Assembly: GCA_965204615.1 (NCBI GenBank)
Contig: OZ242000.1
Location: 1,281,803-1,345,802, forward strand
Reading direction: 5' to 3'
Length of the DNA: 64,000 bases
Origin: Acidimicrobiia bacterium
GTDB lineage: Bacteria > Actinomycetota > Acidimicrobiia > Spongiisociales > ZC4RG35
Shown: one piece after another, positions 1 through 64,000 of the stretch
Numbering within the stretch: the stretch's first letter is position 1
How the letters are laid out: each line of letters opens with the position of its first letter
Translations under genes and position numbers: made by a program
Notes under the pieces: generated by a model
Databases searched by the model: none
What the model saw: the letters and a program-made list of their open reading frames with translations, nothing else
What the model was told of the DNA's origin: nothing

Positions 1-273
1 GAGACGCATCTCGTCGATGGCTGTCGAGATGTCTCCCAGCAGGAGGTTGCCATGGTGCCGGAAGTAGTTCCGTCGGATCCAGCCGAGATTGTCGAGACGT
101 ATCGGTTCATAGGCTCGCACCCTCTCGCTGGCGGTCCGGGGCGCCTCGAAGATACCGGTGACATCGGTGAGGATGTGCTCGTGCATCATGGTGGGGCCCA
201 GGAGGTGGGGATCCACGTTGCCCAACACGGTCTGCACCTGCCCGGATGGCGCTTGACCCGCGGTCTCGCTCAT
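1..273 (-). CDS. phosphotriesterase-related (PTE/amidohydrolase-fold) protein, N-terminal 91 codons; gene continues past window start
   Basis: Reverse-strand translation from ATG at 273 gives MSETAGQAPSGQVQTVLGNVDPHLLGPTMMHEHILTDV...; HxH metal-ligand motif (MMHEHIL) typical of the phosphotriesterase family; AAGGAA RBS 4 nt upstream; 8 nt downstream of the preceding gene stop (same strand), operon-like. Confidence 0.5.
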   Translation of the reverse strand, partial: MSETAGQAPSGQVQTVLGNVDPHLLGPTMMHEHILTDVTGIFEAPRTASERVRAYEPIRLDNLGWIRRNYFRHHGNLLLGDISTAIDEMRL

Positions 274-281
274 TGGTTCCT

Positions 282-1436
282 TCAGCCGACCAGAGTCAGG
301 TGGCGAGCGACGTCCTCGAAGACCGCCTGTATCTGTTCGATCTGCTGATCGTTGTGTACGGCCGAAGCGATGAGACGCATACGGGAACTCCCCGGCGGCA
401 CGTAGGGCGGCAGGATGGCTCGTACGAAGATGCCGTTGGCTATCAGTACCTTCTCGGCCGTCATGGCCTTGTCAGAGTCGCCGAACATCACGGGGATGAT
501 CGGATAAGCCCTGTCGGGTACCGAGAACCCGAGTTGGGACAGCGCAGAGTGGATCTTGGCGGCATTGTCCCATAGCCGCTGCAGACGCTGCGGCTCGGAC
601 CGCATGATCCGCACCGATTCCAAGGCCGCGGCCGCCGCCACCGGAGAGGGAGCGGTGGTGAACAGGAAGGTGCGGCACACCTTCCCGAGGTAGCCGATGA
701 TCTCCGCCGACCCGGTGGCGAAGGCGCCCACGCTTCCCAGGGCCTTCCCGAGCGTCCCGGTGATCACATCGGCCCGGTCGGCCCGCTTGTAGTAGCCGCT
801 CGAACCCTTCCCGCCGTATCCCAGGACGCCGGTGGCATGGGCGTCGTCCAGGACCAGCATGGCGTCATGGGCATCGGCCAGGTCGGCTATCTCATCCACC
901 GGAGCCAGGTCGCCGTTCATCGAGAAGACGCTGTCGGTGACGATCACGCTCGTTCCGGAGGCCCTGTCGAGTTGGCGGCTCACATCCTCGACGTCACAGT
1001 GCGCGTAGACCCTTATCTGTGCGCCGCTCAGGCGTGCCCCGTCGATGATGCTGGCGTGGTTCAGTTCATCGCTTACCACGGTGTCTTCCCGCCCGGGAAA
1101 GGCAGCGACGACTCCCAGGTTGCATGCGTACCCGGATGCGAACAGGAGCGCCGACTCGGCGGACTTCAGGTCGGCCAACTCCTCCTCGAGTTCCCGGTGG
1201 ACCCGGGTGTCCCCTCCGATGTGACGGGATGCCCGGGCGCCCGCGCCGAAGGTCTCCAAGGCAGCCTGCGCGGCGGCTATGACCCTGGGATCGGAAGCCA
1301 GCCCCAGGTAGTCGTTCAAGGCCAGGGCGATGTAGGAGCGTCCCTCGAAGTGGATCGTCCCGGGCCGTACCAGGTCGGAAGCCGGATCCCGGGGCGGCCA
1401 GGTGGCGCCCCGATCGGCAATGCGGTCTCGAATCAT
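282..1436 (-). CDS. PLP-dependent alpha-oxoamine synthase family enzyme (glycine C-acetyltransferase / 8-amino-7-oxononanoate synthase-like)
   Basis: 384-aa ORF; class I/II aminotransferase fold motifs (DELNHASIIDGARLS, TGTLGKALG PLP-lysine region) typical of Kbl/BioF; cannot distinguish Kbl from BioF by eye. Confidence 0.8.
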   Translation of the reverse strand: MIRDRIADRGATWPPRDPASDLVRPGTIHFEGRSYIALALNDYLGLASDPRVIAAAQAALETFGAGARASRHIGGDTRVHRELEEELADLKSAESALLFASGYACNLGVVAAFPGREDTVVSDELNHASIIDGARLSGAQIRVYAHCDVEDVSRQLDRASGTSVIVTDSVFSMNGDLAPVDEIADLADAHDAMLVLDDAHATGVLGYGGKGSSGYYKRADRADVITGTLGKALGSVGAFATGSAEIIGYLGKVCRTFLFTTAPSPVAAAAALESVRIMRSEPQRLQRLWDNAAKIHSALSQLGFSVPDRAYPIIPVMFGDSDKAMTAEKVLIANGIFVRAILPPYVPPGSSRMRLIASAVHNDQQIEQIQAVFEDVARHLTLVG

Positions 1437-1514
1437 GTCACACCTTCCCTCGGTATTGATGGCATTTTCTCACCGCCTTGTGCGGGGGATGCTGAAGTTC
1501 AATCCGGCTTGGCG

Positions 1515-3080
1515 TCATCTTCGAAGCACCCGACCGGGCCGCGTCCCCGAGAGACTACCGGAGCGCATTACGGGCTTGCCGTTGACCAGGACATGCACCA
1601 TTCCCTCCGCCAGGACATTCGGCTCGAACCTGGTCGCCTTCTGGCGGAAGACCGCCGGGTCGAACACCGCTATGTCGGCGAAGGCGCCCGGTCTCAGTTG
1701 TCCCCGGTCCGGGAGGCCGAGGCGCTCGGCCGGAAGGCCGGACAGCCGGTGGACGGCTTCGCCCGGGGTGAGGAAGCCCTCCTGGTTGACCGAGAAGTTG
1801 TAGAAATAGGAAGCCCAGGTGTATGCGCCGTGGAAGGTCTTTCCCGCCAGAGGACCGTCCGGCGCCATGGTGGTGGCGTCGGAGGCGGGCATCGCCAGCG
1901 GGTGCGCGAAAGCCGTGCGCTGTTGTTCGGCGGTGTGGCAGTCGATCAGGACCATGAGTGACTCCATCTGCTCGATGGCTCCCAGCAGCAGGTCGTAGAT
2001 ACAGTCCAGACCCTCCTGTCCGCGCTCTTCGGCAATCGACCCGATGGACCGTCTGCCATAGCCGGGGTAGGCGTCGTGGTCCAGCAGCACTATCCGCTCC
2101 CAGTCACCGCCTGCGCTGAGAATGCTGCGGAAACTCTTCATTCGCCGCCGCGCTTCGGGGTCCGAAAGCACCGAGGCGAGCCCATCGGTGCCGTTGGCCA
2201 TGGCCCATGGGGGGAGCACCGAGTACAGGTAGGTGAACCCGAACAGGCGGGTATGAAGGTCGAAGGCGATGTCCAGGTCGCTCCGGTGGGCCTCGTCGAC
2301 CAATTCAAGGCACTCTTCCATGTCTTCATCGCCGCTTCTGGGAGTGAGGTGGGAGACCTGGAGTCTCACCCCGGCGGCCCTGGCGGTCCTGATGGCCTCG
2401 GCCACCCCTTCGGGCGCGCCTTCGTCGCGGTAGCGGGCATGGCAGACGTAGAGGTCGTCCCGTGCGGCCAGCGGTTCGCAGAGCCTGGTGACCTCCGACT
2501 CGGGAGCGCCCGCCTCGGTTGCGTATTCGAGGCCGGTCGAGAGTCCCCAGGCGCCCTGGTCGAGCGCGGTCCGCAGGAGGTGTTTCATCTGCTCGACCTC
2601 GTCATCGGTGGCCGGCCGGTCGGTGAGGCCCACGACCGCCAGGCGAAGCTGACCGTGGGGAACCAGGCTGAGAACGTTGAGAGCCGGCTCCGCCTGCTCG
2701 AGCCGGGAGAAGTAGCCCGAAGCCGAGTCCCAATCGAGAGGAACGGACTCCGAGTACCCGTAGATGGCCTTCAGCGCCAGTTCCGGATCGGTGATCGGAA
2801 AGCAACCGTGGCCGCAGTTTCCCACCACCTCGGTGGTGACTCCCTGGTAGATGGCGCTGACCGCCCGGGGGTCGGCCAGAAGGGTGTAGTCGGAGTGGCT
2901 GTGGATGTCGATGAATCCGGGAGCCACGAAAAGTCCGGTTGCGTCCAGTTCCTCACCCTGGCTGCCGGCCAGGTCTCCGATTGCGGCGACCCGGTCCCCC
3001 ACTATTCCCACGTCGGCTTGAACGGGCTCTGCGCCCGTGCCGTCGACAACGGCGCCGTCATGAATGAGGAGATCAAACAT
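1515..3080 (-). CDS. N-acyl-D-amino-acid deacylase (D-aminoacylase) family amidohydrolase
   Basis: 521-aa ORF; N-terminal GFIDIHSHSD metal-binding motif and overall D-aminoacylase architecture. Confidence 0.8.
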   Translation of the reverse strand: MFDLLIHDGAVVDGTGAEPVQADVGIVGDRVAAIGDLAGSQGEELDATGLFVAPGFIDIHSHSDYTLLADPRAVSAIYQGVTTEVVGNCGHGCFPITDPELALKAIYGYSESVPLDWDSASGYFSRLEQAEPALNVLSLVPHGQLRLAVVGLTDRPATDDEVEQMKHLLRTALDQGAWGLSTGLEYATEAGAPESEVTRLCEPLAARDDLYVCHARYRDEGAPEGVAEAIRTARAAGVRLQVSHLTPRSGDEDMEECLELVDEAHRSDLDIAFDLHTRLFGFTYLYSVLPPWAMANGTDGLASVLSDPEARRRMKSFRSILSAGGDWERIVLLDHDAYPGYGRRSIGSIAEERGQEGLDCIYDLLLGAIEQMESLMVLIDCHTAEQQRTAFAHPLAMPASDATTMAPDGPLAGKTFHGAYTWASYFYNFSVNQEGFLTPGEAVHRLSGLPAERLGLPDRGQLRPGAFADIAVFDPAVFRQKATRFEPNVLAEGMVHVLVNGKPVMRSGSLSGTRPGRVLRR

Positions 3081-3360
3081 GTTCCTGGCTCTCCGTTCGG
3101 GTCAAGTTCTCAACTGGCCCGTCTTCCGACGGAGGTCCGTCCCGGCGTCGGGACACGGGCGCCAATCCGATGCCGGGAGCGGAAAAAAATGTGCGTCACC
3201 CCCTGACCGGACCAGGGGTGCCTGGCTACCATGCAGGTGATATGTTACACAATGCATGTTGTGAAGCAAGCAGCAGGTTGGCCTTCTCTGATCACATCTT
3301 CTGTCATGCAGAGACCATTGGGACGACATGCTCATCACCCCTGAAAGAAAGGAATTGAAG

Positions 3361-4446
3361 ATGCCTAAGAACTCATTACGTATTGTCATTGCAGCCATCG
3401 TCGCTTTCGCCATGTTGGCGGCCGCCTGCGGTGAGGATGAGCCCGCCGAGACCACCGCCGCGCCCACGACCGCAGCGCCCACCACGACGGCGGCGCCCAC
3501 CACGACGGCCGCTCCCGAGGAAGAGCCGATCCGCATCGGACTGGTGATTCCGGACTTCACCCAGAACGAGCTGATCCTCGCTCTCAAGACGGGTGCCGAC
3601 GACGCGGCGGCCGACTTAGGTATCGAACTGCTGGTGACGGGTAGCGGCAGCGCCCAGGACCTGGTAGCGGCTATCGAGAACTATGCCGCGGCCGGTGTTG
3701 ACGCAATCGTCTACGACACCATCGACGCCCAGGCTCTGGCGCCTGCGATCCTCGCCCTGAATGATGCAGGCATTCCAGTGATCTGTACGGTTGCTTGCGC
3801 CTCTGAGGGAGTCAGCGCCATCGAGATCGGTTACGACTATCGGGCCGACATGGGTCGCCCCGTCGGTGATTGGCTGTCTGCCCAGGATCCGGCACCGGCG
3901 AAACTCGCCTTCATCGACTCCAATCAGGCTGACGAGTCGGTTGCCGCCATCTACGCGGGAATCGAAGACGGTCTGGAAGCCGGAGGACTCGGCGATGTCG
4001 AGAGGGTGGTTTCCCCGCCCACCAACTGGGACCGCGCCGCCGGTCTCGACGTAGCCCGGTCGCTTTTGACCGCCAACCCCGATGTGGACATCATCGTCGG
4101 TCTGCATGACCTCCTTGCCGGAGCGACCCTGACCGCGATGGAAGAGTTGGGATACAAGGAGACGACACTGACCGGCCTCGGTGGCACCTGCGAAGGCCTC
4201 ATGAACATTCTCGAGGGCCGCCAGGCGCTCACCGTGATCCAACCCCTCTATCCGGCCGGTTACCTGGCTGTCGAGGCGGCGGTCAACATCGTTATGGGAG
4301 AGGATCCCGAAGAGGACTTCATCCCGATCGGGATGGTGGTCGTCGACAAGGCGTTCGCCGAAGGCGTACTGGACGGCTCGGAAGAGCCTGTGCAGAGCGG
4401 TGTCGACCTCAAGACAGCACTGGAAGCCGCGGCGGCTGGGTGCTAA
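3361..4446 (+). CDS. ABC transporter substrate-binding lipoprotein (RbsB/periplasmic-binding-protein type I fold)
   Basis: ATG at 3361 with AAGGAA RBS; signal peptide plus lipobox (LAAACG); Pro/Thr/Ala-rich linker (APTTAAPTTTAAPTTTAAP); IRIGLVIPD... ribose-binding-protein-like core. Confidence 0.85.
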   Translation: MPKNSLRIVIAAIVAFAMLAAACGEDEPAETTAAPTTAAPTTTAAPTTTAAPEEEPIRIGLVIPDFTQNELILALKTGADDAAADLGIELLVTGSGSAQDLVAAIENYAAAGVDAIVYDTIDAQALAPAILALNDAGIPVICTVACASEGVSAIEIGYDYRADMGRPVGDWLSAQDPAPAKLAFIDSNQADESVAAIYAGIEDGLEAGGLGDVERVVSPPTNWDRAAGLDVARSLLTANPDVDIIVGLHDLLAGATLTAMEELGYKETTLTGLGGTCEGLMNILEGRQALTVIQPLYPAGYLAVEAAVNIVMGEDPEEDFIPIGMVVVDKAFAEGVLDGSEEPVQSGVDLKTALEAAAAGC

Positions 4447-4474
4447 AGGCCGTAAACCCCTAACCGACTAGTAG

Positions 4475-4533
4475 CAATGGCTCTCTCCTACCGATCCAAG
4501 AGGACACGGCGGGAGGGAGCCATTGGCTTTTCC
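4475..4533 (+). terminator. intercistronic stem-loop (14-bp stem, one G-U) followed by CUUUUCCUCCC; putative attenuator/partial terminator between binding-protein and permease genes
   Basis: CAATGGCTCTCTCC ... GGAGGGAGCCATTG inverted repeat at 4475-4488 / 4512-4525 followed by T-rich tract. Confidence 0.35.
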
Positions 4534-4588
4534 TCCCGTCGTTAGAGTCGAGCAGGTAGAGAGCAGCTTGAAAGGTCTATGAGTTTCT

Positions 4589-5617
4589 GTGGTTGACACG
4601 AATCAGACTTCCCAAGCGAACAGGGAACGGTCCTCCGGCGTGCGCTATGCCTTACGCAGGTATCGCCAGCTATGGGCGTTGCTGTTTGCCGTTCTGCTCC
4701 TCTGGACATTCCTGAGTTTTGCCAGCCCGTACTTCATGACGGTGCAGAACCTGACCAACATCGCCCTGCAGAGTTCCGTGGTGGGGATCATGGCGGTCGG
4801 GTTCACCATCTTGCTGATCGGCGGAGAGATCGACCTGGCGATCGGCTCCACCCAGGCGTTGGCGGGGACCATGGCCGCCCTGCTGATCATCCAACGCGAA
4901 CTGCCTATCTGGGCCGGGGTACTGATAGTCCTGGGCATGGGACTGATCGTCGGGAATGTGAACGGGTACTTTTCTCTGTTCACGAGAGTCCCCTCGTTTA
5001 TCGTGACGCTGGCGATGCTGGGAGTACTGCAGGGCCTTGCCTTTGTTATGACCAGCGGACAGACGATCGGCGGATTTCCGGAGGCATTCAAAGTCCTGGG
5101 ACACGGTCGGGTGGGGGTGATTCCATTACCCGTGATCATCTTCTTCTCTGTAACTGTGGTGGTGCAACTGATCCTGAGCCATACGCGATACGGCGTGGAA
5201 CTGTACGCCACCGGTGGCAATCGGGAGGCGGCCGGCCTGGTCGGGATAAGTGTCAGGAGAGTCCTGATGCTGGCCTTTATCGCCAGTTCGATGCTCTGCG
5301 CGCTGGCGGGACTGGTGCTGAGCGCCCGGTTGAACGCCGGCCACGGCTCCTTCGGGTCGGAGTCACTGCTCGATGCGGTGGCCGCGGTGATAATCGGAGG
5401 CACGTCGCTCAACGGCGGCGCCGGCAATACGTTCGGCACTCTCCTGGGGATCATCCTGATCAGCACCATCAAGAACGGCCTGATTCTCCTGGGAGTGGAC
5501 CCGTTCTGGCAGCAGGTGGCGGTCGGCGCCCTGATTCTGGCCGCGGTTCTGGTGGACAAGACAATCAAGGGCGAACTGGCCGTCGGGGACCTGCTGCCCA
5601 GGTTGGGGAAGCGATGA
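4589..5617 (+). CDS. ABC transporter permease (RbsC/branched-sugar permease type)
   Basis: 342-aa hydrophobic multi-TM ORF; GTG start at 4589 (alternative GTG at 4640); stop overlaps next start (ATGA). Confidence 0.8.
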   Translation: MVDTNQTSQANRERSSGVRYALRRYRQLWALLFAVLLLWTFLSFASPYFMTVQNLTNIALQSSVVGIMAVGFTILLIGGEIDLAIGSTQALAGTMAALLIIQRELPIWAGVLIVLGMGLIVGNVNGYFSLFTRVPSFIVTLAMLGVLQGLAFVMTSGQTIGGFPEAFKVLGHGRVGVIPLPVIIFFSVTVVVQLILSHTRYGVELYATGGNREAAGLVGISVRRVLMLAFIASSMLCALAGLVLSARLNAGHGSFGSESLLDAVAAVIIGGTSLNGGAGNTFGTLLGIILISTIKNGLILLGVDPFWQQVAVGALILAAVLVDKTIKGELAVGDLLPRLGKR

Positions 5618-6396
5618 TGGCTGCGGTGCCACAGAGCGTGGGTGGACCCAACGGCGGGGTCGACCAGGCCGTACCGCCGGTGATGGTCGCCCGGGATGTC
5701 TCGAAGTCCTTCGGTCAGGTGCGGGCTTTGGTCGACGCCACGTTCCAGGTCGACGAGGGCGAGACGGTGGCGATAGTCGGCGACAACGGCGCCGGCAAGT
5801 CGACCCTGGTCAAGATCCTGACCGGCGCGATACTGCCGGATCGGGGTTCGCTGGAACTGGACGGGAACCCGGTGGCGTTCCGCACCACCCGGGATTCCCT
5901 GCAGTTGGGAGTGACGGCGGTGTATCAGAACCTGGCGCTGGCCGACAACATGACCGTGGCGGAGAACGTGTTCCTGGGCCAGGTGCCGACCAGGTGGCTG
6001 CGGGTGGACAGACGGCGCATGGAACGGGAGTCGGCGGAACTGCTCCACTCTCTGGCCATCAACGTGCCCGACGTCAGGGCCACGACGGCTTCCCTGTCGG
6101 GTGGGCAGCGGCAGGCGGTCGCCATCGCCCGGTCGTTCAGGTCGGGGCGGCGGCTGATGATCCTGGACGAGCCGACCGCGGCGCTGGGGGTCCAGGAGGG
6201 CCAGAAGGTCTTGGACATCATCGAAGGATTGAAGGGACAGAGAGTCTCGATCATCGTGGTCAGCCACAACCTCGACCACGTCTTCAGGGTGGCCGACCGA
6301 ATAGTGGTCATGAGAGGCGGCCGGATAGTGGGCTCACGTGCAAAGGAAGAAACGACAACCGACGACATCGTCCATCTGATAGTGGGAACCCGCTAG
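5614..6396 (+). CDS. ABC transporter ATP-binding protein
   Basis: ATG 5614 overlapping permease stop; Walker A GDNGAGKST, signature LSGGQRQ, Walker B MILDEPTAAL; single ATPase domain (261 aa). Confidence 0.85.
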   Translation: MMAAVPQSVGGPNGGVDQAVPPVMVARDVSKSFGQVRALVDATFQVDEGETVAIVGDNGAGKSTLVKILTGAILPDRGSLELDGNPVAFRTTRDSLQLGVTAVYQNLALADNMTVAENVFLGQVPTRWLRVDRRRMERESAELLHSLAINVPDVRATTASLSGGQRQAVAIARSFRSGRRLMILDEPTAALGVQEGQKVLDIIEGLKGQRVSIIVVSHNLDHVFRVADRIVVMRGGRIVGSRAKEETTTDDIVHLIVGTR

Positions 6397-6436
6397 GGGG
6401 CGCAGAGGTCGGCGGTCAAGACGCTTGGGGGAAGAA

Positions 6437-7990
6437 ATGAATCGATTTGAACGCAATCGCCAGACCGTCCGGCCTCCCTCAACCGTCGACATCGAAGAAA
6501 TAGCGGCTCTGGACGGGATCGAACTCGCCGACTCGGAGGCCGAGGACCTGTCGGGCATCATCACCGCCCTGGTGATGGCGGCCGGGGAGGCCGACCGGTT
6601 CCAGCCGCCGGATGTATCCACCTTCGCGACTTCCCGCGATGCCGGTCGGCGGCCGTCCGCGGGAGAGGACCCGCTGAACGCCTTCATCCGGATGTGCGAG
6701 GTGGCGGGCGCCGAGGATGGCCCCCTGGCCGGTTGGCGCCTGGGGGTGAAGGACAACATCGCGGTGGCCGGCGTGCCGATGACCAACGGATCCGCCCTGA
6801 CCCCGTTCACCCCCACGCTGGACTCGGTGGTCGCCGAAAGGATCCTCAAGGCGGGGGGCTCGATCGTGGGGACGCTCAACATGGACGACCACGGCGGAGG
6901 AGCAACGGGGGTGATGAGCGCCTTCGGTCCGGCGAGGAACCCGCTCGACCCGTCGCGCACCGCGGGAGGGTCTTCGGGAGGGGCGGGCTCGGCGGTTGCG
7001 TCGGGCGCGGTCGATGCGGCTCTGGGAGTGGACCAGGGGGGCAGCGGGCGCATACCCGCCGCGTGCTGCGGCGTGGCGACCATCAAGGCCACTCACGGCC
7101 TGATCCCCACATTCGGGGTGACCCCGATAGACCACTCGATCGACTACGTGACGCCCCTCGCACGGTCGGTGCGGGAAGTCGCCATCCTGTTGGAGGTGAT
7201 CGCCGGAGACGACTGGCGCGACCCCCAGGGGATCCACATTCCCATCGAGATCCCCCACTACCGACGGGCCGAGGAGGACGGCGTCTCGGGGCTGCGGGTA
7301 GCGGTGATCGAAGAGAGCATCACGGGCGTCGAATGCGAACCGGTGGTCGTCGAGACGATCGATGAGGCGGTCGGTGCACTTGAGCAGGCCGGCGCGCGCG
7401 TCGAGCGGATCTCGGCGCCCATGTGGAGCGACGCCTCTGCCATATTCGGCCCTTACGTGGCCCACCTGGTGGGCAACATGGTGCGGACCGAGGGCGGCAG
7501 CCACGGGCACATGGGATACATCGATGCCGAGCGGATGCATGCCTTCGCCACCGGCAGGCGCGCCCAGGCCCGGGAGTTGAACCCCTACGTCAAGTGCTGG
7601 ACCATCGCCAGCAGGTATCTGATGGAGCGGTACATGAACGTCCCGTTCGGGCGGTTGCACAATGCGCGGCTGGAGTCGCGCCGGGGCATCAGCGAGCTTC
7701 TGGATGCCTGGGACCTGCTGATCACGCCGACCATCCCCTTTGTGGCGCCCAGGTTGCCCGCGGTCCCCACTCCCCTGCCGGACCTGTTGGCGGACTCGAA
7801 AGCCTCGGTGGCGTTCAACACCTCGCCGCTCAACATGTCCGGCCATCCGGCGGCGGCGGTGCCCGGTCTTTACGACGCTGACGGTCTTCCCGCCTCGGTG
7901 CAGATCGTTGCCTCCCACTTCGACGAGTACACGGCTTTGCGGGCCGCTTTCGTGCTGGAGGACTACTTCTCGGGGCGCAAGCCCCAATAG
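6437..7990 (+). CDS. amidase (amidase-signature family)
   Basis: GGSSGG amidase signature, catalytic GVKDN and GGS motifs; ATG at 6437 (ORF frame opens at TTG 6425); unusual ~80-aa N-terminal extension. Confidence 0.8.
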   Translation: MNRFERNRQTVRPPSTVDIEEIAALDGIELADSEAEDLSGIITALVMAAGEADRFQPPDVSTFATSRDAGRRPSAGEDPLNAFIRMCEVAGAEDGPLAGWRLGVKDNIAVAGVPMTNGSALTPFTPTLDSVVAERILKAGGSIVGTLNMDDHGGGATGVMSAFGPARNPLDPSRTAGGSSGGAGSAVASGAVDAALGVDQGGSGRIPAACCGVATIKATHGLIPTFGVTPIDHSIDYVTPLARSVREVAILLEVIAGDDWRDPQGIHIPIEIPHYRRAEEDGVSGLRVAVIEESITGVECEPVVVETIDEAVGALEQAGARVERISAPMWSDASAIFGPYVAHLVGNMVRTEGGSHGHMGYIDAERMHAFATGRRAQARELNPYVKCWTIASRYLMERYMNVPFGRLHNARLESRRGISELLDAWDLLITPTIPFVAPRLPAVPTPLPDLLADSKASVAFNTSPLNMSGHPAAAVPGLYDADGLPASVQIVASHFDEYTALRAAFVLEDYFSGRKPQ

Positions 7991-8000
7991 GTGTGACGCC

Positions 8001-9335
8001 ATGACCGCCGGGAGGTCCCTCGAACGACGGGCGCTCGACCATCTGTGGATTCACGAGAGTCCCCGGTCCGAGCTCGTGGATCACGACATGCTCAGGGTCT
8101 TCGAGCGGGGCGAGGGCCCGTGGCTGTGGGACACCCGCGGTGATCGCTACTTCGATCTGTGCTCGTCTATGTGGCAGACGCCCCTGGGGCATGGTCGAGA
8201 GGACATCACCGCGGCAATGGCCGAGCAGGCCCGGAGGGTCGCCACGGCCGGGCCGATCTTCTTCACCACCCGGGGAGCGGTGGAACTTGCCGAGAGGCTC
8301 GCCGCCTCGGCGCCGGGGGACATGAACCACTCGTTCCTGACCAGTTCCGGTTCGGAGGCCACCGAGACCGCCCTCAAGCTGGCTCGCCAGTATCACCGCA
8401 TGCGGGGCGATCACCATCGTTACAAGGTGATTTCCCGCTACGGGTCGTATCACGGCGCCGGTGCGGGAGGCCTGGCCATGTCGGGTCGCCGGCACCGCGA
8501 TGCGGTGTACTACCCCCTGATGCCGGGAGGAGTCCACGTCATGCCGCCCAAGGGAGTCTCGGACCTTCAGTACGCGGAGCAGATCCGGGACGTGATCGAA
8601 CTGGAGGGGCCTGAGACGGTGGCGGCGGTGATCGGCGAGCCGGTGGCGATCACCGAGTTCCGAATCCCGGACGAGACCTACTGGCCGCGGGTGAGAGAGA
8701 TATGTGACGAATACGGCGTACTGTTGATCATCGACGAGACGCTGGTGGGGTGCTGTCGTAGCGGGCGGATGTGGGGAATCGAGCACTGGGGGGTGGTACC
8801 GGATGTGATGGTGGTGGCCAAGGCATTGAGCGGCGGGTACGCACCTGCGGCTGCGATGATCGTCCGAGAGCACGTCTTCGCGGCGTTCGGGCATGACACG
8901 GGCTCTCCCTCGGTCCAGAGTTACGGGGGTCACGGCGCCACCGCCGCGGCCGCCGCCAAGGCCATGCAGATCTACATGGACGGGCGAATGGACCGGGTGG
9001 CGGAGTCGCTCGGAGTGGAGCTCTTCGAGATGCTGAGCGGAGTCAGGGAGTCTCCGATCGTGGGAGACATACGCCGCTTCGGTTTGTGGGTCGGAATCGA
9101 ACTCATCAATCCGGTGACCGGGGACTCCTATGCAACGGGGATCCGCGGCACGTTCGAAGTGGCCAAGGAACTCAGCCGACGATTGTTGCGGCTGGGCTGT
9201 GCCGCCGCCCGGATGTCAGAGGGCATCCTGCACGTGGCCCCTCCCTATGTTTCCACCAGCGAAGACCTGGAATTCGCCACCGAGGCGGTGGTTTCCGTAC
9301 TGGACGAAATCTCCGATAAGCTTTCCAAAGGCTGA
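8001..9335 (+). CDS. class III (omega-type) aminotransferase, PLP-dependent
   Basis: ATG at 8001 in frame of the 7740 ORF; motifs SGSEATETALKLARQY, IIDETLVGCCRSGRMWG (PLP-lysine region), 444 aa. Confidence 0.85.
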   Translation: MTAGRSLERRALDHLWIHESPRSELVDHDMLRVFERGEGPWLWDTRGDRYFDLCSSMWQTPLGHGREDITAAMAEQARRVATAGPIFFTTRGAVELAERLAASAPGDMNHSFLTSSGSEATETALKLARQYHRMRGDHHRYKVISRYGSYHGAGAGGLAMSGRRHRDAVYYPLMPGGVHVMPPKGVSDLQYAEQIRDVIELEGPETVAAVIGEPVAITEFRIPDETYWPRVREICDEYGVLLIIDETLVGCCRSGRMWGIEHWGVVPDVMVVAKALSGGYAPAAAMIVREHVFAAFGHDTGSPSVQSYGGHGATAAAAAKAMQIYMDGRMDRVAESLGVELFEMLSGVRESPIVGDIRRFGLWVGIELINPVTGDSYATGIRGTFEVAKELSRRLLRLGCAAARMSEGILHVAPPYVSTSEDLEFATEAVVSVLDEISDKLSKG

Positions 9336-9365
9336 TAGACAGAGGAAACGAAGGGGACGACGAGC

Positions 9366-10040
9366 GTGCAGCACAACTGGACGATTGAACAGCGCATCAC
9401 CAAGGAATTGAGGGATCTCATAGTCGCGGGAGAACTCGAACCGGGCATCAGGGTGCGATACCGGGATCTCGCCAAACAGTTCGGGGTCAGCGTTACGCCG
9501 GTTCGCGCCGCTCTGCGGGAACTGGCACACGAGGGCTTGATAGACGCCCGTCCCAACGCCGCCAACTACGTGTCTCCGCTGTCACTTGATGAGGTCGAAC
9601 AGTTGTACCTGACCAGGATGGGATTCGAATCGTGGCTGGCTCAACTGGGCGCCCCCCGGTTGTCGAGTCGATCCCTCCGTCTGATGGAGCAGAAACTGAA
9701 GAAGTTCGAGACGGCCGCGGAACAGCGGGACAGCGAAGGCCTGGTGGATGTCGCATGGAAGATGCGGTTGGTCTGCTATGAAGCAGCCGATCGTCCCGGC
9801 CTGCTGCAGAAGGCGGAGGAGCTCTACGACCGCTCGCGCCGCTATACCCATCGCACACTGATGGACGCCTCCCGACACGATGAGTCCAGTGCGGTGGCCA
9901 AAGCCTTTTATGGCGCCTGTCTGGAACACAACGGCGATCTGGCGGCGGAAATCATCCGGAAGGCCCTCGAGGTGACCTTCCTGGACCTGAACGCCATCAT
10001 CGCATCCTCTCTCGACCCGCTGGCGGCCGCTTCGGCCTAG
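9366..10040 (+). CDS. GntR-family transcriptional regulator (FadR/FCD subfamily)
   Basis: GTG start with AAGGGGA RBS; N-terminal winged HTH (RYRDLAKQFGVSVTPVRAALRELAHEGLI) and C-terminal FCD-like helical domain. Confidence 0.8.
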   Translation: MQHNWTIEQRITKELRDLIVAGELEPGIRVRYRDLAKQFGVSVTPVRAALRELAHEGLIDARPNAANYVSPLSLDEVEQLYLTRMGFESWLAQLGAPRLSSRSLRLMEQKLKKFETAAEQRDSEGLVDVAWKMRLVCYEAADRPGLLQKAEELYDRSRRYTHRTLMDASRHDESSAVAKAFYGACLEHNGDLAAEIIRKALEVTFLDLNAIIASSLDPLAAASA

Positions 10041-10242
10041 CCACAGGAGCCTCGTTCGCCGTTCTGCGCGGCGACAGTTCCCGGCCACGCCTCGGACGCC
10101 CAGGCGACACGACACAGGCTTGATCGCGTTCAAAACAACCAGGCCCAGCAGGGACCCGGGGCGCAGTCGCTTGGTACCCTCCGAGCGAGAGCGCGGTGAG
10201 GATGGACAGGTGCCGTGGGGAGAAAAGAGAGAGGAGATTCAG

Positions 10243-11142
10243 GTGAGTGAGAAGCTCGGATTCATCGGGTTGGGGATCATGGGAGGGGGGATGGCAGCCA
10301 ACCTGGTACGCGCCGGATTCGACGTCACGGTGTGGAACCGGACCGCCTCCAAGATGGCGCCGGTCACCGACCTGGGCGCTTGTGCGGCGGGGTCTCCCCG
10401 GGAGGTGGCCGAACGGTCCTCGGTGGTGTTGATCTGTGTGTCCGACACCCCCGACGTGGTGGCGGTGACCGAGGGACCCGACGGGATACTTGCCGGCCTG
10501 GCGCCGGGTTCGGTGGTGGTGGATCACTCCACCATCAGCCCGTCGGAGACCCGGCGGCTGGCCGGTTTGGCGCAGGAGGCGGGGGGTTCGTGGCTGGATG
10601 GGCCGGTGAGCGGGGGAAGCGAGGGAGCCGAGTTCGGAACGCTGTCGATCATGGTGGGCGGCGAGGCTTCCGACCTCGAACGGGTGCGTCCCTATCTGGA
10701 TGCGATGGGCAAGACCATCACCCACACCGGTCCGGTGGGGTCGGGGCAGATGGTGAAGCTGGCCAACCAGATTCTGGTGGTGGTCAACATGCTGGCGGCC
10801 TCGGAGGCGCTGTTGTTCGCCGACGTCGGCGGGCTCGACCTGGACACGACCCTGGCGGCGCTGACCGGAGGGGCGGCCAACTCGTGGATGCTGGCCAACC
10901 GCGGACCGCAGATGATCGTCCGGGATTGGCGACCGGGATTCACCGTCGATCTGCAGCAAAAGGATGTCAGGTTGGTGCTGGAGGCGGCCGACGAGTTGGG
11001 CGTGCCCCTGCCGGCCACGGCATTGGTCTTCCAGCTCTATCGAGCGGTGCAGCACCAGGGCCTGGGATCGGAAGGCCAGCACGCCCTTGTGAAGGCCTTG
11101 GAGTTCATGATGGGCGCCGAGATGGGGCAGGCTCCGGAGTAG
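10243..11142 (+). CDS. NAD(P)-binding 3-hydroxyisobutyrate dehydrogenase family oxidoreductase (MmsB/GarR-like)
   Basis: GTG 10243 with GAGGAG RBS; GFIGLGIMGGGMAANL Rossmann motif; 6-phosphogluconate-DH-like C-terminal domain. Confidence 0.8.
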   Translation: MSEKLGFIGLGIMGGGMAANLVRAGFDVTVWNRTASKMAPVTDLGACAAGSPREVAERSSVVLICVSDTPDVVAVTEGPDGILAGLAPGSVVVDHSTISPSETRRLAGLAQEAGGSWLDGPVSGGSEGAEFGTLSIMVGGEASDLERVRPYLDAMGKTITHTGPVGSGQMVKLANQILVVVNMLAASEALLFADVGGLDLDTTLAALTGGAANSWMLANRGPQMIVRDWRPGFTVDLQQKDVRLVLEAADELGVPLPATALVFQLYRAVQHQGLGSEGQHALVKALEFMMGAEMGQAPE

Positions 11143-11239
11143 CAGTACGCGGCATGTAGGGCCGGCCGGCACCACTGGATTGAGGGACCAGAAGGGCCCG
11201 GATCGGCCTGGTGGCCGGGTGATGACCTGGGTTGTCGAG

Positions 11240-11626
11240 CTAGACCACCTGGTAGAGGTGGATCAGGTTTCCGCAGGTGTCGTCGAGGATGGCCTGGATG
11301 ATTTCCCCTGCGGCTGTCGGCTCCATTGTGAACCTCACGCCGAGTTGGCTCATTCGTTCGAACTCTGCCTGGATGTCCTGTGTGGCAAACGACGCCGCGG
11401 GTATGCGCTGTTCGTAGATTCCCTGCTGGTAGGTGCTGGCCACGGGGTTGTCGTTGGGTTCGAGAAGCAGTTCGATGTCATCGGGCCCTTCCGGGGAGAC
11501 CACGGTCAACCACTTGAACTCCCCCACCGGAAAGTCGTGCTTCTTGACGAAGCCGAGGACCTCGGTATAGAACCTCACTGCCTCGTCCTGGTCGTTCACG
11601 AACACGCTGGTGAGGCTGATCCTCAT
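11240..11626 (-). CDS. VOC (glyoxalase/bleomycin-resistance/dioxygenase) family protein
   Basis: 128-aa ORF, ATG start; betaalphabetabetabeta VOC-type sequence (VNDQDEAVRFYTEVLGF...). Confidence 0.7.
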   Translation of the reverse strand: MRISLTSVFVNDQDEAVRFYTEVLGFVKKHDFPVGEFKWLTVVSPEGPDDIELLLEPNDNPVASTYQQGIYEQRIPAASFATQDIQAEFERMSQLGVRFTMEPTAAGEIIQAILDDTCGNLIHLYQVV

Positions 11627-11775
11627 TGTCGCCCTCTGCCTTCTTTGAGTTGTCCGACGTGCGGGCCGTTCGTGAGCACACGTCGGCCACCCGGTGTCAA
11701 ATGCTATACCGATCGATTTGGCGGCGGCACCCTGGTCGTTAATGTCGCGTCTGGGACAGCTATCAACCGGACGAG

Positions 11776-13290
11776 ATGAAGAGACGAGCGATCGGGGCCA
11801 TCGACCAGGGGACGACCAGTAGCCGGTTCATGATCTTCGACGGGTCCGGTGCGGTGATCGCATCGGCGCAGCGGGAGTTCCCCCAGATCCTCCCCCGGCC
11901 GGGTTGGGTCGAACATGACCCTTCTGCGATCCTCGAGAGCGTGGAGGCGGTTGTTGCCGAGGCGCTCTGGGCGGCGGGCATGACGGCCCGGGACCTGGCG
12001 GCGGTGGGGATCGCCAACCAGCGGGAGACCACCCTGGTGTGGGACCGGACCAACGGGAGGCCCCTGGCCAATGCGATCGTCTGGCAGGACACCCGGACCG
12101 ATGAGATCTGTGAGAGGTTGGCCCGCGACGGCGGCATCGATCGGTTCCGAGGGCGGACCGGCCTTCCCCTGGCCACCTACTTCAGCGGGCCGAAGGCGTC
12201 CTGGCTGCTGGAGAACGCCGAGGGCGTGGCGGAGAAGGCGGCTCGCGGGGAGGCGGCCATGGGCACCGTGGACTCGTGGCTGGTCTGGAACCTGACCGGT
12301 GGGGTTGACGGAGGGAGGCATGTTACCGACGTCACCAACGCCTCTCGGACTCTGCTGATGGACCTCGACACCTTGTACTGGAGCGACGACCTGTTGGGAG
12401 CGATGGCGATCCCCCGCTCGATGATGGGCGAGGTGCTCCCCTCGATCGGCAGGGTGGGGACCGGGACCGGGGTATTGGAAGGGGTCCCCATCTCGGCGAT
12501 TCTGGGAGACCAGCAGGCCGCGCTGTTCGGCCAGACGTGTTTCGAGCCCGGTGAGGCCAAGAACACCTACGGGACCGGGTGCTTCATGCTGATGAACACC
12601 GGAGGGCGCAAGGTGCCTTCCACCCACGGACTGCTGACCACGGTGGGCTACCAGGTCGGCGGGTCCGATCCGGTGTATGCGCTGGAGGGGTCGGTGGCTG
12701 TGACGGGTTCTCTGGTGCAGTGGCTTCGGGACAACCTGGGGTTGATCTCCTCGGCAGCGGAGGTGGAGGAGTTGGCGGCCTCGGTGCCGGACAACGGAGA
12801 CGTCTACTTCGTACCTGCGTTCTCCGGTCTGTTCGCTCCCCACTGGCGAGCGGATGCCCGGGGAGTCATCACCGGCCTCACCCGGTTCGCCAATCGGGGT
12901 CACATCGCCCGGGCGGCGCTGGAGGCCACCGCCTACCAGACGCGGGAGGTCCTCGAGGCGATGCGAGCCGATTCGGGAGTGGCGTTGTCGGAGTTGCGAG
13001 TGGACGGGGGGATGGTGGCCAACGGCCTGCTCATGCAGTTCCAGTCGGACATCCTGGATGTGGAGGTGGTGTGCCCCCGGGTGAGCGAGACCACCGCATT
13101 AGGGGCTGCTTACGGCGCCGGTTTGGCCGAGGGCTTCTGGACCAACCTCGACGATCTGCGCCGGAACTGGCAGGAGGACCGCCGCTGGTCGCCCCGGATG
13201 TCGGAACAAGCCCGGGAAACCCGGTACGCCCGGTGGCAGAAGGCCGTTACCCGCTCCCTGGGGTGGATTGGGGAAGATTCAGCGAGATAG
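11776..13290 (+). CDS. glpK: glycerol kinase
   Basis: 504 aa; FGGY-family motifs ([30 protein letters not shown]); near full-length match to the GlpK pattern. Confidence 0.9.
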
Positions 13291-13464
13291 GCCCGGGGAG
13301 GAATGAAGAGGGACCGGGCCATCTACAGGGCCCTGGTAGGCGTCCAAGAATGCTTGGGCGGTGCGACGATGCTGCTCGGCCAGCCGCTCCCGTTCGCTCT
13401 CGTGGTAACCGCATTGGGTGACTATCTCGTCGATGGTGGACGTCAACCGGTTGAATTTCACCAT
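13279..13464 (-). CDS. small hypothetical protein (61 aa); may extend upstream to GTG at 13746 (155 aa, acidic Cys/His-rich N-terminus)
   Basis: ATG at 13464 preceded by AAGGAG RBS at 7-nt spacing; convergent 12-nt overlap with glpK end; no recognisable family. Confidence 0.3.
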
Positions 13465-13882
13465 GCGAGGCTCCTTTTGGTGGGGAACCCAAAAGTCGGC
13501 GTCCTCGGGATCGTGATAGGCGAGTTCCTCGTACGGGACCGAGGCGCTCAACATCTCACACTCATCCTCATCAAGCACATAGGGAGGGCATTCATGGCCC
13601 TCCGACCGATGTCCGGTGTCTCCCTCCATGCAGAGCATGTTACCCGGACTATCAGCCGAGCGACCGTGCCAAATGGCATCCGTGCACCTGTGGTGGGCGT
13701 CCGTTTTTCCCAAAACCGCCGCCAAGGGCAGGCCAGGGGCCTCCACTATGCTCTCCTAAGCTGCGTCAATCCTATGAGCTGGACGTCACCGATGAGCAGA
13801 CGACCCACGCCGGCACCCGCGAGCCCATCAGGACCGCAGCGGGCCAGCAGACCCAATGCTCACACCGGAGAACGGACGGCCT

Positions 13883-15079
13883 TCAGGAAGAGATTGTCCG
13901 ATCCGAGATCAGACCGGTTTGGGGATCGCTCAGAATCAACTTGCGCCGCCCGTCGGGAAGTAACTCCTCCTTGACGACGTCAAGGCCCTGATAGGTGTCG
14001 GCGCTTCGACCGATGCGGGGAGTCGAACCTTCCCGCCACTGCGCTTTCACGGGCTCCCATTGCCGAGTGTCGGCAGACTTGTAGGCGGCGTCGAGGATTG
14101 CATTGACAATGTAACCGTCGTAGAAAGTTTCCTGGGGCTCGCGGCCCTCGTCCATGGCATTGAACATATCGGTGAACATATTGACATAGCCCAGTTCGAA
14201 TACTTCGTCCCCCACCGGGAAGAGCCAGCCTTCGGTGGACTCCAACTTCTCGGCCACGTATCCCCCGCCGGTTCCGGCGGTGTACATCTCGATCCCGGTT
14301 CGCAGGAAGTGGTTGAGCCAGATGGTGCCGGCCGTCCCGGCCACCTCATCACGGAGGTCCATCCCTCCCCGGAAAGTCCAGCTGACCTCCACCTGGCCAA
14401 TGGCCCCTGACTCGAACCTGATCAGGACCACAGCGTTGTCCTCGGCCTTGATGGGATGAACCAGAGTATCGGCATGACACATCACTTCCAAGGGTCGGTT
14501 GTCCTTTCCGACATAGTTGCGGATGATCTCGATGCAGTGGCATCCGAGATCCACCAACGCTCCGCCCCCGGCCCTTTCGATCTCCCAGAACCACGCGCTG
14601 TGAGGGCCCGGATGGGTTTCGCGGGATCTCGCCCAGGTCACATCGCCAATCGCTCCGTTCCTGACCGCCGCAGCCGCTTTGAGGCCTTTGGGCGTGTAGC
14701 AGAGATCCTCCAGATAGCCGGTGAACACTCCCGCCTCCTCCACGCATTCGAGGATTCTCCGGGCTTCGGCAGCGGTGCGGGCCAACGGCTTGGTGCACAA
14801 CACCGCCTTGCCCGCCTCGGCCGTCAACCGGATCGCCTCCTCGTGGAGATGATTGGGAAGCCCCACTACCACCACATCGGTATCCGGGTGATTGATGGCT
14901 TCCTCCATGGAGTTCGTATACACCGGGATGCCCCAACGCTGGGAAAAGGCATCACCCCTCTCCTCCGTGCGGGAATAGACCACCCCCACTCGGTCTCTAC
15001 CCCGCTGACTATGAAGTGTCATGGTATAGAAGTCGCCGATCAAACCGGTTCCCAGCATGGTCACACTATGGCTTTTCAT
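13883..15079 (-). CDS. Gfo/Idh/MocA family NAD(P)-dependent oxidoreductase
   Basis: 398 aa; strong AAGGAGG RBS; N-terminal Rossmann ([13 protein letters not shown]) and C-terminal alpha/beta domain typical of the family; last gene of the nag-type operon. Confidence 0.85.
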
Positions 15080-15151
15080 TTTGTTTCCTCCTTGACTCGA
15101 CCTGCCTCAGCAATGCAGGAGATCCAATACATAATTTCAATCTCTCCTCTG

Positions 15152-16273
15152 TCAGCGGTGATAGACCTCCATTCCGCCGCGGAGAGTGCGCACCACTCGG
15201 TAGTCAGTGTCCAGCACGACGATGTCGGCGACGCTTCCAGGCTGCATATCTCCCAAAGAGGGGCGACCCAGTAGCCGAGCGGGTGTTTCCGTGGCGGCTC
15301 GGAGGGCTGATACCGCCGGCAGCCCCAGGTCCACAACATTGCGAACCGCTCTGTCCATGGTCAGGAGGCTGCCCGCCAGGGTTCCATCGCCAAGATGCGC
15401 CCGGTCACCGCTGATCTCGATCCGACGGCCTCCCAGTCCGGCGCGCCCCGGCGCAGACACGCCCGCCGCCGCGATGGCATCGGTGGTCAGGAAGACCCTG
15501 TGGCCGGCCACCTTGAACACCAGCCTTACCACCTCCGGAGCCAGGTGACGCCCGTCGACTATTAGAGCCACCGACACCCGGTCATCGTCCAGGGCTGCTC
15601 CCGGTATGCCCGGACGGCGGTGATGTAGCCCACTCTGGGCGTTGAACAGGTGATTGACCGCCACCGCGCCGGCGTCGATAGCCGCCCGGGCCATCTCGAC
15701 GGTTGCGTCGGAATGCCCGATGGACACCCGGACTCCGCCTCGGACGAAGACTTCGATGGCCTCCAGAACACCCCGCACCTCGGGCGCCACCGTCACCCAA
15801 CTCACCTGAGGGTGGGAGACTATCCATCCCACCAGGTCGCTTGTCGCCTCCCGGAAGTTGGCCGGATCATGAGCGCCTTGCTTAGCAGGAGACAGAAGGG
15901 GTCCCTCCAGGTGGACACCGACCATCCCCGGTGTGGTGACAAGAGCCTCCGCCGCCACGGCCAGTGCGTGCTCGTAGGTCTCCCAGGGAAGCGAGATGAA
16001 GGTCGGCTGAAAGGTGGTGACTCCAGTGGCTGCCATGGCTGAGGCGGCTTTGTGATAACCCTCCACATCGGCCACAGCAAAATCCACCCCCGCAAAACCA
16101 TTCACCTGATGATCAATGTAGCCCGCCACGGCCAGGTAACCGCTTCCGTCCGATGACAGACCCACCTCACCAATGCGCCCGCCGACGGTGCTGGCATCCC
16201 CTTCGACCATCCGCCCGGCCACCAGCACTGCATCTACTCCCAGACGCGACCGGTTTCCCAGGTGATCGACCAC
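15152..16273 (-). CDS. nagA: N-acetylglucosamine-6-phosphate deacetylase
   Basis: 373 aa; GYIDHQVNGFAGVDF metal-binding region and overall NagA architecture; GTG start. Confidence 0.8.
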   Translation of the reverse strand: MVDHLGNRSRLGVDAVLVAGRMVEGDASTVGGRIGEVGLSSDGSGYLAVAGYIDHQVNGFAGVDFAVADVEGYHKAASAMAATGVTTFQPTFISLPWETYEHALAVAAEALVTTPGMVGVHLEGPLLSPAKQGAHDPANFREATSDLVGWIVSHPQVSWVTVAPEVRGVLEAIEVFVRGGVRVSIGHSDATVEMARAAIDAGAVAVNHLFNAQSGLHHRRPGIPGAALDDDRVSVALIVDGRHLAPEVVRLVFKVAGHRVFLTTDAIAAAGVSAPGRAGLGGRRIEISGDRAHLGDGTLAGSLLTMDRAVRNVVDLGLPAVSALRAATETPARLLGRPSLGDMQPGSVADIVVLDTDYRVVRTLRGGMEVYHR

Positions 16274-16384
16274 AGTCAGCTAACGCTCCACACCCGGGCG
16301 CTCGTGCGCCCTCCCATCATGGCCACCGCCGGCCGGCACCGAAGGGGGTAGCTTGATCGGTGCCATTCGATGCCTCCGTGACGC

Positions 16385-17197
16385 TCAATGTGAATGAGAC
16401 CACCCAATGTCTCCCCGGATGCATGCATCCACCCCGAAGTCGTACGCCTGACGGTAAAAGTCGGCGTGCTGCAAACGGGAGGCAGCGGCCTCGTCCACAA
16501 TCACCCTCACCCGGGGGTGCAACTGCAGAGCGGAAGCCGGAACCATGGCAGTTAGAGGTCCCTCGATTGCGGCGGCAACCGGCGCCGCTTTTGCCTCACC
16601 GGCGGCAATCAGAACCAAATGCCGGGCATCAAGAATCGTTCCGATGCCTTGTGTCATGACAAGCCTTGGCACCGACTTGAGATCATGGCCGAAAAACCGA
16701 GCATTGTCCTGACGAGTGACTTCGGTGAGAACCGCCAACCGCGTCCTGGAGGCAAATGACGAAGAGGGCTCATTGAACCCTATGTGCCCGTTCCTGCCTA
16801 TCCCCAACAGTTGAACGTCGATCCCTCCCGCAGCGGCTATGGCTTCCTCATATGCGGAGGCAACTTCTCCTGGTCTGGAAGGACCGCCATCAAGACTGTA
16901 AACAGCCCCTTCGGGAAAGTCGACATGCGCGGTGAAGTCCCGCATGATCACCGCTCGGTATCTCTCAGGATGGTCAGATCCAAGACCCACATATTCGTCA
17001 AGAAGAAAAGCGTGAGCTGAACTGAACGATATCTCTCCCCGGCGGTATCTGGAGATCAGTTCCCGATAGGTCAGCAATGGCGTGTTGCCGGTGGCCAAGC
17101 CTAAAACCGGTTGCTCGCACCGGGCCAGTACCCGGCAAACAACGTCTGCGGCGACTATGGCGACTTCCGCCGCCGAAGAGGCGATGACGATCTCCAT
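16385..17197 (-). CDS. nagB: glucosamine-6-phosphate deaminase
   Basis: ATG at 17197 (MEIVIASS...); motifs LGLATGNTP, FLLDEYVG, LLGIGRNGHIGFNEP. Confidence 0.8.
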   Translation of the reverse strand: MEIVIASSAAEVAIVAADVVCRVLARCEQPVLGLATGNTPLLTYRELISRYRRGEISFSSAHAFLLDEYVGLGSDHPERYRAVIMRDFTAHVDFPEGAVYSLDGGPSRPGEVASAYEEAIAAAGGIDVQLLGIGRNGHIGFNEPSSSFASRTRLAVLTEVTRQDNARFFGHDLKSVPRLVMTQGIGTILDARHLVLIAAGEAKAAPVAAAIEGPLTAMVPASALQLHPRVRVIVDEAAASRLQHADFYRQAYDFGVDACIRGDIGWSHSH

Positions 17198-17287
17198 ATT
17201 CGCAGTCCCCCTAAGATCAGAACCGCGATTCGCGCGGTGCAGCACCCGGATATCCATGAGATGGGCGGGTGTCTGCTCCTACGGTCA

Positions 17288-18295
17288 TCATCTCTTACCG
17301 GGTTGTTCGAAAGCCGCCAGGGTTGCCGCTCCCAGGGCGCCGAGAGGAACTGCCGGTCTGAGCAACAGCCTGTCAGCCAGGTTGATGTCTCTGACAAAAT
17401 CGGACTGGCGGGCCATTCTTTCCAAAGCCGATCCAATGCTGTCGATGAGGAACATTCCGGCGTCCGCCACCCCACCTCCCAACACGATCAACTCTATGTC
17501 AAAGGTGATCGTCAGCAAATAGATCGAGCGAGCCAAGTGGTCGGCAACCCGGTCGGCGACTTCAACCGCGTCCTTATCGCCGGTCGATGCGGCATGGAAC
17601 AAATCCCGGGCGGCGGCCTCCGAGTCGCTGCCCGGCCATTGACGGGCGATCGCCGGTCCCGAAGCAACCGTTTCCAAACAGCCGAACAGACCACACCTGC
17701 ACCGGGGACCGTCGGGCAATACCGGAAAATGCCCTATCTCCCCGCTTACTCCTGCATGGCCCCGGTGGATCTTGCCGCCTATGATCACTCCCGCCCCCAC
17801 GCCGGTACCGATACTCAGGAAGACAAGATCGTTTATCGATCTGGTTCGCGAAAGGAAGACGTATGCGCCAAGACCTGCGAGTTCTACATCGTTGCCTATC
17901 AGGATTGGGACTTTGTGGACAGACCGCAGCGGCGTTACGAGATCGAGAGGAGCTTTGTCGATACCAAGATTTACAGCCTGTCGCACCAATCCCGTCATCG
18001 GGTCAACCAATCCGGGCGCCCCGATACCCACAGCCGCGATTGCGGCAGGGGAGATCAGCCCCAGGACTTCGTCGACGACCTCGAGCGCCGTATCCACCAG
18101 CGCACGGCCATTGCCGGTGGGGGTCCTACGGCATGACTCGGCTATTGGTTGAAAGTCTTCGTCAAAAACGGCCGCTTGTGTCTTGAAGCCGCCGATGTCA
18201 ATGCCGATGACCGTCCCGGGCTGTGCAGACTTCGCCAGGCTCACCAGGGATTGTGGGGAAAATGAGGGTCGCCGGGACGGTCTCCGGACATTCAT
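17288..18295 (-). CDS. ROK-family sugar kinase (putative N-acetylglucosamine kinase/glucokinase)
   Basis: VIGIDIGGFKT ATP-binding motif, CRCGLFGCLE zinc motif of ROK kinases; start uncertain (ATG 18295 or internal GTG). Confidence 0.75.
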   Translation of the reverse strand: MNVRRPSRRPSFSPQSLVSLAKSAQPGTVIGIDIGGFKTQAAVFDEDFQPIAESCRRTPTGNGRALVDTALEVVDEVLGLISPAAIAAVGIGAPGLVDPMTGLVRQAVNLGIDKAPLDLVTPLRSVHKVPILIGNDVELAGLGAYVFLSRTRSINDLVFLSIGTGVGAGVIIGGKIHRGHAGVSGEIGHFPVLPDGPRCRCGLFGCLETVASGPAIARQWPGSDSEAAARDLFHAASTGDKDAVEVADRVADHLARSIYLLTITFDIELIVLGGGVADAGMFLIDSIGSALERMARQSDFVRDINLADRLLLRPAVPLGALGAATLAAFEQPGKR

Positions 18296-18335
18296 AGAAA
18301 GTCGCAGACCGTTCCCATAGCAGCGCCGCTGCGGT

Positions 18336-19238
18336 TCATTTCACAGCACCTTCGGTAAGGCCCCCGAGAAACTGCCGAGAGAAGACCACGTAGAGTACAA
18401 CAATGGGGACCATCGCCAGGGTGAGGGCCGCCAATATCGCGTTCCAGTCCGAGGCGAACTGGCCCAAGAAAGCCTGGGTGCCAAGCGTCACCGTCTTGGT
18501 GCTTTCACCCGGAGCCAAGATGAGCGGAAACCACAAGTCATTCCAAACCGGGAGCATGGTGAACACCGCCACCGCGGCCATCCCCGACCTTACCAAGGGA
18601 AGCACCATCGCAAAGACGCGATACTCGTTGGCGCCGTCGACTCGCGCGGCAGCCTTGAGGTCTTTTGGGACCTGACGCATGAATTGGCTCATCAAGAACA
18701 CCCCCAGCGGGATTCCCATAGCCGTATAGACCAGAATTAGAGCCCACAGCGTGTTCACTAGGTTCAGTCGGACCATTAGATCCAAGATGCTGACAGTTCC
18801 GAGCCGAATGGGAATCATAATCCCAATAGCGAGGTACAGTCCCAACAGTGTATTCCCCGGGAACCCGTATTCCACCAGGGCGTAGGCCGCCATGGTCGAC
18901 AAACCCACTACCAACCCGAGAGAGACTACCGTTACAAAAATACTGTTGGAAAAATAGATATGAAATGAAGACCCTTCGATCACCGTCCGATATCCCCTGA
19001 GATCAAAAGTTTCGGCCGTGGGAAACGTAAAAGGAGTATCGAAGATGGCACGACGGGATTTGAGCGAATTGGCAACAATCAGGACCATGGGACCTAAGGC
19101 CAGCAGAGTATATGCCACTAGAACAGTTTGTACGCCTGTCGAACCCAGCCGAAAGTTCTTCTGTAGTCTTCCACTGCCGTTTTCACCAGAGGATGTTAGG
19201 TCAGCGGGGGACGGGTTCAGAGAGGGGTGGCTGGTCAT
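18336..19238 (-). CDS. carbohydrate ABC transporter permease (MalG/AraQ-like)
   Basis: ATG 19238 overlaps upstream stop (ATGA); six-TM permease with EAA-loop-like region (AARVDGANEYRVF...). Confidence 0.8.
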   Translation of the reverse strand: MTSHPSLNPSPADLTSSGENGSGRLQKNFRLGSTGVQTVLVAYTLLALGPMVLIVANSLKSRRAIFDTPFTFPTAETFDLRGYRTVIEGSSFHIYFSNSIFVTVVSLGLVVGLSTMAAYALVEYGFPGNTLLGLYLAIGIMIPIRLGTVSILDLMVRLNLVNTLWALILVYTAMGIPLGVFLMSQFMRQVPKDLKAAARVDGANEYRVFAMVLPLVRSGMAAVAVFTMLPVWNDLWFPLILAPGESTKTVTLGTQAFLGQFASDWNAILAALTLAMVPIVVLYVVFSRQFLGGLTEGAVK

Positions 19239-20143
19239 AGCTCGTAAGTGGTGACTCGACGTTGCCAGGCAAAGGTATAGACCAAGACTCCAAGCAGGAT
19301 GATCAAGAACATCGCCGAGGCAACAGTTGCTCCCATCGCCGGACTGCCAAGGCGCAGTTGAAAGCCAAAGAAGCTGCGATAAAACAAAATGCCCATAATG
19401 TCGGAGGCGAAGTCCGGGCCGGCCAGAGCCCCTTTGACCGTGTAGATGAGATCGAAAGCATTGAAGTTGGCGACATAGGTTACGATGGTGATTATTCCCA
19501 GCATGGGAAGCACCAGCGGGAAGGTTATCTTCCAGAACACTTTCCAAGACGAGGCACCATCCACATTGGCTGCCTCAATAAGCTCAGACGGTATAGCCAC
19601 CAGCACTGCATAGAAAAAGATCATCGGGATTCCCACAAACTGCCACACAGAAATCAAAGACAACGTTGGAAGAACGGTATGGGCTTCGCCTAACAATGGC
19701 GTTTCGATTACTCCCCACAACGGACTGAGAATCTGCCGCCATATGAACCCGACGATCACCACGGACAGCGTCGTGGGTATGAAGATGAGGGTTCGATAGA
19801 TTCGTTGGCCCCAAATCCCGGGCGCGGTCAGGAAGGCGGCCAAGAGAAGAGCCAGCGGATTCTGCAACAAGAGATGGAAACCGAAGAATAGGAAATTGTT
19901 TCTCAAGGCATTCCAGAACTGAGTGGACCATAGATCGTCGGTGAAAAGCGTGCGGAAATTGTCCGTCCCGACAAATACGCCAGCATCGTCAAAGAAGCTC
20001 AGCCGCAGGGAATCCAATAAGGGATACACCATGAAGACCGTGTAGATCACCACAGCCGGCGCCAAGAAAACGATGATGTGCCAAGATGCGCCACGTTTGC
20101 TCCGGCCGGATAACCACTTCTTTTCTCTGACTGTCTTCAACAT
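19235..20143 (-). CDS. carbohydrate ABC transporter permease (MalF/AraP-like)
   Basis: ATG at 20143 downstream of hairpin; EAANVDGASSWKVFWKITFP EAA motif. Confidence 0.8.
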   Translation of the reverse strand: MLKTVREKKWLSGRSKRGASWHIIVFLAPAVVIYTVFMVYPLLDSLRLSFFDDAGVFVGTDNFRTLFTDDLWSTQFWNALRNNFLFFGFHLLLQNPLALLLAAFLTAPGIWGQRIYRTLIFIPTTLSVVIVGFIWRQILSPLWGVIETPLLGEAHTVLPTLSLISVWQFVGIPMIFFYAVLVAIPSELIEAANVDGASSWKVFWKITFPLVLPMLGIITIVTYVANFNAFDLIYTVKGALAGPDFASDIMGILFYRSFFGFQLRLGSPAMGATVASAMFLIILLGVLVYTFAWQRRVTTYEL

Positions 20144-20165
20144 TCGGTTGTTCGTTTCATTTATG

Positions 20166-20195
20166 GGTGGGGACGGGAGAGATCCCGTCCCCACC
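20166..20195 (-). terminator. perfect 13-bp stem / 4-nt loop hairpin between binding-protein and permease genes (putative attenuator / mRNA stabiliser)
   Basis: GGTGGGGACGGGA-GAGA-TCCCGTCCCCACC read directly. Confidence 0.4.
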
Positions 20196-20793
20196 ACATT
20201 CTTTACGAGAGAACCGTCAACCCAAGAGGCCTAACCGGCCGGGGTGTACCAGGAATCCAATCCTTCTTGGAGCCGCTGGACTGCTTCTTCGGGAGTTGTG
20301 GTCCCGTTGACGACCGCCGCGCTGGTAGCCCAGAGCTCCTCCTCCAGATTCGGTTGCCCGCGGGAGAGAATCTGGTATGAGTTACGAATCGTCGACTCGC
20401 ACTCTTCCCGCCAGGACACGAATTCCTGGGCCACGGGATCGGTCAGATCTACAGGGGTGTCCTGCAAGCTGAAGAATCCGGGGAGAGCGTTGGCATAAAG
20501 GCCTGCGAAAGCCGGAGACGCCACCCACGACAGGAAGGTCCGAGCTGCTTCCACGTTGGGGGAGGCAGCGTTCATGCCTAATGCGATGTCGGTGTGATCG
20601 CTGATGTAACAGGTCTCTTGCCCAGCCGGAAGCGGGGGCTTGAACGCACTGTACTCAAAGTCCGCATTGGCGTTGAAACCGGCTATTTCCCAGGAGCCCG
20701 CCGGATAAATGGCAGCTTGACCAAGCGTTGATGACGATCAGCGAAAGTGCCCAGAGTCGATCAGCGAAAGTTCCCACCCTGGGTTGGGTGGTT

Positions 20794-21582
20794 TTAGGCT
20801 AGCAGGTCTCCTTTCGGGCGGTGTTTTCTGGCTTGTGCTTGGTAGCTTCGCAGGCGGTAGCTGTCGCCGGTGATGGTGAACACGACGCTTTTGTGGAGTA
20901 GGCGGTCGAGCATGGCAGCGGCGATGGTGTGGTCGGAGAAGATCTCTCCCCAGGACGCGACACCGAGGTTGGTGGTGAGAATGATTGATCCTTTTCCGTA
21001 CCGTCGGGAGATGACCTGGAAGAGTGTGGCGGCGTCTTCTGCCGGCATGGGCAGGTATCCGAGTTCGTCGATTATCAACACTTTGGGGGTGTTGAAGAAC
21101 CGCAGGGTTTGGGCCCATCTTCCTTGTAGGGCGGCTTTGCGGCACCGCGCCGCCAGGTCGGCGGCGGTGGTGTAGTACACCTTGTGTCCGGTGTCCACCG
21201 CGGCGCGTCCGAGGATGACCGCCAGCATGGTTTTACCCACGCCGGGCGGTCCGATGAACAAAACGTTGGTGGCGTCGGCCAGGTAGGCGCCGGTGGCCAG
21301 TTCTCTTATGAGTTTCTCGTTGATGCTGGGTTGGGCGGTGAAATCGAAGTCTTCCAGTTTCCAGCGGGTGGGGAAGTTCGCCAGTTTGAGACGGGTTTCC
21401 CATCTGCGCTGTTCAGTGGTTTCGACTTCTACTCGAAGTAGACCTTCCAGGAACTGGGTGTGTCCGGTGTTGTCCTGACGCGCCGTCTCGAGGTGGGTGG
21501 GGAGCGCCTCGGCCGCGGCGGGTAGGTCGAGGTAGGCCAGATGGCCTCGTAGTTGTTGGTACACCGATTGTTGGTTCATCAC
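20794..21582 (-). CDS. istB: IS21-family transposition helper ATPase IstB
   Basis: 262 aa; Walker A GPPGVGKT, DnaA-like AAA+ core. Confidence 0.9.
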   Translation of the reverse strand: MMNQQSVYQQLRGHLAYLDLPAAAEALPTHLETARQDNTGHTQFLEGLLRVEVETTEQRRWETRLKLANFPTRWKLEDFDFTAQPSINEKLIRELATGAYLADATNVLFIGPPGVGKTMLAVILGRAAVDTGHKVYYTTAADLAARCRKAALQGRWAQTLRFFNTPKVLIIDELGYLPMPAEDAATLFQVISRRYGKGSIILTTNLGVASWGEIFSDHTIAAAMLDRLLHKSVVFTITGDSYRLRSYQAQARKHRPKGDLLA

Positions 21583-22874
21583 AGCCCCCGGTTTTGTTGG
21601 TCGATGTGCCGCTGATAAACCTCCAGGTCTATCACCGTTTCTGTGTACAGATCAGCTCCGATACCCGAAGCGATAGCCAAAGCCGCTGCCGATGGCGGAC
21701 GGTTGGGTTTGGGTTTGCAGGGTGGTTTGGTAGTGAACTCGGCCAGGACCACGTTCTCCAAAGCAGCGGTGTGTTCGGGTAGCCGTACCACCCGTCCCAT
21801 ACCGCGGGGTGCCTGCTGGTGGGTAGCGACCAGCCGGCCACTGGCCGAGAACATGCTGATAGTGGGGTCACCCAGCCGCCAACGGACGGTGACCTGGGTT
21901 CCTATCACCCCTGGTGGCACCGAGTATCGGTTACCGCGTACCGATACCAGCCCGTTGGAAGCCACCCTGCGCTCCAGGACCCCTTCCGCCGGGTAAGCCA
22001 CCAGGGGCAGCTCGAGGAGAGGCTCGGTCTCGGCCAGTTCCCCCACGGTGCTCTCGCCTCGTGGACGGGCGTCGCCCACCGTTTGGCAGAAGCTGTCCAG
22101 GCTGTGCTGTGCCTGGGCGATGCTGGTCACCGCCGCGGTGCGCCACCACCGCTGAGAGACATAGTGAATGGCCTTTTCCACCACGCCTTTCCGTTGAGGA
22201 CGGCGCGGTGGGCACGGATCGACAACCACCCCGTAATGCTTGGCTACCCCAACGAACGACGGCTGGATACGACCGCCGGCGGCGACCACGGTCGCCATCC
22301 GATCCACCCGCCACCGCCGCGGGGTGCCCCCCAGGCGTCTCAACACCTGGTCGAGACCCTCCACCAAATGGGGTTGGTCCTGGCGGGACGTGATCCACGC
22401 CCGAAAAGCGCCCGAGTGCGACAACACACCCACCAACACATGAGCCGTGGCTCCCCACGGGGCATCACGCAGCTCCACCCAATCCCATTGACACTCCTCA
22501 CCCGGCGGATGATCGATGATCGCAGTGGCACGGCCCCTGGTGCCCGCACAAGCGCCACACAACGGCCGCAGGCCCCGGTTGCGGATCTTCCGCACGAACG
22601 TCGGGTAACTCTGCGAATAGCCCAAAGCCACCACCTCGTCGAACAGCGCCGACCCCCACACATGCGGATCATCAGACAACCGCTGCCGCACATACGCCTC
22701 GAACTCATCAAACAAATCCGCCCCCGCCCGGGCACGCTGACCGGGCACCCGATCGCCCGACAGATACGCTCGCACGGTACGGCGGCTCTTACCAACATGA
22801 CGGGCAATAGCCGAGATCGACCACCCCCGCCTCCTCAAAGCATGAACTTCCACGCACTCCTCCAGTACCAACAT
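21579..22874 (-). CDS. istA: IS21-family transposase IstA
   Basis: 431 aa; N-terminal HTH (GWSISAIARHVGKSRRTVRAYL), DDE integrase core. Confidence 0.9.
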   Translation of the reverse strand: MLVLEECVEVHALRRRGWSISAIARHVGKSRRTVRAYLSGDRVPGQRARAGADLFDEFEAYVRQRLSDDPHVWGSALFDEVVALGYSQSYPTFVRKIRNRGLRPLCGACAGTRGRATAIIDHPPGEECQWDWVELRDAPWGATAHVLVGVLSHSGAFRAWITSRQDQPHLVEGLDQVLRRLGGTPRRWRVDRMATVVAAGGRIQPSFVGVAKHYGVVVDPCPPRRPQRKGVVEKAIHYVSQRWWRTAAVTSIAQAQHSLDSFCQTVGDARPRGESTVGELAETEPLLELPLVAYPAEGVLERRVASNGLVSVRGNRYSVPPGVIGTQVTVRWRLGDPTISMFSASGRLVATHQQAPRGMGRVVRLPEHTAALENVVLAEFTTKPPCKPKPNRPPSAAALAIASGIGADLYTETVIDLEVYQRHIDQQNRGL

Positions 22875-23999
22875 AAGGGGCAGGGCTCCTCTCCACAGCT
22901 AGGAAATGTGACAATCCCTTAGCTTGGAGAGAGCCCTACCCAACAACGGGCATTTACCCCCAGGAGGTGGGAACTTTCAGTGATCGAGACTGGGAACTTT
23001 CAGTGATCGCCAACAGCGTGAAGAGGTTCTGCGCATCGGTGTACGTCACTGCAGAGGCTCCAAGCGGCAGGTACTCGGACCAACGGGCCAGCGAGACAAA
23101 GGTGTCCACATAGGGCTGGTCCGTGAACTTGGCAGAGCCGTCAATCAGGGCCGTTCGACCTGCTTCACCATCCCAATAGTTGGGGCCAATGTTCTGGAAC
23201 CCCATGGTGGCGGCTTCCCACAAATCGGCGGTTCCCATACCGAGCGGTACGTAGGAGCCTTCCGCGGCTATCGCTTCCAAGACTTCGAAGAACTCATCTT
23301 CCGTCTGAGGTACCGCAAGACCAAGCTCGTCGAACGCTTCGACATTGTAGATAAAGCCGTGTATGACCGAGGCCATAGGTACACAGAAAGGTGTTGAGCC
23401 ATCATCAGTGATCCAGGCGCTTTGAGCCACTGAGCTGAAGGTCTCGATACCGGGTAGATCATTCAGCGGGGCCAAGTGGCCCTGGTCGAAGAGTCCCAGT
23501 GAGGCATCAAAGGGACGACATGTTATCAGGTCACCGGCAGTGCCTCCCTCCAGCCGACTGGCCAGAGCGGCGTTGTATTCAGTTGGAGGAGAGGGATTGA
23601 ATTCCACGTCGATATTGGGGAACTCCGCTTCGAATGCCGGGATGATCTGGTCATTCCAAATAGCCAAGTCATCATTTCTCCAGCTTTCGATGGTGATGGT
23701 CACCGGCTCATCCGCCGCGGGAGCGGCAGTCGTGGCCGGAGCAGCGGTCGTGGCCGGAGCAGCGGTCGTGGCGGGAGCGGCGGTCGTGGCCGGAGCAGCT
23801 TCTTCTCCGCTGTCTCCACATGCTGCAGCCAACAGCATTATTCCTATCAAAACAGCAATCCGCCTGCCAATTTTCAGCATATGCTCTTCTCCTTTTACTC
23901 TTGACCCCAAGGGGGTCGCTTACATGTGCGAAGCTGGAACTGCTGCGTCAAAGCCAATGCACACACCAAGTTCCCAACTTCTCCGCGGGAGTGGCCACA

Positions 24000-25133
24000 T
24001 TAGGCGACCCCCAACTCCTCGCTGATCACCACACCGGCTGCACCGAGCAATACGATCTCGTCGCCCAGGCTCGTCCACCGGACCTCCACCAACTCAGCAA
24101 TTTGGTCGAGACAACGGCTGCGGAGGCTCTCCGCAGCCATCTCGCAAAATGAGTCTCCCAACTGTTCCTTAGGCCCCGCCACCAATATCAAGTGCAAATC
24201 AAGCACCGAGGCGATGGCGGCCATCACCGCTCCGAACCGCTGTGCGGCTGTTTGCAGCACCTCCTTGCGACCAGTCCCTCCCTTTACTTGTCTCCGGATA
24301 TTCGGTATGGACACAAAGGTCTCCAGGCATCCTCGGTGACCGCAACCACAGATGTGACCTGTTTCGTCCACAACCAGATGACCTATCTCCCCTGCTGAGG
24401 CGCTGTCCCCTGTCAGCAGCCGATGGTCTACGATCAACCCGGCGCCGACCCCCGAACCAATCCTTACCACTACCAGGCTGTCACGGTCATGGTTGCCTCG
24501 GGTGTACTCCGCGATGGCGGCGGCCTGGGCATCGTTACTTACGTAGGTGGGGTGACCCACGGCCTCTTCTATGGCATCCGCCAGTGCCACATCGCGCCAT
24601 TCGAAGTTCGAAGCCTCCACTATCTCACGCCCGTGGACGACCAACCCCGGAGTGCCCACACCTATCCCCAGTATCGGTGCAGTGGTACTGTCGACAGCCT
24701 GTGTGACAATGTCCTTCACCATTGTGATGGCCCGATCACCGATGCAGTGACCCGTCTCGATCACAACCTCCTGAACGATCTCTGCCGCAAGATTCACAAC
24801 CGCGGCTCGCATGGTTGCCGGTTCGCTCAAGTCGACAGCAACAACATTTCGGGCATCTGAGCGGATCCGCAACATAGTTGGTGGTTTTCCGACCCTGTTG
24901 TTTATACGGCGGGGACCAACTTCCTCGACCAAACCCATGTCCACAAGTTGGGCCACGAGCCCGGAAACCGTCGCAGGCGTCAGACCGGAAAGGCGCGCCA
25001 CTTCGGCACAACTCATCTGGTCTCCCGAAAAGAAGTGCTGGAGAACCAGCCGTAGGTTGTTCGAACGGGTGTCACCCTTTCCCGCCTTGGTGGAGACCCT
25101 CAAAGGCAAATCGCTCCTCTGCCGTACTCTCAT
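24000..25133 (-). CDS. ROK-family transcriptional regulator (NagC/Mlc-type) with N-terminal winged HTH
   Basis: 377 aa; HTH (MSCAEVARLSGLTPATVSGLVAQLVDMGLV) plus ROK sugar-binding domain with CGCGHRGCLE zinc motif; immediately upstream of the nag-type transporter genes. Confidence 0.8.
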   Translation of the reverse strand: MRVRQRSDLPLRVSTKAGKGDTRSNNLRLVLQHFFSGDQMSCAEVARLSGLTPATVSGLVAQLVDMGLVEEVGPRRINNRVGKPPTMLRIRSDARNVVAVDLSEPATMRAAVVNLAAEIVQEVVIETGHCIGDRAITMVKDIVTQAVDSTTAPILGIGVGTPGLVVHGREIVEASNFEWRDVALADAIEEAVGHPTYVSNDAQAAAIAEYTRGNHDRDSLVVVRIGSGVGAGLIVDHRLLTGDSASAGEIGHLVVDETGHICGCGHRGCLETFVSIPNIRRQVKGGTGRKEVLQTAAQRFGAVMAAIASVLDLHLILVAGPKEQLGDSFCEMAAESLRSRCLDQIAELVEVRWTSLGDEIVLLGAAGVVISEELGVA

Positions 25134-25392
25134 TGGGATTAATATGTTAACTAGCTAAACTTATTGTGTCAAATGCTTCCCGGGGTCCAAATGCTTCCCG
25201 GGTCTCTGGCAAGAAGGGCCAACCTGCTGAAATTTGCTCTTGATGCACATTCCGGTCCAGACAATTCCACTAAGCATGCATCTTGTGTCGAGCATCCGTA
25301 GCTTGGGCCCACCGATCTACCCAGCCCCATTGGTACTCTTTCGTTGAAGAAACCCCGGTCAGATTTCCTGGCTGCGCCGATCGAGGGAACCC
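25134..25392. promoter_or_regulatory. divergent intergenic control region (ROK regulator <-> SDR operon) with AT-rich segment and 15-bp direct repeat
   Basis: AT-rich GGATTAATATGTTAACTAGCTAAACTTATTG at 25134-25168; CAAATGCTTCCCGGG repeated at 25170-25184 and 25188-25202. Confidence 0.3.
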
Positions 25393-26187
25393 ATGCCGCT
25401 GGACTTTCCTGACATCTCTAAGAACCTGTTCGACCTGAGTGGCTATTGCAGCGTGGTGACCGGATCCGGCCAGGGCATCGGCTTGTCCCTCTCGAAGGGC
25501 CTGGCGCATGCGGGAAGCGACCTGGTGCTGGTGGACATGAACGCCGAGACGCTGGAGAGCGCCGCGCAGGAAATCGGCGAGCTAGGCCGCGGGGTTTCGA
25601 CCGTGCATGCGGATGTGACCGCTGAAGACACGCCGGAGCGAATCGTCCGGGCCGCGTTGGCCCTGGGTGGGCGGATCGACGTGCTGGTGAACAACGCCGG
25701 GATCATGGGGTACTCGGACATGCTGGACGTCACCGACGAGCAGTGGGACCGCATGTACGGGATCAACCTGCGCGCACCCATGCGGATCATGCGGGCAGTG
25801 CTCCAGGAGATGAGCCGGGCGGGCCGGGGAAGCGTGATCAACATCGGTAGTTCCTGGTCGTCCCGGGCGTCGATCTTCAACCAGGACGGGGGCGGGGTGG
25901 ACTACTGCTCGGCCAAGGCGGCGTTGCAGGCTCTCAGCCGGGCGGCCGCACATGATGTGGCGCCCTACGGTGTGCGGGTGAACGCCATCGCCCCGGGAGC
26001 GGTGGACACGCCCATGCACGCCCACCATCGCGAGTACCTCTTCTCCTATGAGAAGTACATCCCGATCGGGCGGATGCAGGTGGCAGACGACCTGGTGGGG
26101 CCGGTGATCTTCCTGGCCTCGGACGCAGGCGCCTATGTGACGGGCCAGACCATCCATGTCAACGGCGGGATCCTGATGGTCGACTGA
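25393..26187 (+). CDS. SDR-family oxidoreductase
   Basis: TGSGQGIGLS cofactor motif, NNAG, YCSAKAAL catalytic Y-x3-K; GAGGGAA RBS. Confidence 0.85.
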   Translation: MPLDFPDISKNLFDLSGYCSVVTGSGQGIGLSLSKGLAHAGSDLVLVDMNAETLESAAQEIGELGRGVSTVHADVTAEDTPERIVRAALALGGRIDVLVNNAGIMGYSDMLDVTDEQWDRMYGINLRAPMRIMRAVLQEMSRAGRGSVINIGSSWSSRASIFNQDGGGVDYCSAKAALQALSRAAAHDVAPYGVRVNAIAPGAVDTPMHAHHREYLFSYEKYIPIGRMQVADDLVGPVIFLASDAGAYVTGQTIHVNGGILMVD

Positions 26188-26229
26188 TAATCTCTGCGGT
26201 TGGTACCCGTTGCCGACCAGGAGGTTCGA

Positions 26230-27060
26230 ATGTTCACCCGCGACCAGGTGTGGGAGAGGCTGAGGAAGACTCTTTCCGGGGGGAGGCCCGTCATAGGAGC
26301 GGGTGCGGGGACCGGGATCTCGGCCAAGTTCGCCGAGCGGGGCGGCGCCGATCTGATCCTCATCTACAACTCGGGCCGCTACCGGATGGGCGGTCATGGG
26401 TCGAATGCGGGACTGCTGCCGATCGGGGACGCCAACGCCATCGTGATGGAGATGGGAGAGCGGGAGGTGTTGCCGGTGGTGGAGAACACGCCGGTGATCG
26501 CCGGGGTGAACGGGACCGACCCCACCCGGGTGATGGACCACTTCCTGGGACGGGTTGAGGCCATGGGGTTTTCGGGGGTCATCAACTTCCCCTCGGTGGG
26601 GTACATCGACGGGCGGTGGCGCCAGAGCCTGGAGGCGACCGGGTTCGGCTACTACCGGGAGGCGGAGATGATCCGAAAGGCCTCGGAGCGGGGACTGTTC
26701 ACCCTTGCCTACTGCTATGACCCGAAGGAGGCGCCGATGATGGCCGAGGCGGGAGTGGACGTGATGGTCGCCCACCTGGGCCTGACCACCGGCGGCAGCA
26801 TCGGAGCGGACGATTCCTTCACCACCTCGCTCGACGCCTGCGTGGAACAGGCCATCGAGACCCGGGAGTTGTCGGAGGCGGTGAACCCCGACATCCTGGT
26901 GGTCCTGCACGGCGGTCCCCTGGAGGGTCCCGGGGAGGTCGATGAGGTGATGCGAGCCTCCGGATGCCCGGGTTTCATCGGCGCCAGCACCATGGAGCGC
27001 CTGCCCACCGAGGTGGCCATCGAGAACACCGTGCGGGGCTTCAAGGACCTGTCTGTCTAG
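26230..27060 (+). CDS. Tm-1-like C-terminal-domain homologue (TIM-barrel, phosphoenolpyruvate-hydrolase-like family protein)
   Basis: ATG 26230 with AGGAGG RBS; characteristic GAGAGTGISAKFAERGGADLILIYNSGRYRMGG and HLGLTTGG segments of this family. Confidence 0.7.
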   Translation: MFTRDQVWERLRKTLSGGRPVIGAGAGTGISAKFAERGGADLILIYNSGRYRMGGHGSNAGLLPIGDANAIVMEMGEREVLPVVENTPVIAGVNGTDPTRVMDHFLGRVEAMGFSGVINFPSVGYIDGRWRQSLEATGFGYYREAEMIRKASERGLFTLAYCYDPKEAPMMAEAGVDVMVAHLGLTTGGSIGADDSFTTSLDACVEQAIETRELSEAVNPDILVVLHGGPLEGPGEVDEVMRASGCPGFIGASTMERLPTEVAIENTVRGFKDLSV

Positions 27061-27111
27061 AAGAGTGTCCTCCATCCACCGGCGGCTGGCGGATCCCGGA
27101 CCCGGTCGGCG

Positions 27112-28320
27112 ATGAGCAGGGTGGTGGTGGCGGGCGCCTTCGACACGAAGGCCGAACCGCTGGGGCTGTTGGTGGAGATGCTCACCCGGATGGGTGCGCC
27201 TCCCATAACCATCGACACCGGGGTCTTCGGCGGCGATCACGGTTGTGACCACCCGGCCGAGGCGGTGGCCGAGGCCGGCGGGTATTTGCTGGCGGAACTG
27301 GCGTCGGCCGGCCGGGCACGGGCGGTCTCGGCCATGGCGCGGGGAGCTTCGGTCATACTCCGGGGACTGGTCGACGCCGGGCAGGTGGGGGCCCTGGTGT
27401 GTCTGGGAGGGTCCAACGCGGCGGTGCTCTTCACCCACCTGGCGCCGGTGGTGCCTCTGGGAGTCCCCAAGATCCTGATGGCCACGTCGGTGGCCGGGGA
27501 GACCCGGCCGCTGGTGGACGGCCGGGACGTGACCATGATCTATCCGATCGTGGACATCGAGGGAGACAGCACCATCCTCCGCTCGATGATCGGGCGCCTG
27601 GCGCGGGTGGCGGTGGCGTTGCTGGGCGCCGGACCGCTTGACCCGGAAGGCTCTGCCGCCTCGGTGGGCGTGACCATGTACGGGTTGACCAACCCCTGCG
27701 TCACCCACTGCCGGTCGCTGCTGTCTTCCGCAGGCCTCCAATCGCTGGTCTTCCACGCCAACGGGACGGGTGGACGTTCCTTCGAGTCCTTCATCTCGCA
27801 GGGTCTTGTGTCGTCGGTCCTGGACGTCACCATCTCCGAGATCACCGATGAGTTGTTCGGAGGCCTGTGGCCGGCCGGGCCGGAGCGGCTGCGGACGGCT
27901 TCGCGGGTGGGAGTCCCCCAGGTGGTGGCGCCCGGGGCGATCGACATGATATGCGTGGGTCCCAGGGACAGCCTGCCCAGAGAGTTCGGAGACCGCACCG
28001 TGGAGGTCCACAACGAGTTGGTGACCCTGGTGCGGACCACAGCCGATGAGAACTACCGGATGGGCCGGGTGGTGGCCGAGCGCCTGGGCGTCCCCCGGGC
28101 AAGGGCGTCGGTGCTGGTGCCCCTGAAGGGCTTTTCCGGCCTGGACGTCGAAGGTGGTCCGTTCCACGACCCCGAGGCGGTGGATGCCTTCCTGGAGGGG
28201 ATCCGATCCTGTGTGGCGCGGTCGGTGTCGGTGGTGGAGGTGGACCACCACATCAACGACCGCGGGTTTGCCGAGGCGCTGGTGGAGACGCTCAGTTCGG
28301 CGATCGGCGTCCGTAGGTAG
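27112..28320 (+). CDS. UPF0261-family protein (Tm-1 N-terminal-domain homologue)
   Basis: 402 aa; pattern VVVAGAFDTKAEPLGLL… typical of UPF0261; immediately follows the TIM-barrel partner. Confidence 0.7.
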   Translation: MSRVVVAGAFDTKAEPLGLLVEMLTRMGAPPITIDTGVFGGDHGCDHPAEAVAEAGGYLLAELASAGRARAVSAMARGASVILRGLVDAGQVGALVCLGGSNAAVLFTHLAPVVPLGVPKILMATSVAGETRPLVDGRDVTMIYPIVDIEGDSTILRSMIGRLARVAVALLGAGPLDPEGSAASVGVTMYGLTNPCVTHCRSLLSSAGLQSLVFHANGTGGRSFESFISQGLVSSVLDVTISEITDELFGGLWPAGPERLRTASRVGVPQVVAPGAIDMICVGPRDSLPREFGDRTVEVHNELVTLVRTTADENYRMGRVVAERLGVPRARASVLVPLKGFSGLDVEGGPFHDPEAVDAFLEGIRSCVARSVSVVEVDHHINDRGFAEALVETLSSAIGVRR

Positions 28321-28330
28321 GAGACGGAAC

Positions 28331-30301
28331 ATGGCCTTCGAGAACCTGTTGCGGCCGGGCTACATCAACGGTATGTACATGCGGAACCGCCTGATCGTGG
28401 GGCCCATGGAGAAGTCCCTCGCCAACCCGGACGGCAGTCTCAACCAGAGATACATCGCCTATGCTCGCCGCCGGGCCATGGGTGGTGCGGCGCTCATCCA
28501 ACTGGAGTCCACCTACGTGTCTCCCGAGGGCCGGGGGAACCCCTACCAGGTGGGATGCCACGGAGACCATGTGATACCGGCCCTGGCGGAGATGGCCGAC
28601 GAGATCCACCGTCATGGCGCCAAGCTGGCCATGGAGCTGCATCACGGGGGACGGCAGGCGTCGGTCACCGCTCACCATCGGCGCCCGATCGCGCCGTCGG
28701 CGATCGGCTCGACGTTCATGGACCGTGGATCGGTCCCCCGGGAGATGACCGTGGCGGACATCGAGCGGGTGATCGGCGACTTCGGGCGGGCGGCCGAGCG
28801 GTGCCTTCGCGCCGGGGTGGACATGATCCACCTCCATGGCGCGCACGGGTATCTGCTGGGGCAATTCCTCTCTCCTCGCTCCAATCAGCGGACCGACCGG
28901 TACGGAGGGCCGCTCGAGAACCGGGCCCGGTTCGGGTTGGAGGTGCTGGCGGCGGTGCGGGAGGTGGTGGGCGAGGACTACCCGATCGGCTATCGCATCT
29001 CGGCGTCTGAGTACGTGGAGGGCGGGCTGGAGGTCGAGGAGTCGGCTGCCTTCTGTGCGATGCTGGCCGACGCCGGTATCGATCTGGTGGACGTGGCGGG
29101 TGGCACGTATGAGTCGATGTCGAGGATCTTCCAGGGACCGGAGGCGCCCAGGGGCGGGTTCGTTGCCGAGGCCGGGGTGATCCGCCGGGCGGTGGGAGAC
29201 CGGGTGCCGGTGAGCGTGGCGCAGCGGATGAACGATCCGGTGTTCGCCGACCGGGTCATGGAGCGGGAGGGATTCGAGTACGTCACCCTGGCTCGCGCCT
29301 TCCACGCCGACCCCGACTATGTGCTGCGGCTAACCGAGGACCGGGCCCGCGAGATTGTGCCGTGCATCAGTTGCAATAGCTGTGTCAACCTGACGGTGGC
29401 CCGGACGCCCGCCGGCTGTGCGGCCAATCCGGTCAGTGTTCACGAACTGTCGCGGGGCGCCGTCGAGAAGTCTGCGGCGCCGATGCGGGCGATGGTGATC
29501 GGCGGTGGGCCGGCGGGGATGCATGCCGCTCGCTTCCTGGGATTGGGGGGTCACGATGTGACGCTGCACGAGCGGGGCCGCCGCCTGGGAGGACAACTCC
29601 GCTACCTGCGCCGGGCCTTGCCGGAGTACGGGAGGCTGGTCGATTGGCTGGCGCTCGAGTTGGAGAAGGCGGGGGTGGCGGTGGAGTTGGGGCGAGAGAT
29701 CGGGTTTGGCGATATCCGGGAGGCGGACCCCGATGTGGTGGTGGTGGCCACCGGCGCGCATGGTGGGAGTCTCATGGCGGCCGAGTGTGAGCGGACCGTT
29801 CCGGTGTTCGACGTCTTCTCGGCATTGGAACGCCCTCCCGGGGAATGGGAGGAGACGGTGGCCGTGTTAGGCGGGGACCATGCGGCGTGCGTGGTGGCGC
29901 TGCACCTTCGCCGGTTGGGAGTGGAGGTCCACATCGTCGATGCCGGCGCCTCCGTGGCAACTGACGGGGAGTTCAACGGGTTGCTGGTGGAAATGGAACT
30001 GGACGCCGATCCGGGAGTGGTGGTCCATCGGGAGACCACCGCCGAGACGATCAGGGGCGACCGGGTGGTGATCGAGACACCGGGCAGGAGGGGCTCGCTG
30101 GAGGTTGGCGCGGTTGTCCTGGGAGGGCGGGCGTCCGACAACCGGCTGGCGGATGAACTGTTGGGTTCCGACCTCCGGGCGGCCGTCTATCCCATCGGCG
30201 ACGCGGTGCGTGTCGGAGATCTGTACAAGGCGGGCCAGGATGCAGCCGAGGTGGCCGAGAAGGTGAATCTGATGGCGCCGGCCGCGAAAGCCGGGGAGTG
30301 A
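28331..30301 (+). CDS. Old-Yellow-Enzyme-type NADH:flavin oxidoreductase fused to FAD/NAD(P)-binding domain with 4Fe-4S motif (2,4-dienoyl-CoA-reductase/TMADH-like)
   Basis: ATG 28331 (GGAGACGG RBS); OYE TIM-barrel motifs (HGAHGYLLGQFLSPRSNQRTDRYGG), CxxCxxC…C cluster (CISCNSCVN), Rossmann VIGGGPAGMHAA. Confidence 0.8.
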   Translation: MAFENLLRPGYINGMYMRNRLIVGPMEKSLANPDGSLNQRYIAYARRRAMGGAALIQLESTYVSPEGRGNPYQVGCHGDHVIPALAEMADEIHRHGAKLAMELHHGGRQASVTAHHRRPIAPSAIGSTFMDRGSVPREMTVADIERVIGDFGRAAERCLRAGVDMIHLHGAHGYLLGQFLSPRSNQRTDRYGGPLENRARFGLEVLAAVREVVGEDYPIGYRISASEYVEGGLEVEESAAFCAMLADAGIDLVDVAGGTYESMSRIFQGPEAPRGGFVAEAGVIRRAVGDRVPVSVAQRMNDPVFADRVMEREGFEYVTLARAFHADPDYVLRLTEDRAREIVPCISCNSCVNLTVARTPAGCAANPVSVHELSRGAVEKSAAPMRAMVIGGGPAGMHAARFLGLGGHDVTLHERGRRLGGQLRYLRRALPEYGRLVDWLALELEKAGVAVELGREIGFGDIREADPDVVVVATGAHGGSLMAAECERTVPVFDVFSALERPPGEWEETVAVLGGDHAACVVALHLRRLGVEVHIVDAGASVATDGEFNGLLVEMELDADPGVVVHRETTAETIRGDRVVIETPGRRGSLEVGAVVLGGRASDNRLADELLGSDLRAAVYPIGDAVRVGDLYKAGQDAAEVAEKVNLMAPAAKAGE

Positions 30302-30556
30302 CGCCGACCCATCGGTCCAATGAGAGTGCCGGATAGGTTGATCAAGGATTCGGTTGGCCTATATATCCGGTTTTGTGGACCAAGCCGGGCTCAGACCAAG
30401 CGCTGACCCTTAGGCTCCACCGAACACCGCACCGGCCCGGTTGCTCTACCCGAAGGATCCTTGTTCGACCGCTCCGGGGAGGAGTCCGCAGGTGTTCCCG
30501 TGTCATGGGCACCTCTTCACTGCGTCACGGTTCGTTGCGTCCGGTCTTCTGGGCCG

Positions 30557-31954
30557 TTATGGGTGCTTGGCGATGGTTTCCGCTGCGTGGACGCCACTGG
30601 CCAGTGCGCCGTTTACCGAGGGAACCCGCGTGTAGTCGCCTGCCAGGAAGAGGTTGTTTATGCTTTGGCCGAGTTGGCTGGGGATGTCCGCTACCGCGGT
30701 GAACATCCCGGGAGGTCCCATGCACACAGCCTGTTTCCACCTGTAGACCCGGGAGAAGAGACCCTCGCCGTAGGTGGGGAGCCTGGAACCGGGAGGAGGG
30801 TGCCGATGGGCGTCCTCAAGCACCTGTCGCTCTATCTGTTCATCGTCCAGCGGGATCAGCTCCGCCGCACGGTCCCGCCCGACGAGCAGATCAAGCGTGC
30901 TTTTGCCCCGAGGAGCGGAAAACGGCAGGCTAACGGATCGGTCCAGCAAGAGAGGAGTGTCATCCTCGGGGTACAACGCGCCGGACCAGCCGACCGGGAG
31001 CGGGGGATGGTCAAGGCCAATCACGACCCGGCACCCTGACGAGTAGGTAACGTTGCCGAGTGTCCGCCGAATCTCCTCGGGCAGGTCAGGAATGATCTCC
31101 GGCACCTCTGTGGCAGGGACCGCACAGATAACCGCGTCCGCCTCGATAAAGCCCTCATCAACAATCACCCCGGTCACAACGCCGTCTCGGACAACCACCC
31201 TCCTTACCGGTGTAGAGACGCGTATGGCATCCGAACAAGCATCGGCCAACGCTTCGGACAGGGCGGCAGCGCCCTTCTCCGGCACCCAGATCCGGTCGGC
31301 GTTCACCAGCATCTCCAACAGGTAGGTCCGCATGTACGCCTGAGCGGAGAACTCGACATGGCCCATGGTCATCTCCAAGAAACCCTCAAGGATCACCCTC
31401 ACCGACTCGGGCACTCCCAATGTTCGAAGGTAATCCCCGAAACTCTGGTCACCGTCAAGTTCGGCCAGCCGACTGTCACCGGCAAAACTAAGAAAGTCTC
31501 TTTGGCGTAACATCTCCCTGAACAGCTTCCCCACGGGTCTGATAGCTCTGGGCGACAGCATTCCCAGCCCCCACGCCGCCGGCAGATTCCTCACCAGATT
31601 CCCAACCGATAGCCCAGGTGTGGTAGTAACCCAACGGCCGTTTCTGTACCAGCCGAGCCTCATCACCGAACGGATCAACGGTAACCCCAACTCCTCGCAC
31701 AATCTGAAAGCAACGTCGTAGGAAGAACAGAAAAAATCGGCACCTGTATCCAGGAAGAACCCCTCCACCCGGTCACCGACCATGCGACCGCCCACCCGAC
31801 CCGTCGACTCCAAGAGAACTGCATCCAAACCATGACCCCGGAGGGTGTAGGCCGCGCTCAAACCGGCCGCGCCTCCCCCCACTATCACAACCCGCCCCAC
31901 ATCCTCGCCATCTCCCCGGACCCTCAACGGAAAACGATCACCTACACCAGCCAT
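30557..31954 (-). CDS. FAD-dependent oxidoreductase (amine-oxidase/protoporphyrinogen-oxidase-like fold)
   Basis: VVIVGGGAAGLSAAYTL dinucleotide-binding motif near N-terminus; true start may be the internal GTG ~18 codons downstream. Confidence 0.75.
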   Translation of the reverse strand: MAGVGDRFPLRVRGDGEDVGRVVIVGGGAAGLSAAYTLRGHGLDAVLLESTGRVGGRMVGDRVEGFFLDTGADFFCSSYDVAFRLCEELGLPLIRSVMRLGWYRNGRWVTTTPGLSVGNLVRNLPAAWGLGMLSPRAIRPVGKLFREMLRQRDFLSFAGDSRLAELDGDQSFGDYLRTLGVPESVRVILEGFLEMTMGHVEFSAQAYMRTYLLEMLVNADRIWVPEKGAAALSEALADACSDAIRVSTPVRRVVVRDGVVTGVIVDEGFIEADAVICAVPATEVPEIIPDLPEEIRRTLGNVTYSSGCRVVIGLDHPPLPVGWSGALYPEDDTPLLLDRSVSLPFSAPRGKSTLDLLVGRDRAAELIPLDDEQIERQVLEDAHRHPPPGSRLPTYGEGLFSRVYRWKQAVCMGPPGMFTAVADIPSQLGQSINNLFLAGDYTRVPSVNGALASGVHAAETIAKHP

Positions 31955-33505
31955 CAGAGCACCTCCCCCAAACTCACGGACAACGTGGTCCTCCCCGGAA
32001 CCGATACATCACCGGTCAATCTCAACAGCATCCCCGAGACACCCAACCTCACACCGAACGGGAACTGGCTGACACCGACCGGCCAACAGACACCGCTTCC
32101 CCGATAGCAGCCAAACCGGCCAAGGCCCCTCCCACGAAACGAAAGTCAACCCACAAAACAAACCATGCGTGTTGAACGGGGGGTGTGGCAGTGCCGATGG
32201 GGATGGCTCCAACTGAACCTGCCCCTGCCCCCTGCGGGGTGTGGTGGCTTTGTGTGGTGAGTGCCTCCCCACCTGTTGCCGGCCCGGTGTTGTCGCTTGA
32301 TAGGAGCGTGACCTAGAACCGCTTGTGCGGTGTTGGTTGTTTCTACGCATGGATGCGCCCCACCGAGGCTTCTGCCGCTCCCCAACAAAGCCCCTATTCC
32401 CCATCAACACCCCGCTCGCTGCTCTTCCACAAATCACATTCCGCTTGGCCCATGGTCATCCCACATAAGGACTTGACATCCACCTGAAATCTCCAGATAA
32501 CCACGATCCGGTCTACTCGCCGGAAATTCTTTCACGGGCCTGGCGCCACTCCTCCTCGGTTGGGGGTATGAAACAGAGACCGTCCGGGTCGCAGTCACTG
32601 CCCTCGTCGTCGGCGTCCGGCGGGTCTCCGTCGTCGGAGGTGGATCAACAGGTTCTTGCGGTGGCGGCGGGCCGGGGTCCAGGCTGCCCGCGTTGGGATC
32701 AGCGTCCGGCGGGTCTCCGTCGTCGGGGGGACGATGCACCTGCTGAGAGTATATGTTCCTCTATTGAATACGTATTCATTCAGGCTCTCGGCGTATTACC
32801 AATATATAAAGCCTTTACCCGGTGATCCTCGTGAGGTCTGTCTGTCGTACCCACTGTTCAGGGGGTTTCCGGGTGCACTTCAGTGCAAAACGTGTGGTCG
32901 AGATACTCCAACGTCAAAACTGCCTTCTTTGATCTGAAGTCGGCCATGGCAGCTACGGCATCCGAGGGGGACATGTGATCCTGGCTGAACTGATCCCTTT
33001 GTTGGCTCTTGCTCATCTCCTGTCCCTTCTGGCATCACGCCTTCCTATACCCGTCTCTGCTCCGACATCAGGTAAATGTTGGCTTGCGGGTCTGTGGTTG
33101 TCGGGTTGATGAGCATTTCAGGCGGCGCTCCCGTGGACAGCAGCGGGGAGCTGCGTCCAGGCGTAAGCTACTGCTGGTGGGGCGGTGGCTCTTAGGTCGG
33201 TGACGAGCCTGCAGCCCGCTGGGGGTCGGAGTGACAAGGTGTTTCCTCCGACCCATGGTCGAATCCCGGGCTGGACATCGGTACCCTCTCAGCCTCCGAG
33301 AGCCGATCTCGGCCCTTCTCCATTGCGGCCACGACTTGTGCAGGCGTGGACCTGCCCTGCTGATCCTATATCCGGTACCGGAATGGAAGAGAGTGGCTCT
33401 GAACTGGGATAAGTGGCGCAGATAGAGTGGTGGGAAAGGAGCCCGATTTGGGGATTAATCCCCCGACTTTCGCGAGAAAAGGTAACTCTCGCTTCTACTT
33501 GGTCA

Positions 33506-35140
33506 TCAGGAGGACCGGGCTTGGGCGGCCAGGAGTTTGCGGTTCAGCTTGCCGGTTGAAGTCTTGGGCAGGTTCTCCACGTACTCGACCATGCGGGGGT
33601 ACTTGTAGGCGGCCAGTTGGGTCTTGACCTGGGCCTGGAGTTCCGCGGTCAGATCATCTCCCGGCCGGTGACCATCGGCGAGCACCACCATCGCTTTGAC
33701 CACATGGCCCCTGATCCGATCGGGAGCGGGGATGACCGCTACCTCTGCGACTGCGGCGTGGCGCACCAGGGACTCCTCGACCTCGGCAGGTCCGATGCGA
33801 TAGCCGGCACTGGCGATCATGTCGTCGTCGCGGCCCAGGAAGCGGATGTAGCCGTTGGCGTCCAGGGTGGCCTGGTCGCCGGTCATGATCCAACCGGCGC
33901 GGCGCATGCCCTCGGTTGCCGCCGGGTTGCCCCAGTACTCGAGCATCTGGGTGGGATCGCCGGGGCGCACCGCGATCTCGCCGATCTCGCCCGGGCTGAC
34001 TTCCTCCCCACTCTCGTCGAGCAGGGCCACATCCCGGCCCGGGTAGGGCAGTCCCATCCATCCGGGCCGGCCGGGCCACAACGCCTCGCATCCACCCACC
34101 AGATGGTTCACCTCGGTGAGCCCGTAGAACTCGTTGATGACGGCTCCCAGGTCCCGCTCGCTCCACCGGTGCAACTCGTCGGCCACCGACTCTCCGCCGC
34201 TGGCTATGACCCGGAGATCGAGATCGAACCGGGGACCGGGGTCGGGTACCTGCGCCATAACCTTGAGGGCCGTGGGCGTCAGGAAGGCATGGGTGACGCC
34301 GTTCCGACCGATCACCTCGAAGGCCCGTTCGGCGGAGAAGCGCTCCTCGTCGGCCACCACCGGGCGGCCGAAGACGAGGGCGGGCAGCAGAATGTCGAGG
34401 AGTCCTCCCACCCACGCCCAGTCGGACGGGGTGTAGAACACGGTGGACTCGTCGAACTCCACGTTGAAGAAGAGTTTGAAGGTGAGGAGGTACCCCTCCA
34501 GGATGCGGTGCGCATGGAGAGCCCCCTTGGGATGGCCCGTGCTGCCCGAGGTGTACAACAGCAGAGCCGGATCCTCCGACGACGTGTCGACCGGGTCGAA
34601 GTCTGCCGGGTAGCCGTCGGCTTCGGACAGCGACCGCTCGCCCTCTCCGGGCTGTCCCGAGATCACCACCGTACCCAGAGCCGGCAGATCGTCGCGCACC
34701 GATCGGATCGGATCTGCGTAGGCCTCCCCCACCACGATGACACTGGTCGCCGAGTCGGACAGGATGTGCCGGTAGGAGTCGGGACCGTACAGGATCGACA
34801 TGGGTAGGGCCACGGCGCCGACCGAATAGACCGCCAGATGGAGGGCTGCCAACTCAGCGCCCTGGTGCATCACCAGCGAGACCCGGTCTCCGGGCTGGAC
34901 TCCCAACGAGACCAGGAAGTTGGCGTAACGCTTCGCCAGCCTGATCAGGCGCCAGTAGGACCAGGTGTCCCGGCGCCCATCGGAGTGCTCAACATAGATG
35001 GCGACCCGGCCACGGGCGTCGCTCCAGCGGTCGAAAACCTCCGAGGCCATGTTCATCCGTTCGGGAATGTCCCATTGGAAGTCTCTCACCAGCGCCCGGT
35101 AGCCGCCGAAACCGAGCAGGTCCGAATCTGCAATTCGCAT
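33506..35140 (-). CDS. AMP-dependent synthetase/ligase (acyl-CoA synthetase family)
   Basis: 544 aa; AMP-binding motifs LLYTSGSTGHPKG, YGLTE, TGD…GY, and C-terminal PKTSTGKLNR. Confidence 0.85.
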   Translation of the reverse strand: MRIADSDLLGFGGYRALVRDFQWDIPERMNMASEVFDRWSDARGRVAIYVEHSDGRRDTWSYWRLIRLAKRYANFLVSLGVQPGDRVSLVMHQGAELAALHLAVYSVGAVALPMSILYGPDSYRHILSDSATSVIVVGEAYADPIRSVRDDLPALGTVVISGQPGEGERSLSEADGYPADFDPVDTSSEDPALLLYTSGSTGHPKGALHAHRILEGYLLTFKLFFNVEFDESTVFYTPSDWAWVGGLLDILLPALVFGRPVVADEERFSAERAFEVIGRNGVTHAFLTPTALKVMAQVPDPGPRFDLDLRVIASGGESVADELHRWSERDLGAVINEFYGLTEVNHLVGGCEALWPGRPGWMGLPYPGRDVALLDESGEEVSPGEIGEIAVRPGDPTQMLEYWGNPAATEGMRRAGWIMTGDQATLDANGYIRFLGRDDDMIASAGYRIGPAEVEESLVRHAAVAEVAVIPAPDRIRGHVVKAMVVLADGHRPGDDLTAELQAQVKTQLAAYKYPRMVEYVENLPKTSTGKLNRKLLAAQARSS

Positions 35141-35305
35141 TAGGGCGATTCTAGAGAACCGCCGGATAGCTCCTCACCAGGCCGAAGACGCGAAAACGAT
35201 CACTAAATCGCGAAATCCCGCCAAAGAACTTCGTCCGAAGGGCCCACCCCCGCCGCCACCACCGGTTGTGGGAGCGCGGGTGGGCCGGAGAGGCGTTTCG
35301 GGTCA
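35129..35305. repeat. copy 1 of a ~175-bp duplicated segment (promoter/leader plus first 5 codons of the acyl-CoA synthetase); copy 2 at 38479-38651
   Basis: Direct comparison by eye: the two copies align over ~175 bp with a handful of substitutions and two short indels; both contain TCGCGAAAACGATCACTAA(A/T)TCGCGAA and a GGCCCACCC…GGGTGGGCC hairpin. Confidence 0.8.
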
Positions 35306-35500
35306 CTCTCCCGGGTGGGGTGATATTCGAGATCTTCGCCGGTGCGCTGGCGCCTTTCGGGGTCGGCGCGGTTCAATACCTGATCCTATGCATGTGCTAC
35401 CAGCAGAATCTGAAGACTGTGGCGGCCATCACCGGCCTGGTCCCTCACGACGCCTCCACCATCAGCCGTACGGAAGGTCCGACCCGCATGGCCACGGTTG

Positions 35501-37528
35501 TTAACCGGTGTCCGGGACGACCTTGAACACGTTGTCGGAAATCTCGTCTTCTATGGGAGTGTTGCGTCGAATTATGTCGGCCAGAGCGGTGGTGCGAACT
35601 TCCTGCAGAAGGTCGGGGTTGGCCAGGAAGTACTGGTCATTCTCGAACCAGAAGCGATCTCCCTCGCGTAGGCGTTGGAACTGGTCCAAGATGATCGCGC
35701 GGAGAGTGGGTCCGACGGCCGCTCCAGGAACATGATCTTCCGCCAGTGCCCCCGCCCAGAGGTCCAATCTGTCTATCCTGCCGTACGCCAAAGCCAGGGC
35801 CTGCCCGACCCGCGACCGGGACGACACATCAGCAAGAGAGGCAAGCGGCGCCAGACCGTAAGCGCCGCGTACAGCATTGAAATCACCCAGTCCGTGATCC
35901 CTACTGCGCTGGATGTTCAGGGCAGCCAGATCAAACTGTGGACCGCCCGGTCCCCTCAGCAGCATGTTACGAACTTCGTCTATCACCATTGCATCCACTT
36001 CCTGAGCCTCTTGAGCGGCCAGTCCCCTCAGGAACGCGGAAACACCGCGCTCGGTAACGAAGGAAGGATTGAAGAATGCATCGGCAAGGCTGAGGGCCTC
36101 CGTGTCTCCGCCGCCACTGCGGATCAGGAGGTTGGGAGACAGCATGGTGTGTCCGACTCGAAAGGCCGCGGTTGAGAATTCGTTGGCGATGGTCGGATCA
36201 ACCCCCGGGTCGTATCCCGTATAGGGGTCTATGGCGTGGGGACCCAACAGCAGCGGCAGGAATTCGTTGAAGGTTATGGCTTGGATGTGAGCGCCGACCA
36301 TTTTGCGAGCCCGTTGGTAGATCTCTTCTCCGCTCAGTCCGGGAATCTGTTCGGCGAGGGCATCAGCGACGCGGTTGTGCTCTCGTACGAACAGGGTGTG
36401 CAAAGAGGTGAGCCCGACTTGCTCGTTGACCCGCACATCACCTGCAAGGAACAGATCTTCCCGATCCCTGCCTCCTTCGTTCTCCAGGTTGGCTTCGTTG
36501 TAGAGGAGGAACCGGCCCTGTTGTGATGTCTTCAGTTTTCCGGTGCCGTCGCGGGTACGGAGAGAGTGTGCCCGATGCCAATCCGAGCCGTACACTTGTG
36601 AACCGTCGATGAAGGCCGTGACAGTGTTCATCTGTCTCCTGGGATTGTCCGGACCGGTCCCGGTTGCAGGATCGAATGCAGAACGATCAAAACCGATCGC
36701 GCCCTCACCCGTTCCGTCGGGATCGAAAGCCGGATCCCATTGAGGAACTGCAATGGGCAGGGGCTCGGCGACGTTGGTGGGAGTGAGGCTGATGTCGTGG
36801 TCCAGGAATTGTCCCCACTGCCAGAACATGTCACTGAGCCGGAGGGAATTGGGCACGGGTCGGCTCTGGGCAAACACAGAGTTGCTCACCGCCCGGGGAT
36901 TCGGTCCCGAGGTTGGAGGGGTGGATACGCCGTCCGAATAGGAGGTCGGACCCTTACGCAGTAGACCTGTGCCCGCCATGCCCCAAGTGGGGTTGGATGT
37001 ATTGTTTCCCCGCCCGTCAATCGATCGAGGCTCCCAGGAATCCGGATACTCTTTCAGACTCAATGAGAGGGTCTCACCCGGTTGCCACTCCAAATCCACG
37101 CCAAACCATATGTAGTGTCGCGAATCCACCCTCCCGTCCACGAGATTGAGGACCTGATCGGGGAGGTGGAACCCCAGGCGCCCGAAGTTGTCCGGGAGAC
37201 CGGGTAAGAAGTAAATGCTCAGGTTCTTGGACTCCGGATTCGCCGTTTCCACCAGGACCACACCCGTCACGGTGTAGGACGCACCTTTCCATAGCAACTC
37301 CGTGTTGGAGAGGCCTCCGGCGCGTTGCTCGAGATACCCGATGAAACCTCCGTCGTCTCCCACTGTCAAAGCGGTTTCCCACACCGCATTCTCTTGAGGC
37401 GGTGAGTCACCTCCCGGCTGGGTTGGAGATGTGACTTCGACGGCCTGGCCTACGGACCCATAGAGAATGGACGTTGCCACGAGGCAAATAGCGACCACGA
37501 GCAGTCTCCCGGGCGAGAACCCCCTCAT
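35501..37528 (-). CDS. secreted animal-type heme peroxidase (peroxidase-cyclooxygenase superfamily) with ~170-aa N-terminal accessory domain
   Basis: Distal-His motif FWQWGQFLDHD, proximal-His region LFVREHNR, RSRDHG and RSIDGRGNNTSNPTWG motifs; signal peptide from ATG 37528 (MRGFSPGRLLVVAICLVATSILYG); ATG overlaps upstream stop (ATGA). Confidence 0.8.
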   Translation of the reverse strand: MRGFSPGRLLVVAICLVATSILYGSVGQAVEVTSPTQPGGDSPPQENAVWETALTVGDDGGFIGYLEQRAGGLSNTELLWKGASYTVTGVVLVETANPESKNLSIYFLPGLPDNFGRLGFHLPDQVLNLVDGRVDSRHYIWFGVDLEWQPGETLSLSLKEYPDSWEPRSIDGRGNNTSNPTWGMAGTGLLRKGPTSYSDGVSTPPTSGPNPRAVSNSVFAQSRPVPNSLRLSDMFWQWGQFLDHDISLTPTNVAEPLPIAVPQWDPAFDPDGTGEGAIGFDRSAFDPATGTGPDNPRRQMNTVTAFIDGSQVYGSDWHRAHSLRTRDGTGKLKTSQQGRFLLYNEANLENEGGRDREDLFLAGDVRVNEQVGLTSLHTLFVREHNRVADALAEQIPGLSGEEIYQRARKMVGAHIQAITFNEFLPLLLGPHAIDPYTGYDPGVDPTIANEFSTAAFRVGHTMLSPNLLIRSGGGDTEALSLADAFFNPSFVTERGVSAFLRGLAAQEAQEVDAMVIDEVRNMLLRGPGGPQFDLAALNIQRSRDHGLGDFNAVRGAYGLAPLASLADVSSRSRVGQALALAYGRIDRLDLWAGALAEDHVPGAAVGPTLRAIILDQFQRLREGDRFWFENDQYFLANPDLLQEVRTTALADIIRRNTPIEDEISDNVFKVVPDTG

Positions 37529-37911
37529 TTCGCAGACGAACCCGTACGCATACCAGAGTCGCAGAAAAATGTCTCTTGGCAATACCCGGCACTATCACCT
37601 TCGCAGAGGCCGTCGTAACAGGCCGCCTCGGCGTAGCGCCCCTGGCCGGCGACGCCACCGGTCCCCTCCGGCACACCGGTCAGCGTGACCTCAACCGCCG
37701 CGGCGTCATTCGATCCATGGTTCACCGCCTCGGTGGTGCAGGCGCCCCGGTTTCCGGTCGCCACTACTCGAAAGTCATACCCACCCACCCTTTCATCCTC
37801 CTCAATCCTCACAGCAAGGCTATGGGCCGGCGGTCGATGAAATCGCAGCCGGGCGTGGGCAGTGGGGCTGGAGGCCGCCGACGTTATGACGGTGGCGGCA
37901 ACCAGGAACAC
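37525..37911 (-). CDS. small secreted protein (128 aa) with C-terminal Cys cluster, translationally coupled to the heme peroxidase
   Basis: GTG start; hydrophobic N-terminus (MFLVAATVITSAASSPTAHA); C-terminus ACYDGLCEGDSAGYCQETFFCDSGMRTGSSAK; stop TGA overlaps peroxidase ATG. Confidence 0.45.
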   Translation of the reverse strand: MFLVAATVITSAASSPTAHARLRFHRPPAHSLAVRIEEDERVGGYDFRVVATGNRGACTTEAVNHGSNDAAAVEVTLTGVPEGTGGVAGQGRYAEAACYDGLCEGDSAGYCQETFFCDSGMRTGSSAK

Positions 37912-38478
37912 GAGCGAAACAACCTTGACATGCGCCTGCCGGGTCGTAGTCCCCGCCCAGGGGGGAGGGGGTACCCAACCACCTCAACCCCCCAAAACGA
38001 CTTGCAAGATAGAAACACCCCCCGTCGCCCGCGCCCGATAGGAACGGCCCGAAACCCGAGGGTGAAGAGCGCCCGTTCCAATGTTCTAGTGCGAATAATA
38101 ATCATTCTCAGGACAGCGTAACACAGACTCCATAGAACCAAGAACCTATTAACCCCATCTGTAATAGATCACTCTGCCCATCACCCCGCCAGTCGTAGAA
38201 AAACTGGCTGCCGGCATGGGCAAATCCCCCGGGAAGGTCAAACCCCGACGGTCCCCGCTCCCCTGCCCTACGCAACTCCCCAAAGGTGCAACCCTACCCC
38301 GCACCAACGATCAGAACCCATGCCGGCGGTCCCCAAGTGACCTCGTCCCATACTCCCCGACCTCCAAGAGAAGAAAACAGCGGAGACAGCCCAGACAGCA
38401 AAACTCTCCCCACTCCCACTCAACCGTTGGAGGAATGACAGTTCGGTCGTCGTAAGTAGAAGTCTTCGCAAGGAGACC

Positions 38479-38651
38479 ATCTGCAATTCGCGTTAGGGCG
38501 ACTCTAGAGAACCGCCGAGTAGCTCCCCACCAGGCTGAAGACGCGAAAACGATCACTAATTCGCGAACATCTCGGCAAAGAACTTCGCCCGACGGGCCCA
38601 CCCCCACCGGTTGTGGGAGCGCGGGTGGGCCGGGTGGCCGGAGAGGCGTTC
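38479..38651. repeat. copy 2 of the ~175-bp duplicated regulatory segment; ancestral start codon mutated ATG->ACG
   Basis: See copy 1; lies ~180 nt downstream of the FGE gene and ~570 nt upstream of the small-protein/peroxidase operon on the same strand. Confidence 0.8.
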
Positions 38652-38831
38652 TCCACCGAAGATATGACATCTCGGCCCGGGTGACGTCGGGGCGGGCCGG
38701 GTTGTGTTCGGCTTTTTCAATGTGTATCGGGCCGGTGACAGAATCAACCTGGTATCAAGGGTTTTCTTCGCGGATTGCTCGGACATGGCTCGGCAGGGGG
38801 CGGGACATTCTTGGGGCGCACTTGATTGCTC

Positions 38832-39734
38832 CTAGGGCTTGGAGCGGGAAATGCAGCGGAAGCCGATGTGGGTGGTGGAGGTGTCGACGGTCTGCGACTG
38901 GCGGGCGGCGGGCCGGTATCTGAAGCAGTACTGGATGGTGCAGAGGTGCGAACCGCCCTTGATCACCCGGGTGGGCGCCGGGTCTTCGCCGGGGGTCTGC
39001 GGGGCACAGCACGGGGATGCCGGAGGTCCGGCCGAAGGGAGCCGGTAGGGGTCGGAGGTCCACTCCCACACGTTGCCGGCCATGTCGTGGAGGCCGTGAC
39101 CGTTGGGAGGGAAGGCGCCGACCGGGCTGGTGTAGGCCCAGCGGTCCAGTTTGGTGTTCTCGTAGGGGAACCGGCCCTGCCAGGTGTTGGCCAGGGGGGC
39201 GGTCTCCTGCGGATCGTCATCGCCCCAGGTGAACTCGGCGCCCTCCAGGCCTCCCCGGGAGGCGTACTCCCATTCGGCTTCGGCGGGTAGCTCCATGCCG
39301 GCCCAGCGTGCGTAGCTCTCCGCGTCCCGGTAGGCGACGTGAACCACCGGATGCTCCTCGAGACCCTCCAGGGAGGATCCCGGTCCGCGGGGATGGCGCC
39401 AGTCGGCGCCCGGGGTCCATGCCCACCAGCGCCAGAACTCCCCCGGGTTCACCGGACCGGGGGTCATCGTGAAGACCAGCGATCCCGGAACCAGGTCCTC
39501 GGGTCGGGCGTCGGGGTAGGAAGCGGCGTCGGGAGGCCGCTCCGCCACGGTCACATGGCCGGTGGCCTCGACGAACCGCCGGAACTGGCGGTTGGTGACC
39601 GGGTGAACATCGATCGCGAACGGCCCGACGGTGACCGTCCGGGCCGGGCTCTCTTCGGGATAGTGGTGATCCGACCCCATCGAGAACCCACCGCCCGGGA
39701 GCCACACCTGGGAGTGGTCGGGTGAAGTTATCAT
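38832..39734 (-). CDS. formylglycine-generating enzyme (FGE/SUMF1 family)
   Basis: 300 aa; near-colinear with the mycobacterial FGE pattern (LPGGGFSMGS, VTNRQFRRFVEATGH, GNVWEWT, KGGSHLC, YCFRYRPAAR). Confidence 0.85.
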   Translation of the reverse strand: MITSPDHSQVWLPGGGFSMGSDHHYPEESPARTVTVGPFAIDVHPVTNRQFRRFVEATGHVTVAERPPDAASYPDARPEDLVPGSLVFTMTPGPVNPGEFWRWWAWTPGADWRHPRGPGSSLEGLEEHPVVHVAYRDAESYARWAGMELPAEAEWEYASRGGLEGAEFTWGDDDPQETAPLANTWQGRFPYENTKLDRWAYTSPVGAFPPNGHGLHDMAGNVWEWTSDPYRLPSAGPPASPCCAPQTPGEDPAPTRVIKGGSHLCTIQYCFRYRPAARQSQTVDTSTTHIGFRCISRSKP

Positions 39735-39800
39735 CCACCAGGCAAATTACAGGTGGTCGGCGAACACCCTGACCACCCCGCTCCGCAAGGGAGGATCGAG

Positions 39801-40679
39801 ATGAGCAAGGTCGGTTTCGTCGGCGTGGGGGTGATGGGCATGCCCATGGCTCTCAACCTGATGGCGGGAGGTCACCGGGTGAGGGCATTCGACATAGTCC
39901 CGGACGCACTGGCGGCAGCGGGTCGCAATGGCGCCGAGGTGGCGACCTCTCCGGGAGACGCCGCGGCGGGCGCCGACTTCGTCATCACGATGCTGCCCAC
40001 CGGCAAACACGTGGCGGGGGCGGTGTTCGGGACCGATGGCATAGCCGGGTCACTGGGTGACGACGCGCTGCTGATCGACATGAGCACCGGCCTCCCCGGC
40101 GACTTCGATGCCCTGGCAGAGCGGTTGGGGTCCCAGGGCAGACGGGCGATGGACGCACCGGTCGGGCGGACCTCCAGGGAGGCCGAGCAGGGAACCCTCC
40201 TGATCATGGTGGGAGGCGACACCGAAGACGTGGAGCGGGCCCACCCGGTGCTGGAGTGCATGGGCGACACCATCATCCACTGCGGCCCGGCCGGCGCCGG
40301 GATCCGTACCAAGCTGGTCAACAACTACCTCTCGATCGTCTCCAACGTGGTGGTTGCCGAAGCGCTGGCTCTGGCGGAGGGCGCCGGCCTGGACCGCGAC
40401 ACCGTGATCGAGGTGTTGATGGGCACCACCGCCGGGCGCGGGCATCTGGGCACCACCTACCCCGCCAAGGCCCTGGCAGGCGACCTGGATCCGGGTTTCA
40501 TGGTGGATCTGGCCCTGAAAGACCTGGGCCTGGCGCTGGAGATGAGCGCAGCCGCCGACTCCCCCGCGGTGATGGGGGCTGCCGCGTTACCGGTCTACGA
40601 CGAGGCCCACCAAAAGGGCCTGGGGCGGCGGGATTGGACCGCCATCTACAACATGGTGACCGGCAGGACCGTAGACTAG
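39801..40679 (+). CDS. NAD(P)-binding 3-hydroxyisobutyrate-dehydrogenase-family oxidoreductase (second paralogue)
   Basis: ATG 39801 with GGGAGG RBS; VGFVGVGVMGMPMALNL Rossmann motif. Confidence 0.8.
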   Translation: MSKVGFVGVGVMGMPMALNLMAGGHRVRAFDIVPDALAAAGRNGAEVATSPGDAAAGADFVITMLPTGKHVAGAVFGTDGIAGSLGDDALLIDMSTGLPGDFDALAERLGSQGRRAMDAPVGRTSREAEQGTLLIMVGGDTEDVERAHPVLECMGDTIIHCGPAGAGIRTKLVNNYLSIVSNVVVAEALALAEGAGLDRDTVIEVLMGTTAGRGHLGTTYPAKALAGDLDPGFMVDLALKDLGLALEMSAAADSPAVMGAAALPVYDEAHQKGLGRRDWTAIYNMVTGRTVD

Positions 40680-43093
40680 CTCCGGACCACGACCCCCAGG
40701 GACGAGCCGAGCGAGGGAGTGTCGGGCTGGTTGAAGGGAACGTATACCACGCCCGGTTGCAGGGTGGGATCGATCACCACGCCTGCCTGCAGGGACCCGG
40801 AGGCAGACGTCACGTTGACGGAGTCTCCCGTCTCCACGCCGAGGCGGGCGGCGTCGGAGGGGTGCAGGTGTGCCGCACTGCCGGGCGCCAGGGGACCGAG
40901 GGAGGGGCTCTCTCTCATCATCACCCCGTCGTCGTACATGGTGCGGGCATAGTGCAGCGCCATCTCGCCGGGTCCGAGAGAGACCGATTCCACATGGGAG
41001 AAGACCGGCACATAGCCCAGGTCGCCGCCGACGACGATCCCGTCACGGTCCTCCCAGTCCAGCCGCTCCCAGTTCACGCCCCGGTAGATGTCGGCCAGTT
41101 CTTCGATCTCCCGGCTGATCTGCTGGGCGGACACCAGGCCCAGGTCCACGCCCAGGCGGGCAGCCAGGTCCGAGAGGATCGCCCAGTCGGGGCGGCTCTG
41201 GCCCGGTCCGGGAGCCAGGCGGTTCACCTTGAGCACCCGGCCTTCGACGTTGGTCACCGTTCCCTCCACCTCCGAGAACCCCATGGCCGGGAACACCACG
41301 TCCGCCATGCTTGAGCTGTCGGTCAGGAACTGGTCGATCGCCACCACCAGGCCGGCGTTCTGAAGGGCCCGCCGGGCCAGGTCCCCGTCGGGCACGTCGC
41401 GCACCGGATCGGCGCCCATCAGCACCAGCGCCTCGATGGCCCCCGACTCCAGTCCCTCCAGGATCCCCCGGCAGTCCAACCCGGAGCGGGCCGGGAGTTC
41501 CCCCCACCGGTCGGCCAGCATCTGGGCGGCCAGGGTTCCCCGCTGCGCCCTCCCGGGCAGTAGGGCCGGGCTGAGACCCATGTCCAGGGCGCCGAAGACG
41601 TTCCCCCGCCGGGCGAGGGGCAACACGGTGGCGTCGGGAAGCGAGCGGACGAAGGCTGCCGTCGCCTCGGCCAGTTCGGGGTTCTCCCCGTAGCCGGGCC
41701 TGCCCAGCAGCGCCACCACCGGTCCCCTGGAGAGGACTTCCCGCGCCTCGGCCATCCGTCCGTTGCCATCCATCAACTCCGTGAGCACCTCCCCTCCCCT
41801 TCCGGGCCGGTAGGTGATCTTCACCGAGGCCCGGTCGTCCAACCCGGTCCGGCGGGGGTGGATCACCACCAGCCCCGCTCCCAGTTCCTGCGCGGCCCGG
41901 CGCACCCGCAGATAGAGGGTGGGGTGCTCCTCCTTCAGATCCGGTCCCCACACCAGGATCGAACCCGCTCCCTCCAGATCGCCGATGCGTGCGCGGTCGA
42001 CTATGCCGGAAAGCAATCGGGGATCGAGTCCGTCGTCCATCTGGCAGTCCACGCTGTTGGTCCCCACCGCCGAGCGGAGGAACTTGGAGAAGGCGTAGGC
42101 GTCCTCGTTGGTCCCCCGCGCTCCCCCCAGCCCCGCCACGGCCCTCCCGCCCGAGCGGGAGATGACCTCTCCCAGGGCCCTCCCGGCATGATCCAGCGCC
42201 TCTCCCCAGGAGGCCTCCCGCAACTCACCGTCCTCGTCGCGCACCAGGGGCGCGGTGAGACGGGCCGGAGAGGCCACGTACTCGAACCCGAAGCGGCACT
42301 TGTCCGAGAGCCACCCCTGGTTGGTGGGGTCCGAGTCCACCCCCAGGATGCGCAGCAGCCGGTTCTGGCTGGACTGGAGGTTGATCCGGTCCCCGCTCGA
42401 ACAGTGCTGGCAGGTCGACTCCACCGCAGTGAGGTCCCACGGCCGGGCGCGGAACCGGTAGGGAGTGGCGGTGAGCGCCCCCACCGGGCAGATCTGGACG
42501 GTGTTGCCGGAGAAGTAGGAACGGAAGGGCTCGTCGGGGAAGGTGTTGACCTCGGTGTAGTTGCCCCTCTCCTGGAACTCGATGAGCGGATCCCCCGATA
42601 TCTCCTCGGAGAAGCGGGTGCAGCGGGCGCAGAGAATGCAGCGTTCCCGGTCCAGCATGACCAACTCCGAGATGGGGATGGGCTTTTCGAAGTGGCGCTT
42701 CTCCTCCACGAACCGGCTCTCGCCGGGACCGTACGCCATGGTCTGGTCCTGGAGGGGGCACTCGCCGGCGCGATCGCACACCGGACAGTCCAGCGGGTGG
42801 TTGATCAGCAAGAACTCCAGCACTCCCTCCTGGGCCTTCTTCACGGTGGGGTTGATGGTGTCCACCGTCATCCCGTCGGTGACCGGGGTGGTGCAGGAGG
42901 TGACCATCAGCGGGCCGCGGGGAGTCTGGATCTCCACCAGGCACATCCGGCACATCCCCACCGGGTTCATGCGCGGGTGCCAGCAGAAGCGGGGGATGTA
43001 CACCCCGTTGTCCTGGGCGGTCTTGATGAGCAGTTCCCCCGATGGGGCGTTCACCGCCCTGCTGTTGATGGTTACCGTGACCGGCTCAGCCAT
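40676..43093 (-). CDS. nuoG: NADH-quinone oxidoreductase subunit G (75-kDa subunit)
   Basis: 805 aa; N-terminal 2Fe-2S and 4Fe-4S Cys motifs (CWHPRMNPVGMCRMC, HPLDCPVCDRAGEC), molybdopterin-oxidoreductase-like domain. Confidence 0.9.
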   Translation of the reverse strand: MAEPVTVTINSRAVNAPSGELLIKTAQDNGVYIPRFCWHPRMNPVGMCRMCLVEIQTPRGPLMVTSCTTPVTDGMTVDTINPTVKKAQEGVLEFLLINHPLDCPVCDRAGECPLQDQTMAYGPGESRFVEEKRHFEKPIPISELVMLDRERCILCARCTRFSEEISGDPLIEFQERGNYTEVNTFPDEPFRSYFSGNTVQICPVGALTATPYRFRARPWDLTAVESTCQHCSSGDRINLQSSQNRLLRILGVDSDPTNQGWLSDKCRFGFEYVASPARLTAPLVRDEDGELREASWGEALDHAGRALGEVISRSGGRAVAGLGGARGTNEDAYAFSKFLRSAVGTNSVDCQMDDGLDPRLLSGIVDRARIGDLEGAGSILVWGPDLKEEHPTLYLRVRRAAQELGAGLVVIHPRRTGLDDRASVKITYRPGRGGEVLTELMDGNGRMAEAREVLSRGPVVALLGRPGYGENPELAEATAAFVRSLPDATVLPLARRGNVFGALDMGLSPALLPGRAQRGTLAAQMLADRWGELPARSGLDCRGILEGLESGAIEALVLMGADPVRDVPDGDLARRALQNAGLVVAIDQFLTDSSSMADVVFPAMGFSEVEGTVTNVEGRVLKVNRLAPGPGQSRPDWAILSDLAARLGVDLGLVSAQQISREIEELADIYRGVNWERLDWEDRDGIVVGGDLGYVPVFSHVESVSLGPGEMALHYARTMYDDGVMMRESPSLGPLAPGSAAHLHPSDAARLGVETGDSVNVTSASGSLQAGVVIDPTLQPGVVYVPFNQPDTPSLGSSLGVVVRS

Positions 43094-44381
43094 AGGGGCA
43101 ACCCCCCTGATGGATGTGCGCCATCAGTTCATCCTTGAAATAAGAGGTGATGGCGAGAATCGGCGAGACGGCCGAGGGTCCCAGCGGGCAGATGGTGGTC
43201 ATACGGGGAGGCCAGGCAAGGCCGGGTGAGATGTTGTCGGAGATGTCGAGCAGCATGTCGACGTCCACCTCCCGCCCCGAACCTTCCTCGATGCGCCGCA
43301 GGATCCGCTCCAGCCAGGAGCAGCCCTCCCGGCAGGGAGTGCACTGACCGCAGGACTCGTGGGCGAAGAAGCGCACCAGTCGCTCGGCGGCCTGCAGTGT
43401 GCAGGTGGTCTCGTCCATGATCACCACCGCTCCCGAGCCCAGCATCGACCCCGCCCTGGCGGTGTCGTCGAGGGTCACCGGCAGATCGAGATGATCGTCG
43501 GGGACGAACCACGGCGCCGAGGCGCCTCCGGGGATCCAGCACTTGAGCGCCCGGTCCCCGGGGATGCCTCCCGCCACCTCGTAGATCAACTCCCTCCAGG
43601 TGAGCCCCATCACCAGTTCATAGTTCCCCGGCCGGCGCACGTGGCCGGAGATCGAGAACAGCCTGGTGCCCCGCGACCCGTCGGGTCCGATGGCCGCGAA
43701 CGCATCCCCGCCGTTCTCGACGATCCAGGGGATGTTGGCCAGGGTCTCCACGTTGTTGACGATGGTGGGCTGCATGTACAGGCCCTTGGCGGCCGGGTAG
43801 TAGGGGGGCTTCAGCCGGGGCTCCCCGCGCCGTCCCTCGAGGCTGTTCAAGAGGCCCGTCTCCTCCCCGCAGATGTAGGCGCCGGCTCCCAGGTGAACGG
43901 TGACCTCCAGGTCATACCCGCTTCCCAGGATGTCGGATCCCAGGTAGCCGGCCGCGTAGGCGTCCTCCACCGCCTGCTGCACCCGCCGCGCCGAGCGGGG
44001 ATACTCGCCCCGGATGTAGATGAAAGCGTGGTTGGCGCCGTTGGCATAGGAGGTGATGATCGTCCCCTCCAGCATCTGATGGGGGTCGCGTTCCATCAAC
44101 TGGCGGTCCTTGAAGGTGCCCGGCTCGGATTCGTCCCCGTTCACCACCACGTAGGCGGGCTTGGCTGGCGCCAGGAAACTCCACTTCAGCCCGCACGGGA
44201 AGCCCGCTCCTCCCCGGCCCCGCAGGTTGGCGGCCTTCACCTCGCCGGTGACGGCCTCCGGCGCCATCCCGAGGGCCTTGGGAAGCGCCTGGTACCCGCC
44301 CGTGTCCAGGTAACGCTCCAGTGTGTGGCTGTCCGAGGGAAACCGGGTCATCCGGTCGGTGACGATGGTGGGAGCGCTCAC
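43086..44381 (-). CDS. nuoF: NADH-quinone oxidoreductase subunit F (51-kDa subunit)
   Basis: 431 aa; GRGGAGFP NADH/FMN motif and ESCGQCTPCREG 4Fe-4S motif. Confidence 0.9.
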   Translation of the reverse strand: MSAPTIVTDRMTRFPSDSHTLERYLDTGGYQALPKALGMAPEAVTGEVKAANLRGRGGAGFPCGLKWSFLAPAKPAYVVVNGDESEPGTFKDRQLMERDPHQMLEGTIITSYANGANHAFIYIRGEYPRSARRVQQAVEDAYAAGYLGSDILGSGYDLEVTVHLGAGAYICGEETGLLNSLEGRRGEPRLKPPYYPAAKGLYMQPTIVNNVETLANIPWIVENGGDAFAAIGPDGSRGTRLFSISGHVRRPGNYELVMGLTWRELIYEVAGGIPGDRALKCWIPGGASAPWFVPDDHLDLPVTLDDTARAGSMLGSGAVVIMDETTCTLQAAERLVRFFAHESCGQCTPCREGCSWLERILRRIEEGSGREVDVDMLLDISDNISPGLAWPPRMTTICPLGPSAVSPILAITSYFKDELMAHIHQGGCPYG

Positions 44382-44385
44382 GAAC

Positions 44386-45045
44386 CTACCCGTCCTGTTC
44401 CCCGGCGGGACCCGAGACGGTGCCCAGGGGGCCGAAGGCCGGGTACGGACCGAGCGCGGAGTCCCGGTCGAAGGGTCCCCAGTCGAAGCTCCGCCTGCCC
44501 CCGAACAACTCCTGGCACTCGGCGCCGACGATCGCCTCGGGTCGAGCGGTGCGAAGCCATCTCACCAGTTCCCGGGCCTTGTCGGAGGTCATCCCCTCGA
44601 TCAACTCGTAGTTGACGGTGACGGCCGGCGCTCCCCCGCATGCTCCTATGCACTCCACGTGCTCCACCGAGATCAGACCCTCGGCATCGGTCTCCCCCGC
44701 CGTCACGTCCGATTCGTCCTCTATGGCGCCCAACACCTCGTCGGACCCGAGCAGCATGCAACTGATGGAGGTGCAGCAGGAGATCAGATAGCGGCCGGTG
44801 TCCTCCCGCTTGTACATGGTGTAGAAGGATGCCACCGCCCGGACCTGGGCGGGGGTCAGGCCCACCGCCTGAGCCACTTCCCTCATGCCGTTGTCGGTGA
44901 GGTACCCCTCCTCGGCCATCGCCAGGTACAGAAGGGGCATCACCGCCGACCGGGGCTCCGGGTACTGCTTGATTATCTCCGAAGCACGGGCGCGTGCGGA
45001 CTCCGACCATTCTCTCCTCGCGCTCGGGGAGCGAATCTCCACCAT
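44386..45045 (-). CDS. nuoE: NADH-quinone oxidoreductase subunit E (24-kDa subunit)
   Basis: 219 aa; thioredoxin-like 2Fe-2S motifs (CCTSISC … CIGACGGAP). Confidence 0.85.
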   Translation of the reverse strand: MVEIRSPSARREWSESARARASEIIKQYPEPRSAVMPLLYLAMAEEGYLTDNGMREVAQAVGLTPAQVRAVASFYTMYKREDTGRYLISCCTSISCMLLGSDEVLGAIEDESDVTAGETDAEGLISVEHVECIGACGGAPAVTVNYELIEGMTSDKARELVRWLRTARPEAIVGAECQELFGGRRSFDWGPFDRDSALGPYPAFGPLGTVSGPAGEQDG

Positions 45046-45222
45046 CGAGACGGAGATTAGTTAGCGGACACCCCTTCTCAAACCCCACGCTCTCGGCGCC
45101 CTCCCGTCATGGGGCGGCTAGACGCAGATGCAGCGGGACGCCTACGACTACCTCTCCGACTTTTGACAGGACTCGCTCACCGAGTTTCCGATGACACTCC
45201 GGAAGCGTTTTCCCCCCGGGTC

Positions 45223-46311
45223 CTAGCGGATCACCAACTCGGGGTGGGAACGGATGCGGGGACGAGCCTCCTCCACCGCGGCCGCCAGCCGCGAGAAGGC
45301 CTCGGCCGCTTCACTATCGGGCGCCGCCAGGATGACCGGCTCTCCCCGGTCGGCGCCCTCCCGCATCAGGGGCAGCAACGGCACCTGTGTCATGAGGGGG
45401 ACCTCCACTTCGGCGGCAAGGGCCCTCCCGCCGCCGGAACCGAACAGCTCATAGCGAGTCCCGTCGTCACCGGTGAACCACGACATGTTCTCCACCACCC
45501 CGATCACCTCCTGGTTGACCTGGGCCGCCATCAGGGCCGCCCGGCGAGCCACCCGCTGGGCGGTGGGCTGGGGAGTGGTGACCAGCAGCACCTGGGAGCG
45601 CGGCAGGAAATTCTGGATGGAGATGGCGATGTCTCCGGTCCCCGGGGGCATGTCGATCAGGAGATAGTCGGGAGCATCCCAGAACACGTCCTTCAGGAAC
45701 TGCTCCAGCGCCTTGTGGAGCATCGGACCCCGCCATATCACCGCCCGGTCGTCGGGGACGAAGTAGTCCATGGACATCACGCTCACCCCGTGGGCGCGGG
45801 GCGGGACGATGGACTGCTCGATGATCACCGGCGCCCGGTCTATGCCCAGCATCTGCGGGATGGAGAATCCCCAGATGTCGGCGTCGATCACTCCCACCCT
45901 CCTCCCCAGTTCCACGAGAGCCAGGGCCAGGTTGGTGGTGACCGAGGACTTCCCCACCCCTCCCTTTCCGGAGGCCACCGCCACCACCCTGGTGCGCGAG
46001 CCTGTCTCCCCCGGCCCGGGGCCGGCCTCCCGTCGTACCCGGTCCATCATCTCCTCCCGCTCGGCGTCGCTCATCTCCTCGGTGCGCACCTCGAGGTCCG
46101 ACACCAGGTTGGCGGCCGCCTCCCGCATCCTCCTCGCCAACTCGGGCAGCTCCGGATAGTTCGGGACCGGCAGGGCAACGGTGACAGTAGGAGACCCGAA
46201 CCTGCGAGCCTTTACCGAGCGGATCATGCCCAGCGAATGGAGAGAACGCTGCAGAAGCGGGTCTTGGACCGCCGAGAGAGCGGACCCCAACGCACCCTGG
46301 GAGACCATCAT
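45223..46311 (-). CDS. Mrp/ApbC/NBP35-family Fe-S cluster carrier ATPase
   Basis: 362 aa; deviant Walker A VASGKGGVGKS; C-terminal domain of the Mrp family. Confidence 0.85.
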   Translation of the reverse strand: MMVSQGALGSALSAVQDPLLQRSLHSLGMIRSVKARRFGSPTVTVALPVPNYPELPELARRMREAAANLVSDLEVRTEEMSDAEREEMMDRVRREAGPGPGETGSRTRVVAVASGKGGVGKSSVTTNLALALVELGRRVGVIDADIWGFSIPQMLGIDRAPVIIEQSIVPPRAHGVSVMSMDYFVPDDRAVIWRGPMLHKALEQFLKDVFWDAPDYLLIDMPPGTGDIAISIQNFLPRSQVLLVTTPQPTAQRVARRAALMAAQVNQEVIGVVENMSWFTGDDGTRYELFGSGGGRALAAEVEVPLMTQVPLLPLMREGADRGEPVILAAPDSEAAEAFSRLAAAVEEARPRIRSHPELVIR

Positions 46312-46354
46312 CGATAACTATACTCCTGGGCATCGTCCCGTCAGCCAAGGTGTC

Positions 46355-47071
46355 ATGAGTTTCCAGCAGGTAGTCGAGCAGCAGATCGCCGACCTGACCT
46401 CGGTGCTCGGAGACCCCACCCGGCGGGCGATCTACATCGCCGCCCGGGAATCGGCGGAGCCGCTCACGGTGGGCAAGGTGGCCGAGTTGTTCGGCATCCA
46501 CCGCAACCTGGCCCGCCACCACCTGGAGAAACTCACCGAGGAGGGGTACCTGCAGGTGGGGACCCAGCCCACTCCCGTCACCAGAAGAGCGGGAAGACCC
46601 CCCAAGCACTACGAGTCCACCTCCCGCCACATCGAGATCACCTACCCGACTCTCAGGTACGACCTGTTGGTGGAACTCCTGACCAAGATCGTGAGTCGTG
46701 TCTCTCCCGACCACCTGTCCGAGGTCGCCGAGGAGGTGGGACGCGAGTACGGCCAGGATTTGGCCGACGAGATCGGCACGCCCGAGGACGCCGGATACCA
46801 GGAGGCGGTGCGGGGAGTCATGGGAGCGATGAGCGGGATGGGATTCGCCATGAACCCCGACTGGGACGGCGGCAGGCTACTCACCTATCACTGTCCCTTT
46901 GGCGAAGCGGCCCTCAGCTATCCCGAAGTGGTTTGCTCCCTGGACAGGGGAATCATTTCCGGGCTTTTCGAGGCGATAGAGCGATGTTCGGAGACAGTCC
47001 TGCATCCCCACCGCGTTCGCCATGAGGATTGCGTAACCGAAATACCCGTCGAGATCACCGCGCGCCTCTGA
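46355..47071 (+). CDS. HTH (ArsR/HTH_20-like) transcriptional regulator with C-terminal Cys/His-containing domain
   Basis: ATG 46355; [42 protein letters not shown] winged-HTH; C-terminal YHCPFGEA…VCSLDRG; directly upstream of acnA. Confidence 0.6.
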
Positions 47072-47081
47072 TCCGGCAACC

Positions 47082-49757
47082 ATGAACGCATTTCCAAGCC
47101 CGACCGCGGACACCCTCTCGACGCCCCTCGGTCGGCGGAAGATCGCCCGCCTGGATTCGGTGCCGGGAGCCGACGCGCTCCCCTATTCGATAAGGGTCCT
47201 CCTCGAGTCGGCGGTCCGCAACCTGGGCAGTCCCGGGTTCTCGACAGAGGACGTGGACACCATCGCCTCCTATCACCCCGGACGGTCCTCGGAGAAGGAG
47301 ATCCCGTTCATGCCGGGACGGGTGCTGCTCCAGGACTTCACCGGGGTCCCGGCGGTGGTCGACCTGGCCGCCATGCGGGACGCGATCGTGGCCATGACCG
47401 GCGACCCCGACTCGGCGCGCAAGGTCAACCCGCTGGTGCCGGTCGACCTGGTGGTCGACCACAGCGTCCAGATCGATGTCTTCAACCGGCCCGACGCGCT
47501 CCTGATCAACTCCCGGCGGGAGTTCGAACGCAACCAGCAGCGATACCAGTTGCTCAAGTGGGCACAGTCGGCCTTCGACAACTTCCGGGTGGTGCCCCCC
47601 GCCACCGGCATCGTCCACCAGGTGAACCTCGAGTACCTGGCGGGCGTCGTCTGGGACGATGGCGAGTGGCTCTATCCCGACAGCCTGGTGGGCACCGACT
47701 CCCACACCACCATGATCAACGGCCTGGGCGTGGCGGGATGGGGCGTGGGCGGCATAGAGGCGGAGGCGGTGATGGTGGGACAGCCCATCTTCATGCTCCT
47801 CCCCGAGGTGGTGGGCGTCCGCCTGGTGGGACAACTCCGGGAAGGCTCCACCGCCACCGACCTGGTGCTCCGGATCACCGAGATCCTCCGCGACCACGGG
47901 GTGGTGGGGAAATTCGTGGAATTCGGTGGGCCGGGACTCGACGACATGCCGGTGGCCACCCGGGCCACCATCGCCAACATGTCGCCCGAGTACGGAGCGA
48001 CGGTGGGATTCTTCCCGGTCGACGACCAGACCATCCGTTACCTGGATCTGTCGGGCCGTTCCCCCGAACTGGTGGCGACCGTCGAGCAGTACTGTCGCGA
48101 ACAGGGCCTGTGGCGGGACGAACGGGAAATCTCATATCACGCCCACCTCGAGTTGGACCTCGGCACAGTGGAGCCCTCCCTGGCCGGTCCCCGCCGACCC
48201 CAGGACCGGATCCCCCTGTTCCGGATGAAGGAGCAGTGGCGCAGCGACCTCGACGCGGTTTTCAATCGCTCCGCGGACAACGGCGCGGCGGCCGCTTCCA
48301 GGGTGACCCTGAACGGAGACAGCTTCGACATGGAAGACGGCCGGGTGGTTATCGCCGCCATCACCTCCTGCACCAACACCTCCAATCCGGCGGTGATGGT
48401 GGGTGCGGGACTGCTGGCCCGCAACGCCCGACGCAGAGGCCTCCGGCGCCGGCCGTGGGTGAAGACCTCCCTGGCGCCCGGTTCCCAGGTGGTCACCGAC
48501 TACCTCGACCGGGCCGGACTCACAGAGGACCTGGAAGCCCTCGGCTTCTACCTGGTCGGCTACGGGTGCACCACCTGTATCGGCAACTCCGGGCCACTCC
48601 CCGAACCCGTGTCCGAGGCGATCGACTCGGCCGACCTGGTGGCGGCCAGCGTGCTCTCGGGGAACCGCAATTTCGAGGGGCGGATCAGCCCTCACGTGCA
48701 GGCCAACTACCTGGCCTCTCCCCCGCTGGTGGTGGCCTACGCGTTGGCCGGCACGGTCGACTGGGACCCGGCCACCGAGCCGTTGGGGACCGACTCCGAG
48801 GGCAGGGCGGTCTTCCTGCGAGACATCTGGCCCTCCCAGGATGAGGTCACCTCGATCATCGACACCCATGTGAGCCGGGAGCAGTTCAACTCCCGCTATG
48901 CCGACGTCTTCACCGGCGCCGAGGAGTGGCGAGCCGTCGAGATGCCGCCCAGCCGGCTCTACCAGTGGTCGGACGAGTCCACCTACATTCAGTCTCCCCC
49001 TTTCTTCGAGACCCTCACCCCGGAACCGAGCCCGGTGCGGTCCATCGAGGGCGCCCGGGTCCTGGTCAGGGTGGGAGACTCCGTCACCACCGACCACATC
49101 TCCCCGGCCGGTCCCATCTCCGCCACCACCCCCGCCGGCCGATACCTGATCGAACGGGGAGTGCCGCCCTCGGAGTTCAATTCCTACGGCGCCCGCCGCG
49201 GCAACGACCGCATCATGAGCCGCGGCACCTTCGCCAACATCCGGGTGCGCAACCTGCTGGCCCCCGGGACCGTGGGCGGATTCACCACCGACTTCGGGGA
49301 CGGGCAGGTCAAGACCATCTACGAGGCGGCGGGGAACTACCGGGAGTCCGGGACGCCGCTGATTGTCATCGCCGGCCGCGACTACGGGATGGGGTCTTCC
49401 CGGGACTGGGCCGCCAAGGGTCCCTTCCTGCTGGGGGTGCGAGCCGTGATCGCCCAGAGCTATGAGCGGATCCATCGCACCAACCTGGTGATGATGGGCC
49501 TCCTCCCCCTCCAGTTCCTCGAAGGCGACGACCCCGAGAGCCTGGGACTCTCGGGCGCCGAGACCTTCCACATCCCCGTCGACGACTCATTGTCCCCCGG
49601 ACGGCGGGTGACCGTCACAGCCGAAGGCCGGGAAGGCGAATCCACCGAGTTCGAGGCGCTGGTCCGCATCGACACCCCCATCGAGGTGGATTACTACCGG
49701 CACGGAGGCATCCTTCCCTACGTCCTCCGGCAGATGGCCGCCGCCGGCCCCGGATAG
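47082..49757 (+). CDS. acnA: aconitate hydratase A
   Basis: 891 aa; Fe-S ligand Cys regions ([20 protein letters not shown]) and full AcnA/IRP architecture. Confidence 0.9.
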
Positions 49758-49857
49758 ACGTCAACCGCGGGGAACCAAAGGCATCGCCGGCGGGTCTCGA
49801 CCGGAGGCGCACACGCACGCTACTGGCGGCGCATCAACGTGCTAGGTTGGGTAGCCC

Positions 49858-50088
49858 ATGCGAACCACCGTGCAATTCGACAAGGACACAAGCGCGGCCA
49901 TCAGCCGGTTTCGCCGGGAAACCGGACTGGGAGTCTCTGAGGCAGTCAACCACTTGGTCCGCCGCGGATTGATGAACTTCCCGAAGGCGGTTCCCTGCAG
50001 CCAGCCGACACATCACCTTGGATTGAAGACAGAGGTCTCCAACGTCGCCGAGGCGCTGGAGCGGTTGGAAGGCCCGTCATTCGGGTAA
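49858..50088 (+). CDS. ribbon-helix-helix antitoxin (VapB/CopG-like) of a type II TA pair
   Basis: 76 aa; MRTTVQFDKDTSAAISRFRRETGLGVSEAVNHLVRRGL RHH pattern; followed by overlapping PIN-toxin remnant. Confidence 0.6.
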   Translation: MRTTVQFDKDTSAAISRFRRETGLGVSEAVNHLVRRGLMNFPKAVPCSQPTHHLGLKTEVSNVAEALERLEGPSFG

Positions 50089-50101
50089 AGAAGAACGGAT
50101 A

Positions 50102-50368
50102 CCGGTCGACACCAACGCACTGCTGCATTCGGTGGACGAGTCGACTCCCTTCCACCGGGCTAGCCGTTCGTGGATGGTGGCCCACCTCAAAGCAGATCAC
50201 CTGGATCAACCCTGTCTGGACGGAGAACACATAGGGCACCCCACTCCAACATCCCCGGGCAAAGCGTCCGGAGAGGCGGGACACACCTTTGCCCTGCCTC
50301 TCCGAAGGCTGGAATTATCGGTTGTGGTCGGCCTCTCTCAGCGTCTCGTAACTGTCAGGAGGCGATGA
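50102..50368 (+). pseudogene. VapC-like PIN-domain toxin remnant (no canonical start; diverges and terminates at the IS1182 boundary)
   Basis: In-frame PVDTNALLHSVDESTPFHRASRSWMVAHL matches the conserved VapC N-terminus (DTN…SP.H..A..WL) but no ATG/GTG/TTG precedes the catalytic Asp; downstream sequence lacks PIN motifs and stops 1 nt before the IS inverted repeat. Confidence 0.45.
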
Positions 50369-52132
50369 CTAGGAGGCTGCTGAGTATTGGTGTTGGTGGG
50401 TGGGGTGTTGGTGGTCTGAGGCCGGGTGTTTGGTTTTCTCCATTGTGGTGTTTCTTCCCTTGGAGAGCGCATGTGGAGACGGTCGGGGGCGGGTTACAGC
50501 GGGTTAGGTGGGTTTGGTGGCCCAGCCGGTGGGCGTGTGACAGAGTCCGAGGTTGATGAGGCGTCGTAGGTTGATTGCGGCGATCCGGGTGTGGAGTTGT
50601 TGTCGGTTGGGTTCTATGCCCCGGTATCTGAGTTTTCGGTTCCCTCGGGCGACGATGTGAGCGATGATCCGTTCCACTGATGGTCGCCAACGGTTGTAAA
50701 AGGCGACGGTTTCGGGTTGTTTCCATCGTTGTCTGGCCCGGTCGAGCTGCCGATGGTGGGGGTGGATCTGTAGGTGCCGTCCTGTTTTGCTGGTGGTGCA
50801 ACGACTCCGGTAGGGACAGTCGGTACAGACCGCTCTGAAACGGACCCGTCCCGTCGATCCGATGGTGGCGGTGTTACCGGCCGGGCAGGTCACCTGCCCT
50901 TGTTCGGGATCGATCACAAAGTCGTCTCGGGTGAACTGGTCGGCTCCCAACCGAGGGTTGCGTCTCTCGGGTATGGGCTTGATCGTGGCCCGGTGACCGG
51001 CCTCGGCCAAGGCCGCTCGAACCTCGCCCGACCCGTAGGCGGAATCGGCGACAACCTCGGTACCCGGTTCGTCTTCCAGCATGCCCACACCGGTGGTACC
51101 GTCCGGGGCGGTGGCCGAGGTGATCTCACAAGAAGTGACGATCCCCGTTTCGGGCTCGGCCACGATATGTGCTTTGTAACCGTCCCGACGCTGCGAAGAC
51201 GTTTTACGTCCGTGACGAGCCTGCGGATCAACGACCGAGATCGTCCGATCCGAAGCGACCCGGCGGGCGATCCTCCATCTGCCCGGCCGATCAGGATCGG
51301 GTTCCACGTCCTGGCCGACCACCACCCCTAACAAACCCACCGCTTCTGACTGTCGATCATCCAGATCAATGTCCCTAACTGCTTCCAGCACCGCCAGCCC
51401 ATCGGTCACCAAACCGTTGATCAACTCCGAGCGACTGTCCGGGTCCGACCAATCACAGGATGGCTTGCTCCCTTGGTTGTAATCATGGGACAACACCACC
51501 TCACGCGCTTGGGGGATCAGACGGCGGCACTTGCGAATCTGGGATGTGATCATGGTCACTGTGTCCTGGGTGACCACCGCATCATCCAAAACCGTGGAGT
51601 CCAACACCCGGCGGGTGCGACCCGACAACACCCCCGTCTGGTCCACCACCCTCCTAACCGCCTCGAATATCCGCTCCGGCGCCCTACTGTTTCTCAGTCT
51701 CGCCCGCCACAATGTCAACACCGTGGGATGAAACCCCTCATCGGTCAACGACAACCCCGCGGCGGCTTTCCAACGAATATCACACCGCAACCGACCGATC
51801 GCTTCCCGATCCGACAGGCCTTCCAACGCCTGTAACACCATCACCGTCGCCACCACCGACCCTGGAACCGATCGACGACCCCGCGGACCGAACAGATCCT
51901 CGAACATCCCATCCGGGAACACTGTCTTGCGGTGCTCGGCCAAAAACCGATGAACCGACCCTTCAGGAACCAGATCACCACACACCGCCATCGCGTCCAA
52001 CAACTGCCGATCAAAACGTTCACTACCCAACATACCCCGAATTATCTCACAACCCACCCCCCAACACCAGCATTCACCAACCCCACCCACCCGAATAAAT
52101 CAGCAGCCTCCTAGGGTATCGTTCTTCCTGAT
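50362..52132 (-). mobile_element. IS1182-family insertion sequence (~1.77 kb)
   Basis: Single 509-528-aa transposase; imperfect terminal inverted repeats CGAT(G/A)..CTAGGAGGCTGCTGA….GGTGGGTGGGGT at 50362-50410 and (reverse) 52075-52132. Confidence 0.7.
50504..52033 (-). CDS. IS1182-family DDE transposase
   Basis: N-terminal FLAEHRKTVFPDGMFEDLF and C-terminal AINLRRLINLGL segments characteristic of IS1182-family transposases; ATG 52033 (frame opens at 52090). Confidence 0.8.
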   Translation of the reverse strand: MLGSERFDRQLLDAMAVCGDLVPEGSVHRFLAEHRKTVFPDGMFEDLFGPRGRRSVPGSVVATVMVLQALEGLSDREAIGRLRCDIRWKAAAGLSLTDEGFHPTVLTLWRARLRNSRAPERIFEAVRRVVDQTGVLSGRTRRVLDSTVLDDAVVTQDTVTMITSQIRKCRRLIPQAREVVLSHDYNQGSKPSCDWSDPDSRSELINGLVTDGLAVLEAVRDIDLDDRQSEAVGLLGVVVGQDVEPDPDRPGRWRIARRVASDRTISVVDPQARHGRKTSSQRRDGYKAHIVAEPETGIVTSCEITSATAPDGTTGVGMLEDEPGTEVVADSAYGSGEVRAALAEAGHRATIKPIPERRNPRLGADQFTRDDFVIDPEQGQVTCPAGNTATIGSTGRVRFRAVCTDCPYRSRCTTSKTGRHLQIHPHHRQLDRARQRWKQPETVAFYNRWRPSVERIIAHIVARGNRKLRYRGIEPNRQQLHTRIAAINLRRLINLGLCHTPTGWATKPT

Positions 52133-52822
52133 CAAAACCGCCCCGAAGACGATTATCCAGACCACCTGGACCAGTGCAACAAGGTTGCCTGCGAAGAAAA
52201 CGGCGAAGATGCCGCTGTCCAGGAACGGCGCCAAGAGCAGGAGGAACGGCCCCACCACCGCCGGGCCTATCACCAGGAGACCGGTCAGGAGGTTGTTCGA
52301 TCCCATCAGATCGGCATTCATAACGGAAGTGGCGAAGAGCGCCACCCCGGCCAGGTTGAGAATGGTGGCAAAGACCGAGAAGGACCCCTCCATCACCAGG
52401 AACATCACGGCGGTGTCCAGGCCTGGTCCGGCGTCCAATGCGCCGGCCGGGGCAAAGTTGATAGTGGTGGCCAGCAGGAGACCCATTGCGAAGGATGCAG
52501 TGCGGACCGCCAAGGCAATCCCAAGGATCATCAATCCGGCTTTCCGCAGGTGTGCGCGACCATCTTCGCTCGACATGAATCGATCGACGCACCAAAACCC
52601 GAACAACAGGCCGAAGGAAGCAATGAACCCTATGTCGACCAACAGTTGGACGAACGTGCCGTTCGACGCGGCCGAGTGGACTCCCGACTGCATGGCGGCC
52701 TGAACGCCCTCCACGTGGTCGCTCGGGAAACTACCTGGCCGGCCGATGCTGACCAGCAGGTCCACGAGCGGCCCGATCAGCAGGAGAATCCCAGCTAATT
52801 TGGCTATTTTTGCGGTAGACAC
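52100..52822 (-). CDS. hypothetical integral membrane protein (6-7 predicted TM helices); last 5 codons and stop supplied by the IS1182 terminal repeat
   Basis: GTG 52822 with GGAAAGGGG RBS; highly hydrophobic 240-aa ORF; C-terminal …TLGGC* encoded by CTAGGAGGCTGCTGA of the IS end. Confidence 0.6.
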   Translation of the reverse strand: MSTAKIAKLAGILLLIGPLVDLLVSIGRPGSFPSDHVEGVQAAMQSGVHSAASNGTFVQLLVDIGFIASFGLLFGFWCVDRFMSSEDGRAHLRKAGLMILGIALAVRTASFAMGLLLATTINFAPAGALDAGPGLDTAVMFLVMEGSFSVFATILNLAGVALFATSVMNADLMGSNNLLTGLLVIGPAVVGPFLLLLAPFLDSGIFAVFFAGNLVALVQVVWIIVFGAVLIRKNDTLGGC

Positions 52823-53076
52823 GGTACAACCCCTTTCCTAGAAGCACTCCATCGTCCGGCGCCACCCTCGGTGGTGGACACCAGTCCTCGCTTTCCATGG
52901 ATGGTACATCGCAGAGAGCCTCCGCGCGGGCCTTCCATCCACCGGAGTCGAGGGGTTTGGTCCGTGGTGGCGTGGTGGCGGGCGCGGCCCTTGTGAGCGG
53001 ACACCGAGCAAGCCTATTCTGGGGTGTTAGACCTCGGCCAACAAAGCCCGCCCGCGCCGAGTCGCAAAGGAGTTGG

Positions 53077-53889
53077 ATGATGACGGTAGTCGATTTGAGG
53101 ACTCTCATGGGAAGTACGGTCGTGGATCTGGCCCACACGTGGTTCCGCGGTATGCCCGCCTCCCCCAACCAACCCCCCTTCCAGTTGGCGATGGTCAAGC
53201 GCCACGGCGATGACGTCAAGCCGGACGGACAGTCGGCCGCCAGCGAGATATTCGTGATGAGCGGGCATGTGGGAACCCACATCGACGGCATCTGCCACGT
53301 CTCCCAGGACGGCCTGATGCACGGAGGCGTGACGCCCGTCATACCCACCACCGGGCAGGGTTACACGGAGTTGGGGATGGAGACGGTGAAGCCCTTCTTC
53401 TGTCGAGGGGTGCTCCTGGACGTGGCCCGGGTTCACTCCGCGAAGCGTCTGGAACCCGCCTACGAGATCACCGCCTCCGATCTCTCCGCAGCCGAAGAGT
53501 TGGCGGGGACAACGGTAAGGGCCGGCGACGTGGCGCTCCTCCACACCGGATGGAACACCCTGTGGGACGACCCGGTGGCATTCGGAGGCGCGGCTCACGG
53601 CACCCCCGGGCCGGGGATGGAGGCGGCCGAGTGGCTGGCCCGGAGGGGTGTGCGGGCGGTTGGCGCGGAGACAATCGGCTTCGAGGTGATCAACCCGGAT
53701 GTCGGCTTGAGTTCCCTGCCCATCCACCGGCGTCTCCTGGTGGAAGACGGCATCCACCTCTTCGAGGTGATGAACCTGGGACCGCTGGCCGCCCACCGAG
53801 CCGGAGAGTTCCTGTTCGTGGCTCTGCCTCTGACACTGGTCGGCGCCACCGGTTCGCCGGTCAGACCGGTCGCGGTCCTCTTCGACTGA
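53077..53889 (+). CDS. cyclase-family protein (kynurenine-formamidase-like metal hydrolase)
   Basis: ATG 53077 with AAGGAG RBS; SGHVGTHIDGICH metal-binding motif of the putative-cyclase family. Confidence 0.8.
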   Translation: MMTVVDLRTLMGSTVVDLAHTWFRGMPASPNQPPFQLAMVKRHGDDVKPDGQSAASEIFVMSGHVGTHIDGICHVSQDGLMHGGVTPVIPTTGQGYTELGMETVKPFFCRGVLLDVARVHSAKRLEPAYEITASDLSAAEELAGTTVRAGDVALLHTGWNTLWDDPVAFGGAAHGTPGPGMEAAEWLARRGVRAVGAETIGFEVINPDVGLSSLPIHRRLLVEDGIHLFEVMNLGPLAAHRAGEFLFVALPLTLVGATGSPVRPVAVLFD

Positions 53890-54099
53890 TTCGGCCCCCT
53901 CACCCGGTCCGCGTCGTCGTCGGTCAATCCGGCCCGCCGGCAGCCCACTCCTCTGCGGGATCCTCAAGGTCCATCCAACACAGCGACAGACCCGCATCCA
54001 CAGTCTGTGGGGAGGCATGAATCGAGTCATAGAATGTGTCCACATGGAGTCGACGATGTCGCGCAGCCCCAACTCCGAGTTGATCGGGCGGCGCCGGCG

Positions 54100-55293
54100 G
54101 TGAGCGGCCCGTTGCAGGGAGTCCGGGTGATCGACATCGCCAACCTGTTCGCCGGCCCCACCGCGGCCACCGTCCTGGCCGACTACGGAGCGTCGGTGAT
54201 CAAGGTGGAACACCCCCGGGGAGACCCGGTCCGCAATCACGGGTTTTCCAAGGACGGAGTGCCCCTGTGGTGGAAGACGCTCAACCGCAACAAGCAGGCC
54301 ATCACCCTGAACCTCTCCACGCCCCAGGGCCAGGACCTTTTGCTGCGCCTGGTTGCGGAGGCCGACGTGCTCATAGAGAACTTCCGGCCGGGGACACTCG
54401 AGAGATGGAATCTGGCGCCCGAGATCCTGATGGAGACCAATCCGGGCCTGGTGATAGCCCGGGTGAGCGGGTTCGGGCAGTTCGGCCCCTATTCCCGGCG
54501 CCCCGGCTTCGGCACCCTGGCCGAATCGATGAGCGGCTTCGCCGCCCTCACCGGCCACCCTGACGACCCTCCCACCCTTCCTCCCTTCGGACTGGCCGAC
54601 GGGATAGCGGGCCTCAGCGTTGCGTCCGCCGTACTGATGGCCATCCTGCACCGGGACCGGAGCGACGAGGGTCGAGGACAGGTGATCGACTGCGCCATCA
54701 TCGAACCGATCATGGCGATGCTGGGCCCTCACGCCCTGGTCTATGACCAACTTGGAATCGTCCAGCCGCGCACCGGGAACCGGTCGGCCGAGAACGCACC
54801 CCGCAACACCTACCTGACCCGCGACAACCGGTGGGTGGCGATCTCGACCAGCGCCCAGAGCATCGCCGAGCGGGTCATGCGACTGGTGGGCTTTCCCGAA
54901 CTGATCGAGGAGCCGTGGTTTGCCTCCGCGCAGGAACGCGCCAAGCGGGCCGACCTCCTTGACAAATGCGTCGGCGACTGGATCGCCCGGCGGGACCTGG
55001 AGGAGGTGGTGGAGGAATTCACGGCTGCCGATGCGGCCGTGGCGCCCATCTACGACATCACCCAGATCCTGGAGGACCCCCAGTACCGGGCGCTTGACTC
55101 CATCACCGAGGTGGACGATCCCGATTTGGGGAGGATCAGGATGCAGAACGTCCTGTTCCGCATGTCGGAGACCCCCGGCGAAGTCCGCTGGGGCGGGCGT
55201 GCCCGGGGAGCGGACAACCGCCGGGTCTACTGTGAGGAACTGGGCGTGACCGAAGAGGAACTGGCGGAACTGGAGCGAGCGGGAGTGGTGTGA
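54100..55293 (+). CDS. CoA-transferase family III (CaiB/BaiF) protein
   Basis: PLQGVRVIDIANLFAGP…IKVE N-terminal pattern and FRPG motif; start assigned to in-frame GTG 54100 (uncertain; ORF frame opens at 54007). Confidence 0.75.
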   Translation: MSGPLQGVRVIDIANLFAGPTAATVLADYGASVIKVEHPRGDPVRNHGFSKDGVPLWWKTLNRNKQAITLNLSTPQGQDLLLRLVAEADVLIENFRPGTLERWNLAPEILMETNPGLVIARVSGFGQFGPYSRRPGFGTLAESMSGFAALTGHPDDPPTLPPFGLADGIAGLSVASAVLMAILHRDRSDEGRGQVIDCAIIEPIMAMLGPHALVYDQLGIVQPRTGNRSAENAPRNTYLTRDNRWVAISTSAQSIAERVMRLVGFPELIEEPWFASAQERAKRADLLDKCVGDWIARRDLEEVVEEFTAADAAVAPIYDITQILEDPQYRALDSITEVDDPDLGRIRMQNVLFRMSETPGEVRWGGRARGADNRRVYCEELGVTEEELAELERAGVV

Positions 55294-55346
55294 CCACCCC
55301 GGGACGCCTCAGATCACATCCCTGAAGCAGGCGGATCGGGGTGTGA

Positions 55347-56597
55347 TCAACCCCCGGGCATGGGGTCGAAGTCCATGCCCAACTCGGCCTTGCCGAGGTG
55401 TTCTTCCATCTCCGGCGCCTTGAAGATGATGGCGGTCTGCGCCAGCAGGTCTCGGTACAGCCTCTCATACGGCTTGGCCGCCACGATCCCGTGCGCCCCG
55501 GCCAGCCGGAAGGACTCCCGGGCCACGCCCTCGGTCATCCTCCGTACGTGGTAGAGGGCCAACAGGCTGATCCAAGCCCGCTTTTCCTGGGGAAAGTGGG
55601 GATCGGACAGCTTGGCGGCGGTGTCATCCAGCACCGTGGAGGCGGTGCGAACCCAGAAGCTCATCCTCCCGTAGGTGGACTGCGCCCATCCCACGTCGGC
55701 CCGGGAAAGAGCCACCTGGCCCTTGATGGCGACCGCGATCCCGCCCTTGCGCTTGCGAAGGTAATCGGCCAGGTAGTCGAGGATCCGACGGCAATGACCC
55801 ACCTGCATCCCCCCGCTGGAGAGATTGAGCAGGCCGAACGCCATGTGCTGGACTTCCCCTTCGTCGTCGGTGAACGTGGCCTGGGGCTGGTCGAGGTCCC
55901 GCACCATGGCGTACTTGTCGGCAACGAAGGCGTTCTCGATGGTCACCGAATTGGTGGCGGTCCCCCGCAGACCCATCGCGTTCCAGTCGTCATGGATGAT
56001 CATGCCGGGCGTCCCCACCGGAACGAACATCACCAGCAGCTTTCGCCCCACCAACTCTCCCTGCTCGTCCACCACCGAGGCAATGGTCCCCACGTAGGTG
56101 GCGCCGTCGGAGTTGGTGGCGAATCCCACCCGGCCGCCGCCCAGCCATCCCCCGTCCACCCGACGGAACCGGGCGCCCACCTTGGTGACGTCCAACTCAT
56201 CGGAAGGCGCCGAGGCGGCCCCGCAGAACATGGACTGGTTCTCGGCGCAGTCCCGAAGGAGGGCGGCCATGTTCTCGTCCGCGAACGCGTACGGGCCGAT
56301 CAGGTCGAGCGCCGACCAGTGCATGTTGGTGCAGGCGGCCGAGACCGGGTCGCCGTAGGCGATCGCCTCCGCCACCTTGGTGCGGGTGGCGATGTTGTGA
56401 CCGGCCCCTCCGAACTGCGGATGGATTGCCATCGAAGGCACCCCCACAGACTTGAGGGCCGCCATGTTCTCGAAGGGATAGCGCGATTCGCGGTCGTTCC
56501 GGGCGGCTCTGCCGAAGAAGTCCTCCTCGCTAACCACCTTTTGCACAAGGTTTACGTACTCGTGATCAATCACTGAAGGGCTGCCGGTAACACTCAT
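55347..56597 (-). CDS. acyl-CoA dehydrogenase family protein
   Basis: ~416 aa; three-domain ACAD layout with C-terminal …YERLYRDLLAQTAIIFKAPEMEEHLGKAELG; start ATG 56597 or TTG 56621. Confidence 0.7.
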   Translation of the reverse strand: MSVTGSPSVIDHEYVNLVQKVVSEEDFFGRAARNDRESRYPFENMAALKSVGVPSMAIHPQFGGAGHNIATRTKVAEAIAYGDPVSAACTNMHWSALDLIGPYAFADENMAALLRDCAENQSMFCGAASAPSDELDVTKVGARFRRVDGGWLGGGRVGFATNSDGATYVGTIASVVDEQGELVGRKLLVMFVPVGTPGMIIHDDWNAMGLRGTATNSVTIENAFVADKYAMVRDLDQPQATFTDDEGEVQHMAFGLLNLSSGGMQVGHCRRILDYLADYLRKRKGGIAVAIKGQVALSRADVGWAQSTYGRMSFWVRTASTVLDDTAAKLSDPHFPQEKRAWISLLALYHVRRMTEGVARESFRLAGAHGIVAAKPYERLYRDLLAQTAIIFKAPEMEEHLGKAELGMDFDPMPGG

Positions 56598-56741
56598 CCG
56601 GTGGAGATTAGCGGACGGCAAAGGCGGCCGGATCGATGACTGCTCCCCACCCGGGATGTGAAAAACGTCACCCTAAAGGACTTGCAATCCCCCGTTGGGA
56701 TCCGACATGTGACATCCATCAACATGAAAGGACTACATAAA

Positions 56742-57203
56742 ATGTCGGGCATGGAGGTGACGATCAGCCTGTTCGGTTTCTTGGCTCTCACCCAGTTGTT
56801 CACGATCGGCCTGCTGTGGCGAACCAATCTCCACATCCATGCCCGACTCGACGCCGTGGCCGCCGAACTGAGAGCGGAAGTACGCGCCTTAGCCGGCGAA
56901 ATGCGAAACGAATTCCGACGTGTGGACCAACGGCTCGGCAAGATGGAGCACAGGCTCGGTAACGTGGAAAACCGGCTCGACAATGTGGAAACCCGGCTCG
57001 GTAACGTAGAAAACCGGCTCGACAATGTGGAAACCCGGCTCGGTAACGTAGAAAACCGGCTCGGTGACGTGGAGAACCGGCTCGGTGACGTGGAAACCCG
57101 GCTCGATAACGTGGAATACCGCCTCGGTGATGTGGAACAGACAGTCAGCCAGATGGGACAGAGGCTCAGCCGAGTTGAGGAACCCTCCGCCATCAAGGTC
57201 TGA
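56742..57203 (+). CDS. membrane-anchored coiled-coil protein with nine tandem heptads RL(G/D)(N/D)VE(N/T)
   Basis: ATG 56742 with AAAGGA RBS; single N-terminal TM helix (VTISLFGFLALTQLFTIGLLW); AT-richer than surroundings; heptads encoded by 21-bp tandem DNA repeats. Confidence 0.6.
   Translation: MSGMEVTISLFGFLALTQLFTIGLLWRTNLHIHARLDAVAAELRAEVRALAGEMRNEFRRVDQRLGKMEHRLGNVENRLDNVETRLGNVENRLDNVETRLGNVENRLGDVENRLGDVETRLDNVEYRLGDVEQTVSQMGQRLSRVEEPSAIKV
56952..57140 (+). repeat. 9 x 21-bp near-perfect in-frame tandem repeat (CGGCTCGGTAACGTGGAAAAC consensus)
   Basis: Read directly; units differ by 1-4 substitutions. Confidence 0.9.
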
Positions 57204-57221
57204 TTCCCCACCCGACCTTAC

Positions 57222-58523
57222 TCAGGCGAACTGCATCACTTCGGTGGATCCCGCCAGTGCGAGGGTGGACGCCTCGCCGCCGGTCACCACCTGCATGACC
57301 CGGTCGAAATAGCCCGCACCGACCTCCGCCTGGTGTCGCGTGGCCGTGTAGCCATGAACCTCCGAGGCAAACTCCCGGTTCTGAAGGCGGCTGTAGGCAG
57401 CCATTCCTTCAGCGTCGTAGGCTCGGGCCAACTCGAAGGTGTGGTGATTGACCACATGCCATCCGGCCAGTGTGATGAACTGGAACCGGTATCCCATCTC
57501 GGCGAGTTCATCCTGGAATCGGGCGATCTCGCGGTTGCTGAGATGCTGCCTCCAGTTGAACGACGGCGAGCAGTTGTAGGCCAGCAGCTTCCCGGGGTAC
57601 CTGGAGTGGATTGCCTCCGCGAAACGCGCCGCCTCCTCCAGGTCCGGCTCGGAAGTCTCACACCACAGGATGTCGGCGTAGGGCGCGTAGGCCAGGGCCC
57701 GAGCGGTGGCGGCCTCCATGCCGCCGCGCACCGCGTGATACCCCTCGGGGGTTCGCTCGCCGGTGAGAAACGGGTGATCGCGCTCATCGACGTCGCTCAT
57801 CAGCAGATTCGCATCGCGGGCATCGGTCCGGGCAACCAGGACCGTGGGGATGTCCATCACATCGGCCGCCAGGCGGGCGGCGGTCAGGGTGCGGATGAAC
57901 TGGGAGGTGGGCACCAGGACCTTGCCGCCCATGTGGCCGCACTTCTTCTCCGATGCCAACTGGTCCTCGAAGTGGATCCCCGACGCTCCGGCTTCGATCA
58001 TCGACTTGGTCAATTCGTAGCTGTGAATGGGTCCGCCGAAACCGGCCTCCGCGTCCGCCACGATCGGCGCCAACCACCGCCCGTCCCGCTCTCCGTTCAG
58101 GTGGGCGATCTGATCGGCGCGGATCAATGCGCTGTTGATGCGTCTGATCAGATTGGGGACGCTGTTGGAGGGATAGAGACTCTGGTCCGGGTAGGTCTGT
58201 CCGGACAGGTTGGCGTCGGCGGCCACCTGCCAGCCGCTTAGGTATATGGCTTTCAGTCCGGCCTTGACCATCTGCACGGCCTGTGAGCCGGTCAGGGCGC
58301 CGAAGGTGCGAACAGAAGGCTCGGTGTGGAGCAACTTCCAGAGCCGCTCCGCTCCAATTCGGGCGAGGGTGTGTTCGATCCGGAAACTCCCGCGGAGCGC
58401 CAGGACATCCTCAGGCGAGTAGTCCCGCTCGATGCCCTGCCACCGCTCCTCGAGGTCCCACCGGATCCGGAGTTCTCCTGCTACAGCGGAAAACCCGTTG
58501 TGGCCATCAATCGACATGATCAT
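57222..58523 (-). CDS. aceA: isocitrate lyase
   Basis: 433 aa; catalytic KKCGHMGGK motif and full ICL architecture. Confidence 0.9.
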
Positions 58524-58679
58524 CGTCCTCCTTTGGCATTACGGGTTCGGCTGTCCTGGGATGCGCGCCGTCTGCTGTCCGCCTCGTTCGGTTGACGGGT
58601 GGGGGATGTGCAGAGCGTCACAAGACAAGTGTGGGTCAAATCGAGTGATAGGACTAGACCCTAATTTCATATCAGCGCG

Positions 58680-58694
58680 ATAGGGCATAGCTAT
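58680..58694. promoter_or_regulatory. candidate LysR-type T-N11-A box (ATAG-N7-CTAT) in the aceA / LysR divergent region
   Basis: ATAGGGCATAGCTAT palindrome 22 nt upstream of the LysR start. Confidence 0.3.
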
Positions 58695-58716
58695 CATTCA
58701 CAGGGAGAGGCACAGA

Positions 58717-59631
58717 ATGGAACTGACCCAACTCCAATCCTTTCTGGAAGCGGCCAGATCGGGCAGCTTTCGCAGCGCCGCCCGGGCGCTCTATCTGAGC
58801 CAGCCGTCGCTGAGCGGGAGGATCAGGGCGCTGGAGCGGGAGTTGCGGGCGCCGCTCTTCCATCGCCACGGCCGGGGCGTGAGGCTCACCGAAGCCGGCG
58901 AGGCGTTCCGTCCGTTCGTCGAGCAGGCGCTCGAGACACTCGATCTGGGCAGCGAAGCGGTCCGCAACACCCAGGAGTCCCAGAGGCGGACCATCACCAT
59001 CGGCTCGGCGCGGATCATCGGCACCTACATCCTCCCGCCGGTCCTCGAGCGCTTCCAGCACCGCCATCCCCGGGTCTCGGCTCGCATCCGCACCGGTCGC
59101 TCCTCCGACGTGATAGAGATGGTGGCCAACGGTGTGGTGGGCATCGGCCTGTCCAGGGGGATCAACCACCCCGACGTCTTCTCCATGCATCTCTACGACG
59201 AGCCGATCGTGCTGGTCACCTACCCTGACCATCCCTTCGGCGACCGGGGACACGCCCACCTCTCGGAGGTGGCCAGACAGCCCCTGATTCTCTACGATCC
59301 CGGTTCCACCTACTTCCTGCTGATCAACCAGGCCTGCCGTGAGGCGGGGATCGTGCCCCAGATAGAGACGATGCTCGACAACATCGAGGCGACCAAGCGC
59401 ATGGTCGCCCTGGGACTGGGCATCTCTTTTCTGCCCCACAGCGCCATCCTCTCCGAAATCGAGCAGGGAACGCTCCGGCACATCGAGTTGAAGGGAGACC
59501 AGCAGGTCCATCTCCCCACTCATGTCCTGGTACGCCGGGCACAGCACTACAGCGCTCCCCTTCTCGCCTTCCTCAAACTGCTGCGTGAGATCTACGGATG
59601 CGATGTCTCCGAGGTGGTCGGGAGTTCATAG
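58717..59631 (+). CDS. LysR-family transcriptional regulator
   Basis: 304 aa; N-terminal HTH (FRSAARALYLSQPSLSGRIRALE) and LysR substrate-binding domain; divergent from aceA. Confidence 0.85.
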   Translation: MELTQLQSFLEAARSGSFRSAARALYLSQPSLSGRIRALERELRAPLFHRHGRGVRLTEAGEAFRPFVEQALETLDLGSEAVRNTQESQRRTITIGSARIIGTYILPPVLERFQHRHPRVSARIRTGRSSDVIEMVANGVVGIGLSRGINHPDVFSMHLYDEPIVLVTYPDHPFGDRGHAHLSEVARQPLILYDPGSTYFLLINQACREAGIVPQIETMLDNIEATKRMVALGLGISFLPHSAILSEIEQGTLRHIELKGDQQVHLPTHVLVRRAQHYSAPLLAFLKLLREIYGCDVSEVVGSS

Positions 59632-59677
59632 CGACAGGGAGTCCTCGAATCCATGTCGCCTATTACCCTCCGACTTG

Positions 59678-60409
59678 ATGTCCATTCCTCATGCGGTGGT
59701 GACCGGCGCCTCCGGAGCGATCGGGTCTTCCTGCGTGCGCCTGCTCCATGAACGAGGATGGGAGATCACCGGGATCGACGTGGTTGATCCGCCCCCGGAG
59801 CTGGAATACGTCTCGTGGCACATGGCCGACGTCCGCGACCGGGAGGCGCTGGGGAAGGTGGCCGAGGGGACCGGACCGGTGCGGCTCCTCATCAACGGGG
59901 CCGGCTTCGGCGATCGCGCCCCGGCGGCGGAGATGACCGTGGACCAGTGGCAGAGCGTGCTGGACGTCTGCCTGACGGGGACCTTCATGACGTCCCAGGC
60001 GTTCTACCCCAACCTGTGCGAGGCGCAGGGAGCGGTGGTGATGAACATCGCCTCCCTGGCCGCCCAGCGGTCCTGTGCCCTACACGCCAACTACTGCGCG
60101 GCCAAGGCGGGCGTGGAGTCGCTCACCCAGGTGCTGGCGCTGGAGTGGGCTGCCGACCGGATCCGGGTGATAGCGGTGAGCCCGGGGGTGGTCAACACCC
60201 CCATCGTCCGAAAGAACATGGCGCCCGGCTCCGAGCGGGAGAAGGCGATCATCGGCATGACCCCCCTGGGGCGGCTGTTCGGACCCGAGGAACTGGCCCG
60301 GTTGATCCTGGCCTACTCCTCCGACGACTTCTCCCATGTGACCGGCGCCACCCTGGTGGCGGACGGCGGCTTCGCCACCGCCGGAGGTCTCCCCCAGTTC
60401 TACGACTGA
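59678..60409 (+). CDS. SDR-family oxidoreductase
   Basis: ATG 59678; VTGASGAIGS cofactor motif, YCAAKAGV catalytic Y-x3-K. Confidence 0.8.
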   Translation: MSIPHAVVTGASGAIGSSCVRLLHERGWEITGIDVVDPPPELEYVSWHMADVRDREALGKVAEGTGPVRLLINGAGFGDRAPAAEMTVDQWQSVLDVCLTGTFMTSQAFYPNLCEAQGAVVMNIASLAAQRSCALHANYCAAKAGVESLTQVLALEWAADRIRVIAVSPGVVNTPIVRKNMAPGSEREKAIIGMTPLGRLFGPEELARLILAYSSDDFSHVTGATLVADGGFATAGGLPQFYD

Positions 60410-60480
60410 GAAGACCCCACCCCACGGTCGTAGCCCTATCAGGTGCGCGTGGAAGCTCGCCCTGAGCCTCCGCCCCAAGC

Positions 60481-61212
<732 letters not shown>

Positions 61213-61968
61213 CTATCCCCTACCCAGGTAAATGTCGTGAACGAGTTGGTTGGCCCTGATCTCGTCGGGAGTCCCCCCCGCAACGGTCAGCCCCTCGTGC
61301 ATCACCATCACCCGTTCGGCGACTTCGAGCGCCACGTCCATGTCGTGCTCGATCAGCATCAGGGTGATGCTGCGGTCCAGGGCCAGCAGCAATTCGGTGA
61401 GCCTCTCCCGCTCGGCGCGGGAAAGCCCCGAGGCCGGTTCGTCCAGCAGCAGGAGAGAGGGATCGGTGACCATCGCCATGGCGACCTCCAGTTGCCGCTG
61501 CTCCCCGTGTGAGAGGTCGGCCACCAACGAGTCGAACCGGGCCTCCAGCCAGACTGCCTCCGCCGCCTGGCGGGCGTCGCGGCGGTACTCCTCATCCGAT
61601 CCCCGGTGAATCATCCGGAGACGTCCCCCCCTCTTCCCGGCCGCCGCCACGAACAGATTGTCCGCCACGGTCAGGCCGCCGAAGAGGCGGGTCTGCTGGT
61701 AGGTCCTGGCCACTCCCAAACCGGGGCGAACCCGGGGAGGTGCGGTGCTGACGTCCAATCCGCCTATCAGCACCTGGCCTTCGGTGGGGGGCAGGTCACC
61801 GGAGATGACGTTGAACAGGGTGGTCTTGCCCGCTCCGTTGGGTCCGAGGATCCCCAGGCGTTCGCCCTGCGTGACGTCCAAGTCGACGCCACGCAGGGCA
61901 TGCACGCCTCCAACGATCACTTCAATAGCGCTGAGTCGCAGTATCGGAGTTCCGTTGGCCTCGTTCAT
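61213..61968 (-). CDS. branched-chain amino-acid ABC transporter ATP-binding protein (LivG-type)
   Basis: 251 aa; GPNGAGKTT, LSHGEQRQL, LLDEPASGL motifs. Confidence 0.85.
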   Translation of the reverse strand: MNEANGTPILRLSAIEVIVGGVHALRGVDLDVTQGERLGILGPNGAGKTTLFNVISGDLPPTEGQVLIGGLDVSTAPPRVRPGLGVARTYQQTRLFGGLTVADNLFVAAAGKRGGRLRMIHRGSDEEYRRDARQAAEAVWLEARFDSLVADLSHGEQRQLEVAMAMVTDPSLLLLDEPASGLSRAERERLTELLLALDRSITLMLIEHDMDVALEVAERVMVMHEGLTVAGGTPDEIRANQLVHDIYLGRG

Positions 61969-61997
61969 TTTCTCTCTCGTTCAGTTCCTTGCTCGGG

Positions 61998-63503
61998 CTA
62001 GCTCTGCGGCACCCCGTCAACCACCGGAATCGAATGGCCGATCCACGGAAGGTCGCGCACCTCACAGGTGGGAACCTCGCGTCCGGGCGGGTCGATGTCG
62101 GGAGTGAAAGCGCCTCCGAAGCTCTGATCCACACCGGGGATCACGGCAACGGTGGTCAATCCCAGGGAACCGTCGTCATTGGCGACGATCTGGCGGACGT
62201 AGGAGTCCACGATCGCCTGACGGTTGCTGTCCAGGGAGATCGGACCGTAGGGGCCTTCGACGGTCAAGCCGCCGAGCGCCGCCTGCAGGGCCTGATGATC
62301 ATCGGAGATGTCTCCGCCGACCTGCTCCAGCGCCTGGATGAGCGCCTTGGCGGCCACGAAGTAGTTCACCAGGAATCCGGAGTGGGCCTGCAGGGCTGCG
62401 GGCGTCATGGCTCCACCGGGATCGGGGAAGTCATCGAAGTGACGATCCAGGATGGCGGTGTGCTCGCCAACCGAGTCCAGGGCGAGGTCGGCAGCAGTGC
62501 CGAATCCGCCGACATAGGCGCCGGCCATGCCGGGATCGAACGCTCCGACCGCGAACTCCCAGAACAAGTTACCCATGTGCTGCTCAGGGTTGAGTTCACC
62601 CTTGGCGTCCTCGAAGGCCTTCAGCGAGGGGATGGTTCCGGTTCCGCCGACCACCCAGAAGTACCCGTCGACCTCATCGGGGTCGGGGAGCTGGGCGGCG
62701 AACGACGAATAGTCGGTGGTGTTGAGCGGCGGGAAGACCCGCGAGGTCACATCACCGCCGGCCGCGCAGAACTCGGCGATGAAGCCGGCCGCGGAGGTCC
62801 AGCCGAAGCTGTAGTCGTCCATGACCACCGCCGCGGTGTCCCATCCGAGCACGTTCTTGGCGTAGTCGCCGGTACCCGCGTTCCACTGAGCTCCGTCACC
62901 GTTGTACCGGAAGAAGTTGGGAGCCTGGACGTGCATGGTGGTGTCCAGGGCGCCGGCCGTTCCGTTGATGAAGGTCTGGGTGGGATGGTCCTTGGCGTAG
63001 TTGGCCACCGCGATCGACTCGTCTCCCGAGAGCGGGCCGATCATGATGTCGGCGCCGATTTGCTCCATCAGGCGACGGGTCTCCTCAATGGCCTTGTCGG
63101 CGGTGTCGTCCGCGCAACCGATACCCACCAGCTCGACCGGGACACCGGCCACCGAAGCGCCGGTGAAGCCGTCAGTCGGCTTGTTGGGGTTGGTAACCGT
63201 GGCGCCTGCGAACTCGGCGAACGCCGCTACGACGCCTGCCAGGTCCTGGTCGTGGAAGCCTCCGAAGGCCCCTTCACAGTCCGACAGCACGGCCAGATTG
63301 ATGACCTCGGTGCCCATCGGCTCTTCCTCTTCCATCTCCTCCGCGGGCTCCGGCTCAGGAGCAGCAGTGGTGGGAGCGGCAGTGGTGGGAGCAGCGGTAG
63401 TGGGAGCAGCCTCCTCCTCGTCGCCGCCGCAAGCGGCCGCGACCAGAGCAATGACGGCTGCCAAAATCGCCAGTCGCATTACTTTTGACTTACGAAAAGA
63501 CAT
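61998..63503 (-). CDS. branched-chain amino-acid (Leu/Ile/Val-type) ABC transporter substrate-binding lipoprotein
   Basis: ATG 63503 with AAAGGAGAG RBS; signal peptide plus lipobox (LVAAACG), PT-linker (APTTAAPTTAAPTTAAP), periplasmic-binding-protein type I domain. Confidence 0.85.
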   Translation of the reverse strand: MSFRKSKVMRLAILAAVIALVAAACGGDEEEAAPTTAAPTTAAPTTAAPEPEPAEEMEEEEPMGTEVINLAVLSDCEGAFGGFHDQDLAGVVAAFAEFAGATVTNPNKPTDGFTGASVAGVPVELVGIGCADDTADKAIEETRRLMEQIGADIMIGPLSGDESIAVANYAKDHPTQTFINGTAGALDTTMHVQAPNFFRYNGDGAQWNAGTGDYAKNVLGWDTAAVVMDDYSFGWTSAAGFIAEFCAAGGDVTSRVFPPLNTTDYSSFAAQLPDPDEVDGYFWVVGGTGTIPSLKAFEDAKGELNPEQHMGNLFWEFAVGAFDPGMAGAYVGGFGTAADLALDSVGEHTAILDRHFDDFPDPGGAMTPAALQAHSGFLVNYFVAAKALIQALEQVGGDISDDHQALQAALGGLTVEGPYGPISLDSNRQAIVDSYVRQIVANDDGSLGLTTVAVIPGVDQSFGGAFTPDIDPPGREVPTCEVRDLPWIGHSIPVVDGVPQS

Positions 63504-63531
63504 AGATTCTCTCCTTTCTCAGTTTCTTTTT

Positions 63532-64000
63532 TCAACCAGATGTGGTCGATTCCTTCGGTTCCCCGAGCTTATCCCCGGGGACTTCCCGCCCGGAGGCCGG
63601 GCGGAAGATGCGTTTGAACAGTCTCCCGATACTGGTCCCCAAACCCATGAGGCCGTTGGGGGAAGCCAGCACGATCACCAGGAAGATCACACCCACCAGC
63701 GTGTTGAACCGATCTTCGGTGATCCCGATCTTGTCCACCAGCGGCACCGATCTGACGTAGTTGTTCACAACCACGTAGATGAACGCCCCCAACCAGGCGC
63801 CTTCCAGCCGGTTCATGCCGCCGATGACGGCGATGATCAGAAGCGCCAGGATCTCTCCGATCCCGATCGATGCCGGGTCGATCTGGCGGTTCCACCAGAC
63901 GTTGAGCACCCCCGCCAGAGAAGCCACGAACCCTCCCAGCACGAATGCAAGGGCGCGGTGTATCACCAGGTTGTATCCCAGGGCGCTCATCCTCACCGGA
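63532..64000 (-). CDS. branched-chain amino-acid ABC transporter permease (LivM/LivH-type), C-terminal part; gene continues past window end
   Basis: Hydrophobic C-terminal 154 aa ending 29 nt before the binding-protein gene. Confidence 0.7.
   Translation of the reverse strand, partial: PVRMSALGYNLVIHRALAFVLGGFVASLAGVLNVWWNRQIDPASIGIGEILALLIIAVIGGMNRLEGAWLGAFIYVVVNNYVRSVPLVDKIGITEDRFNTLVGVIFLVIVLASPNGLMGLGTSIGRLFKRIFRPASGREVPGDKLGEPKESTTSG

Follow-up and report, generated by a model that had tools for sequence, protein, structure and literature searches.

The locus raises the question of what divides the gene of a solute-binding lipoprotein into two separated pieces, where exactly the intervening DNA begins and ends, and what its presence means for the importer operon to which the gene belongs. 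The window referred to throughout is the whole analysed stretch of DNA, 64 kb in length.

Identity of the inserted element

The intervening DNA at 20729-23015 is almost certainly a complete istA/istB element of the IS21 family. In an Acidimicrobiia bacterium it has entered a CUT1-type importer operon, probably for amino sugars, at the gene of the solute-binding lipoprotein. It adds a new member or an isoform to a known kind; the biology is ordinary and routine. The element and its immediate borders comprise the following features:

20729..23015, minus strand: complete IS21-family insertion sequence, 2287 bp (limits from 40 related copies and the inverted-repeat register)
21579..22874, minus strand: istA, DDE transposase of 431 aa with N-terminal HTH, rve core and Mu-transposase-C-like beta-barrel (NF033546, PF00665, PF22483, 8b4h)
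20794..21582, minus strand: istB, AAA+ helper ATPase of 262 aa (PF01695, NF038214, 8q3w, Walker A/B)
22966..23015, minus strand: istA-proximal terminal inverted repeat (L-TIR in element orientation), with two 19-bp direct repeats
20729..20778, minus strand: istB-proximal terminal inverted repeat (R-TIR), with two 19-bp direct repeats
20725..20728, no strand: target-site duplication copy 1, GCGT (from the ends of related copies)
23016..23019, no strand: target-site duplication copy 2, GCGT (from the ends of related copies)

The two genes are arranged in tandem in one orientation, the start of istB overlapping the stop of istA by 4 nt (GTGA). IstA scored 180.8 bits against the IS21 family transposase model NF033546 (cut-off 160) and 38.6 bits against the next family model, IS481 (cut-off 224), and the Pfam domains PF00665 and PF22483 were both found in it. 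Its top PDB match was the IstA of IS5376 (8b4h, E 3.4e-30), and in the alignment to this match D131, D191 and E233 fall on the catalytic residues D124, D187 and E233 of IS5376, leaving the DDE triad intact. Mutating these three residues of IS5376 abolishes integration (PMC10122671). IstB scored 254.6 bits against PF01695 (E 1.1e-75; cut-off 24.1) and 260.7 bits against the IstB helper ATPase model NF038214 (cut-off 200), its top PDB match was IS5376 IstB (8q3w, E 2.8e-63, alignable over 244 residues), and it carries a Walker A motif GPPGVGKT at residue 111 and a Walker B motif LIIDELGY at residue 169. With both proteins above the curated cut-offs and matched best by those of IS5376, the family assignment proposed in the sequence-only reading was confirmed. 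Going by its sequence, the element is apparently transposition-competent and would still be mobile today.

Exact-sequence look-ups of IstA and IstB, as well as of the ROK kinase and ROK regulator of the surrounding operon, returned none on record. The Rfam scan of the whole window placed no known RNA at the insertion site, and the tRNA scan of the whole window gave no match, and thus no tRNA-linked island at the site. Misassembly was considered unlikely, since two in-frame halves of a single gene bordered by a perfect duplication would not result from a chimeric join.

Related copies and known IS21 systems

DNA identity to the window copy reaches 91-93% in its nearest counterparts, at most 92.7%. 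IS21-family copies were found in Acidimicrobiia MAGs including CBDBCY01 (8 copies), OZ242375/CBDBPZ01, OZ219757-63 and Ca. Spongiisocius OZ241858, among others. Like the window copy, these are 2280-2297 bp long and have the ends TGTTGGCGATCA...GATCGYCATCA, repeats set 23 bp apart and a duplication of 4 bp. Their IstA is 92-97% identical to that of the window copy in CBDBCY01 and 73-82% in the other Acidimicrobiia MAGs. None of the eight CBDBCY01 copies lies in the binding-protein gene at the equivalent site, and their flanks differ. The closest annotated relatives from cultured organisms, IS21 family transposases of Mycobacterium, Streptomyces and Rhodococcus plasmids, cover 83-89% of IstA with 52-56% amino acid identity, which places the element in a separate lineage within the family. 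No source in the collections searched, including the closest IstA clusters, gave a name for this lineage.

IS5376 of Geobacillus stearothermophilus (PDB 8B4H, 8Q4D, 8Q3W, 5BQ5) has an istA-istB pair as in the element, the same IstA domain order (HTH, DDE core, beta-barrel) with aligned catalytic D/D/E, and likewise two direct repeats per TIR and 3' CA ends (PMC10122671). It differs in that the IstA similarity is distant (108 bits), its duplications are of 5 bp whereas those of the element's lineage are mostly of 4 bp, and its host belongs to the Bacillota and not to the Actinomycetota. The prototype of the family, IS21 of plasmid R68.45 (Pseudomonas aeruginosa), has two genes and multiple terminal repeats (L1-L3, R1-R2), whereas two repeats per end were detected in the element. 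In the (IS21)2 arrangement two IS21 copies stand in tandem, their adjoining ends separated by a few bp. Something similar, two ends joined head to tail across a spacer of 2 bp, occurs in a relative (L018); no tandem copy was found in the 64-kb window.

Element ends and target-site duplication

The arms 20726-20778 and 22966-23018 are 81% complementary across 53 nt. Each TIR is about 50 bp long, and the two tandem repeats that had been reported for each end proved to be pairs of 19-bp direct repeats 23 bp apart, 100% identical at the istA-proximal end (22968-22986/22991-23009) and 95% identical at the istB-proximal end (20735-20753/20758-20776). The 18-mer repeat motif occurs four times in the window against 0.05 expected, a number reached by none of the shuffles, and the 23-bp spacing is kept in the related copies. 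This layout matches the one with L1/L2 repeats described for IS21-family TIRs, and two complete repeats per end are required by IstA (PMC10122671). In the mechanism that we propose, the usual one for IS21, IstA would bind the paired repeats of each TIR and bring both ends into synapse, IstB would capture the target DNA, and staggered cuts 4 bp apart would after repair give the GCGT duplication.

The pentamer AGCGT is literally present at 20724-20728 and at 23015-23019, and the sequence-only reading had therefore described a 5-bp duplication around an element of 20729-23014. The pentamer on both sides and the start at 20729 were upheld; the end had to be moved to 23015. Going by the related copies, the true duplication is the 4-bp GCGT and the A at 23015 is the terminal base of the element itself, because 20729 pairs with 23015 in the inverted-repeat register and the homology of the 40 related copies, which covers positions 1-2287 of 20729-23015, ends exactly at both borders. 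That the same IS21-family insertion is flanked by a 5-bp AGCGT duplication is highly improbable, even though IS5376 produces 5-bp duplications (PMC10122671) and genuine ones were found in a few of the related copies (4 bp in 32 of the 40, 5 bp in 3, none or at most 2 bp in 5). It would take away the terminal base of an element whose termini, 5'-TG...CA-3', recur in every one of the 40 complete related copies from Acidimicrobiia MAGs; these remain homologous to the window copy through 23015. With the borders set by the family, the flanks have 4 bp in common (cacgc vs acgct), and a fifth match would arise by chance with p = 1/4. Within the family, target duplications measure 4 bp in IS21 itself and can reach 8 bp in other members.

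The divided binding-protein gene and the age of the insertion

The gene interrupted by the element is present as two fragments:

23016..23880, minus strand: N-terminal fragment of the family-1 solute-binding lipoprotein gene (ORF, Pfam, excision)
20231..20728, minus strand: C-terminal fragment of the same gene (ORF, excision, orthologue alignment)

The N-terminal fragment encodes a signal peptide, a lipobox-like motif (...LLAAAC) and an (APATTA)n linker, and its broken ORF runs on into the element to a stop at 22954. In-silico removal of the element together with one copy of the duplication (2291 bp) restored a continuous ORF of 452 aa with its ATG at 23880, as the sequence-only reading had predicted in claiming a clean bisection with matching frames and in naming this excision as its own test. 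The element, oriented as the operon is, sits between the codons for ...NLFTL and GQAAIYP..., and the restored junction NLFTL/GQAAIYP aligns without a gap to 13 orthologues; at the DNA level the reconstructed element-free junction is ...CCAAGCGT/GAAGAGG.... The restored ORF scored 106.1 bits against PF01547 (cut-off 26) and 87.4 bits against PF13416 (cut-off 27). Compared with 113 orthologues, it has changes at none of the 105 invariant positions and at none of the 174 positions conserved in at least 95%, the orthologues' own median being one change at such conserved positions. As the gene stands, its product breaks off after some 289 native residues, and the complete binding protein can no longer be formed.

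Judged by the lack of decay in either gene half or in the element, the insertion is evolutionarily recent, and the same claim in the sequence-only reading was thereby supported. Should the sequence derive from a metagenome assembly, only part of the population might carry the insertion. Very little speaks for an old event without functional consequence, in which the element would be a dead relic or the binding-protein gene had already been a pseudogene: the nearest of the other copies show 7-9% DNA divergence, and the comparison comprises other species only. Such a history is hard to credit, as both IS ORFs are full length with catalytic motifs, both TIRs carry paired repeats of which one pair is 100% identical, the duplication is perfect, and the restored binding protein, free of frameshifts, stops and indels, keeps 174 of 174 highly conserved positions. 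The analysis turned up no sister strain and no empty or occupied site from the same species; the nearest binding protein is 86% identical, and neither a 24-mer across the reconstructed empty site nor a window-specific 24-mer of the istB-proximal end had matches in the metagenome collection.

A recent insertion also fits into a wider picture, although one that we regard as unlikely in its full extent. The IS21 lineage would then be multiplying actively among marine Acidimicrobiia that live in association with hosts, with as many as about 14 copies found in one MAG, and the insertion would be a very recent, possibly still polymorphic knock-out of an amino-sugar importer, a step in continuing IS-driven gene loss or regulatory rewiring in a symbiont, perhaps with nagK/nagB/nagA expressed by IS read-through independently of the ROK repressor. 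In related genomes many copies are present at different sites with fresh duplications, which is indirect evidence for IstA/IstB-dependent transposition.

Importer operon and consequences of the insertion

The operon around the divided gene includes the following features:

24000..25133, minus strand: ROK-family regulator, upstream, with N-terminal winged HTH (NagC/Mlc-like; PF00480 E 7.8e-40 and HTH)
18336..20143, minus strand: two ABC permeases directly downstream of the broken gene (PF00528 in both), about 20143 to 19235 and about 19241 to 18336, with start codons uncertain
18295 to 17288, minus strand: ROK kinase (PF00480 E 6.7e-65)
17257 to 16385, minus strand: nagB (TIGR00502 249.4, cut-off 236.9)
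16273 to 15152, minus strand: nagA (TIGR00221 247.2, cut-off 225.65)
15079 to 13883, minus strand: Gfo/Idh/MocA oxidoreductase (GFO_IDH_MocA match)

The ROK regulator matched the NagC and Mlc models below their cut-offs. A syntenic operon with an uninterrupted binding-protein gene and no insertion was found in the L001 genome, the shared order being ROK regulator, binding protein, two permeases, ROK kinase, nagA/nagB and Gfo/Idh/MocA oxidoreductase; this agrees with the operon outlined in the sequence-only reading.

It is the gene context alone that suggests GlcNAc/chitooligosaccharide (amino sugar) as the substrate. Against TIGR03851, the equivalog model of NgcE-type GlcNAc/diacetylchitobiose binding proteins, the binding protein scored 43.5 bits, far below the cut-off of 399.65. 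Among solved structures, raffinose-type binding proteins and the chitin-oligosaccharide binder NagB2 come closest, at E about 1e-14 too distant to indicate the ligand, and JGI names the orthologues raffinose/stachyose/melibiose binding proteins. The NgcE/DasA-type GlcNAc/chitobiose binders of Streptomyces are likewise family-1 (CUT1) lipoproteins whose operons encode two permeases but lack an ATPase gene. Beside this likeness, the operon here adjoins a ROK regulator and continues with the ROK kinase, nagB and nagA; the difference lies in the score of the binding protein, far under the NgcE equivalog cut-off.

The loss of the binding protein should by itself disable the importer, which would remain inactive, with loss of uptake, unless another binding protein substitutes. 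The insertion may also exert a polar effect on the downstream genes, as the sequence-only reading had proposed. It is possible, though less likely than not, that it kills the binding protein and is not polar, transcription reaching the downstream genes by read-through from the operon promoter or from istAB, or from a hybrid outward promoter formed at the end next to istB. In that case expression of the permease, ROK kinase, nagB and nagA genes would continue, perhaps no longer under the control of the ROK repressor, and their products would serve amino sugar taken up by another route. Non-polarity is consistent with the shared orientation of element and operon and with the downstream genes, since every ORF of the catabolic part (13883..18295) is intact and the downstream ORFs score above their family cut-offs. 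The minus strand inside and after the element has no convincing intrinsic terminator either, the sole candidate being a weak 5-bp stem in istA, and the three terminator-like sites found in the scan are at chance level (3.5 expected). IS21 ends are moreover known to supply promoter elements at tandem junctions. Against this, the distance from the istB stop (20794) to the start of the first permease gene (about 20143) is about 650 nt, and no translation covers it unless a 114-aa remnant ORF is used, which would favour Rho-dependent termination. A strong hairpin is present at 20166-20195, and no sigma-70-like promoter was found in a scan that does not model actinobacterial promoters.

The finding bears chiefly on annotation: both binding-protein fragments should be entered as a single IS-disrupted pseudogene, and metabolic reconstructions of the organism should not treat the importer as functional. 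No mechanistic question on IS21 transposition is opened by the locus. The comparison settles exactly where elements of this IS21 lineage, which occurs widely in Acidimicrobiia MAGs, begin and end, how their repeats are laid out and that the duplication is one of 4 bp; this helps to spot its other insertions and the contig breaks that these cause in assemblies. By motif count the 64-kb window holds one copy of the element, and TGTTGGCGATCACTGAAAGTTCCCA can serve as a search tag for any further copies.

Family assignment and anatomy of the element

The sequence-only reading had recognized an IS21-family istA/istB element with two tandem terminal repeats at either end, and both points were borne out by profile scores above the cut-offs, by matches to IS5376 structures and by the layout of the terminal inverted repeats (TIRs). 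The two genes are in tandem, the istB start lying 4 nt before the end of istA (overlap GTGA).

Features of the element (window coordinates)
22874 to 21579, minus strand: istA, transposase, 431 aa (ORF)
21582 to 20794, minus strand: istB, helper ATPase, 262 aa (ORF)
20735-53 and 20758-76: direct repeats of the istB-proximal arm, 95% identical
22968-86 and 22991-23009: direct repeats of the istA-proximal arm, 100% identical
20725-28 and 23016-19: target duplication GCGT (plus-strand sequence), flanking the family-defined ends on the outside

The 431-aa IstA reached 180.8 bits with the NCBI curated IS21 transposase model NF033546 (cut-off 160), while the second-best family, IS481, gave just 38.6 bits against a cut-off of 224. 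It comprises an N-terminal HTH, an rve core and a Mu-transposase-C-like domain. Only two solved structures were matched, both IS5376 IstA (8B4H and 8Q4D; E ~3e-30, residues 10-341), and residues D131, D191 and E233 aligned to D124, D187 and E233 of IS5376, catalytic residues the mutation of which abolishes integration (PMC10122671). The 262-aa IstB matched PF01695 (E 1.1e-75), NF038214 (260.7 bits, cut-off 200) and IS5376 IstB (8Q3W; E 2.8e-63), with both the Walker A (GPPGVGKT, from residue 111) and the Walker B motif (LIIDELGY, from residue 169) present.

Imperfect inverted repeats of 53 nt bracket the genes (20726-20778 and 22966-23018, 81% complementary), and each arm holds a pair of 19-bp direct repeats at a spacing of 23 bp. 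When the repeat 18-mer was searched for in the 64-kb window allowing at most three mismatches, exactly the four arm repeats were found (chance expectation 0.05; four sites in none of 100 shuffles). In the IS21 layout, istA and istB lie between TIRs that consist of two direct repeats (L1/L2, R1/R2) with a 3' CA end, two complete repeats per end being required by IstA (PMC10122671). The anatomy of the window element is exactly the same, without departure from the family description.

Boundaries and target duplication

Scanning one genome per GTDB species for IstA gave 65 loci, nearly all in Acidimicrobiia MAGs (Candidatus Spongiisocius and Spongiisociaceae among them), many of the genomes having several copies. 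When the window element was aligned to these loci by BLASTN, the alignments ran end to end over positions 1-2287 of 20729-23015 and ended exactly there. The junctions of 40 complete copies with flanks on both sides were then compared. All 40 start with TG (TGTTG or TGATG) and finish with TCA or ACA. A perfect 4-bp direct repeat flanks 32 of them (chance probability 1/256 each) and a 5-bp duplication three. In the other five the duplication is absent or no longer than 2 bp, and one of the five is a tandem junction.

The flanks of the window copy read ACGC...ACGC in element orientation. A target duplication had been claimed earlier as 5 bp, AGCGT; the duplication itself stands, but judged by the ends of the 40 related copies its size is 4 bp (GCGT). 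The A at 23015 corresponds, on the opposite strand, to the T that terminates the element itself, and the chromosomal base 20724 is also A by coincidence. As the A at 23015 belongs to the element, the element is 2287 bp and the duplication 4 bp long. IS21 itself makes a 4-bp target duplication. The window element differs in this from IS5376, with 5 bp (PMC10122671).

The interrupted gene and its operon

Two halves of one minus-strand gene immediately flank the element.

Features of the interrupted operon (window coordinates, all minus strand)
25133 to 24000: ROK-family regulator, winged HTH
between ROK regulator and permeases: interrupted binding-protein gene
start ATG 23880: N-terminal half, with signal peptide, ...LLAAAC lipobox-like motif and (APATTA)n linker
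stop 20231: C-terminal half (ORF)
about 20143 to 19235: BPD_transp_1 permease 1
about 19241 to 18336: BPD_transp_1 permease 2
18295 to 17288: ROK kinase
17257 to 16385: nagB (TIGR00502, 249.4 vs 236.9)
16273 to 15152: nagA (TIGR00221, 247.2 vs 225.65)
15079 to 13883: Gfo/Idh/MocA oxidoreductase

In-silico deletion of 20729-23019 (2291 bp) left one minus-strand ORF without interruption, 452 aa long and starting at ATG 23880; its product matched SBP_bac_1 (106 bits) and SBP_bac_8 (87 bits). The restored junction, NLFTL/GQAAIYP, aligned without gaps to 13 of the closest full-length relatives and was identical to most. In comparison with 113 orthologues the restored protein retained each of the 105 invariant positions and each of the 174 that are at least 95% conserved, the orthologues' own departures from such positions having a median of 1. 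The clean, in-frame bisection read earlier from the sequence, and the continuous ORF expected on excision, were thus both recovered. Neither gene half has begun to decay. Because the halves are undecayed, the duplication perfect, istA and istB intact and the TIR repeats well preserved, the data support the recent insertion proposed earlier, into a gene still functional when hit.

The linker just past the lipobox cysteine is a Pro/Thr/Ala stretch encoded by an 18-nt tandem repeat (4.4 copies, 90% match, 23720-23799), and its region varies in length among orthologues.

The nearest binding proteins in a 5.8-billion-protein collection had 80-86% identity across 87-90% of the query; no same-species genome was found. 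One of these proteins (P0008, 85% identity) belongs to an uninterrupted, fully syntenic operon (L001) on a contig of 5.17 Mb, in the order ROK regulator, binding protein, two permeases, ROK kinase, nagA, nagB and Gfo/Idh/MocA, which is the best available empty-site comparator. The permeases (18600-20200) have a G+C of 0.50-0.54 against 0.60-0.68 in surrounding genes, and GC3 is likewise lower over the operon (0.58-0.74) than in many neighbouring genes (0.8-0.9); membrane-protein composition or a foreign origin of the operon could account for this.

Consequences for transport

The interrupted ORF, starting at 23880, now enters the element and reaches a stop at 22954, so that a full-length binding protein cannot be made. 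ABC importers depend on their cognate binding protein, and the transporter should therefore be inactive, barring substitution by another binding protein.

A polar effect on the downstream genes had also been expected and may occur. Transcription might alternatively read through the element, which lies in the operon's orientation and includes only one minus-strand terminator-like site (a weak stem of 5 bp within istA); terminator-like sites as a whole are no more frequent than expected by chance. Against this, about 650 nt between the istB stop and the first permease gene are untranslated, where Rho-dependent termination could occur, and we consider read-through somewhat unlikely. A perfect 13-bp G+C-rich hairpin at 20166-20195, very stable as RNA (fold -44.5 kcal/mol, z -4.8), is part of the operon rather than of the IS: it occupies the spacer that separates the binding-protein stop (20231) from the first permease, and no U-tract comes after it on the minus strand, which is the coding one. 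It might act within the operon as an mRNA stabiliser, or as an attenuator setting the binding protein to permease ratio. The corresponding spacer in the syntenic operon is only 26 nt.

The gene context (nagA, nagB and the ROK genes) makes GlcNAc or chitooligosaccharides, the substrate named earlier, a reasonable inference. The binding protein, however, is no NgcE equivalog (43.5 bits, cut-off 399.65), and its solved relatives, raffinose-type binders and NagB2 (E ~1e-14), are too distant for ligand assignment.

Related copies

The Acidimicrobiia MAG CBDBCY01 contains the nearest copies, eight in number (DNA 90.8-92.7%, IstA 92-97% identical), none at the window insertion site and all with different flanks. 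In the other Acidimicrobiia MAGs the copies shared 73-82% identity with the window element, at the level of DNA as well as of IstA. Among cultured organisms, the nearest annotated relatives are carried by Mycobacterium, Streptomyces and Rhodococcus plasmids, with 52-56% amino-acid identity. Exact-sequence look-up found no record of the IstA or IstB sequence, the window-specific element-end 24-mer was absent from the JGI metagenome collection, and no source in the collections searched names the lineage. The element is a new member or isoform of a lineage inside the IS21 family; the insertion is an ordinary, well-documented kind of IS insertion, and the main value of the finding is correct annotation.

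The lineage is multi-copy in several MAGs (eight in CBDBCY01, at least 14 loci in OZ242375/CBDBPZ01, nine in OZ219757-63, six in Ca. Spongiisocius OZ241858), with nested or adjacent partial copies at L006, L019, L022, L030 and L051, which suggests recent bursts with insertion into or beside other copies. At 4400-4500 of L018 (CBDBPZ010000002.1, an Acidimicrobiia MAG) two different members lie head to tail with a 2-bp spacer (...GATCGCCATCA TC TGATGGCGATCAC...). The arrangement is similar to the tandem (IS21)2 junction, a reactive transposition intermediate.

Other features of the window

A second, unrelated insertion sequence is present at 50369-52114. Its 528-aa transposase (50504-52090, minus strand) matched the IS1182-family model NF033551 (322 bits, cut-off 270) and also DDE_Tnp_1_6, DUF772 and DDE_Tnp_1. 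Perfect 15-bp inverted repeats, CTAGGAGGCTGCTGA and TCAGCAGCCTCCTAG, at 50369-83 and 52100-14 may be its ends. A 693-aa ORF (35501-37582, minus strand) matched animal haem peroxidase (PF03098, E 1.9e-155), with a formylglycine-generating-enzyme (FGE-sulfatase) gene nearby (38832-39734, minus strand); a peroxidase of this eukaryote-like kind would be in keeping with a bacterium that lives in association with a host.

Follow-up and report, generated by a model that had tools for sequence, protein, structure and literature searches.

An ORF-poor island in a sponge-associated Acidimicrobiia genome probably holds the truncated, frameshifted remnant of an SLH-domain gene and its orphaned upstream region

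In the window, the 64,000-nucleotide stretch of DNA that we analyzed, a 1.5-kb island poor in open reading frames (ORFs) separates two genes of the minus strand. The center of this island is very probably a 5'-truncated and frameshifted pseudogene of an SLH-domain protein, together with the upstream region that the gene has left behind, while the rest consists of gene flanks and spacer. The pseudogene was missed by family searches because only a low-complexity C-terminal tail of it survives. Near-identical metagenome contigs (L049, L050, and L062) served as the comparators that resolved the island.

The island (31955-33505) is bordered on one side by a FAD gene (30557-31954, minus strand) and on the other by an AMP-binding acyl-CoA synthetase gene (33506-35140, minus strand), and Pfam agrees with both assignments (amine-oxidase-type FAD oxidoreductase and AMP-binding, respectively). 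An earlier note on this DNA had described the interval as ORF-poor and strongly asymmetric between strands, and had proposed a decayed gene or mobile-element scar, a locus for non-coding RNA, or an unrecognized small-gene system. The description was accurate. The longest ORF within the island is 142 amino acids (aa), and the codon-position GC periodicity seen in both neighboring genes collapses inside the gap. The strand skews change sign between 31955-32170 (GC skew −0.39, AT skew +0.52) and 32171-32330 (+0.17 and −0.36). The features that we assign to the island are collected in Table 1. As far as can be judged from sequence, they in all likelihood amount to a non-functional residue and ordinary gene flanks, with no new element among them.

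Table 1. Features of the island and its gene flanks, in window coordinates (−, minus strand;., no strand)
Feature	Position	Strand	Remarks
FAD amine-oxidase gene 5' flank (putative promoter and leader), 205 nt	31955..32159	−	C/A-rich on the plus strand
Second lineage- or strain-specific spacer, 237 nt	32160..32396	.	homology only to L049 and L062
SLH gene 3' flank, 116 nt	32397..32512	−	within a 335-nt match to L055 (6799-7132)
SLH gene 3' remnant	32513..32730	−	Pro/Asp-rich repeats, conserved C-terminal motif, TAG stop 32513-32515
24-bp direct repeat, two copies	32614-32637 and 32703-32726 (span 32614..32726)	−	exact, far beyond chance
1-nt deletion, frame shifted	32641..32642 (about 32641)	−	CCACCC to CCACC relative to L049
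801-bp deletion junction	32730..32731	−	L049 5789-6589 absent from the window
SLH upstream module (putative promoter and leader), orphaned, including the AT-rich island	32736..32929	−	88.7% identity to L055
Invariant core TATTCAATAGAGGAACATATACT of the upstream module, 23 nt	32748..32770	−	TATACT, a −10-like hexamer, inside
Perfect 14-bp palindrome TGAATACGTATTCA	32765..32778	.	overlaps the conserved core
52-aa orphan ORF (MSKSQQRDQF...HPETP)	32858..33016	−	called gene in public assemblies
Lineage- or strain-specific spacer, 502 nt	32930..33431	.	found only in the window, L049, and L050
AMP-binding gene 3' flank, 74 nt	33432..33505	−	92% identity to L056; homology ends at 33432

The window and L049, a 12.3-kb contig, are 97-98% identical over 8 kb. 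L049 and L050 have a common gene order of An_peroxidase, AMP-binding, a 52-aa ORF, a 326-aa gene, FAD oxidase, Oxidored_FMN, and UPF0261. The synteny comparison with relatives that had been proposed as a check shows that L049 and L050 carry an SLH gene where the window has its gap; in L049, it is called as a gene of 326 aa and is flanked by the 52-aa ORF and the FAD gene. Its product has a hydrophobic N-terminus after basic residues, which resembles a signal peptide as judged by eye. It contains three SLH stretches (Pfam SLH, E = 1.7e-11) and three 30-aa Pro/Asp-rich tandem repeats with a period of 90 nt, and its C-terminus reads ...CDPDGLCFIPLTEEEWRQARERIFGE. A C-terminal motif, C-x2-DGLCFIPLTEEEWR, is conserved in the family, and no Pfam model covers it. 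The family is large (more than 1250 homologues), and eight close homologues align over their full length. Some members, from Acidimicrobiaceae or Acidimicrobiia metagenome-assembled genomes, carry the NCBI name 'S-layer homology domain-containing protein' (e.g., P0030). The SLH reading frame is unbroken in L049, in L062, which represents a third strain, and in L055, whose copy is either paralogous or orthologous and has neighbors unrelated to those of the window, that is, another genomic context. Metagenome scans with the core motif and with the SLH protein gave no match, and a literature search for SLH proteins in sponge Acidimicrobiia found nothing. Among the homologues, P0026 is a variant with an in-frame loss associated with the repeats.

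The remnant in the window was recognized by its match to the intact gene. The L049 protein matches 32516-32617 with 94% identity (tblastn, E = 3.8e-13), and the remnant as a whole aligns to L049 6590-6808 with a nucleotide identity of 97.7%. In blastn, the window matches L049 1523-5788 and 6590-10334 (97.9% and 97.0%, respectively) with a clean break of 801 bp between the two segments. The deleted stretch is 267 codons long and opens exactly at an in-frame ATG (L049 5789), which corresponds to the start called for the L055 gene. With it went the start codon, the putative signal peptide, all three SLH domains, and the first of the Pro/Asp repeats. Six-frame translations of 31900-33560 matched no Pfam family, SLH included, the SLH-encoding part being deleted, and Pfam scans of the single ORFs were likewise empty inside the gap. 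At the breakpoints, we saw no microhomology that could explain the deletion mechanism.

The surviving part is also out of frame. The single missing base at about 32641 gives a 101-aa ORF beginning 'PPPTTETRR...', and adding one base at this position on the minus strand gives a 75-aa ORF that ends in CDPDGLCFIPPTEEEWRQARERISGE. A word-indexed search with this frameshift-corrected reconstruction found no homologue because the low-complexity tail is too short; the reconstruction itself later proved right. The sole in-frame start left for the remnant is the GTG at 32739; translation from it would run out of frame at about 32641. Compared with the eight intact homologues, the remnant has leucine to proline and phenylalanine to serine replacements at the otherwise invariant L311 and F324, which are too few for a dN/dS estimate. 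The window copy no longer has an intact ORF, and both its start codon and its N-terminal export signal are gone. Programmed frameshifting was rejected as an explanation for the remnant because the start codon and all domains have been lost.

The locus resembles bacterial pseudogenes that arise by 5' truncation and frameshift, as in gene decay in host-associated bacteria. An intact orthologue occupies the equivalent position in near-identical strains (L049, with L050 and L062 as corroboration). The copy bears disabling lesions, namely the 801-bp 5' deletion that includes the start codon and the 1-nt frameshift, together with the substitutions at otherwise invariant residues. Nothing notable sets the window locus apart from such pseudogenes, and the upstream region kept without its gene is a minor curiosity. 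The likeness to SLH cell-envelope proteins (PF00395) lies in the intact L049 gene at the equivalent position, with its three SLH stretches, and in the 94% identity of the window remnant to the last 34 residues of the L049 protein. The window copy differs from them in having no SLH domains, signal peptide, or start codon and in being frameshifted, which makes it a remnant and not a functional member of the family. The suggestion of a decayed gene or scar is therefore borne out for the island center, since 32513-32730 appears to be what is left of an SLH gene that is intact in near-identical contigs. The earlier note had also stated that a frameshifted known gene, if found, would explain the island as a plain pseudogene, and this is essentially what we found. 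A pseudogene of which only a low-complexity tail remains can escape blastx-style family searches, and synteny with near-identical strains resolved the case here.

The direct repeat belongs to the same remnant. The two exact copies reported earlier are real, although the second coordinate given for them (~32697) was about 6 nt off. Their spacing is 89 nt, and at 94% identity the repeat can be lengthened to 31 nt. On the minus strand, the copies encode DDGDPPDAD in differing frames, and the unit of the SLH tandem repeat encodes PPDDGDPPDAD. The direct repeat thus represents two surviving units of the 90-nt (30-aa) coding tandem repeat of the SLH gene. The 1-nt deletion at about 32641 accounts for the spacing of 89 nt in the window against 90 nt in L049.

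These observations suggest an order of events. The ancestor would have had a gene for a secreted cell-envelope protein of 326-339 aa on the minus strand between the AMP-binding and FAD genes, as is kept in L049 and L050. In the strain of the window, a deletion of 801 bp would have taken the sequence from the start codon through to the second repeat. The remaining 218 nt would later have lost one base, causing the frameshift, and gained the substitutions at the two invariant residues. In this uncultured lineage of sponge-associated actinobacteria, the locus may record the loss of a cell-surface protein at strain level.

The region upstream of the lost gene seems to have survived the deletion. 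A module of 194 nt is 88.7% identical to the DNA directly upstream of the L055 SLH gene. It includes the AT-rich island at 32745-32815 that had been pointed out before and that indeed has a GC content of 37% against 64% for the window. The AT-rich island belongs to this orphaned upstream region of the SLH gene. The core TATTCAATAGAGGAACATATACT of the module is invariant in the window, L049, L055, and L056 except for two positions in L056. It occurs once in the window, and in a set of 62 loci all its occurrences lie upstream of SLH orthologues. In front of the ATG that serves as the start in L049 and L055, the TATACT hexamer lies at a distance of ~17 nt and AGGTG at 6 nt. We infer that the core represents the SLH promoter, which is followed by a Shine-Dalgarno site. 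The orphaned promoter may still be firing into the remnant.

Two further sequence signals had been noticed in this part of the island. The palindrome TGAATACGTATTCA is present at 32765-32778, but it is not beyond chance (seven perfect 14-bp palindromes in the window against 6.5 expected from shuffles) and its left arm is not conserved in L055 and L056. We therefore rejected it as a standalone operator. The letters of the candidate promoter TTGACA-17-GATAAC are also present on the plus strand (32473-32478 and 32496-32501), but GATAAC lacks the T at position 6 that is usual in a −10 element, and a promoter scan gave no sites. A sigma-70-type promoter at 32473-32501 was rejected; no plus-strand gene lies downstream, and the site falls within the 3' flank of the SLH remnant.

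The remaining parts of the island are flanks and spacers. The 335-nt match to L055 has an identity of 91.6% and reaches 115 nt beyond the SLH stop codon. L061 matches the 5' flank of the FAD gene at 92.6% identity, and the homology begins at window position 32159. In L061, another gene lies upstream of the FAD gene, and its C-terminus resembles a putative aminoacyl-tRNA synthetase by eye. The 3' flank of the AMP-binding gene, which L056 matches along with the 3' end of the gene, has two small hairpins, one of them the palindrome GGGGATTAATCCCC (33450-33463), and its fold is unexceptional (z = −0.8). The two spacers total about 740 nt, and their only comparators are contigs that are 97-98% identical. 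The spacer at 32930-33431 includes the beginning of the 52-aa ORF (its 5' half) as well as a hairpin with a 9-bp stem (33226-33258). It had no match in other loci by blastn and tblastx, and six-frame Pfam and NCBIfam searches of it were negative. The spacer at 32160-32396 had no match in the remaining loci.

We considered whether the 52-aa ORF (33016 to 32858, minus strand) could encode a real small protein, perhaps as a young gene confined to the lineage, which would make the island partly a small-gene locus. The small ORF reported earlier does exist, and it overlaps a second ORF of 52 aa that is read in a different frame (32880-33038, minus strand), but neither conservation beyond near-identical strains nor the proposed small-gene system found support. 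The exact 52-aa product and both flanking proteins are in a public collection, all from one 3.33-Mb contig, and a variant with one residue changed (P0004) is on L049 and L050. Gene callers predicted the ORF in three independent assemblies, its GC content by codon position (0.52/0.43/0.67) is like that of real genes nearby, and a Shine-Dalgarno-like GGGACAGGAG is just upstream. Against L049, the only amino acid change is conservative (D to E). The ORF differs at one of 159 nt, where about four differences are expected at the local divergence, a conservation excess that is not significant. On the other side, an exhaustive HMMER search of 1.84 billion cluster representatives found no homologue beyond near-identical strains, and two matches were discarded as repeat-inflated chance matches. 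Pfam assigned no family, the sole match being below threshold. The ORF also crosses a homology breakpoint at 32929, with 87 nt of spacer sequence at its 5' end and 72 nt of the SLH upstream module at its 3' end. In the counterpart DNA of L055, a 1-nt indel alters the frame and no relationship is seen in the 5' half; the frame is thus not kept past near-identical strains, as that of a conserved small protein would be. The overlapping second ORF indicates that such ORFs arise easily here. A genuine small protein gene is unlikely on this evidence, and the 52-aa ORF is probably a fortuitous ORF picked up by gene callers.

A broader reading would take the ~190-nt module as an undescribed cis-regulatory element, the 52-aa ORF as a very young de novo gene, or both. 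We regard this reading as quite unlikely. If it were true, the module could serve cell-envelope genes of sponge-associated Acidimicrobiia as their specific operator-promoter or leader, and it might still drive transcription toward the FAD oxidase gene in the strain of the window.

The idea of a non-coding RNA fared worse. It would make part of the island a structured RNA, or the 194-nt SLH upstream module a cis-regulatory leader RNA. A sliding fold scan gave z of about −3.1 at 33140-33259, where a perfect 9-bp stem is present, and the module is nearly as conserved (88.7%) as coding sequence (91.6%) between two unrelated genomic contexts. However, the z value is alike on both strands, is not significant over about 78 windows, and vanishes in a 201-nt context (−1.0 and −1.5). 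The contigs that have the structured segment are all 98% identical, which leaves no covariation to test. Rfam 15 gave no match at the gathering score in the whole window, and a permissive search of the gap returned only a chance snoRNA match (E = 4.1, 13.8 bits against a gathering score of 49). ARAGORN found no tRNA or tmRNA genes. Of the module, L056 has kept no more than the 23-nt core, a pattern more in line with a promoter than with a folded leader. A structured RNA in the island is very unlikely, and the earlier proposal of a non-coding RNA locus is unsupported.

It is still less probable, to a degree that we regard as remote, that the deletion and the frameshift are assembly or consensus artifacts in an organism that really has an intact SLH gene: the 1-nt deletion does lie in a short homopolymer context (CCACCC), as do several further 1-nt differences from L049 in G or C runs, and the SLH gene has internal DNA repeats with a repeat-associated in-frame loss known from P0026, but the breakpoints at L049 5789 and 6589 have no common repeat on which an assembly could collapse, lesions of three independent kinds (deletion, frameshift, and two substitutions at invariant residues) coincide, and the flanks are otherwise collinear at 97-98% identity. 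We prefer to annotate the locus as an SLH-domain pseudogene, truncated and frameshifted, whose upstream region has been orphaned, and not as a candidate RNA or small-gene locus.

The wider context of this pseudogene is variable among related genomes. The suggestion of a mobile-element scar was not borne out; six-frame Pfam and NCBIfam searches of the gap gave no signal of a transposase or integrase, blastn against plasmids and phages gave no match, and no inverted repeats were found at the island. The synteny of the FAD protein in GTDB genomes covers 48 loci from many phyla at up to 73% identity, none of which shares the gap sequence. In L051-L054, whose AMP-binding protein is about 90% identical, the nucleotide homology ends exactly at the stop codon of that gene and resumes near window position 13644, and the segment 35286-38840 with the peroxidase gene is missing. 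L056 has the AMP-binding, SLH, and Oxidored_FMN/UPF0261 genes in the same order with different cargo between them. The loss of homology in L051-L054 and the differing cargo in L056 place the island, as read from these comparisons, on the border of a region of about 20 kb that is hypervariable among related Acidimicrobiia-like sponge-associated genomes. The 1.5-kb island differs from known genomic plasticity zones in having no integrase, transposase, tRNA, or flanking repeats in or beside it. It is like them in that the interval from AMP-binding to Oxidored_FMN/UPF0261 holds differing cargo in L049, L056, and L051-L054, and in that gene cassettes recur with their own flanks in different contexts (L055 and L061). 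The locus would thus mark the edge of a hypervariable region where cassettes with their own flanks are reshuffled.

The surface-layer homology (SLH) gene, intact (326 aa) in L049, a contig 97-98% identical to the window, and present there as a remnant, moves as a cassette, taking with it about 194 nt of upstream and about 115 nt of downstream DNA. In L055, the cassette lies in an unrelated context, and a 162-aa Phage_integrase fragment is found about 2 kb downstream of it. The gene is also structurally unstable. In P0026, another natural variant of it, in-frame deletions between internal DNA repeats have removed an SLH unit and a Pro/Asp repeat. The C-terminal motif of the protein, C-x2-DGLCFIPLTEEEWR-x-A-x3-IFG(E/D), is near-invariant in SLH homologues with just 63-91% overall identity. 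No Pfam model describes this motif, and its sole match was weak (SUZ, E = 0.29).

Locations of the SLH cassette, its C-terminal motif and a natural variant
Feature	Description	Location	Length
SLH cassette		L055 6001-7017 + flanks; L049 5828-6808	
SLH C-terminal motif		L049 6700-6805; P0024-P0031 C-termini; window 32516-32590 (-)	
P0026	natural SLH-gene variant	3187-bp contig	247 aa

The spacers are indel-prone between strains. Ahead of the FAD amine-oxidase gene, about 45 nt (window 32047-32091) are missing from the near-identical strain L062. In a short GACA tandem repeat (window 32843-32846), L049 has one unit fewer, whereas the window and L055 retain the unit.

On a larger scale, we compared the window with the more distant relatives L051-L054, which have 84-87% nucleotide identity to it across shared genes. 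These relatives are missing two stretches beside the AMP-binding acyl-CoA synthetase gene, about 20 kb on its downstream side (window ~13650-33505) and 3.5 kb on its upstream side (window 35286-38840; An_peroxidase), and the AMP-binding stop codon is the exact breakpoint of homology. The same interval carries different cargo in L056, namely a hybrid histidine kinase, a xanthine/uracil permease, and a serpin. Downstream of the AMP-binding stop codon, at a distance of 43 nt (window 33450-33463), comes a second palindrome that is perfect over 14 bp, GGGGATTAATCCCC; a 7-bp hairpin (GCGAGAG...CTCTCGC-like) precedes it. The palindrome may be a terminator without a U-tail, but its fold is unexceptional (z = -0.8).

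The FAD amine-oxidase protein (window 30557-31954, -) has 53-73% identity to proteins of metagenome-assembled genomes (MAGs) from many phyla (loci L001-L048), with matches among Dehalococcoidia, Rhodothermales, Nitrospirales, Gammaproteobacteria, Gemmatimonadota, Latescibacterota, and Verrucomicrobiae. Many of the MAGs come, judged by their names, from sponge or marine-host projects, a distribution that suggests the gene has spread horizontally inside a common habitat. At the 3′ end of the gene (window ~30568), 7 nt (ACCTAAT) are absent compared with L049, and the protein therefore ends in ...ETIAKHP (465 aa) in the window versus ...ETIANLIAPITAQKTGRNEP (478 aa) in L049. This changed end, together with the calling of the gene as two ORFs (310 and 168 aa) in L061, hints that the FAD gene too is decaying or variable in some strains.

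Follow-up and report, generated by a model that had tools for sequence, protein, structure and literature searches.

An acyl-CoA synthetase promoter segment present twice around a peroxidase gene segment in an Acidimicrobiia bacterium, with an upstream copy that appears to be decaying

A ~172 bp segment covering the promoter region and first codons of an acyl-CoA synthetase gene (ACS) occurs twice in a 64-kb stretch of DNA from an Acidimicrobiia bacterium (the window). These data are best explained by a direct duplication, specific to this lineage, of the terminal ~172 bp of the native spacer between ACS and the FGE-sulfatase-domain gene upstream of it (FGE), in which the copy next to ACS (copy 1) would be functional, the copy next to FGE (copy 2) would be a relic, and the peroxidase gene between them would have its own promoter; we give this reading a probability of about 0.6. 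The promoter segment would owe its two copies to a peroxidase gene segment that became lodged in the ACS promoter region, and since the upstream copy looks like a decaying leftover, ordinary genome reshuffling would account for the arrangement.

Results

Copy 1 and copy 2 (Table 1) form a direct repeat of ~172 bp, with both copies on the minus (gene) strand. A blastn search of each copy against the whole window aligned 35126-35288 with 38479-38633 at 87.2% identity over 164 columns (E=5e-54), with 11 mismatches and 2 gap openings; the ungapped blocks recovered by a repeat search were 92%, 88% and 94% identical. Past an 8-bp indel, homology extends to AACGCCTCTCC, and the full copies differ by three indels (9 bp, 8 bp and 1 bp) on top of 11 substitutions. 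We found no third copy of the 172-bp unit in the window by blastn (next best E>=0.018). The original prediction that the promoter and 5' end of the acyl-CoA synthetase are duplicated over ~175 bp thus holds in its coordinates and in the high similarity of the copies; its description of them as near-identical overstated a real repeat of 87% identity. Also as predicted, copy 1 contains the MRIAD start of the acyl-CoA synthetase (ATG CGA ATT GCA GAT of the 544-aa AMP-binding gene), the start codon is ACG in copy 2 (38491-38493), copy 2 is ~570 nt upstream of the small ORF and peroxidase on the same strand (568 nt from its end to the ORF), and the copies begin ~180-200 nt past the preceding gene (195 nt from the stop codon of the peroxidase, 180 nt from that of FGE). 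The match between these last two distances is a coincidence, since one stretch is the 5' part of a spacer module and the other is a MarR gene fragment.

Table 1. Coordinates, within the window, of the features discussed in the text.
Feature	Position	Strand	Basis or remark
ACS, AMP-binding acyl/acetate-CoA ligase, 544 aa	33506..35140	-	Pfam PF00501 + PF13193
Copy 1: 3' third of spacer module (profile positions 170-342), twin boxes, core promoter, ACS codons 1-5	35126..35298	-	blastn, alignments, nhmmer 35300-35138
-10 hexamer TAGAAT of copy 1	35148..35153	-	7-nt spacer 35141-35147, ATG 35138-35140
Twin direct boxes of copy 1: TTTCGCGA (35208-35215), TAG, TTTTCGCG (35189-35196)	35189..35215	-	ortholog conservation
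MarR-family gene, internal fragment (about aa 25-83 of ~155), both ends cut	35300..35468	+	Pfam MarR/MarR_2/HTH_27
Animal-haem-peroxidase family gene, 675 aa, signal peptide, main cargo	35501..37528	-	Pfam PF03098, E=1.9e-155
Small ORF, remnant (signal peptide + C-terminal piece) of ~686-aa secreted-protein gene	37525..37911	-	tblastn
Cassette's own leader	37912..38290	-	conserved in L007, L188, L008, L001
Fur-like near-palindrome TGAGAATGATTATTATTCGCA	38090-38110	-	in leader; perfect palindrome in L001
Junction filler between copy 2 and leader, ~190 nt	38291..38478	-	match only in sister strain L188
Copy 2, contiguous with FGE-side spacer	38479..38650	-	alignments, polarised differences, sister-strain copy 2 in L188
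-10 hexamer TAGAGT of copy 2	38501-38506	-	position 5 changed
Copy 2 box 2, intact	38542-38549	-	
Copy 2 box 1 GTTCGCGA	38561-38568	-	first T of box changed
5' part of module, unduplicated	38651..38796	-	nhmmer 38796-38492, alignments
Hairpin P1 with CCGACGTC loop	38673-38699	-	P1 covariation
Promoter-like TTGATT, 17 nt, CACATT (module 5' part)	38742-38747; 38719-38724	-	alignments
Inverted box CGCGAAGAAAA (module 5' part)	38762-38772	-	alignments
FGE-sulfatase-domain gene, ACS's conserved upstream neighbour	38832..39734	-	Pfam PF03781

We compared the window with related Acidimicrobiia loci. Twenty-one of these, with ACS 80-97% identical, lack the insert, and FGE adjoins ACS in 20, the exception being L022, which shows no FGE in range; all 21 have at most one unit beside ACS, and no peroxidase there. 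The insert was found only in the window strain and on two contigs of a sister strain, L007 and L188, which also preserve both junctions (the copy 1 side in L007 and the copy 2 side in L188). The single spacer of L001 is collinear first with copy 2 and its FGE-side flank, and then with copy 1 and ACS. Divergence is ~5% between window and L188 noncoding sequence, ~7% (substitutions) between copy 1 and copy 2, and 9-15% between the window and L001 spacers. This scale is coherent. We infer that the event was later than the divergence of the L001 lineage but earlier than that of the L007/L188 strain. The neighbourhood is very plastic, and a stray FGGY fragment in L002, L003 and L026 is another partial duplicate within it.

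The repeat brackets a 3.18-kb insert, a patchwork of truncated and intact pieces with a GC content of 0.57-0.62 vs 0.65-0.72 in the flanks. Homologs of the peroxidase were found at 97%, 82%, 73% and 70% identity, with those at or below 82% located in other genomic contexts. The stop codon of the small ORF overlaps the peroxidase ATG (ATGA); only aa 46-79 and 590-641 of the 686-aa protein of L001 match this remnant by tblastn, and L007 and L188 carry an extra 205-bp deletion in it. The MarR fragment occupies the "tail" that separates copy 1 from the stop codon of the peroxidase, and its best match was P0242 (72% identity; phmmer against 1.8 billion representatives). The fragment is 85.8% identical at the nucleotide level to an intact MarR gene that L184 carries within the same NuoG-FGGY region. 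The junction filler had no DNA or translated match, by BLAST and tblastx against all fetched loci, except in L188. Inspection of ORFs and Pfam hits detected no integrase, recombinase or transposase in the insert, which encodes only the peroxidase, the remnant ORF and the MarR fragment, and ARAGORN detected no tRNA or tmRNA in 25000-48000; Rfam likewise gave no RNA gene.

For the origin of this arrangement we tentatively propose, at a little under even odds, a duplication followed by deletion, most simply in two steps. A tandem duplication would have run from the middle of the spacer module to about codon 25 of the convergent MarR gene, and deletions would then have removed the upstream ACS copy and shrunk the rest. 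Against this route, no fewer than two additional deletions have to be assumed; a second copy of the cassette, expected downstream of ACS, is not present there; and the ~190 nt after copy 2 match nothing beyond L188. A somewhat unlikely alternative, which concerns only the origin and keeps the same functional reading, is that foreign or relocated DNA was inserted, either by homology-facilitated illegitimate recombination, with one end in ACS or the unit and the other joined after ACS codon 5, or as a now eroded integrative element with the promoter segment as its attachment region. Consistent with insertion, direct repeats flank a compositionally distinct segment, the closest relatives of the cassette lie in other contexts (L008, L009-L011), one of them beside an ISL3 transposase fragment, and the spacer has taken an insertion elsewhere, an IS481-type element between the boxes in L014. 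Integrated genomic islands are flanked by attL and attR, direct repeats of part of the target locus, and the window repeats resemble these in bracketing accessory DNA of different composition. Unlike such islands, however, the insert has no integrase and no tRNA/tmRNA target, and its 172-bp repeats include a protein-coding start; the lack of a recombinase or transposase likewise argues against insertion. We also considered a donor-derived 5' part of ACS, which would mark a recombination breakpoint, and rejected it because identity to L001 is uniform (94-99%) and nowhere drops to mark a donor segment. Lastly, the MarR fragment and the core genes around it are equally close to L184, so that the fragment looks native to the neighbourhood.

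Copy 1 keeps all the conserved promoter features (TAGAAT, 7 nt, ATG and the twin TTTCGCGA boxes), and its lineage-specific changes fall almost exclusively in variable columns; judged by sequence, it would be the working ACS promoter. The arrangement of TAnnnT, 7 nt and ATG is shared by most of 22 aligned orthologous loci, with 9 nt in L021-L023 and GTG in L022. Because the start codon lies 7 nt past TAGAAT, the ACS mRNA is predicted to be leaderless. In a map of transcription start sites in M. tuberculosis, the TANNNT -10 hexamer is centred 7-12 bp upstream of the start (PMC3898074), and the geometry of copy 1 agrees with this description of leaderless promoters. The original prediction of an ACS start without a ribosome-binding site is borne out by the CGCCCTA spacer, which has no purine-rich stretch and hence no Shine-Dalgarno sequence before the ATG. 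RNA polymerase would use the TAGAAT of copy 1 and start at the A of the ATG. Copy 1 therefore resembles the leaderless sigma-A-type promoters of M. tuberculosis in having TANNNT, in lacking both a recognisable -35 element and a Shine-Dalgarno sequence, and in placing the start codon at the predicted +1; it differs from them in belonging to the class Acidimicrobiia, in having a start predicted from sequence, and in carrying twin TTTCGCGA boxes outside the described promoter (PMC3898074). A scan for E. coli-type promoters and terminators gave scores no better than those of shuffled sequences, indicating that this model is uninformative for the host organism. ACS itself scored under every cut-off of the NCBIfam equivalogs.

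The boxes of copy 1 lie at about -77..-70 and -56..-49 relative to the A of the ATG. Both are present in nearly all long-spacer orthologs, with box 2 degenerate in L018 and L020, and the same twin-box architecture is found ahead of other genes. TTCGCGA by itself was not enriched in the window (10 found vs 9.2 expected); it is ortholog conservation that makes the twin boxes a putative operator, and the region from about -77 to -49 would be the site of a putative regulator. An operator shared by the two copies had been predicted as a pair of palindromic half-sites. The boxes are indeed in both copies, but they are more aptly seen as a direct pair of TTTCGCGA boxes with a separation of 21-22 bp. 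Similarly, the predicted 9-bp hairpin (GGCCCACCC/GGGTGGGCC) was found, but it is lineage-specific (window, L001 and L007) and differs from the conserved structure at that position. MarR was considered as the protein that binds the twin boxes and found no support, as the region upstream of the intact L184 gene has a different palindrome and no TTTCGCGA. A literature search for the box motif returned only primers and unrelated sequences, and one for "Poriferisodalis" returned no papers.

The FGE-ACS spacer holds a conserved module of ~300 nt with a promoter-like site and with hairpins showing compensatory changes. The module recurs in the NuoG/NAD_binding_2 spacer, in either orientation, and in unrelated contexts in L102, L181 and L162; its ends are a short inverted pair, CGCGAAAAA...TTTTCGCG, and L018 and L024 carry duplicates of the whole spacer. 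The recurrence, at other sites and in other contexts in related genomes, of a module that contains the distal half of the unit partly favours the idea of a mobile repeat. Rfam searches of the window and the best-preserved module copies gave best scores of 9-22 bits against gathering thresholds of 50-93, and small ORFs on either strand of the module were rejected by eye, their reading frames lacking conservation. RNAalifold on a MAFFT alignment of the module gave a weak result, with a covariation term of ~0, because the variable stems were out of register; structure was judged by folding each copy in place of RNAalifold/MAFFT. That the copies have diverged with compensatory changes, and are not near-identical, suggests a conserved functional element as opposed to recent transposition. 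A broader interpretation, which we consider unlikely, is that the module is a new, relocatable family of structured ncRNA, that the twin boxes are a portable cassette, and that the duplication is a snapshot of their spread to new genes. The RNA would be ~170-190 nt long, with a TTGACT-N17-CAnAnT promoter of its own, three hairpins whose shape is preserved by compensatory changes, and an invariant G-rich 3' arm; the family would be specific to sponge-associated Acidimicrobiia and would end in twin TTTCGCGA boxes. The boxes would serve leaderless genes, being seen ahead of YdeI-like genes and, more distally, pdxS genes, and the window duplication would be comparable to the whole-spacer duplicates in L018 and L024.

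By our preferred reading, copy 2 is the relic of the duplication, and its damage falls on the conserved features of copy 1, namely the G-rich arm, box 1, the -10 hexamer and the start codon. Copy 2 has a 9-bp deletion in the G-rich arm, which hardly varies among 10 orthologs; its -10 hexamer is changed at position 5, a position invariant among orthologs; and the lesions in box 1 differ between the window strain and L188. Substitutions in conserved columns numbered 1 of 15 in the copy 1 lineage vs 5 of 10 in copy 2 (Fisher one-sided p=0.023), an enrichment that is only suggestive, recalculation by hand giving p ~0.09 if six copy 1 "substitutions" in a misaligned stretch are removed and p ~0.04 if two indels are counted as events. 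We read copy 2 as a probable decaying pseudo-promoter left over from rearrangement, and neither as promoter capture nor as a mobile repeat. The TAnnnT hexamer and an intact box 2 are retained in both the window strain and L188, and no convincing terminator was found between copy 2 and the peroxidase genes; hence some read-through is possible, and copy 2 may still fire weakly. Copy 2 of L188 would yield a leaderless junk ORF of 117 aa, and the change from ATG to ACG in the window strain would abolish its translation.

The leader of the peroxidase cassette is conserved in a homologous cassette elsewhere in the L008 genome, and L001 has it ahead of a related gene for a secreted protein. Fur-family operators are palindromes of 19-21 bp made up of GATAAT-like hexamers; TGAGAATGATTATTATTCGCA fits this form and occurs just once in the window, against a chance expectation of 0. 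The box recurs, as GATAATGATTATCATTAT, ahead of a FecCD operon in L002 and L003, an association with metal uptake. The peroxidase genes would be expressed from their own metal-responsive (Fur-type) promoter in this conserved leader. The original suggestion that one cis-element governs two transcription units is not supported, given this leader with its Fur-like palindrome and given that in copy 2 four features that rank among the best conserved in the promoter region are missing or impaired, with independent box-1 lesions in two strains. As a functional hypothesis, promoter capture would make copy 2 an active promoter/operator that places the peroxidase operon under the ACS regulator on top of Fur-type control, with the change to ACG being adaptive in stopping a junk peptide. 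We consider this distinctly improbable. Copy 2 is on the strand of the peroxidase genes, it retains a TAnnnT hexamer (TAGAGT) and box 2 in both strains with no strong terminator-like site before the operon, and capture by duplication is a documented route (PMC3575422). However, copy 2 lacks 9 bp of the G-rich arm and has changes affecting the first T of box 1 as well as -10 position 5; the difference in box-1 lesions between strains looks like drift; the first ORF is 568 nt away; and at each of its sites the cassette comes with a conserved leader and a Fur-like box of its own.

A further possibility is that the unit transposed to a second site as a mobile element, small and non-autonomous (MITE-like or a "mobile promoter"). 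Such an origin would fit the recurrence of the ~300-nt module and the inverted pair that bounds it, but is very improbable, given that the unit consists of only the 3' part of the module plus the ACS-specific promoter and codons, that each copy is collinear with the one FGE-ACS spacer of the ancestral state and lies in ancestral flanks (spacer or ACS on one side, insert junctions on the other), that the unit has neither terminal inverted repeats (a short inverted pair is confined to the larger module) nor a target-site duplication, that there are just two copies in 64 kb, and that copies of the module are diverged, with compensatory changes, and not near-identical.

Discussion

The duplication is a clear, datable case of a segmental rearrangement that left a spare promoter copy, and of the fate of that copy. 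The two strains represent different stages of decay, the start codon having been lost in one and box 1 damaged differently in each. We regard it as a useful worked case, and an unsurprising one. Its by-products are a leaderless promoter architecture for Acidimicrobiia, predicted from sequence and well supported at that level, for a class in which we found no experimental promoter data; a conserved twin-box cis-element found repeatedly ahead of leaderless genes that are unrelated to each other; and an undescribed structured intergenic module of ~300 nt.

In the Cit+ rnk-citT case of the E. coli long-term experiment, a tandem duplication reportedly put a promoter beside a silent gene, which was activated and selected. 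Here too, a segmental duplication puts a second promoter copy by different genes, and direct repeats mark the duplicated segment; by contrast, the downstream genes in the window would come with a promoter of their own, and the additional copy appears to be decaying. Putative mobile promoters have been defined by at least 80% identity over at least 50 nt in the -150..-50 zone of unrelated coding sequences (Matus-Garcia, Nijveen & van Passel 2012; PMC3575422). The window copies, at 87% over 164 columns, are within this range of similarity. Unlike putative mobile promoters, copy 2 is separated from the nearest ORF by 568 nt and falls beyond the -150..-50 zone, the repeat enters the ACS coding sequence, and the evidence points to a relic and not to reuse. 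Intergenic repeats of the Correia, ERIC and REPIN types, which carry promoters, are named in the same study (PMC3575422), as is the Cit+ case. The spacer module is like them in being a recurring intergenic unit of a few hundred nt with inverted ends, hairpins and promoter-like sequence. It differs from them in having no near-identical multi-copy family and no target duplications, and in showing compensatory changes, as a conserved structured RNA would.

The duplicated unit and its ancestral arrangement

Comparison of the two copies of the unit by blastn gave 87.2% identity over 164 columns, with 11 mismatches and 2 gap openings (E=5e-54), confirming the original prediction of two near-matching copies; in the alignment, homology extends past an 8-bp indel as far as AACGCCTCTCC. 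Both copies, and all genes involved, are on the minus strand. As originally claimed, codons 1-5 (MRIAD) of the acyl-CoA ligase gene (ACS) lie inside copy 1 and the ATG position reads ACG in copy 2; the neighbouring peroxidase gene, small ORF and FGE-sulfatase-domain gene (FGE) also match the earlier description.

Coordinates of features in the window and in the comparison loci (L-handles)
Feature	Locus	Position	Strand	Description
Copy 1	window	35126-35298	minus	direct repeat with copy 2
Copy 2	window	38479-38650	minus	direct repeat with copy 1
ACS	window	33506-35140	minus	AMP-binding ligase, 544 aa
Peroxidase gene	window	35501-37528	minus	animal-haem-peroxidase family
Small ORF	window	37525-37911	minus	
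FGE	window	38832-39734	minus	FGE-sulfatase-domain gene
Fur-like palindrome	window	38090-38110		predicted; in insert leader
Near-consensus Fur box GATAATGATTATCATTAT	L003; L002	13505-13525; 19983-20003		upstream of FecCD-type transporter operon
Spacer module	window; L015; L016; L181; L102	38651-38796 + 38479-38650; 7689-8003; 7705-8003; 967-1274; 9540-9801		
Second module copy	L018; L024	5640-5954; 5480-5794		NuoG/NAD_binding_2
Module copy, opposite orientation	L005; L025	7891-8113; 5881-6104	(-); (-)	NuoG/NAD_binding_2
Stray FGGY fragment	L002; L003; L026	12335-12508; 5936-6109; 10335-10508		
Twin-box site TTCGCGACATAGGATCAATTTTTCGCG	L009/L010	8043-8069	-	upstream of pdxS
LexA box and twin TTTTCGCGA boxes	L099, L156, L159, L167, L178	e.g. 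L167 ~1690-1800	box orientation	

ACS homologs assign the window to sponge-associated Acidimicrobiia. We compared it with 21 orthologous loci that lack the insert and whose ACS is 80-97% identical. FGE is immediately upstream of ACS in all 20 of these loci that have FGE in range, and none of the 21 has a peroxidase gene at the FGE-ACS position or a double unit beside ACS. In L001, the closest relative, the single spacer is collinear at first with copy 2 plus the flank on its FGE side, and further on with copy 1 plus ACS; hence, both copies lie in ancestral flanks, and the novelty is the 3.18 kb between them. These alignments identify the unit as the native promoter region of ACS, with its duplication limited to the window lineage. 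Two sister-strain contigs carry the insert, L007 in the order peroxidase, tail, copy 1, ACS, and L188 in the order copy 2, junction, leader, peroxidase. Noncoding divergence between the window and L188 is ~5%, substitutions between the copies amount to ~7%, and spacer divergence between the window and L001 is 9-15%, consistent with this timing of the duplication. In two other loci, the FGE-ACS spacer is ~640 bp longer just after FGE (L013 7023-7700, L016 7011-7700), the extra sequence being common to both.

Promoter features of the two copies

Across 22 aligned orthologous loci, a TAnnnT hexamer (TAGAAT, TACAAT, TAATAT or similar), 7 nt and an ATG are conserved upstream of ACS, the exceptions being a 9-nt spacer in three loci and a GTG start in one; no Shine-Dalgarno sequence precedes the ACS start across the aligned loci. 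Leaderless promoters of actinobacteria have this geometry (PMC3898074). At ~-77 to -49, two direct TTTCGCGA boxes stand 21-22 bp apart on either side of a conserved TAG, and almost every ortholog with a long spacer has the pair. The unit also contains a conserved G-rich arm, GGTGGTGGCGGCGGGGGNGGGCCC. TTCGCGA alone is not enriched in the window, so the case for a cis-element comes from the ortholog footprint and from recurrence elsewhere. In L014, the TTTCGCGA boxes are split by an IS481-family element (~6880-7935), which inserted exactly between them at a CTAG site and is flanked by a short TCTAG duplication.

L001 and a further ortholog locus (L012) served to polarise the differences between the copies, and 10 orthologs were used to score conservation. 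Derived changes in copy 2 include a 9-bp deletion within the G-rich arm, a T-to-G change in box 1 (first base), an A-to-G change in the -10 hexamer (position 5) and a T-to-C change in the start codon; changes in copy 1 fall in poorly conserved columns. Copy 2 of L188 has the 9-bp deletion and TAGAGT in common with the window and retains the ATG, and the box 1 lesions differ (TTCTCGCGA in L188 versus GTTCGCGA in the window). Counting substitutions in both strains, and taking as conserved those columns shared by 9 or more of the 10 orthologs, 5 of 10 substitutions on the copy-2 lineage hit conserved columns, versus 1 of 15 on the copy-1 lineage (Fisher one-sided p=0.023). This enrichment is only suggestive: the alignment is out of register in part of the copy-1 columns around the 8-bp indel, and with these excluded p is ~0.09 (hand calculation). 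Together, these patterns are suggestive of constraint on copy 1 and decay of copy 2.

Composition of the insert

The 195-nt tail beside copy 1 comes from the interior of a gene for a MarR-family regulator (aa ~25-83); this fragment is truncated at both ends and lies on the strand opposite to the peroxidase and ACS genes. An intact MarR gene (protein match P0242) lies between FGGY/p180 and NuoG in L184, in the same neighbourhood; the fragment is 85.8% identical to it in nucleotide sequence, comparable to surrounding core genes. What remains in the small ORF is a collapsed gene for a ~686-aa secreted protein; L001 has this gene intact, and in L007 and L188 the remnant is reduced further. A 205-bp stretch of this ORF (37615-37819) is deleted in both sister strains, a presence/absence polymorphism in a decaying gene. 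The leader upstream of the small ORF is conserved in L007, L188, L001 and L008, the last of which retains it with a peroxidase cassette in a different genomic context. A near-consensus version of the Fur-like box in this leader precedes a FecCD iron-transporter operon in two other loci, supporting a Fur-family regulon in the lineage. GC content is 0.57-0.62 in the insert versus 0.65-0.72 in ACS, FGE and NuoG. We interpret the insert as a decayed patchwork carrying its own putative promoter.

Origin of the duplication

The proposal that the repeat is a small mobile element is unsupported: both copies occupy ancestral flanks, blastn across the 64-kb window detected these two copies only, and the insert and the unit copies lack a short target duplication. 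Insert genes include no integrase or transposase, and no tRNA or tmRNA was found at the locus. Shared cis-control of the ACS and peroxidase units likewise lacks support, since the insert has its own leader with a Fur-like box and copy 2 appears to be degenerating.

The FGE-ACS neighbourhood tends to undergo partial duplication. A second whole-spacer copy lies between NuoG and NAD_binding_2 in L018 and L024; in L018 this copy seems to contain a degenerate ACS promoter and the first ACS codons, and would then have arisen by a separate duplication like that in the window. Three loci carry the FGGY kinase gene intact and, between it and ACS, a stray C-terminal fragment of it. A tandem duplication from mid-module to MarR codon ~25 would give exactly the MarR'/copy 1 junction, and subsequent deletions would have eliminated the upstream ACS copy. 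The tandem-duplication route requires several steps and leaves ~190 nt unexplained. Insertion via illegitimate or homology-facilitated recombination is a serious alternative; however, a donor-like segment is absent from ACS, which counts against insertion. Judged from sequence, the feature is best described as a scar of rearrangement in which one promoter copy is degenerating; it is ordinary in kind and well documented here.

The spacer module and twin boxes elsewhere

The duplication sits on an undescribed conserved element of sponge-associated Acidimicrobiia that merits separate study. With a spacer profile, complete copies of the ~300-nt module were recovered from sponge metagenomes, where they lie in different gene contexts (L102, L181, L162); the module has no Rfam match. 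Its 5' part consists, in order, of an inverted CGCGAAAAA box, a promoter-like TTGACT-N17-CAnAnT and a hairpin, P1, with a CCGACGUC loop; next come the variable P2 hairpin, AGAGAGGUCAUAU, the two-tier P3 hairpin, the invariant G-rich arm and box 1. Compensatory pairs occur in P1 (e.g. CGGTCCG/CGGACCG, CGGCCCG/CGGGCCG, CGGCTCG/CGAGCCG), whose U·G wobbles indicate the gene strand. At the P3 position, differing sequences form a stem-loop in 13/13 copies tested, two-tiered in most, with folding z-scores <= -2.8 in 9/13. The three hairpins are predicted to hold their shape through compensatory changes. P3 is broken in copy 1 because the distal unit boundary lies inside its 5' strand.

Twin boxes also occur without the module. 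In L009, a pdxS gene of leaderless design (TACGAT, 7 nt, ATG in L009/L010) has twin boxes ~190 nt upstream. In metagenome contigs of ~60% GC, twin TTTTCGCGA boxes have a LexA box on one side and a leaderless YdeI/OmdA-like gene on the other, and are followed by TAnnnT, 7 nt and the GTG/ATG of that gene; the canonical LexA box (TCGAAC-N4-GTTCG) serves a divergent ~300-aa gene. Iteron-like tandem arrays of 20-22-bp units starting TTTCGCGAAATAG occur in eight unrelated contigs with 35-71% GC (L110, L129, L131, L136, L137, L144, L147, L163). The window itself has tandem repeats at 56879-57172 (21-nt period, ~10 or more copies) and 23717-23806 (18-nt period, ~4-5 copies), which are probably coding repeats.

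What the first reader, a model, noticed from the sequence alone, without database searches (positions are those of the whole stretch)
56742..57203. Membrane-anchored coiled-coil protein encoded by nine near-perfect 21-bp tandem repeats
One N-terminal TM helix is followed by nine consecutive heptads RL(G/D)(N/D)VE(N/T) forming a continuous coiled coil. The DNA units differ by only 1-4 nt, so the array should be prone to slipped-strand or recombinational gain and loss of 21-bp units, which is in-frame length variation. The 5' part of the gene is markedly AT-richer than the genome (possible foreign origin). Function unknown. Similar low-complexity coiled-coil membrane proteins occur as phage-related or envelope-spacer proteins.
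Basis: seen in the sequence. Interest (0 to 1): 0.55.

Follow-up and report, generated by a model that had tools for sequence, protein, structure and literature searches.

The report
Length-variable membrane-anchored coiled-coil protein
A real, vertically inherited small membrane protein of an Acidimicrobiia-like bacterium has had its coiled-coil stalk roughly doubled by nine extra 21-bp (one-heptad) repeats; this is a clear but ordinary case of repeat-driven length change, and the protein's function is unknown.

Summary
ORF 56742..57203 (+) encodes 153 aa: one N-terminal TM helix, a helical linker, ten 21-bp units and a short tail. Nine of the units are near-identical, and two 42-bp blocks are identical.

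The heptads are canonical: a=L, d=V, e=E and g=R in 10/10 units (d is M in one). AlphaFold2 predicts a single helix over residues 3-145.

The gene is real. The TM codons show only synonymous changes between orthologs. The 205-aa antisense ORF is a shadow that carries stop codons in orthologs.

Orthologs always sit beside the same acyl-CoA-dehydrogenase-like gene in Acidimicrobiia MAGs. They are 85-101 aa long, so the nine units (+63 aa, about 9 nm) are a lineage-specific insertion, in phase.

In a sister clade, a 42-bp (two-heptad) unit at the same site is present or absent among strains whose flanks are at least 99.6% identical. This shows the predicted in-frame instability. The one close relative of this window has the same unit count, plus a 1-nt frameshift.

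The Pfam hits to XhlA and FlaC are inflated by the repeats.

Function remains inferred: an oligomeric stalk that positions a conserved C-terminal EEPSxIKV tail. Interest is modest.

The parts
56742..57203 (+). Protein-coding gene of 153 aa plus stop. An alternative start lies at the second ATG, 56751, which would give 150 aa beginning MEVTISLF.
   Evidence: ORF listing and translation. Orthologs are P0003, P0004, P0126 and P0136. dN/dS is about 0.3 over the first 59 codons. L003 has ATT in place of the first ATG, so the start is ambiguous.
56726..56743 (+). Conserved upstream signals: a Shine-Dalgarno-like GAAAGGA (56726-56732) 9 nt before the first ATG, and a TANNNT element (TAAAAT, 56738-56743) 7 nt before the second ATG.
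   Evidence: Alignment of six orthologous upstream regions. The consensus promoter scan found no sigma-70 site. Function is inferred only.
56757..56819 (+). Transmembrane helix, residues 6-26 (VTISLFGFLALTQLFTIGLLW). It contains polar T, S and Q residues.
   Evidence: Hydropathy maximum. The sequence is invariant in the window, P0003 and P0004, with 6-7 synonymous and 0 non-synonymous differences in the first 26 codons.
56820..56930 (+). Non-repetitive helical linker, residues 27-63 (RTN...ELRAEVRALAGEMRNEFRRVDQ). It is conserved in the family.
   Evidence: Protein alignments A2 and A3. AF2 predicts a helix.
56931..56951 (+). Unit 1, RLGKMEH. This is the ancestral heptad, equivalent to RLTQVEQ in the 87-aa orthologs, and the likely template of the expansion.
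56952..57140 (+). Nine near-identical 21-bp units (63 aa). They form a lineage-specific insertion relative to the 87/90-aa orthologs.
   Evidence: TRF, unit table, and the gap in alignment A2. L001 has the same units.
56973..57056 (+). Two exact 42-bp (14-aa, RLDNVETRLGNVEN) copies, which mark the most recent duplication.
   Evidence: The pairwise difference matrix shows units 3=5 and 4=6 with 0 differences.
57141..57176 (+). Ancestral C-terminal heptads TVSQMGQ and RLSRV, shared with the orthologs.
57177..57200 (+). Conserved, mostly non-helical C-terminal tail EEPSAIKV. The family pattern is E-E/G-x-S/P-x-I-K/Q-V/A.
   Evidence: E146, E147, S149, I151 and V153 are invariant in A2. pLDDT falls to 50-65 and the helix ends at residue 145.
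56594..57211 (-). A 205-aa antisense 'shadow' ORF, not a gene. It is open only because it shares third codon positions with the repeat.
   Evidence: Listed. The same antisense frame has 1 stop in L002, 4 in L007/L008 and 3 in L009, while the + frame stays open.
55347..56621 (-). Divergently transcribed acyl-CoA-dehydrogenase-like gene (PF08028/PF02771). It is the one neighbour conserved in every orthologous locus where the upstream DNA is available and annotated. It is context, not shown to be functionally linked.

Best explanation
The gene encodes a small single-pass membrane protein of an unnamed family that appears restricted to a narrow clade of Acidimicrobiia-like bacteria.

A strongly conserved N-terminal TM helix runs straight into one long alpha-helix. 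Its heptads (a=L, d=V, e=E, g=R) are those of a parallel homo-oligomeric coiled coil. The helix ends in a short conserved tail, EEPSxIKV.

The family's basic form is about 87 aa, with a stalk of about 8 nm. In this lineage one ancestral heptad was amplified into nine further 21-bp units. The amplification most likely arose by replication slippage or unequal recombination, and most recently as a 42-bp double unit. Each unit adds exactly one heptad (about 1 nm), so the coiled-coil register and the tail are preserved while the stalk grows to about 18 nm.

Shown: the anatomy, purifying selection, vertical inheritance, the insertion, and recurrent in-phase gain and loss at the same site in a sister clade.

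Inferred: N-out/C-in topology, meaning a cytoplasmic stalk. Oligomerisation. The functional reading that the protein is a membrane-anchored spacer setting the distance between the membrane and whatever the conserved tail binds.

The confidence of 0.7 applies to the structural and evolutionary core. The spacer function on its own deserves about 0.35.

Real gene on the + strand:
- The first 26 codons (N-terminus and TM helix) show 6-7 synonymous and 0 non-synonymous differences in each comparison among the window, L002 and L003. dN/dS is about 0.3 over 59 codons.
- The antisense frame is broken in L002, L007 and L009.
- Every amino-acid difference between units falls at heptad positions b, c or f. 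None falls at a, d, e or g.

Family and synteny:
- Only P0001, P0003 and P0004 were found in the 5.8-billion-protein collection. Only P0003, P0126 and P0136 were found among the 1.84 billion representatives.
- All of them match the N-terminus.
- All lie between the acyl-CoA-DH-like gene and ICL, or the ICL remnant.

Insertion in heptad multiples:
- The 87, 90, 101 and 153-aa forms differ in the coil by 0, 14 and 63 aa.

Instability shown directly:
- The cluster of at least 90% identity around P0004 has three 101-aa and four 87-aa members.
- The two 42-bp copies are 100% identical in L003.
- One-copy and two-copy alleles are interleaved among loci whose flanks are at least 99.6% identical.
- An architecturally similar protein also differs by one heptad within a 90% cluster: P0133 has 126 aa and P0278 has 133 aa.

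The array is not an artefact of one assembly:
- L001 differs from the window by roughly 1-2% in the adjacent genes, and carries the same ten units in the same order.

Topology:
- Flank charges are consistent across five orthologs.
Against: - No expression, localisation or oligomerisation data exist, so the function is inference.
- A glycine at heptad position b in 7 of 10 units is unusual for a stable coiled coil.
- Within the window's own lineage, the one available relative has the same unit count, so instability of this particular array is not demonstrated.
- Two of the orthologous loci (L001, and L009 from an 11x long-read assembly) carry frameshifts. These could be assembly errors. They could also mean the gene is dispensable.
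- The window and its relatives are probably metagenome assemblies, in which a 210-bp array can be mis-sized.
- Topology rests on the positive-inside rule alone.
Confidence: 0.7

Rival explanations
1. Neutral repeat expansion. The protein has a function carried by the TM helix, linker and tail. The nine extra heptads are a mutational accident that is tolerated only because in-phase heptad insertions do not disturb a coiled coil. Stalk length has no adaptive meaning.
For: The family works with only about three heptads in most lineages. One-copy and two-copy alleles coexist in nearly identical strains with no other linked change. Similar heptad indels occur in an unrelated-context protein, P0133/P0278. 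L001 carries a frameshift in the array.
Against: Amino-acid changes between units avoid positions a, d, e and g, so the array is at least constrained to stay a coiled coil. The array is retained with the same units in a strain that differs by roughly 1-2% in the adjacent genes. Neither point demonstrates selection on length.
Confidence: 0.3
2. Extracytoplasmic stalk (N-in/C-out). The coiled coil projects into the cell envelope and acts as an envelope spacer or surface fibril, and length variation tunes envelope distance or evades phage or host recognition.
For: Repeat-length variation is typical of surface-exposed coiled coils (general knowledge). A conserved hydrophobic C-terminus (IKV) could dock to an envelope partner.
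Against: The N-flank has no positive charge and 1-2 acidic residues in all five orthologs, while R27 and R35 follow the TM helix. There is no signal-peptide n-region and no lipobox. Genuine lipoproteins in the same window show an obvious signal peptide plus Cys.
Confidence: 0.15
3. Phage-derived XhlA-like lysis accessory protein, or another mobile-element cargo of foreign origin.
For: Pfam XhlA scores 39.1 bits against a cut-off of 34.7. Several PHROG families of unknown function hit the coil, for example phrog_12015 at 2.8e-19. The gene's GC is 0.589 against 0.638 for the window.
Against: The hits cover only the repeated coil, XhlA profile positions 2-44 of 67. The unexpanded orthologs score 18-21 bits, and the N-terminal 63 aa hit nothing. 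No relative was found in 2.9 million viral contigs. The neighbours are metabolic genes and are syntenic across lineages down to about 50% protein identity. GC3 is normal.
Confidence: 0.03
4. Not a gene. The repeat is a non-coding or antisense-coded feature, for example the 205-aa minus-strand ORF downstream of ICL, or a DNA-level array with a 21-bp (two helical turns) period.
For: The minus-strand ORF 56594..57211 is open and starts 10 nt after the ICL stop. Apart from the truncated 88-aa P0001, no product matching this gene was on record from the other close-relative contigs that carry an identical or nearly identical acyl-CoA-DH. This suggests gene callers may choose otherwise there.
Against: The antisense frame has stops in L002, L007/8 and L009, while the + frame is conserved. 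The + frame gives a canonical TM helix and perfect heptads. The orthologs lack the array altogether but keep the protein.
Confidence: 0.02

Closest known systems
Variable-number tandem-repeat coiled-coil proteins of bacteria, such as streptococcal M proteins, Borrelia Bdr proteins and trimeric-autotransporter stalks (from general knowledge, not tested here)
   Same: In-frame tandem DNA units encode whole coiled-coil periods. Copy number changes by slippage or recombination, which alters rod length without breaking the fold. Polymorphism among near-identical strains was shown here for the sister clade.
   Different: Those proteins are surface-exposed, have signal peptides or C-terminal anchors, and belong to pathogens. 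This one is a 153-aa protein with an N-terminal TM helix, a probably cytoplasmic coil, no sequence homology to them, and a metabolic chromosomal context in uncultivated Acidimicrobiia.
Braun's lipoprotein Lpp as a coiled-coil 'ruler' of periplasm width (from general knowledge of Lpp-lengthening experiments)
   Same: A short membrane-attached homo-oligomeric coiled coil whose length in heptads sets a physical distance. This is the functional analogy behind the spacer hypothesis.
   Different: Lpp is a lipoprotein in the Gram-negative periplasm. There is no lipobox here, the predicted orientation is opposite, and no partner is known. No homology was detected.
Haemolysin XhlA family (Pfam PF10779) and FlaC_arch (PF05377)
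   Same: The heptad composition is similar (R/K-L-x-x-V/L-E-x). The window protein nominally exceeds both gathering scores, 39.1 against 34.7 and 34.4 against 27.8.
   Different: The score comes from summed repeat stretches. Orthologs with three heptads fall far below the cut-offs (18-21 bits, or no hit), and the TM-plus-linker part matches nothing. There is no phage-lysis or archaellum context.
Bitopic N-terminal-TM plus cytoplasmic coiled-coil proteins, such as E. coli YhcB/ZapG (DUF1043), PspB and ATP-synthase subunit b (architecture recalled from general knowledge)
   Same: A short N-terminus, one TM helix and a long cytoplasmic helix that oligomerises. Subunit b, at roughly 150-160 aa, is nearly the same size and shape as this 153-aa protein.
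   Different: None of these families reached the best-25 lists for this protein. The family's basic 87-aa form is too short to be a stator stalk. The gene is not in an atp, psp or division cluster.
Unnamed actinobacterial proteins with an N-terminal TM helix and R-[FLV]-x-x-[VM]-[DE]-x heptad arrays: P0133/P0278, P0263 (Microbacterium sp. XT11, WP_157540882.1), P0265 and P0192
   Same: The same architecture, including an 'ELRT[DE]...F.R[VL]D.R[LF]' linker just before the array and, in P0133, a ...LE..EP... ending. P0133 and P0278 differ by exactly one heptad. Pairwise BLASTP gives about 30% identity at E about 1e-9.
   Different: The TM sequences are not alike and the genomic contexts are unrelated: a PQQ dehydrogenase and an ABC transporter. 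The similarity lies in biased coiled-coil sequence, so homology and convergence cannot be told apart.

Membership tests
XhlA (PF10779) | The whole family, not just one repeat-rich member, scores above the Pfam gathering threshold over most of the 67-position profile. | tested here: not met
   The window protein scores 39.1 bits (GA 34.7), but over two stretches that cover profile positions 2-44 only. Orthologs P0003 and P0004 score 18.3 and 21.1 bits. P0126 and the N-terminal 63 aa give no hit.
XhlA (PF10779) | Location in a prophage or phage lysis cassette next to holin and endolysin genes. | tested here: not met
   The neighbours are an acyl-CoA-DH-like gene, isocitrate lyase, LysR, an SDR and ABC transporter genes in every locus. 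No relatives were found in viral contigs.
FlaC_arch (PF05377) and DUF7310 (PF23991) | A score above the gathering threshold that is reproducible in orthologs, plus an archaeal (archaellum or haloarchaeal) context. | tested here: not met
   FlaC_arch scores 34.4 against 27.8 only in the expanded protein. DUF7310 scores 39.1, below its cut-off of 40. The orthologs are below threshold or absent. The context is bacterial.
Repeat-mediated length-variable (VNTR) coiled-coil protein | Tandem DNA units whose length is a multiple of 3 and equals a whole structural period. | tested here: met
   21 bp equals one heptad. Positions a, d, e and g are invariant over ten units.
Repeat-mediated length-variable (VNTR) coiled-coil protein | Copy number differs between closely related strains. 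| tested here: inconclusive
   Met in the sister clade: one or two 42-bp units among loci with at least 99.6% identical flanks. Not observed for the window's own array: its single relative L001 has the same ten units. Other contigs of the lineage exist (P0279, P0320-P0324) but could not be fetched.
Conserved family of this protein (unnamed; window, P0001, P0003, P0004 cluster, P0126, P0136) | N-terminal M-E-V/A-T-x-S-L-F/L-G-F TM helix, an ELR.E linker, a C-terminal E-E/G-x-S/P-x-I-K/Q-V/A tail, and a position next to the divergent PF08028 gene. | tested here: met
   Alignments A2 and A3. Synteny.
Parallel homo-oligomeric coiled coil | Self-association of the helix, with a defined oligomer number and orientation. 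| not testable with these tools
   Only a single-chain AF2 model was possible; it gives one straight helix with pLDDT 92.7. The a=L, d=V pattern and the g=R/e=E pairs are compatible with a parallel trimer or tetramer, going by general coiled-coil rules recalled from the GCN4 core-variant work.
N-out/C-in bitopic membrane protein | C-terminal domain in the cytoplasm. | not testable with these tools
   Only the positive-inside rule could be applied. The N-flank has 0 K/R and the C-flank has 1-3 R in five orthologs.

The most novel reading that the evidence does not exclude
The stalk length of this membrane protein is a heritable, rapidly switchable trait, making the gene a contingency locus in uncultivated and apparently host-associated Acidimicrobiia. 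Independent heptad amplifications at the same codon position in two lineages (9 x 7 aa here, 1-2 x 14 aa in the sister clade), together with interleaved alleles in near-clonal strains, would then reflect selection for different membrane-to-partner distances. The conserved C-terminal EEPSxIKV peptide would act as the docking element. This would be a natural, tunable 'molecular ruler' on the cytoplasmic face of the membrane.
Probability: 0.12. Interest if true: 0.55.

Novelty: new member of a known kind. Interest (0 to 1): 0.3.

Why it matters
If the length differences matter, the family would be a small natural example of a coiled-coil ruler whose length is set by a hypermutable repeat. It occurs in uncultivated bacteria, where such contingency loci are hardly documented.

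Two practical lessons also follow:
- Repeat-rich coiled coils push generic Pfam models (XhlA, FlaC_arch, MscS_porin) over their thresholds. Such proteins can therefore be mis-named.
- The repeat keeps an antisense shadow ORF of 205 aa open. Gene callers may prefer that ORF, which could explain why no full-length product of this gene was on record for the closest relatives.

Otherwise this is an ordinary hypothetical membrane protein.

Tried and rejected
- **Foreign origin.** Rejected. GC3 is 0.72 against 0.79 +/- 0.08, the low GC sits in codon position 2, and synteny is conserved.
- **Phage link.** The viral-contig scan found no relative. PHROG hits are confined to the coil and mostly of unknown function.
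- **Pfam and NCBIfam assignment.** All hits are generic coiled-coil matches. The unexpanded orthologs and the N-terminal 63 aa give nothing above threshold.
- **PDB profile search.** It returned only generic coiled coils, such as reovirus sigma-1 and designed coils. No fold search was run, because a single long helix gives meaningless matches.
- **More strains of the window's lineage.**
  - Both metagenome scans (peptide patterns and a degenerate DNA pattern) found nothing.
  - The genome scan found only the sister-clade representative L006.
  - An exact look-up of the 153-aa product found nothing.
  - A look-up of the identical acyl-CoA-DH P0279 also found nothing, which exhausted the look-ups.
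- **Elevated divergence in the array.** Against L001 the array shows 24 differences per kb, compared with 7-17 per kb in adjacent genes. That is only 5 SNPs, so it is not significant.
- **Functional link to isocitrate lyase.** Rejected. The sister clade has deleted ICL and LysR but kept the small gene.
- **Consistent context for look-alike TM-plus-heptad proteins.** None was found.
- **Literature.** Searches for comparable proteins and for XhlA gave nothing specific.
- **Promoter and terminator consensus scan.** No sites were found.
- **Rfam and tRNA scans of the window.** No hits.

Full report
**Observation**

The ORF at 56742..57203 (+) exists exactly as described and encodes 153 aa. Tandem Repeats Finder reports one array at 56931..57137 with period 21, 9.9 copies and score 239. 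It is much the strongest array in the window.

In codon register there are ten units. Unit 1 is RLGKMEH. Units 2-10 are RLGNVEN, RLDNVET, RLGNVEN, RLDNVET, RLGNVEN, RLGDVEN, RLGDVET, RLDNVEY and RLGDVEQ. Units 2-9 differ from the consensus by 1-4 nt.

Units 3 and 5 are identical, as are units 4 and 6. So 56973-57014 and 57015-57056 form an exact 42-bp duplication, which is the youngest event in the array.

The heptad positions across the ten units are a=L (10/10), d=V (9/10), e=E (10/10) and g=R (10/10). All amino-acid variation falls at positions b, c and f. Residues 6-24 form the hydropathy maximum. AlphaFold2 models one uninterrupted helix over residues 3-145 with mean pLDDT 92.7, followed by a low-confidence eight-residue tail.

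**Is it a gene, and on which strand?**

The array also keeps a 205-aa antisense ORF open (56594..57211). That frame shares third codon positions with the + frame, so GC3 cannot separate the two.

Orthologs settle the question. The + frame is conserved in L002, L003/L004, L006 and L007/L008. The antisense frame carries 1 stop in L002, 4 in L007/L008 and 3 in L009.

In each comparison among the window, L002 and L003, the first 26 codons (N-terminus and TM helix) show 6-7 synonymous and no non-synonymous differences. dN/dS over the first 59 codons is about 0.3.

The start codon is ambiguous. A GAAAGGA lies 9 nt before the first ATG (56742). However, L003 has ATT there, and every ortholog has a TANNNT element 7 nt before the second ATG (56751). 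Either way the N-terminus is short and acidic.

**Family and context**

The full-length search was swamped by unrelated RLxxVE coiled coils. Only a few proteins share the TM helix and linker:

| Protein | Length | Notes |
|---|---|---|
| P0001 | 88 aa | 97% identical, frameshifted |
| P0003 | 90 aa | |
| P0004 cluster | 101 or 87 aa | annotated as Acidimicrobiia MAGs |
| P0126 | 85 aa | |
| P0136 | 80 aa as called | about 91 aa once a frameshift in L009 is allowed for |

All of them lie in the same chromosomal locus: cyclase, CoA-transferase, a divergent acyl-CoA-DH-like gene, the small gene, a convergent isocitrate lyase, LysR, an SDR and ABC transporter genes.

In the sister clade ICL and LysR have been cleanly deleted. 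Only their last 39 and 35 codons remain, yet the small gene is kept. This argues against a functional tie to ICL.

Nothing supports foreign or phage origin:
- GC3 is 0.72 against 0.79 +/- 0.08 for the window's ORFs.
- The GC deficit sits in codon position 2.
- No relative was found in the viral contigs.

The above-threshold Pfam hits (XhlA, FlaC_arch, MscS_porin) arise from summed repeat stretches. They disappear in the unexpanded orthologs and in the N-terminal 63 aa.

**The array is an insertion, and the site is unstable**

Alignment shows invariant N-terminal (MEVTISLFGFLALTQLFTIGLLWRTN...) and C-terminal (...QRLSRxEExSxIKV) parts. All the length difference is confined to one point in the coil.

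The coil length in the 87/90-aa, 101-aa and 153-aa forms differs by 0, 14 and 63 aa, always in multiples of seven. Unit 1 and the two heptads after the array correspond to the three ancestral heptads. Units 2-10 are therefore the lineage-specific addition: 63 aa, or about 9.4 nm of helix, taking the stalk from about 8.5 nm to about 17.8 nm.

In the sister clade the 14-aa unit QRLTQVEQKVASMD is present once or twice within a single 90% identity cluster. The two 42-bp copies are 100% identical in DNA.

Across 17 loci whose 2.4 kb of flanks differ by only 0-4 per 1000, the one-copy and two-copy alleles are interleaved. L022 (2 copies) and L025 (1 copy) have identical flanks, and so do L024 (2) and L026 (1). 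This requires either recurrent gain and loss or recombination.

For the window's own array, only one relative was retrievable. L001 differs from the window by roughly 1-2% in the adjacent genes. It has the same ten units in the same order, five SNPs in the array (one converts unit 7 into a copy of unit 8) and a 1-nt deletion that truncates the protein. Whether that deletion is real or an assembly error cannot be decided here.

Further contigs of this lineage exist, but could not be fetched.

**Mechanism**

These points are shown:
- a conserved bitopic membrane protein under purifying selection;
- a continuous heptad helix;
- an in-phase repeat insertion;
- recurrent unit gain and loss at this site.

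These points are inferred:
- **Topology.** In all five orthologs the N-flank has no K or R and has 1-2 acidic residues, while R27 and R35 follow the TM helix. By the positive-inside rule this suggests N-out/C-in, that is a cytoplasmic stalk.
- **Oligomerisation.** The a=L, d=V core with g=R/e=E pairs, together with polar T, S and Q residues in an unusually conserved TM helix, suggests a parallel homo-oligomer.
- **Function.** I therefore read the protein as a membrane-anchored spacer holding the conserved EEPSxIKV tail at a set distance from the membrane. Each 21-bp unit would add about 1 nm.

The main rival is that the extra heptads are merely tolerated and have no adaptive meaning. An extracytoplasmic stalk is less likely, and phage or non-coding readings are effectively excluded.

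**Comparison and novelty**

In mechanism this is the well-known class of tandem-repeat-driven length variation in coiled-coil proteins. In architecture it resembles N-terminal-TM plus cytoplasmic-coil proteins such as YhcB, PspB and ATP-synthase subunit b. No membership in any named family could be shown.

Look-alike actinobacterial proteins share the layout, and P0133/P0278 even show a one-heptad polymorphism. Their contexts are unrelated, though, and homology cannot be established.

The finding is best described as a new member of a known kind. It is a tidy natural example with unknown function and modest interest.

Noticed in passing
window 23720-23799 (ORF 22954..23910, -) and 63358-63410 (ORF 61998..63503, -): There are two other in-frame tandem arrays, 18 bp x 4.4 and 15 bp x 3.5. 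They encode (APATTA)n and (APTTA)n linkers directly after lipoprotein-type signal peptides (...AAACG...) of putative solute-binding proteins. The units are similar in the two genes.
   Followed up: partly
L003 2466-2720, L013 4265-4530 (sister-clade loci), compared with window 57222-59631: The sister clade has a clean deletion of isocitrate lyase and its LysR-type neighbour. Only the last 39 codons of ICL and the last 35 codons of LysR remain, fused tail to tail. The flanking genes are intact.
   Followed up: yes
window 56710 (upstream intergenic region): The window lacks 8 bp that are present in L001 (TGTAGGAC), and in slightly different form in L002 and L003. The site lies in the otherwise conserved region between the divergent acyl-CoA-DH-like gene and the small gene.
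   Followed up: no
window 56738-56753 and the orthologous positions in L001-L009: A TANNNT element (TAAAAT, TATAAT or TAACAT) is conserved exactly 7 nt upstream of the second ATG (56751), and L003 has ATT instead of the first ATG. This is compatible with a leaderless transcript starting at MEVTISLF.
   Followed up: partly
L001 6229 (the position corresponding to window 56968): The close relative has a 1-nt deletion in unit 2 of the array (A4 to A3). Its gene is therefore called as a truncated 88-aa protein (P0001), while the downstream frame remains fully open. It is either a very recent inactivation or an assembly error.
   Followed up: partly
L009 5001-5300: The distant ortholog P0136 also needs a +1 frame change to reach the conserved ...RLEERPDIKA ending. 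The contig is an 11x long-read assembly, so a sequencing error is likely.
   Followed up: no
window 56594-57211 (-): The 205-aa antisense shadow ORF begins 10 nt after the ICL stop, so it could be mis-annotated as an ICL-linked gene. Apart from L001's truncated 88-aa P0001, no product matching the + strand gene was on record from the closest relatives, although they carry an identical or nearly identical neighbouring acyl-CoA-DH.
   Followed up: partly
P0133 / P0278 (L010-L012, gene at 5001-5402): An architecturally similar TM-plus-(R[LV]GQVEQ)n protein sits next to a PQQ-dependent dehydrogenase. It differs by exactly one heptad between members of one 90% identity cluster.
   Followed up: partly
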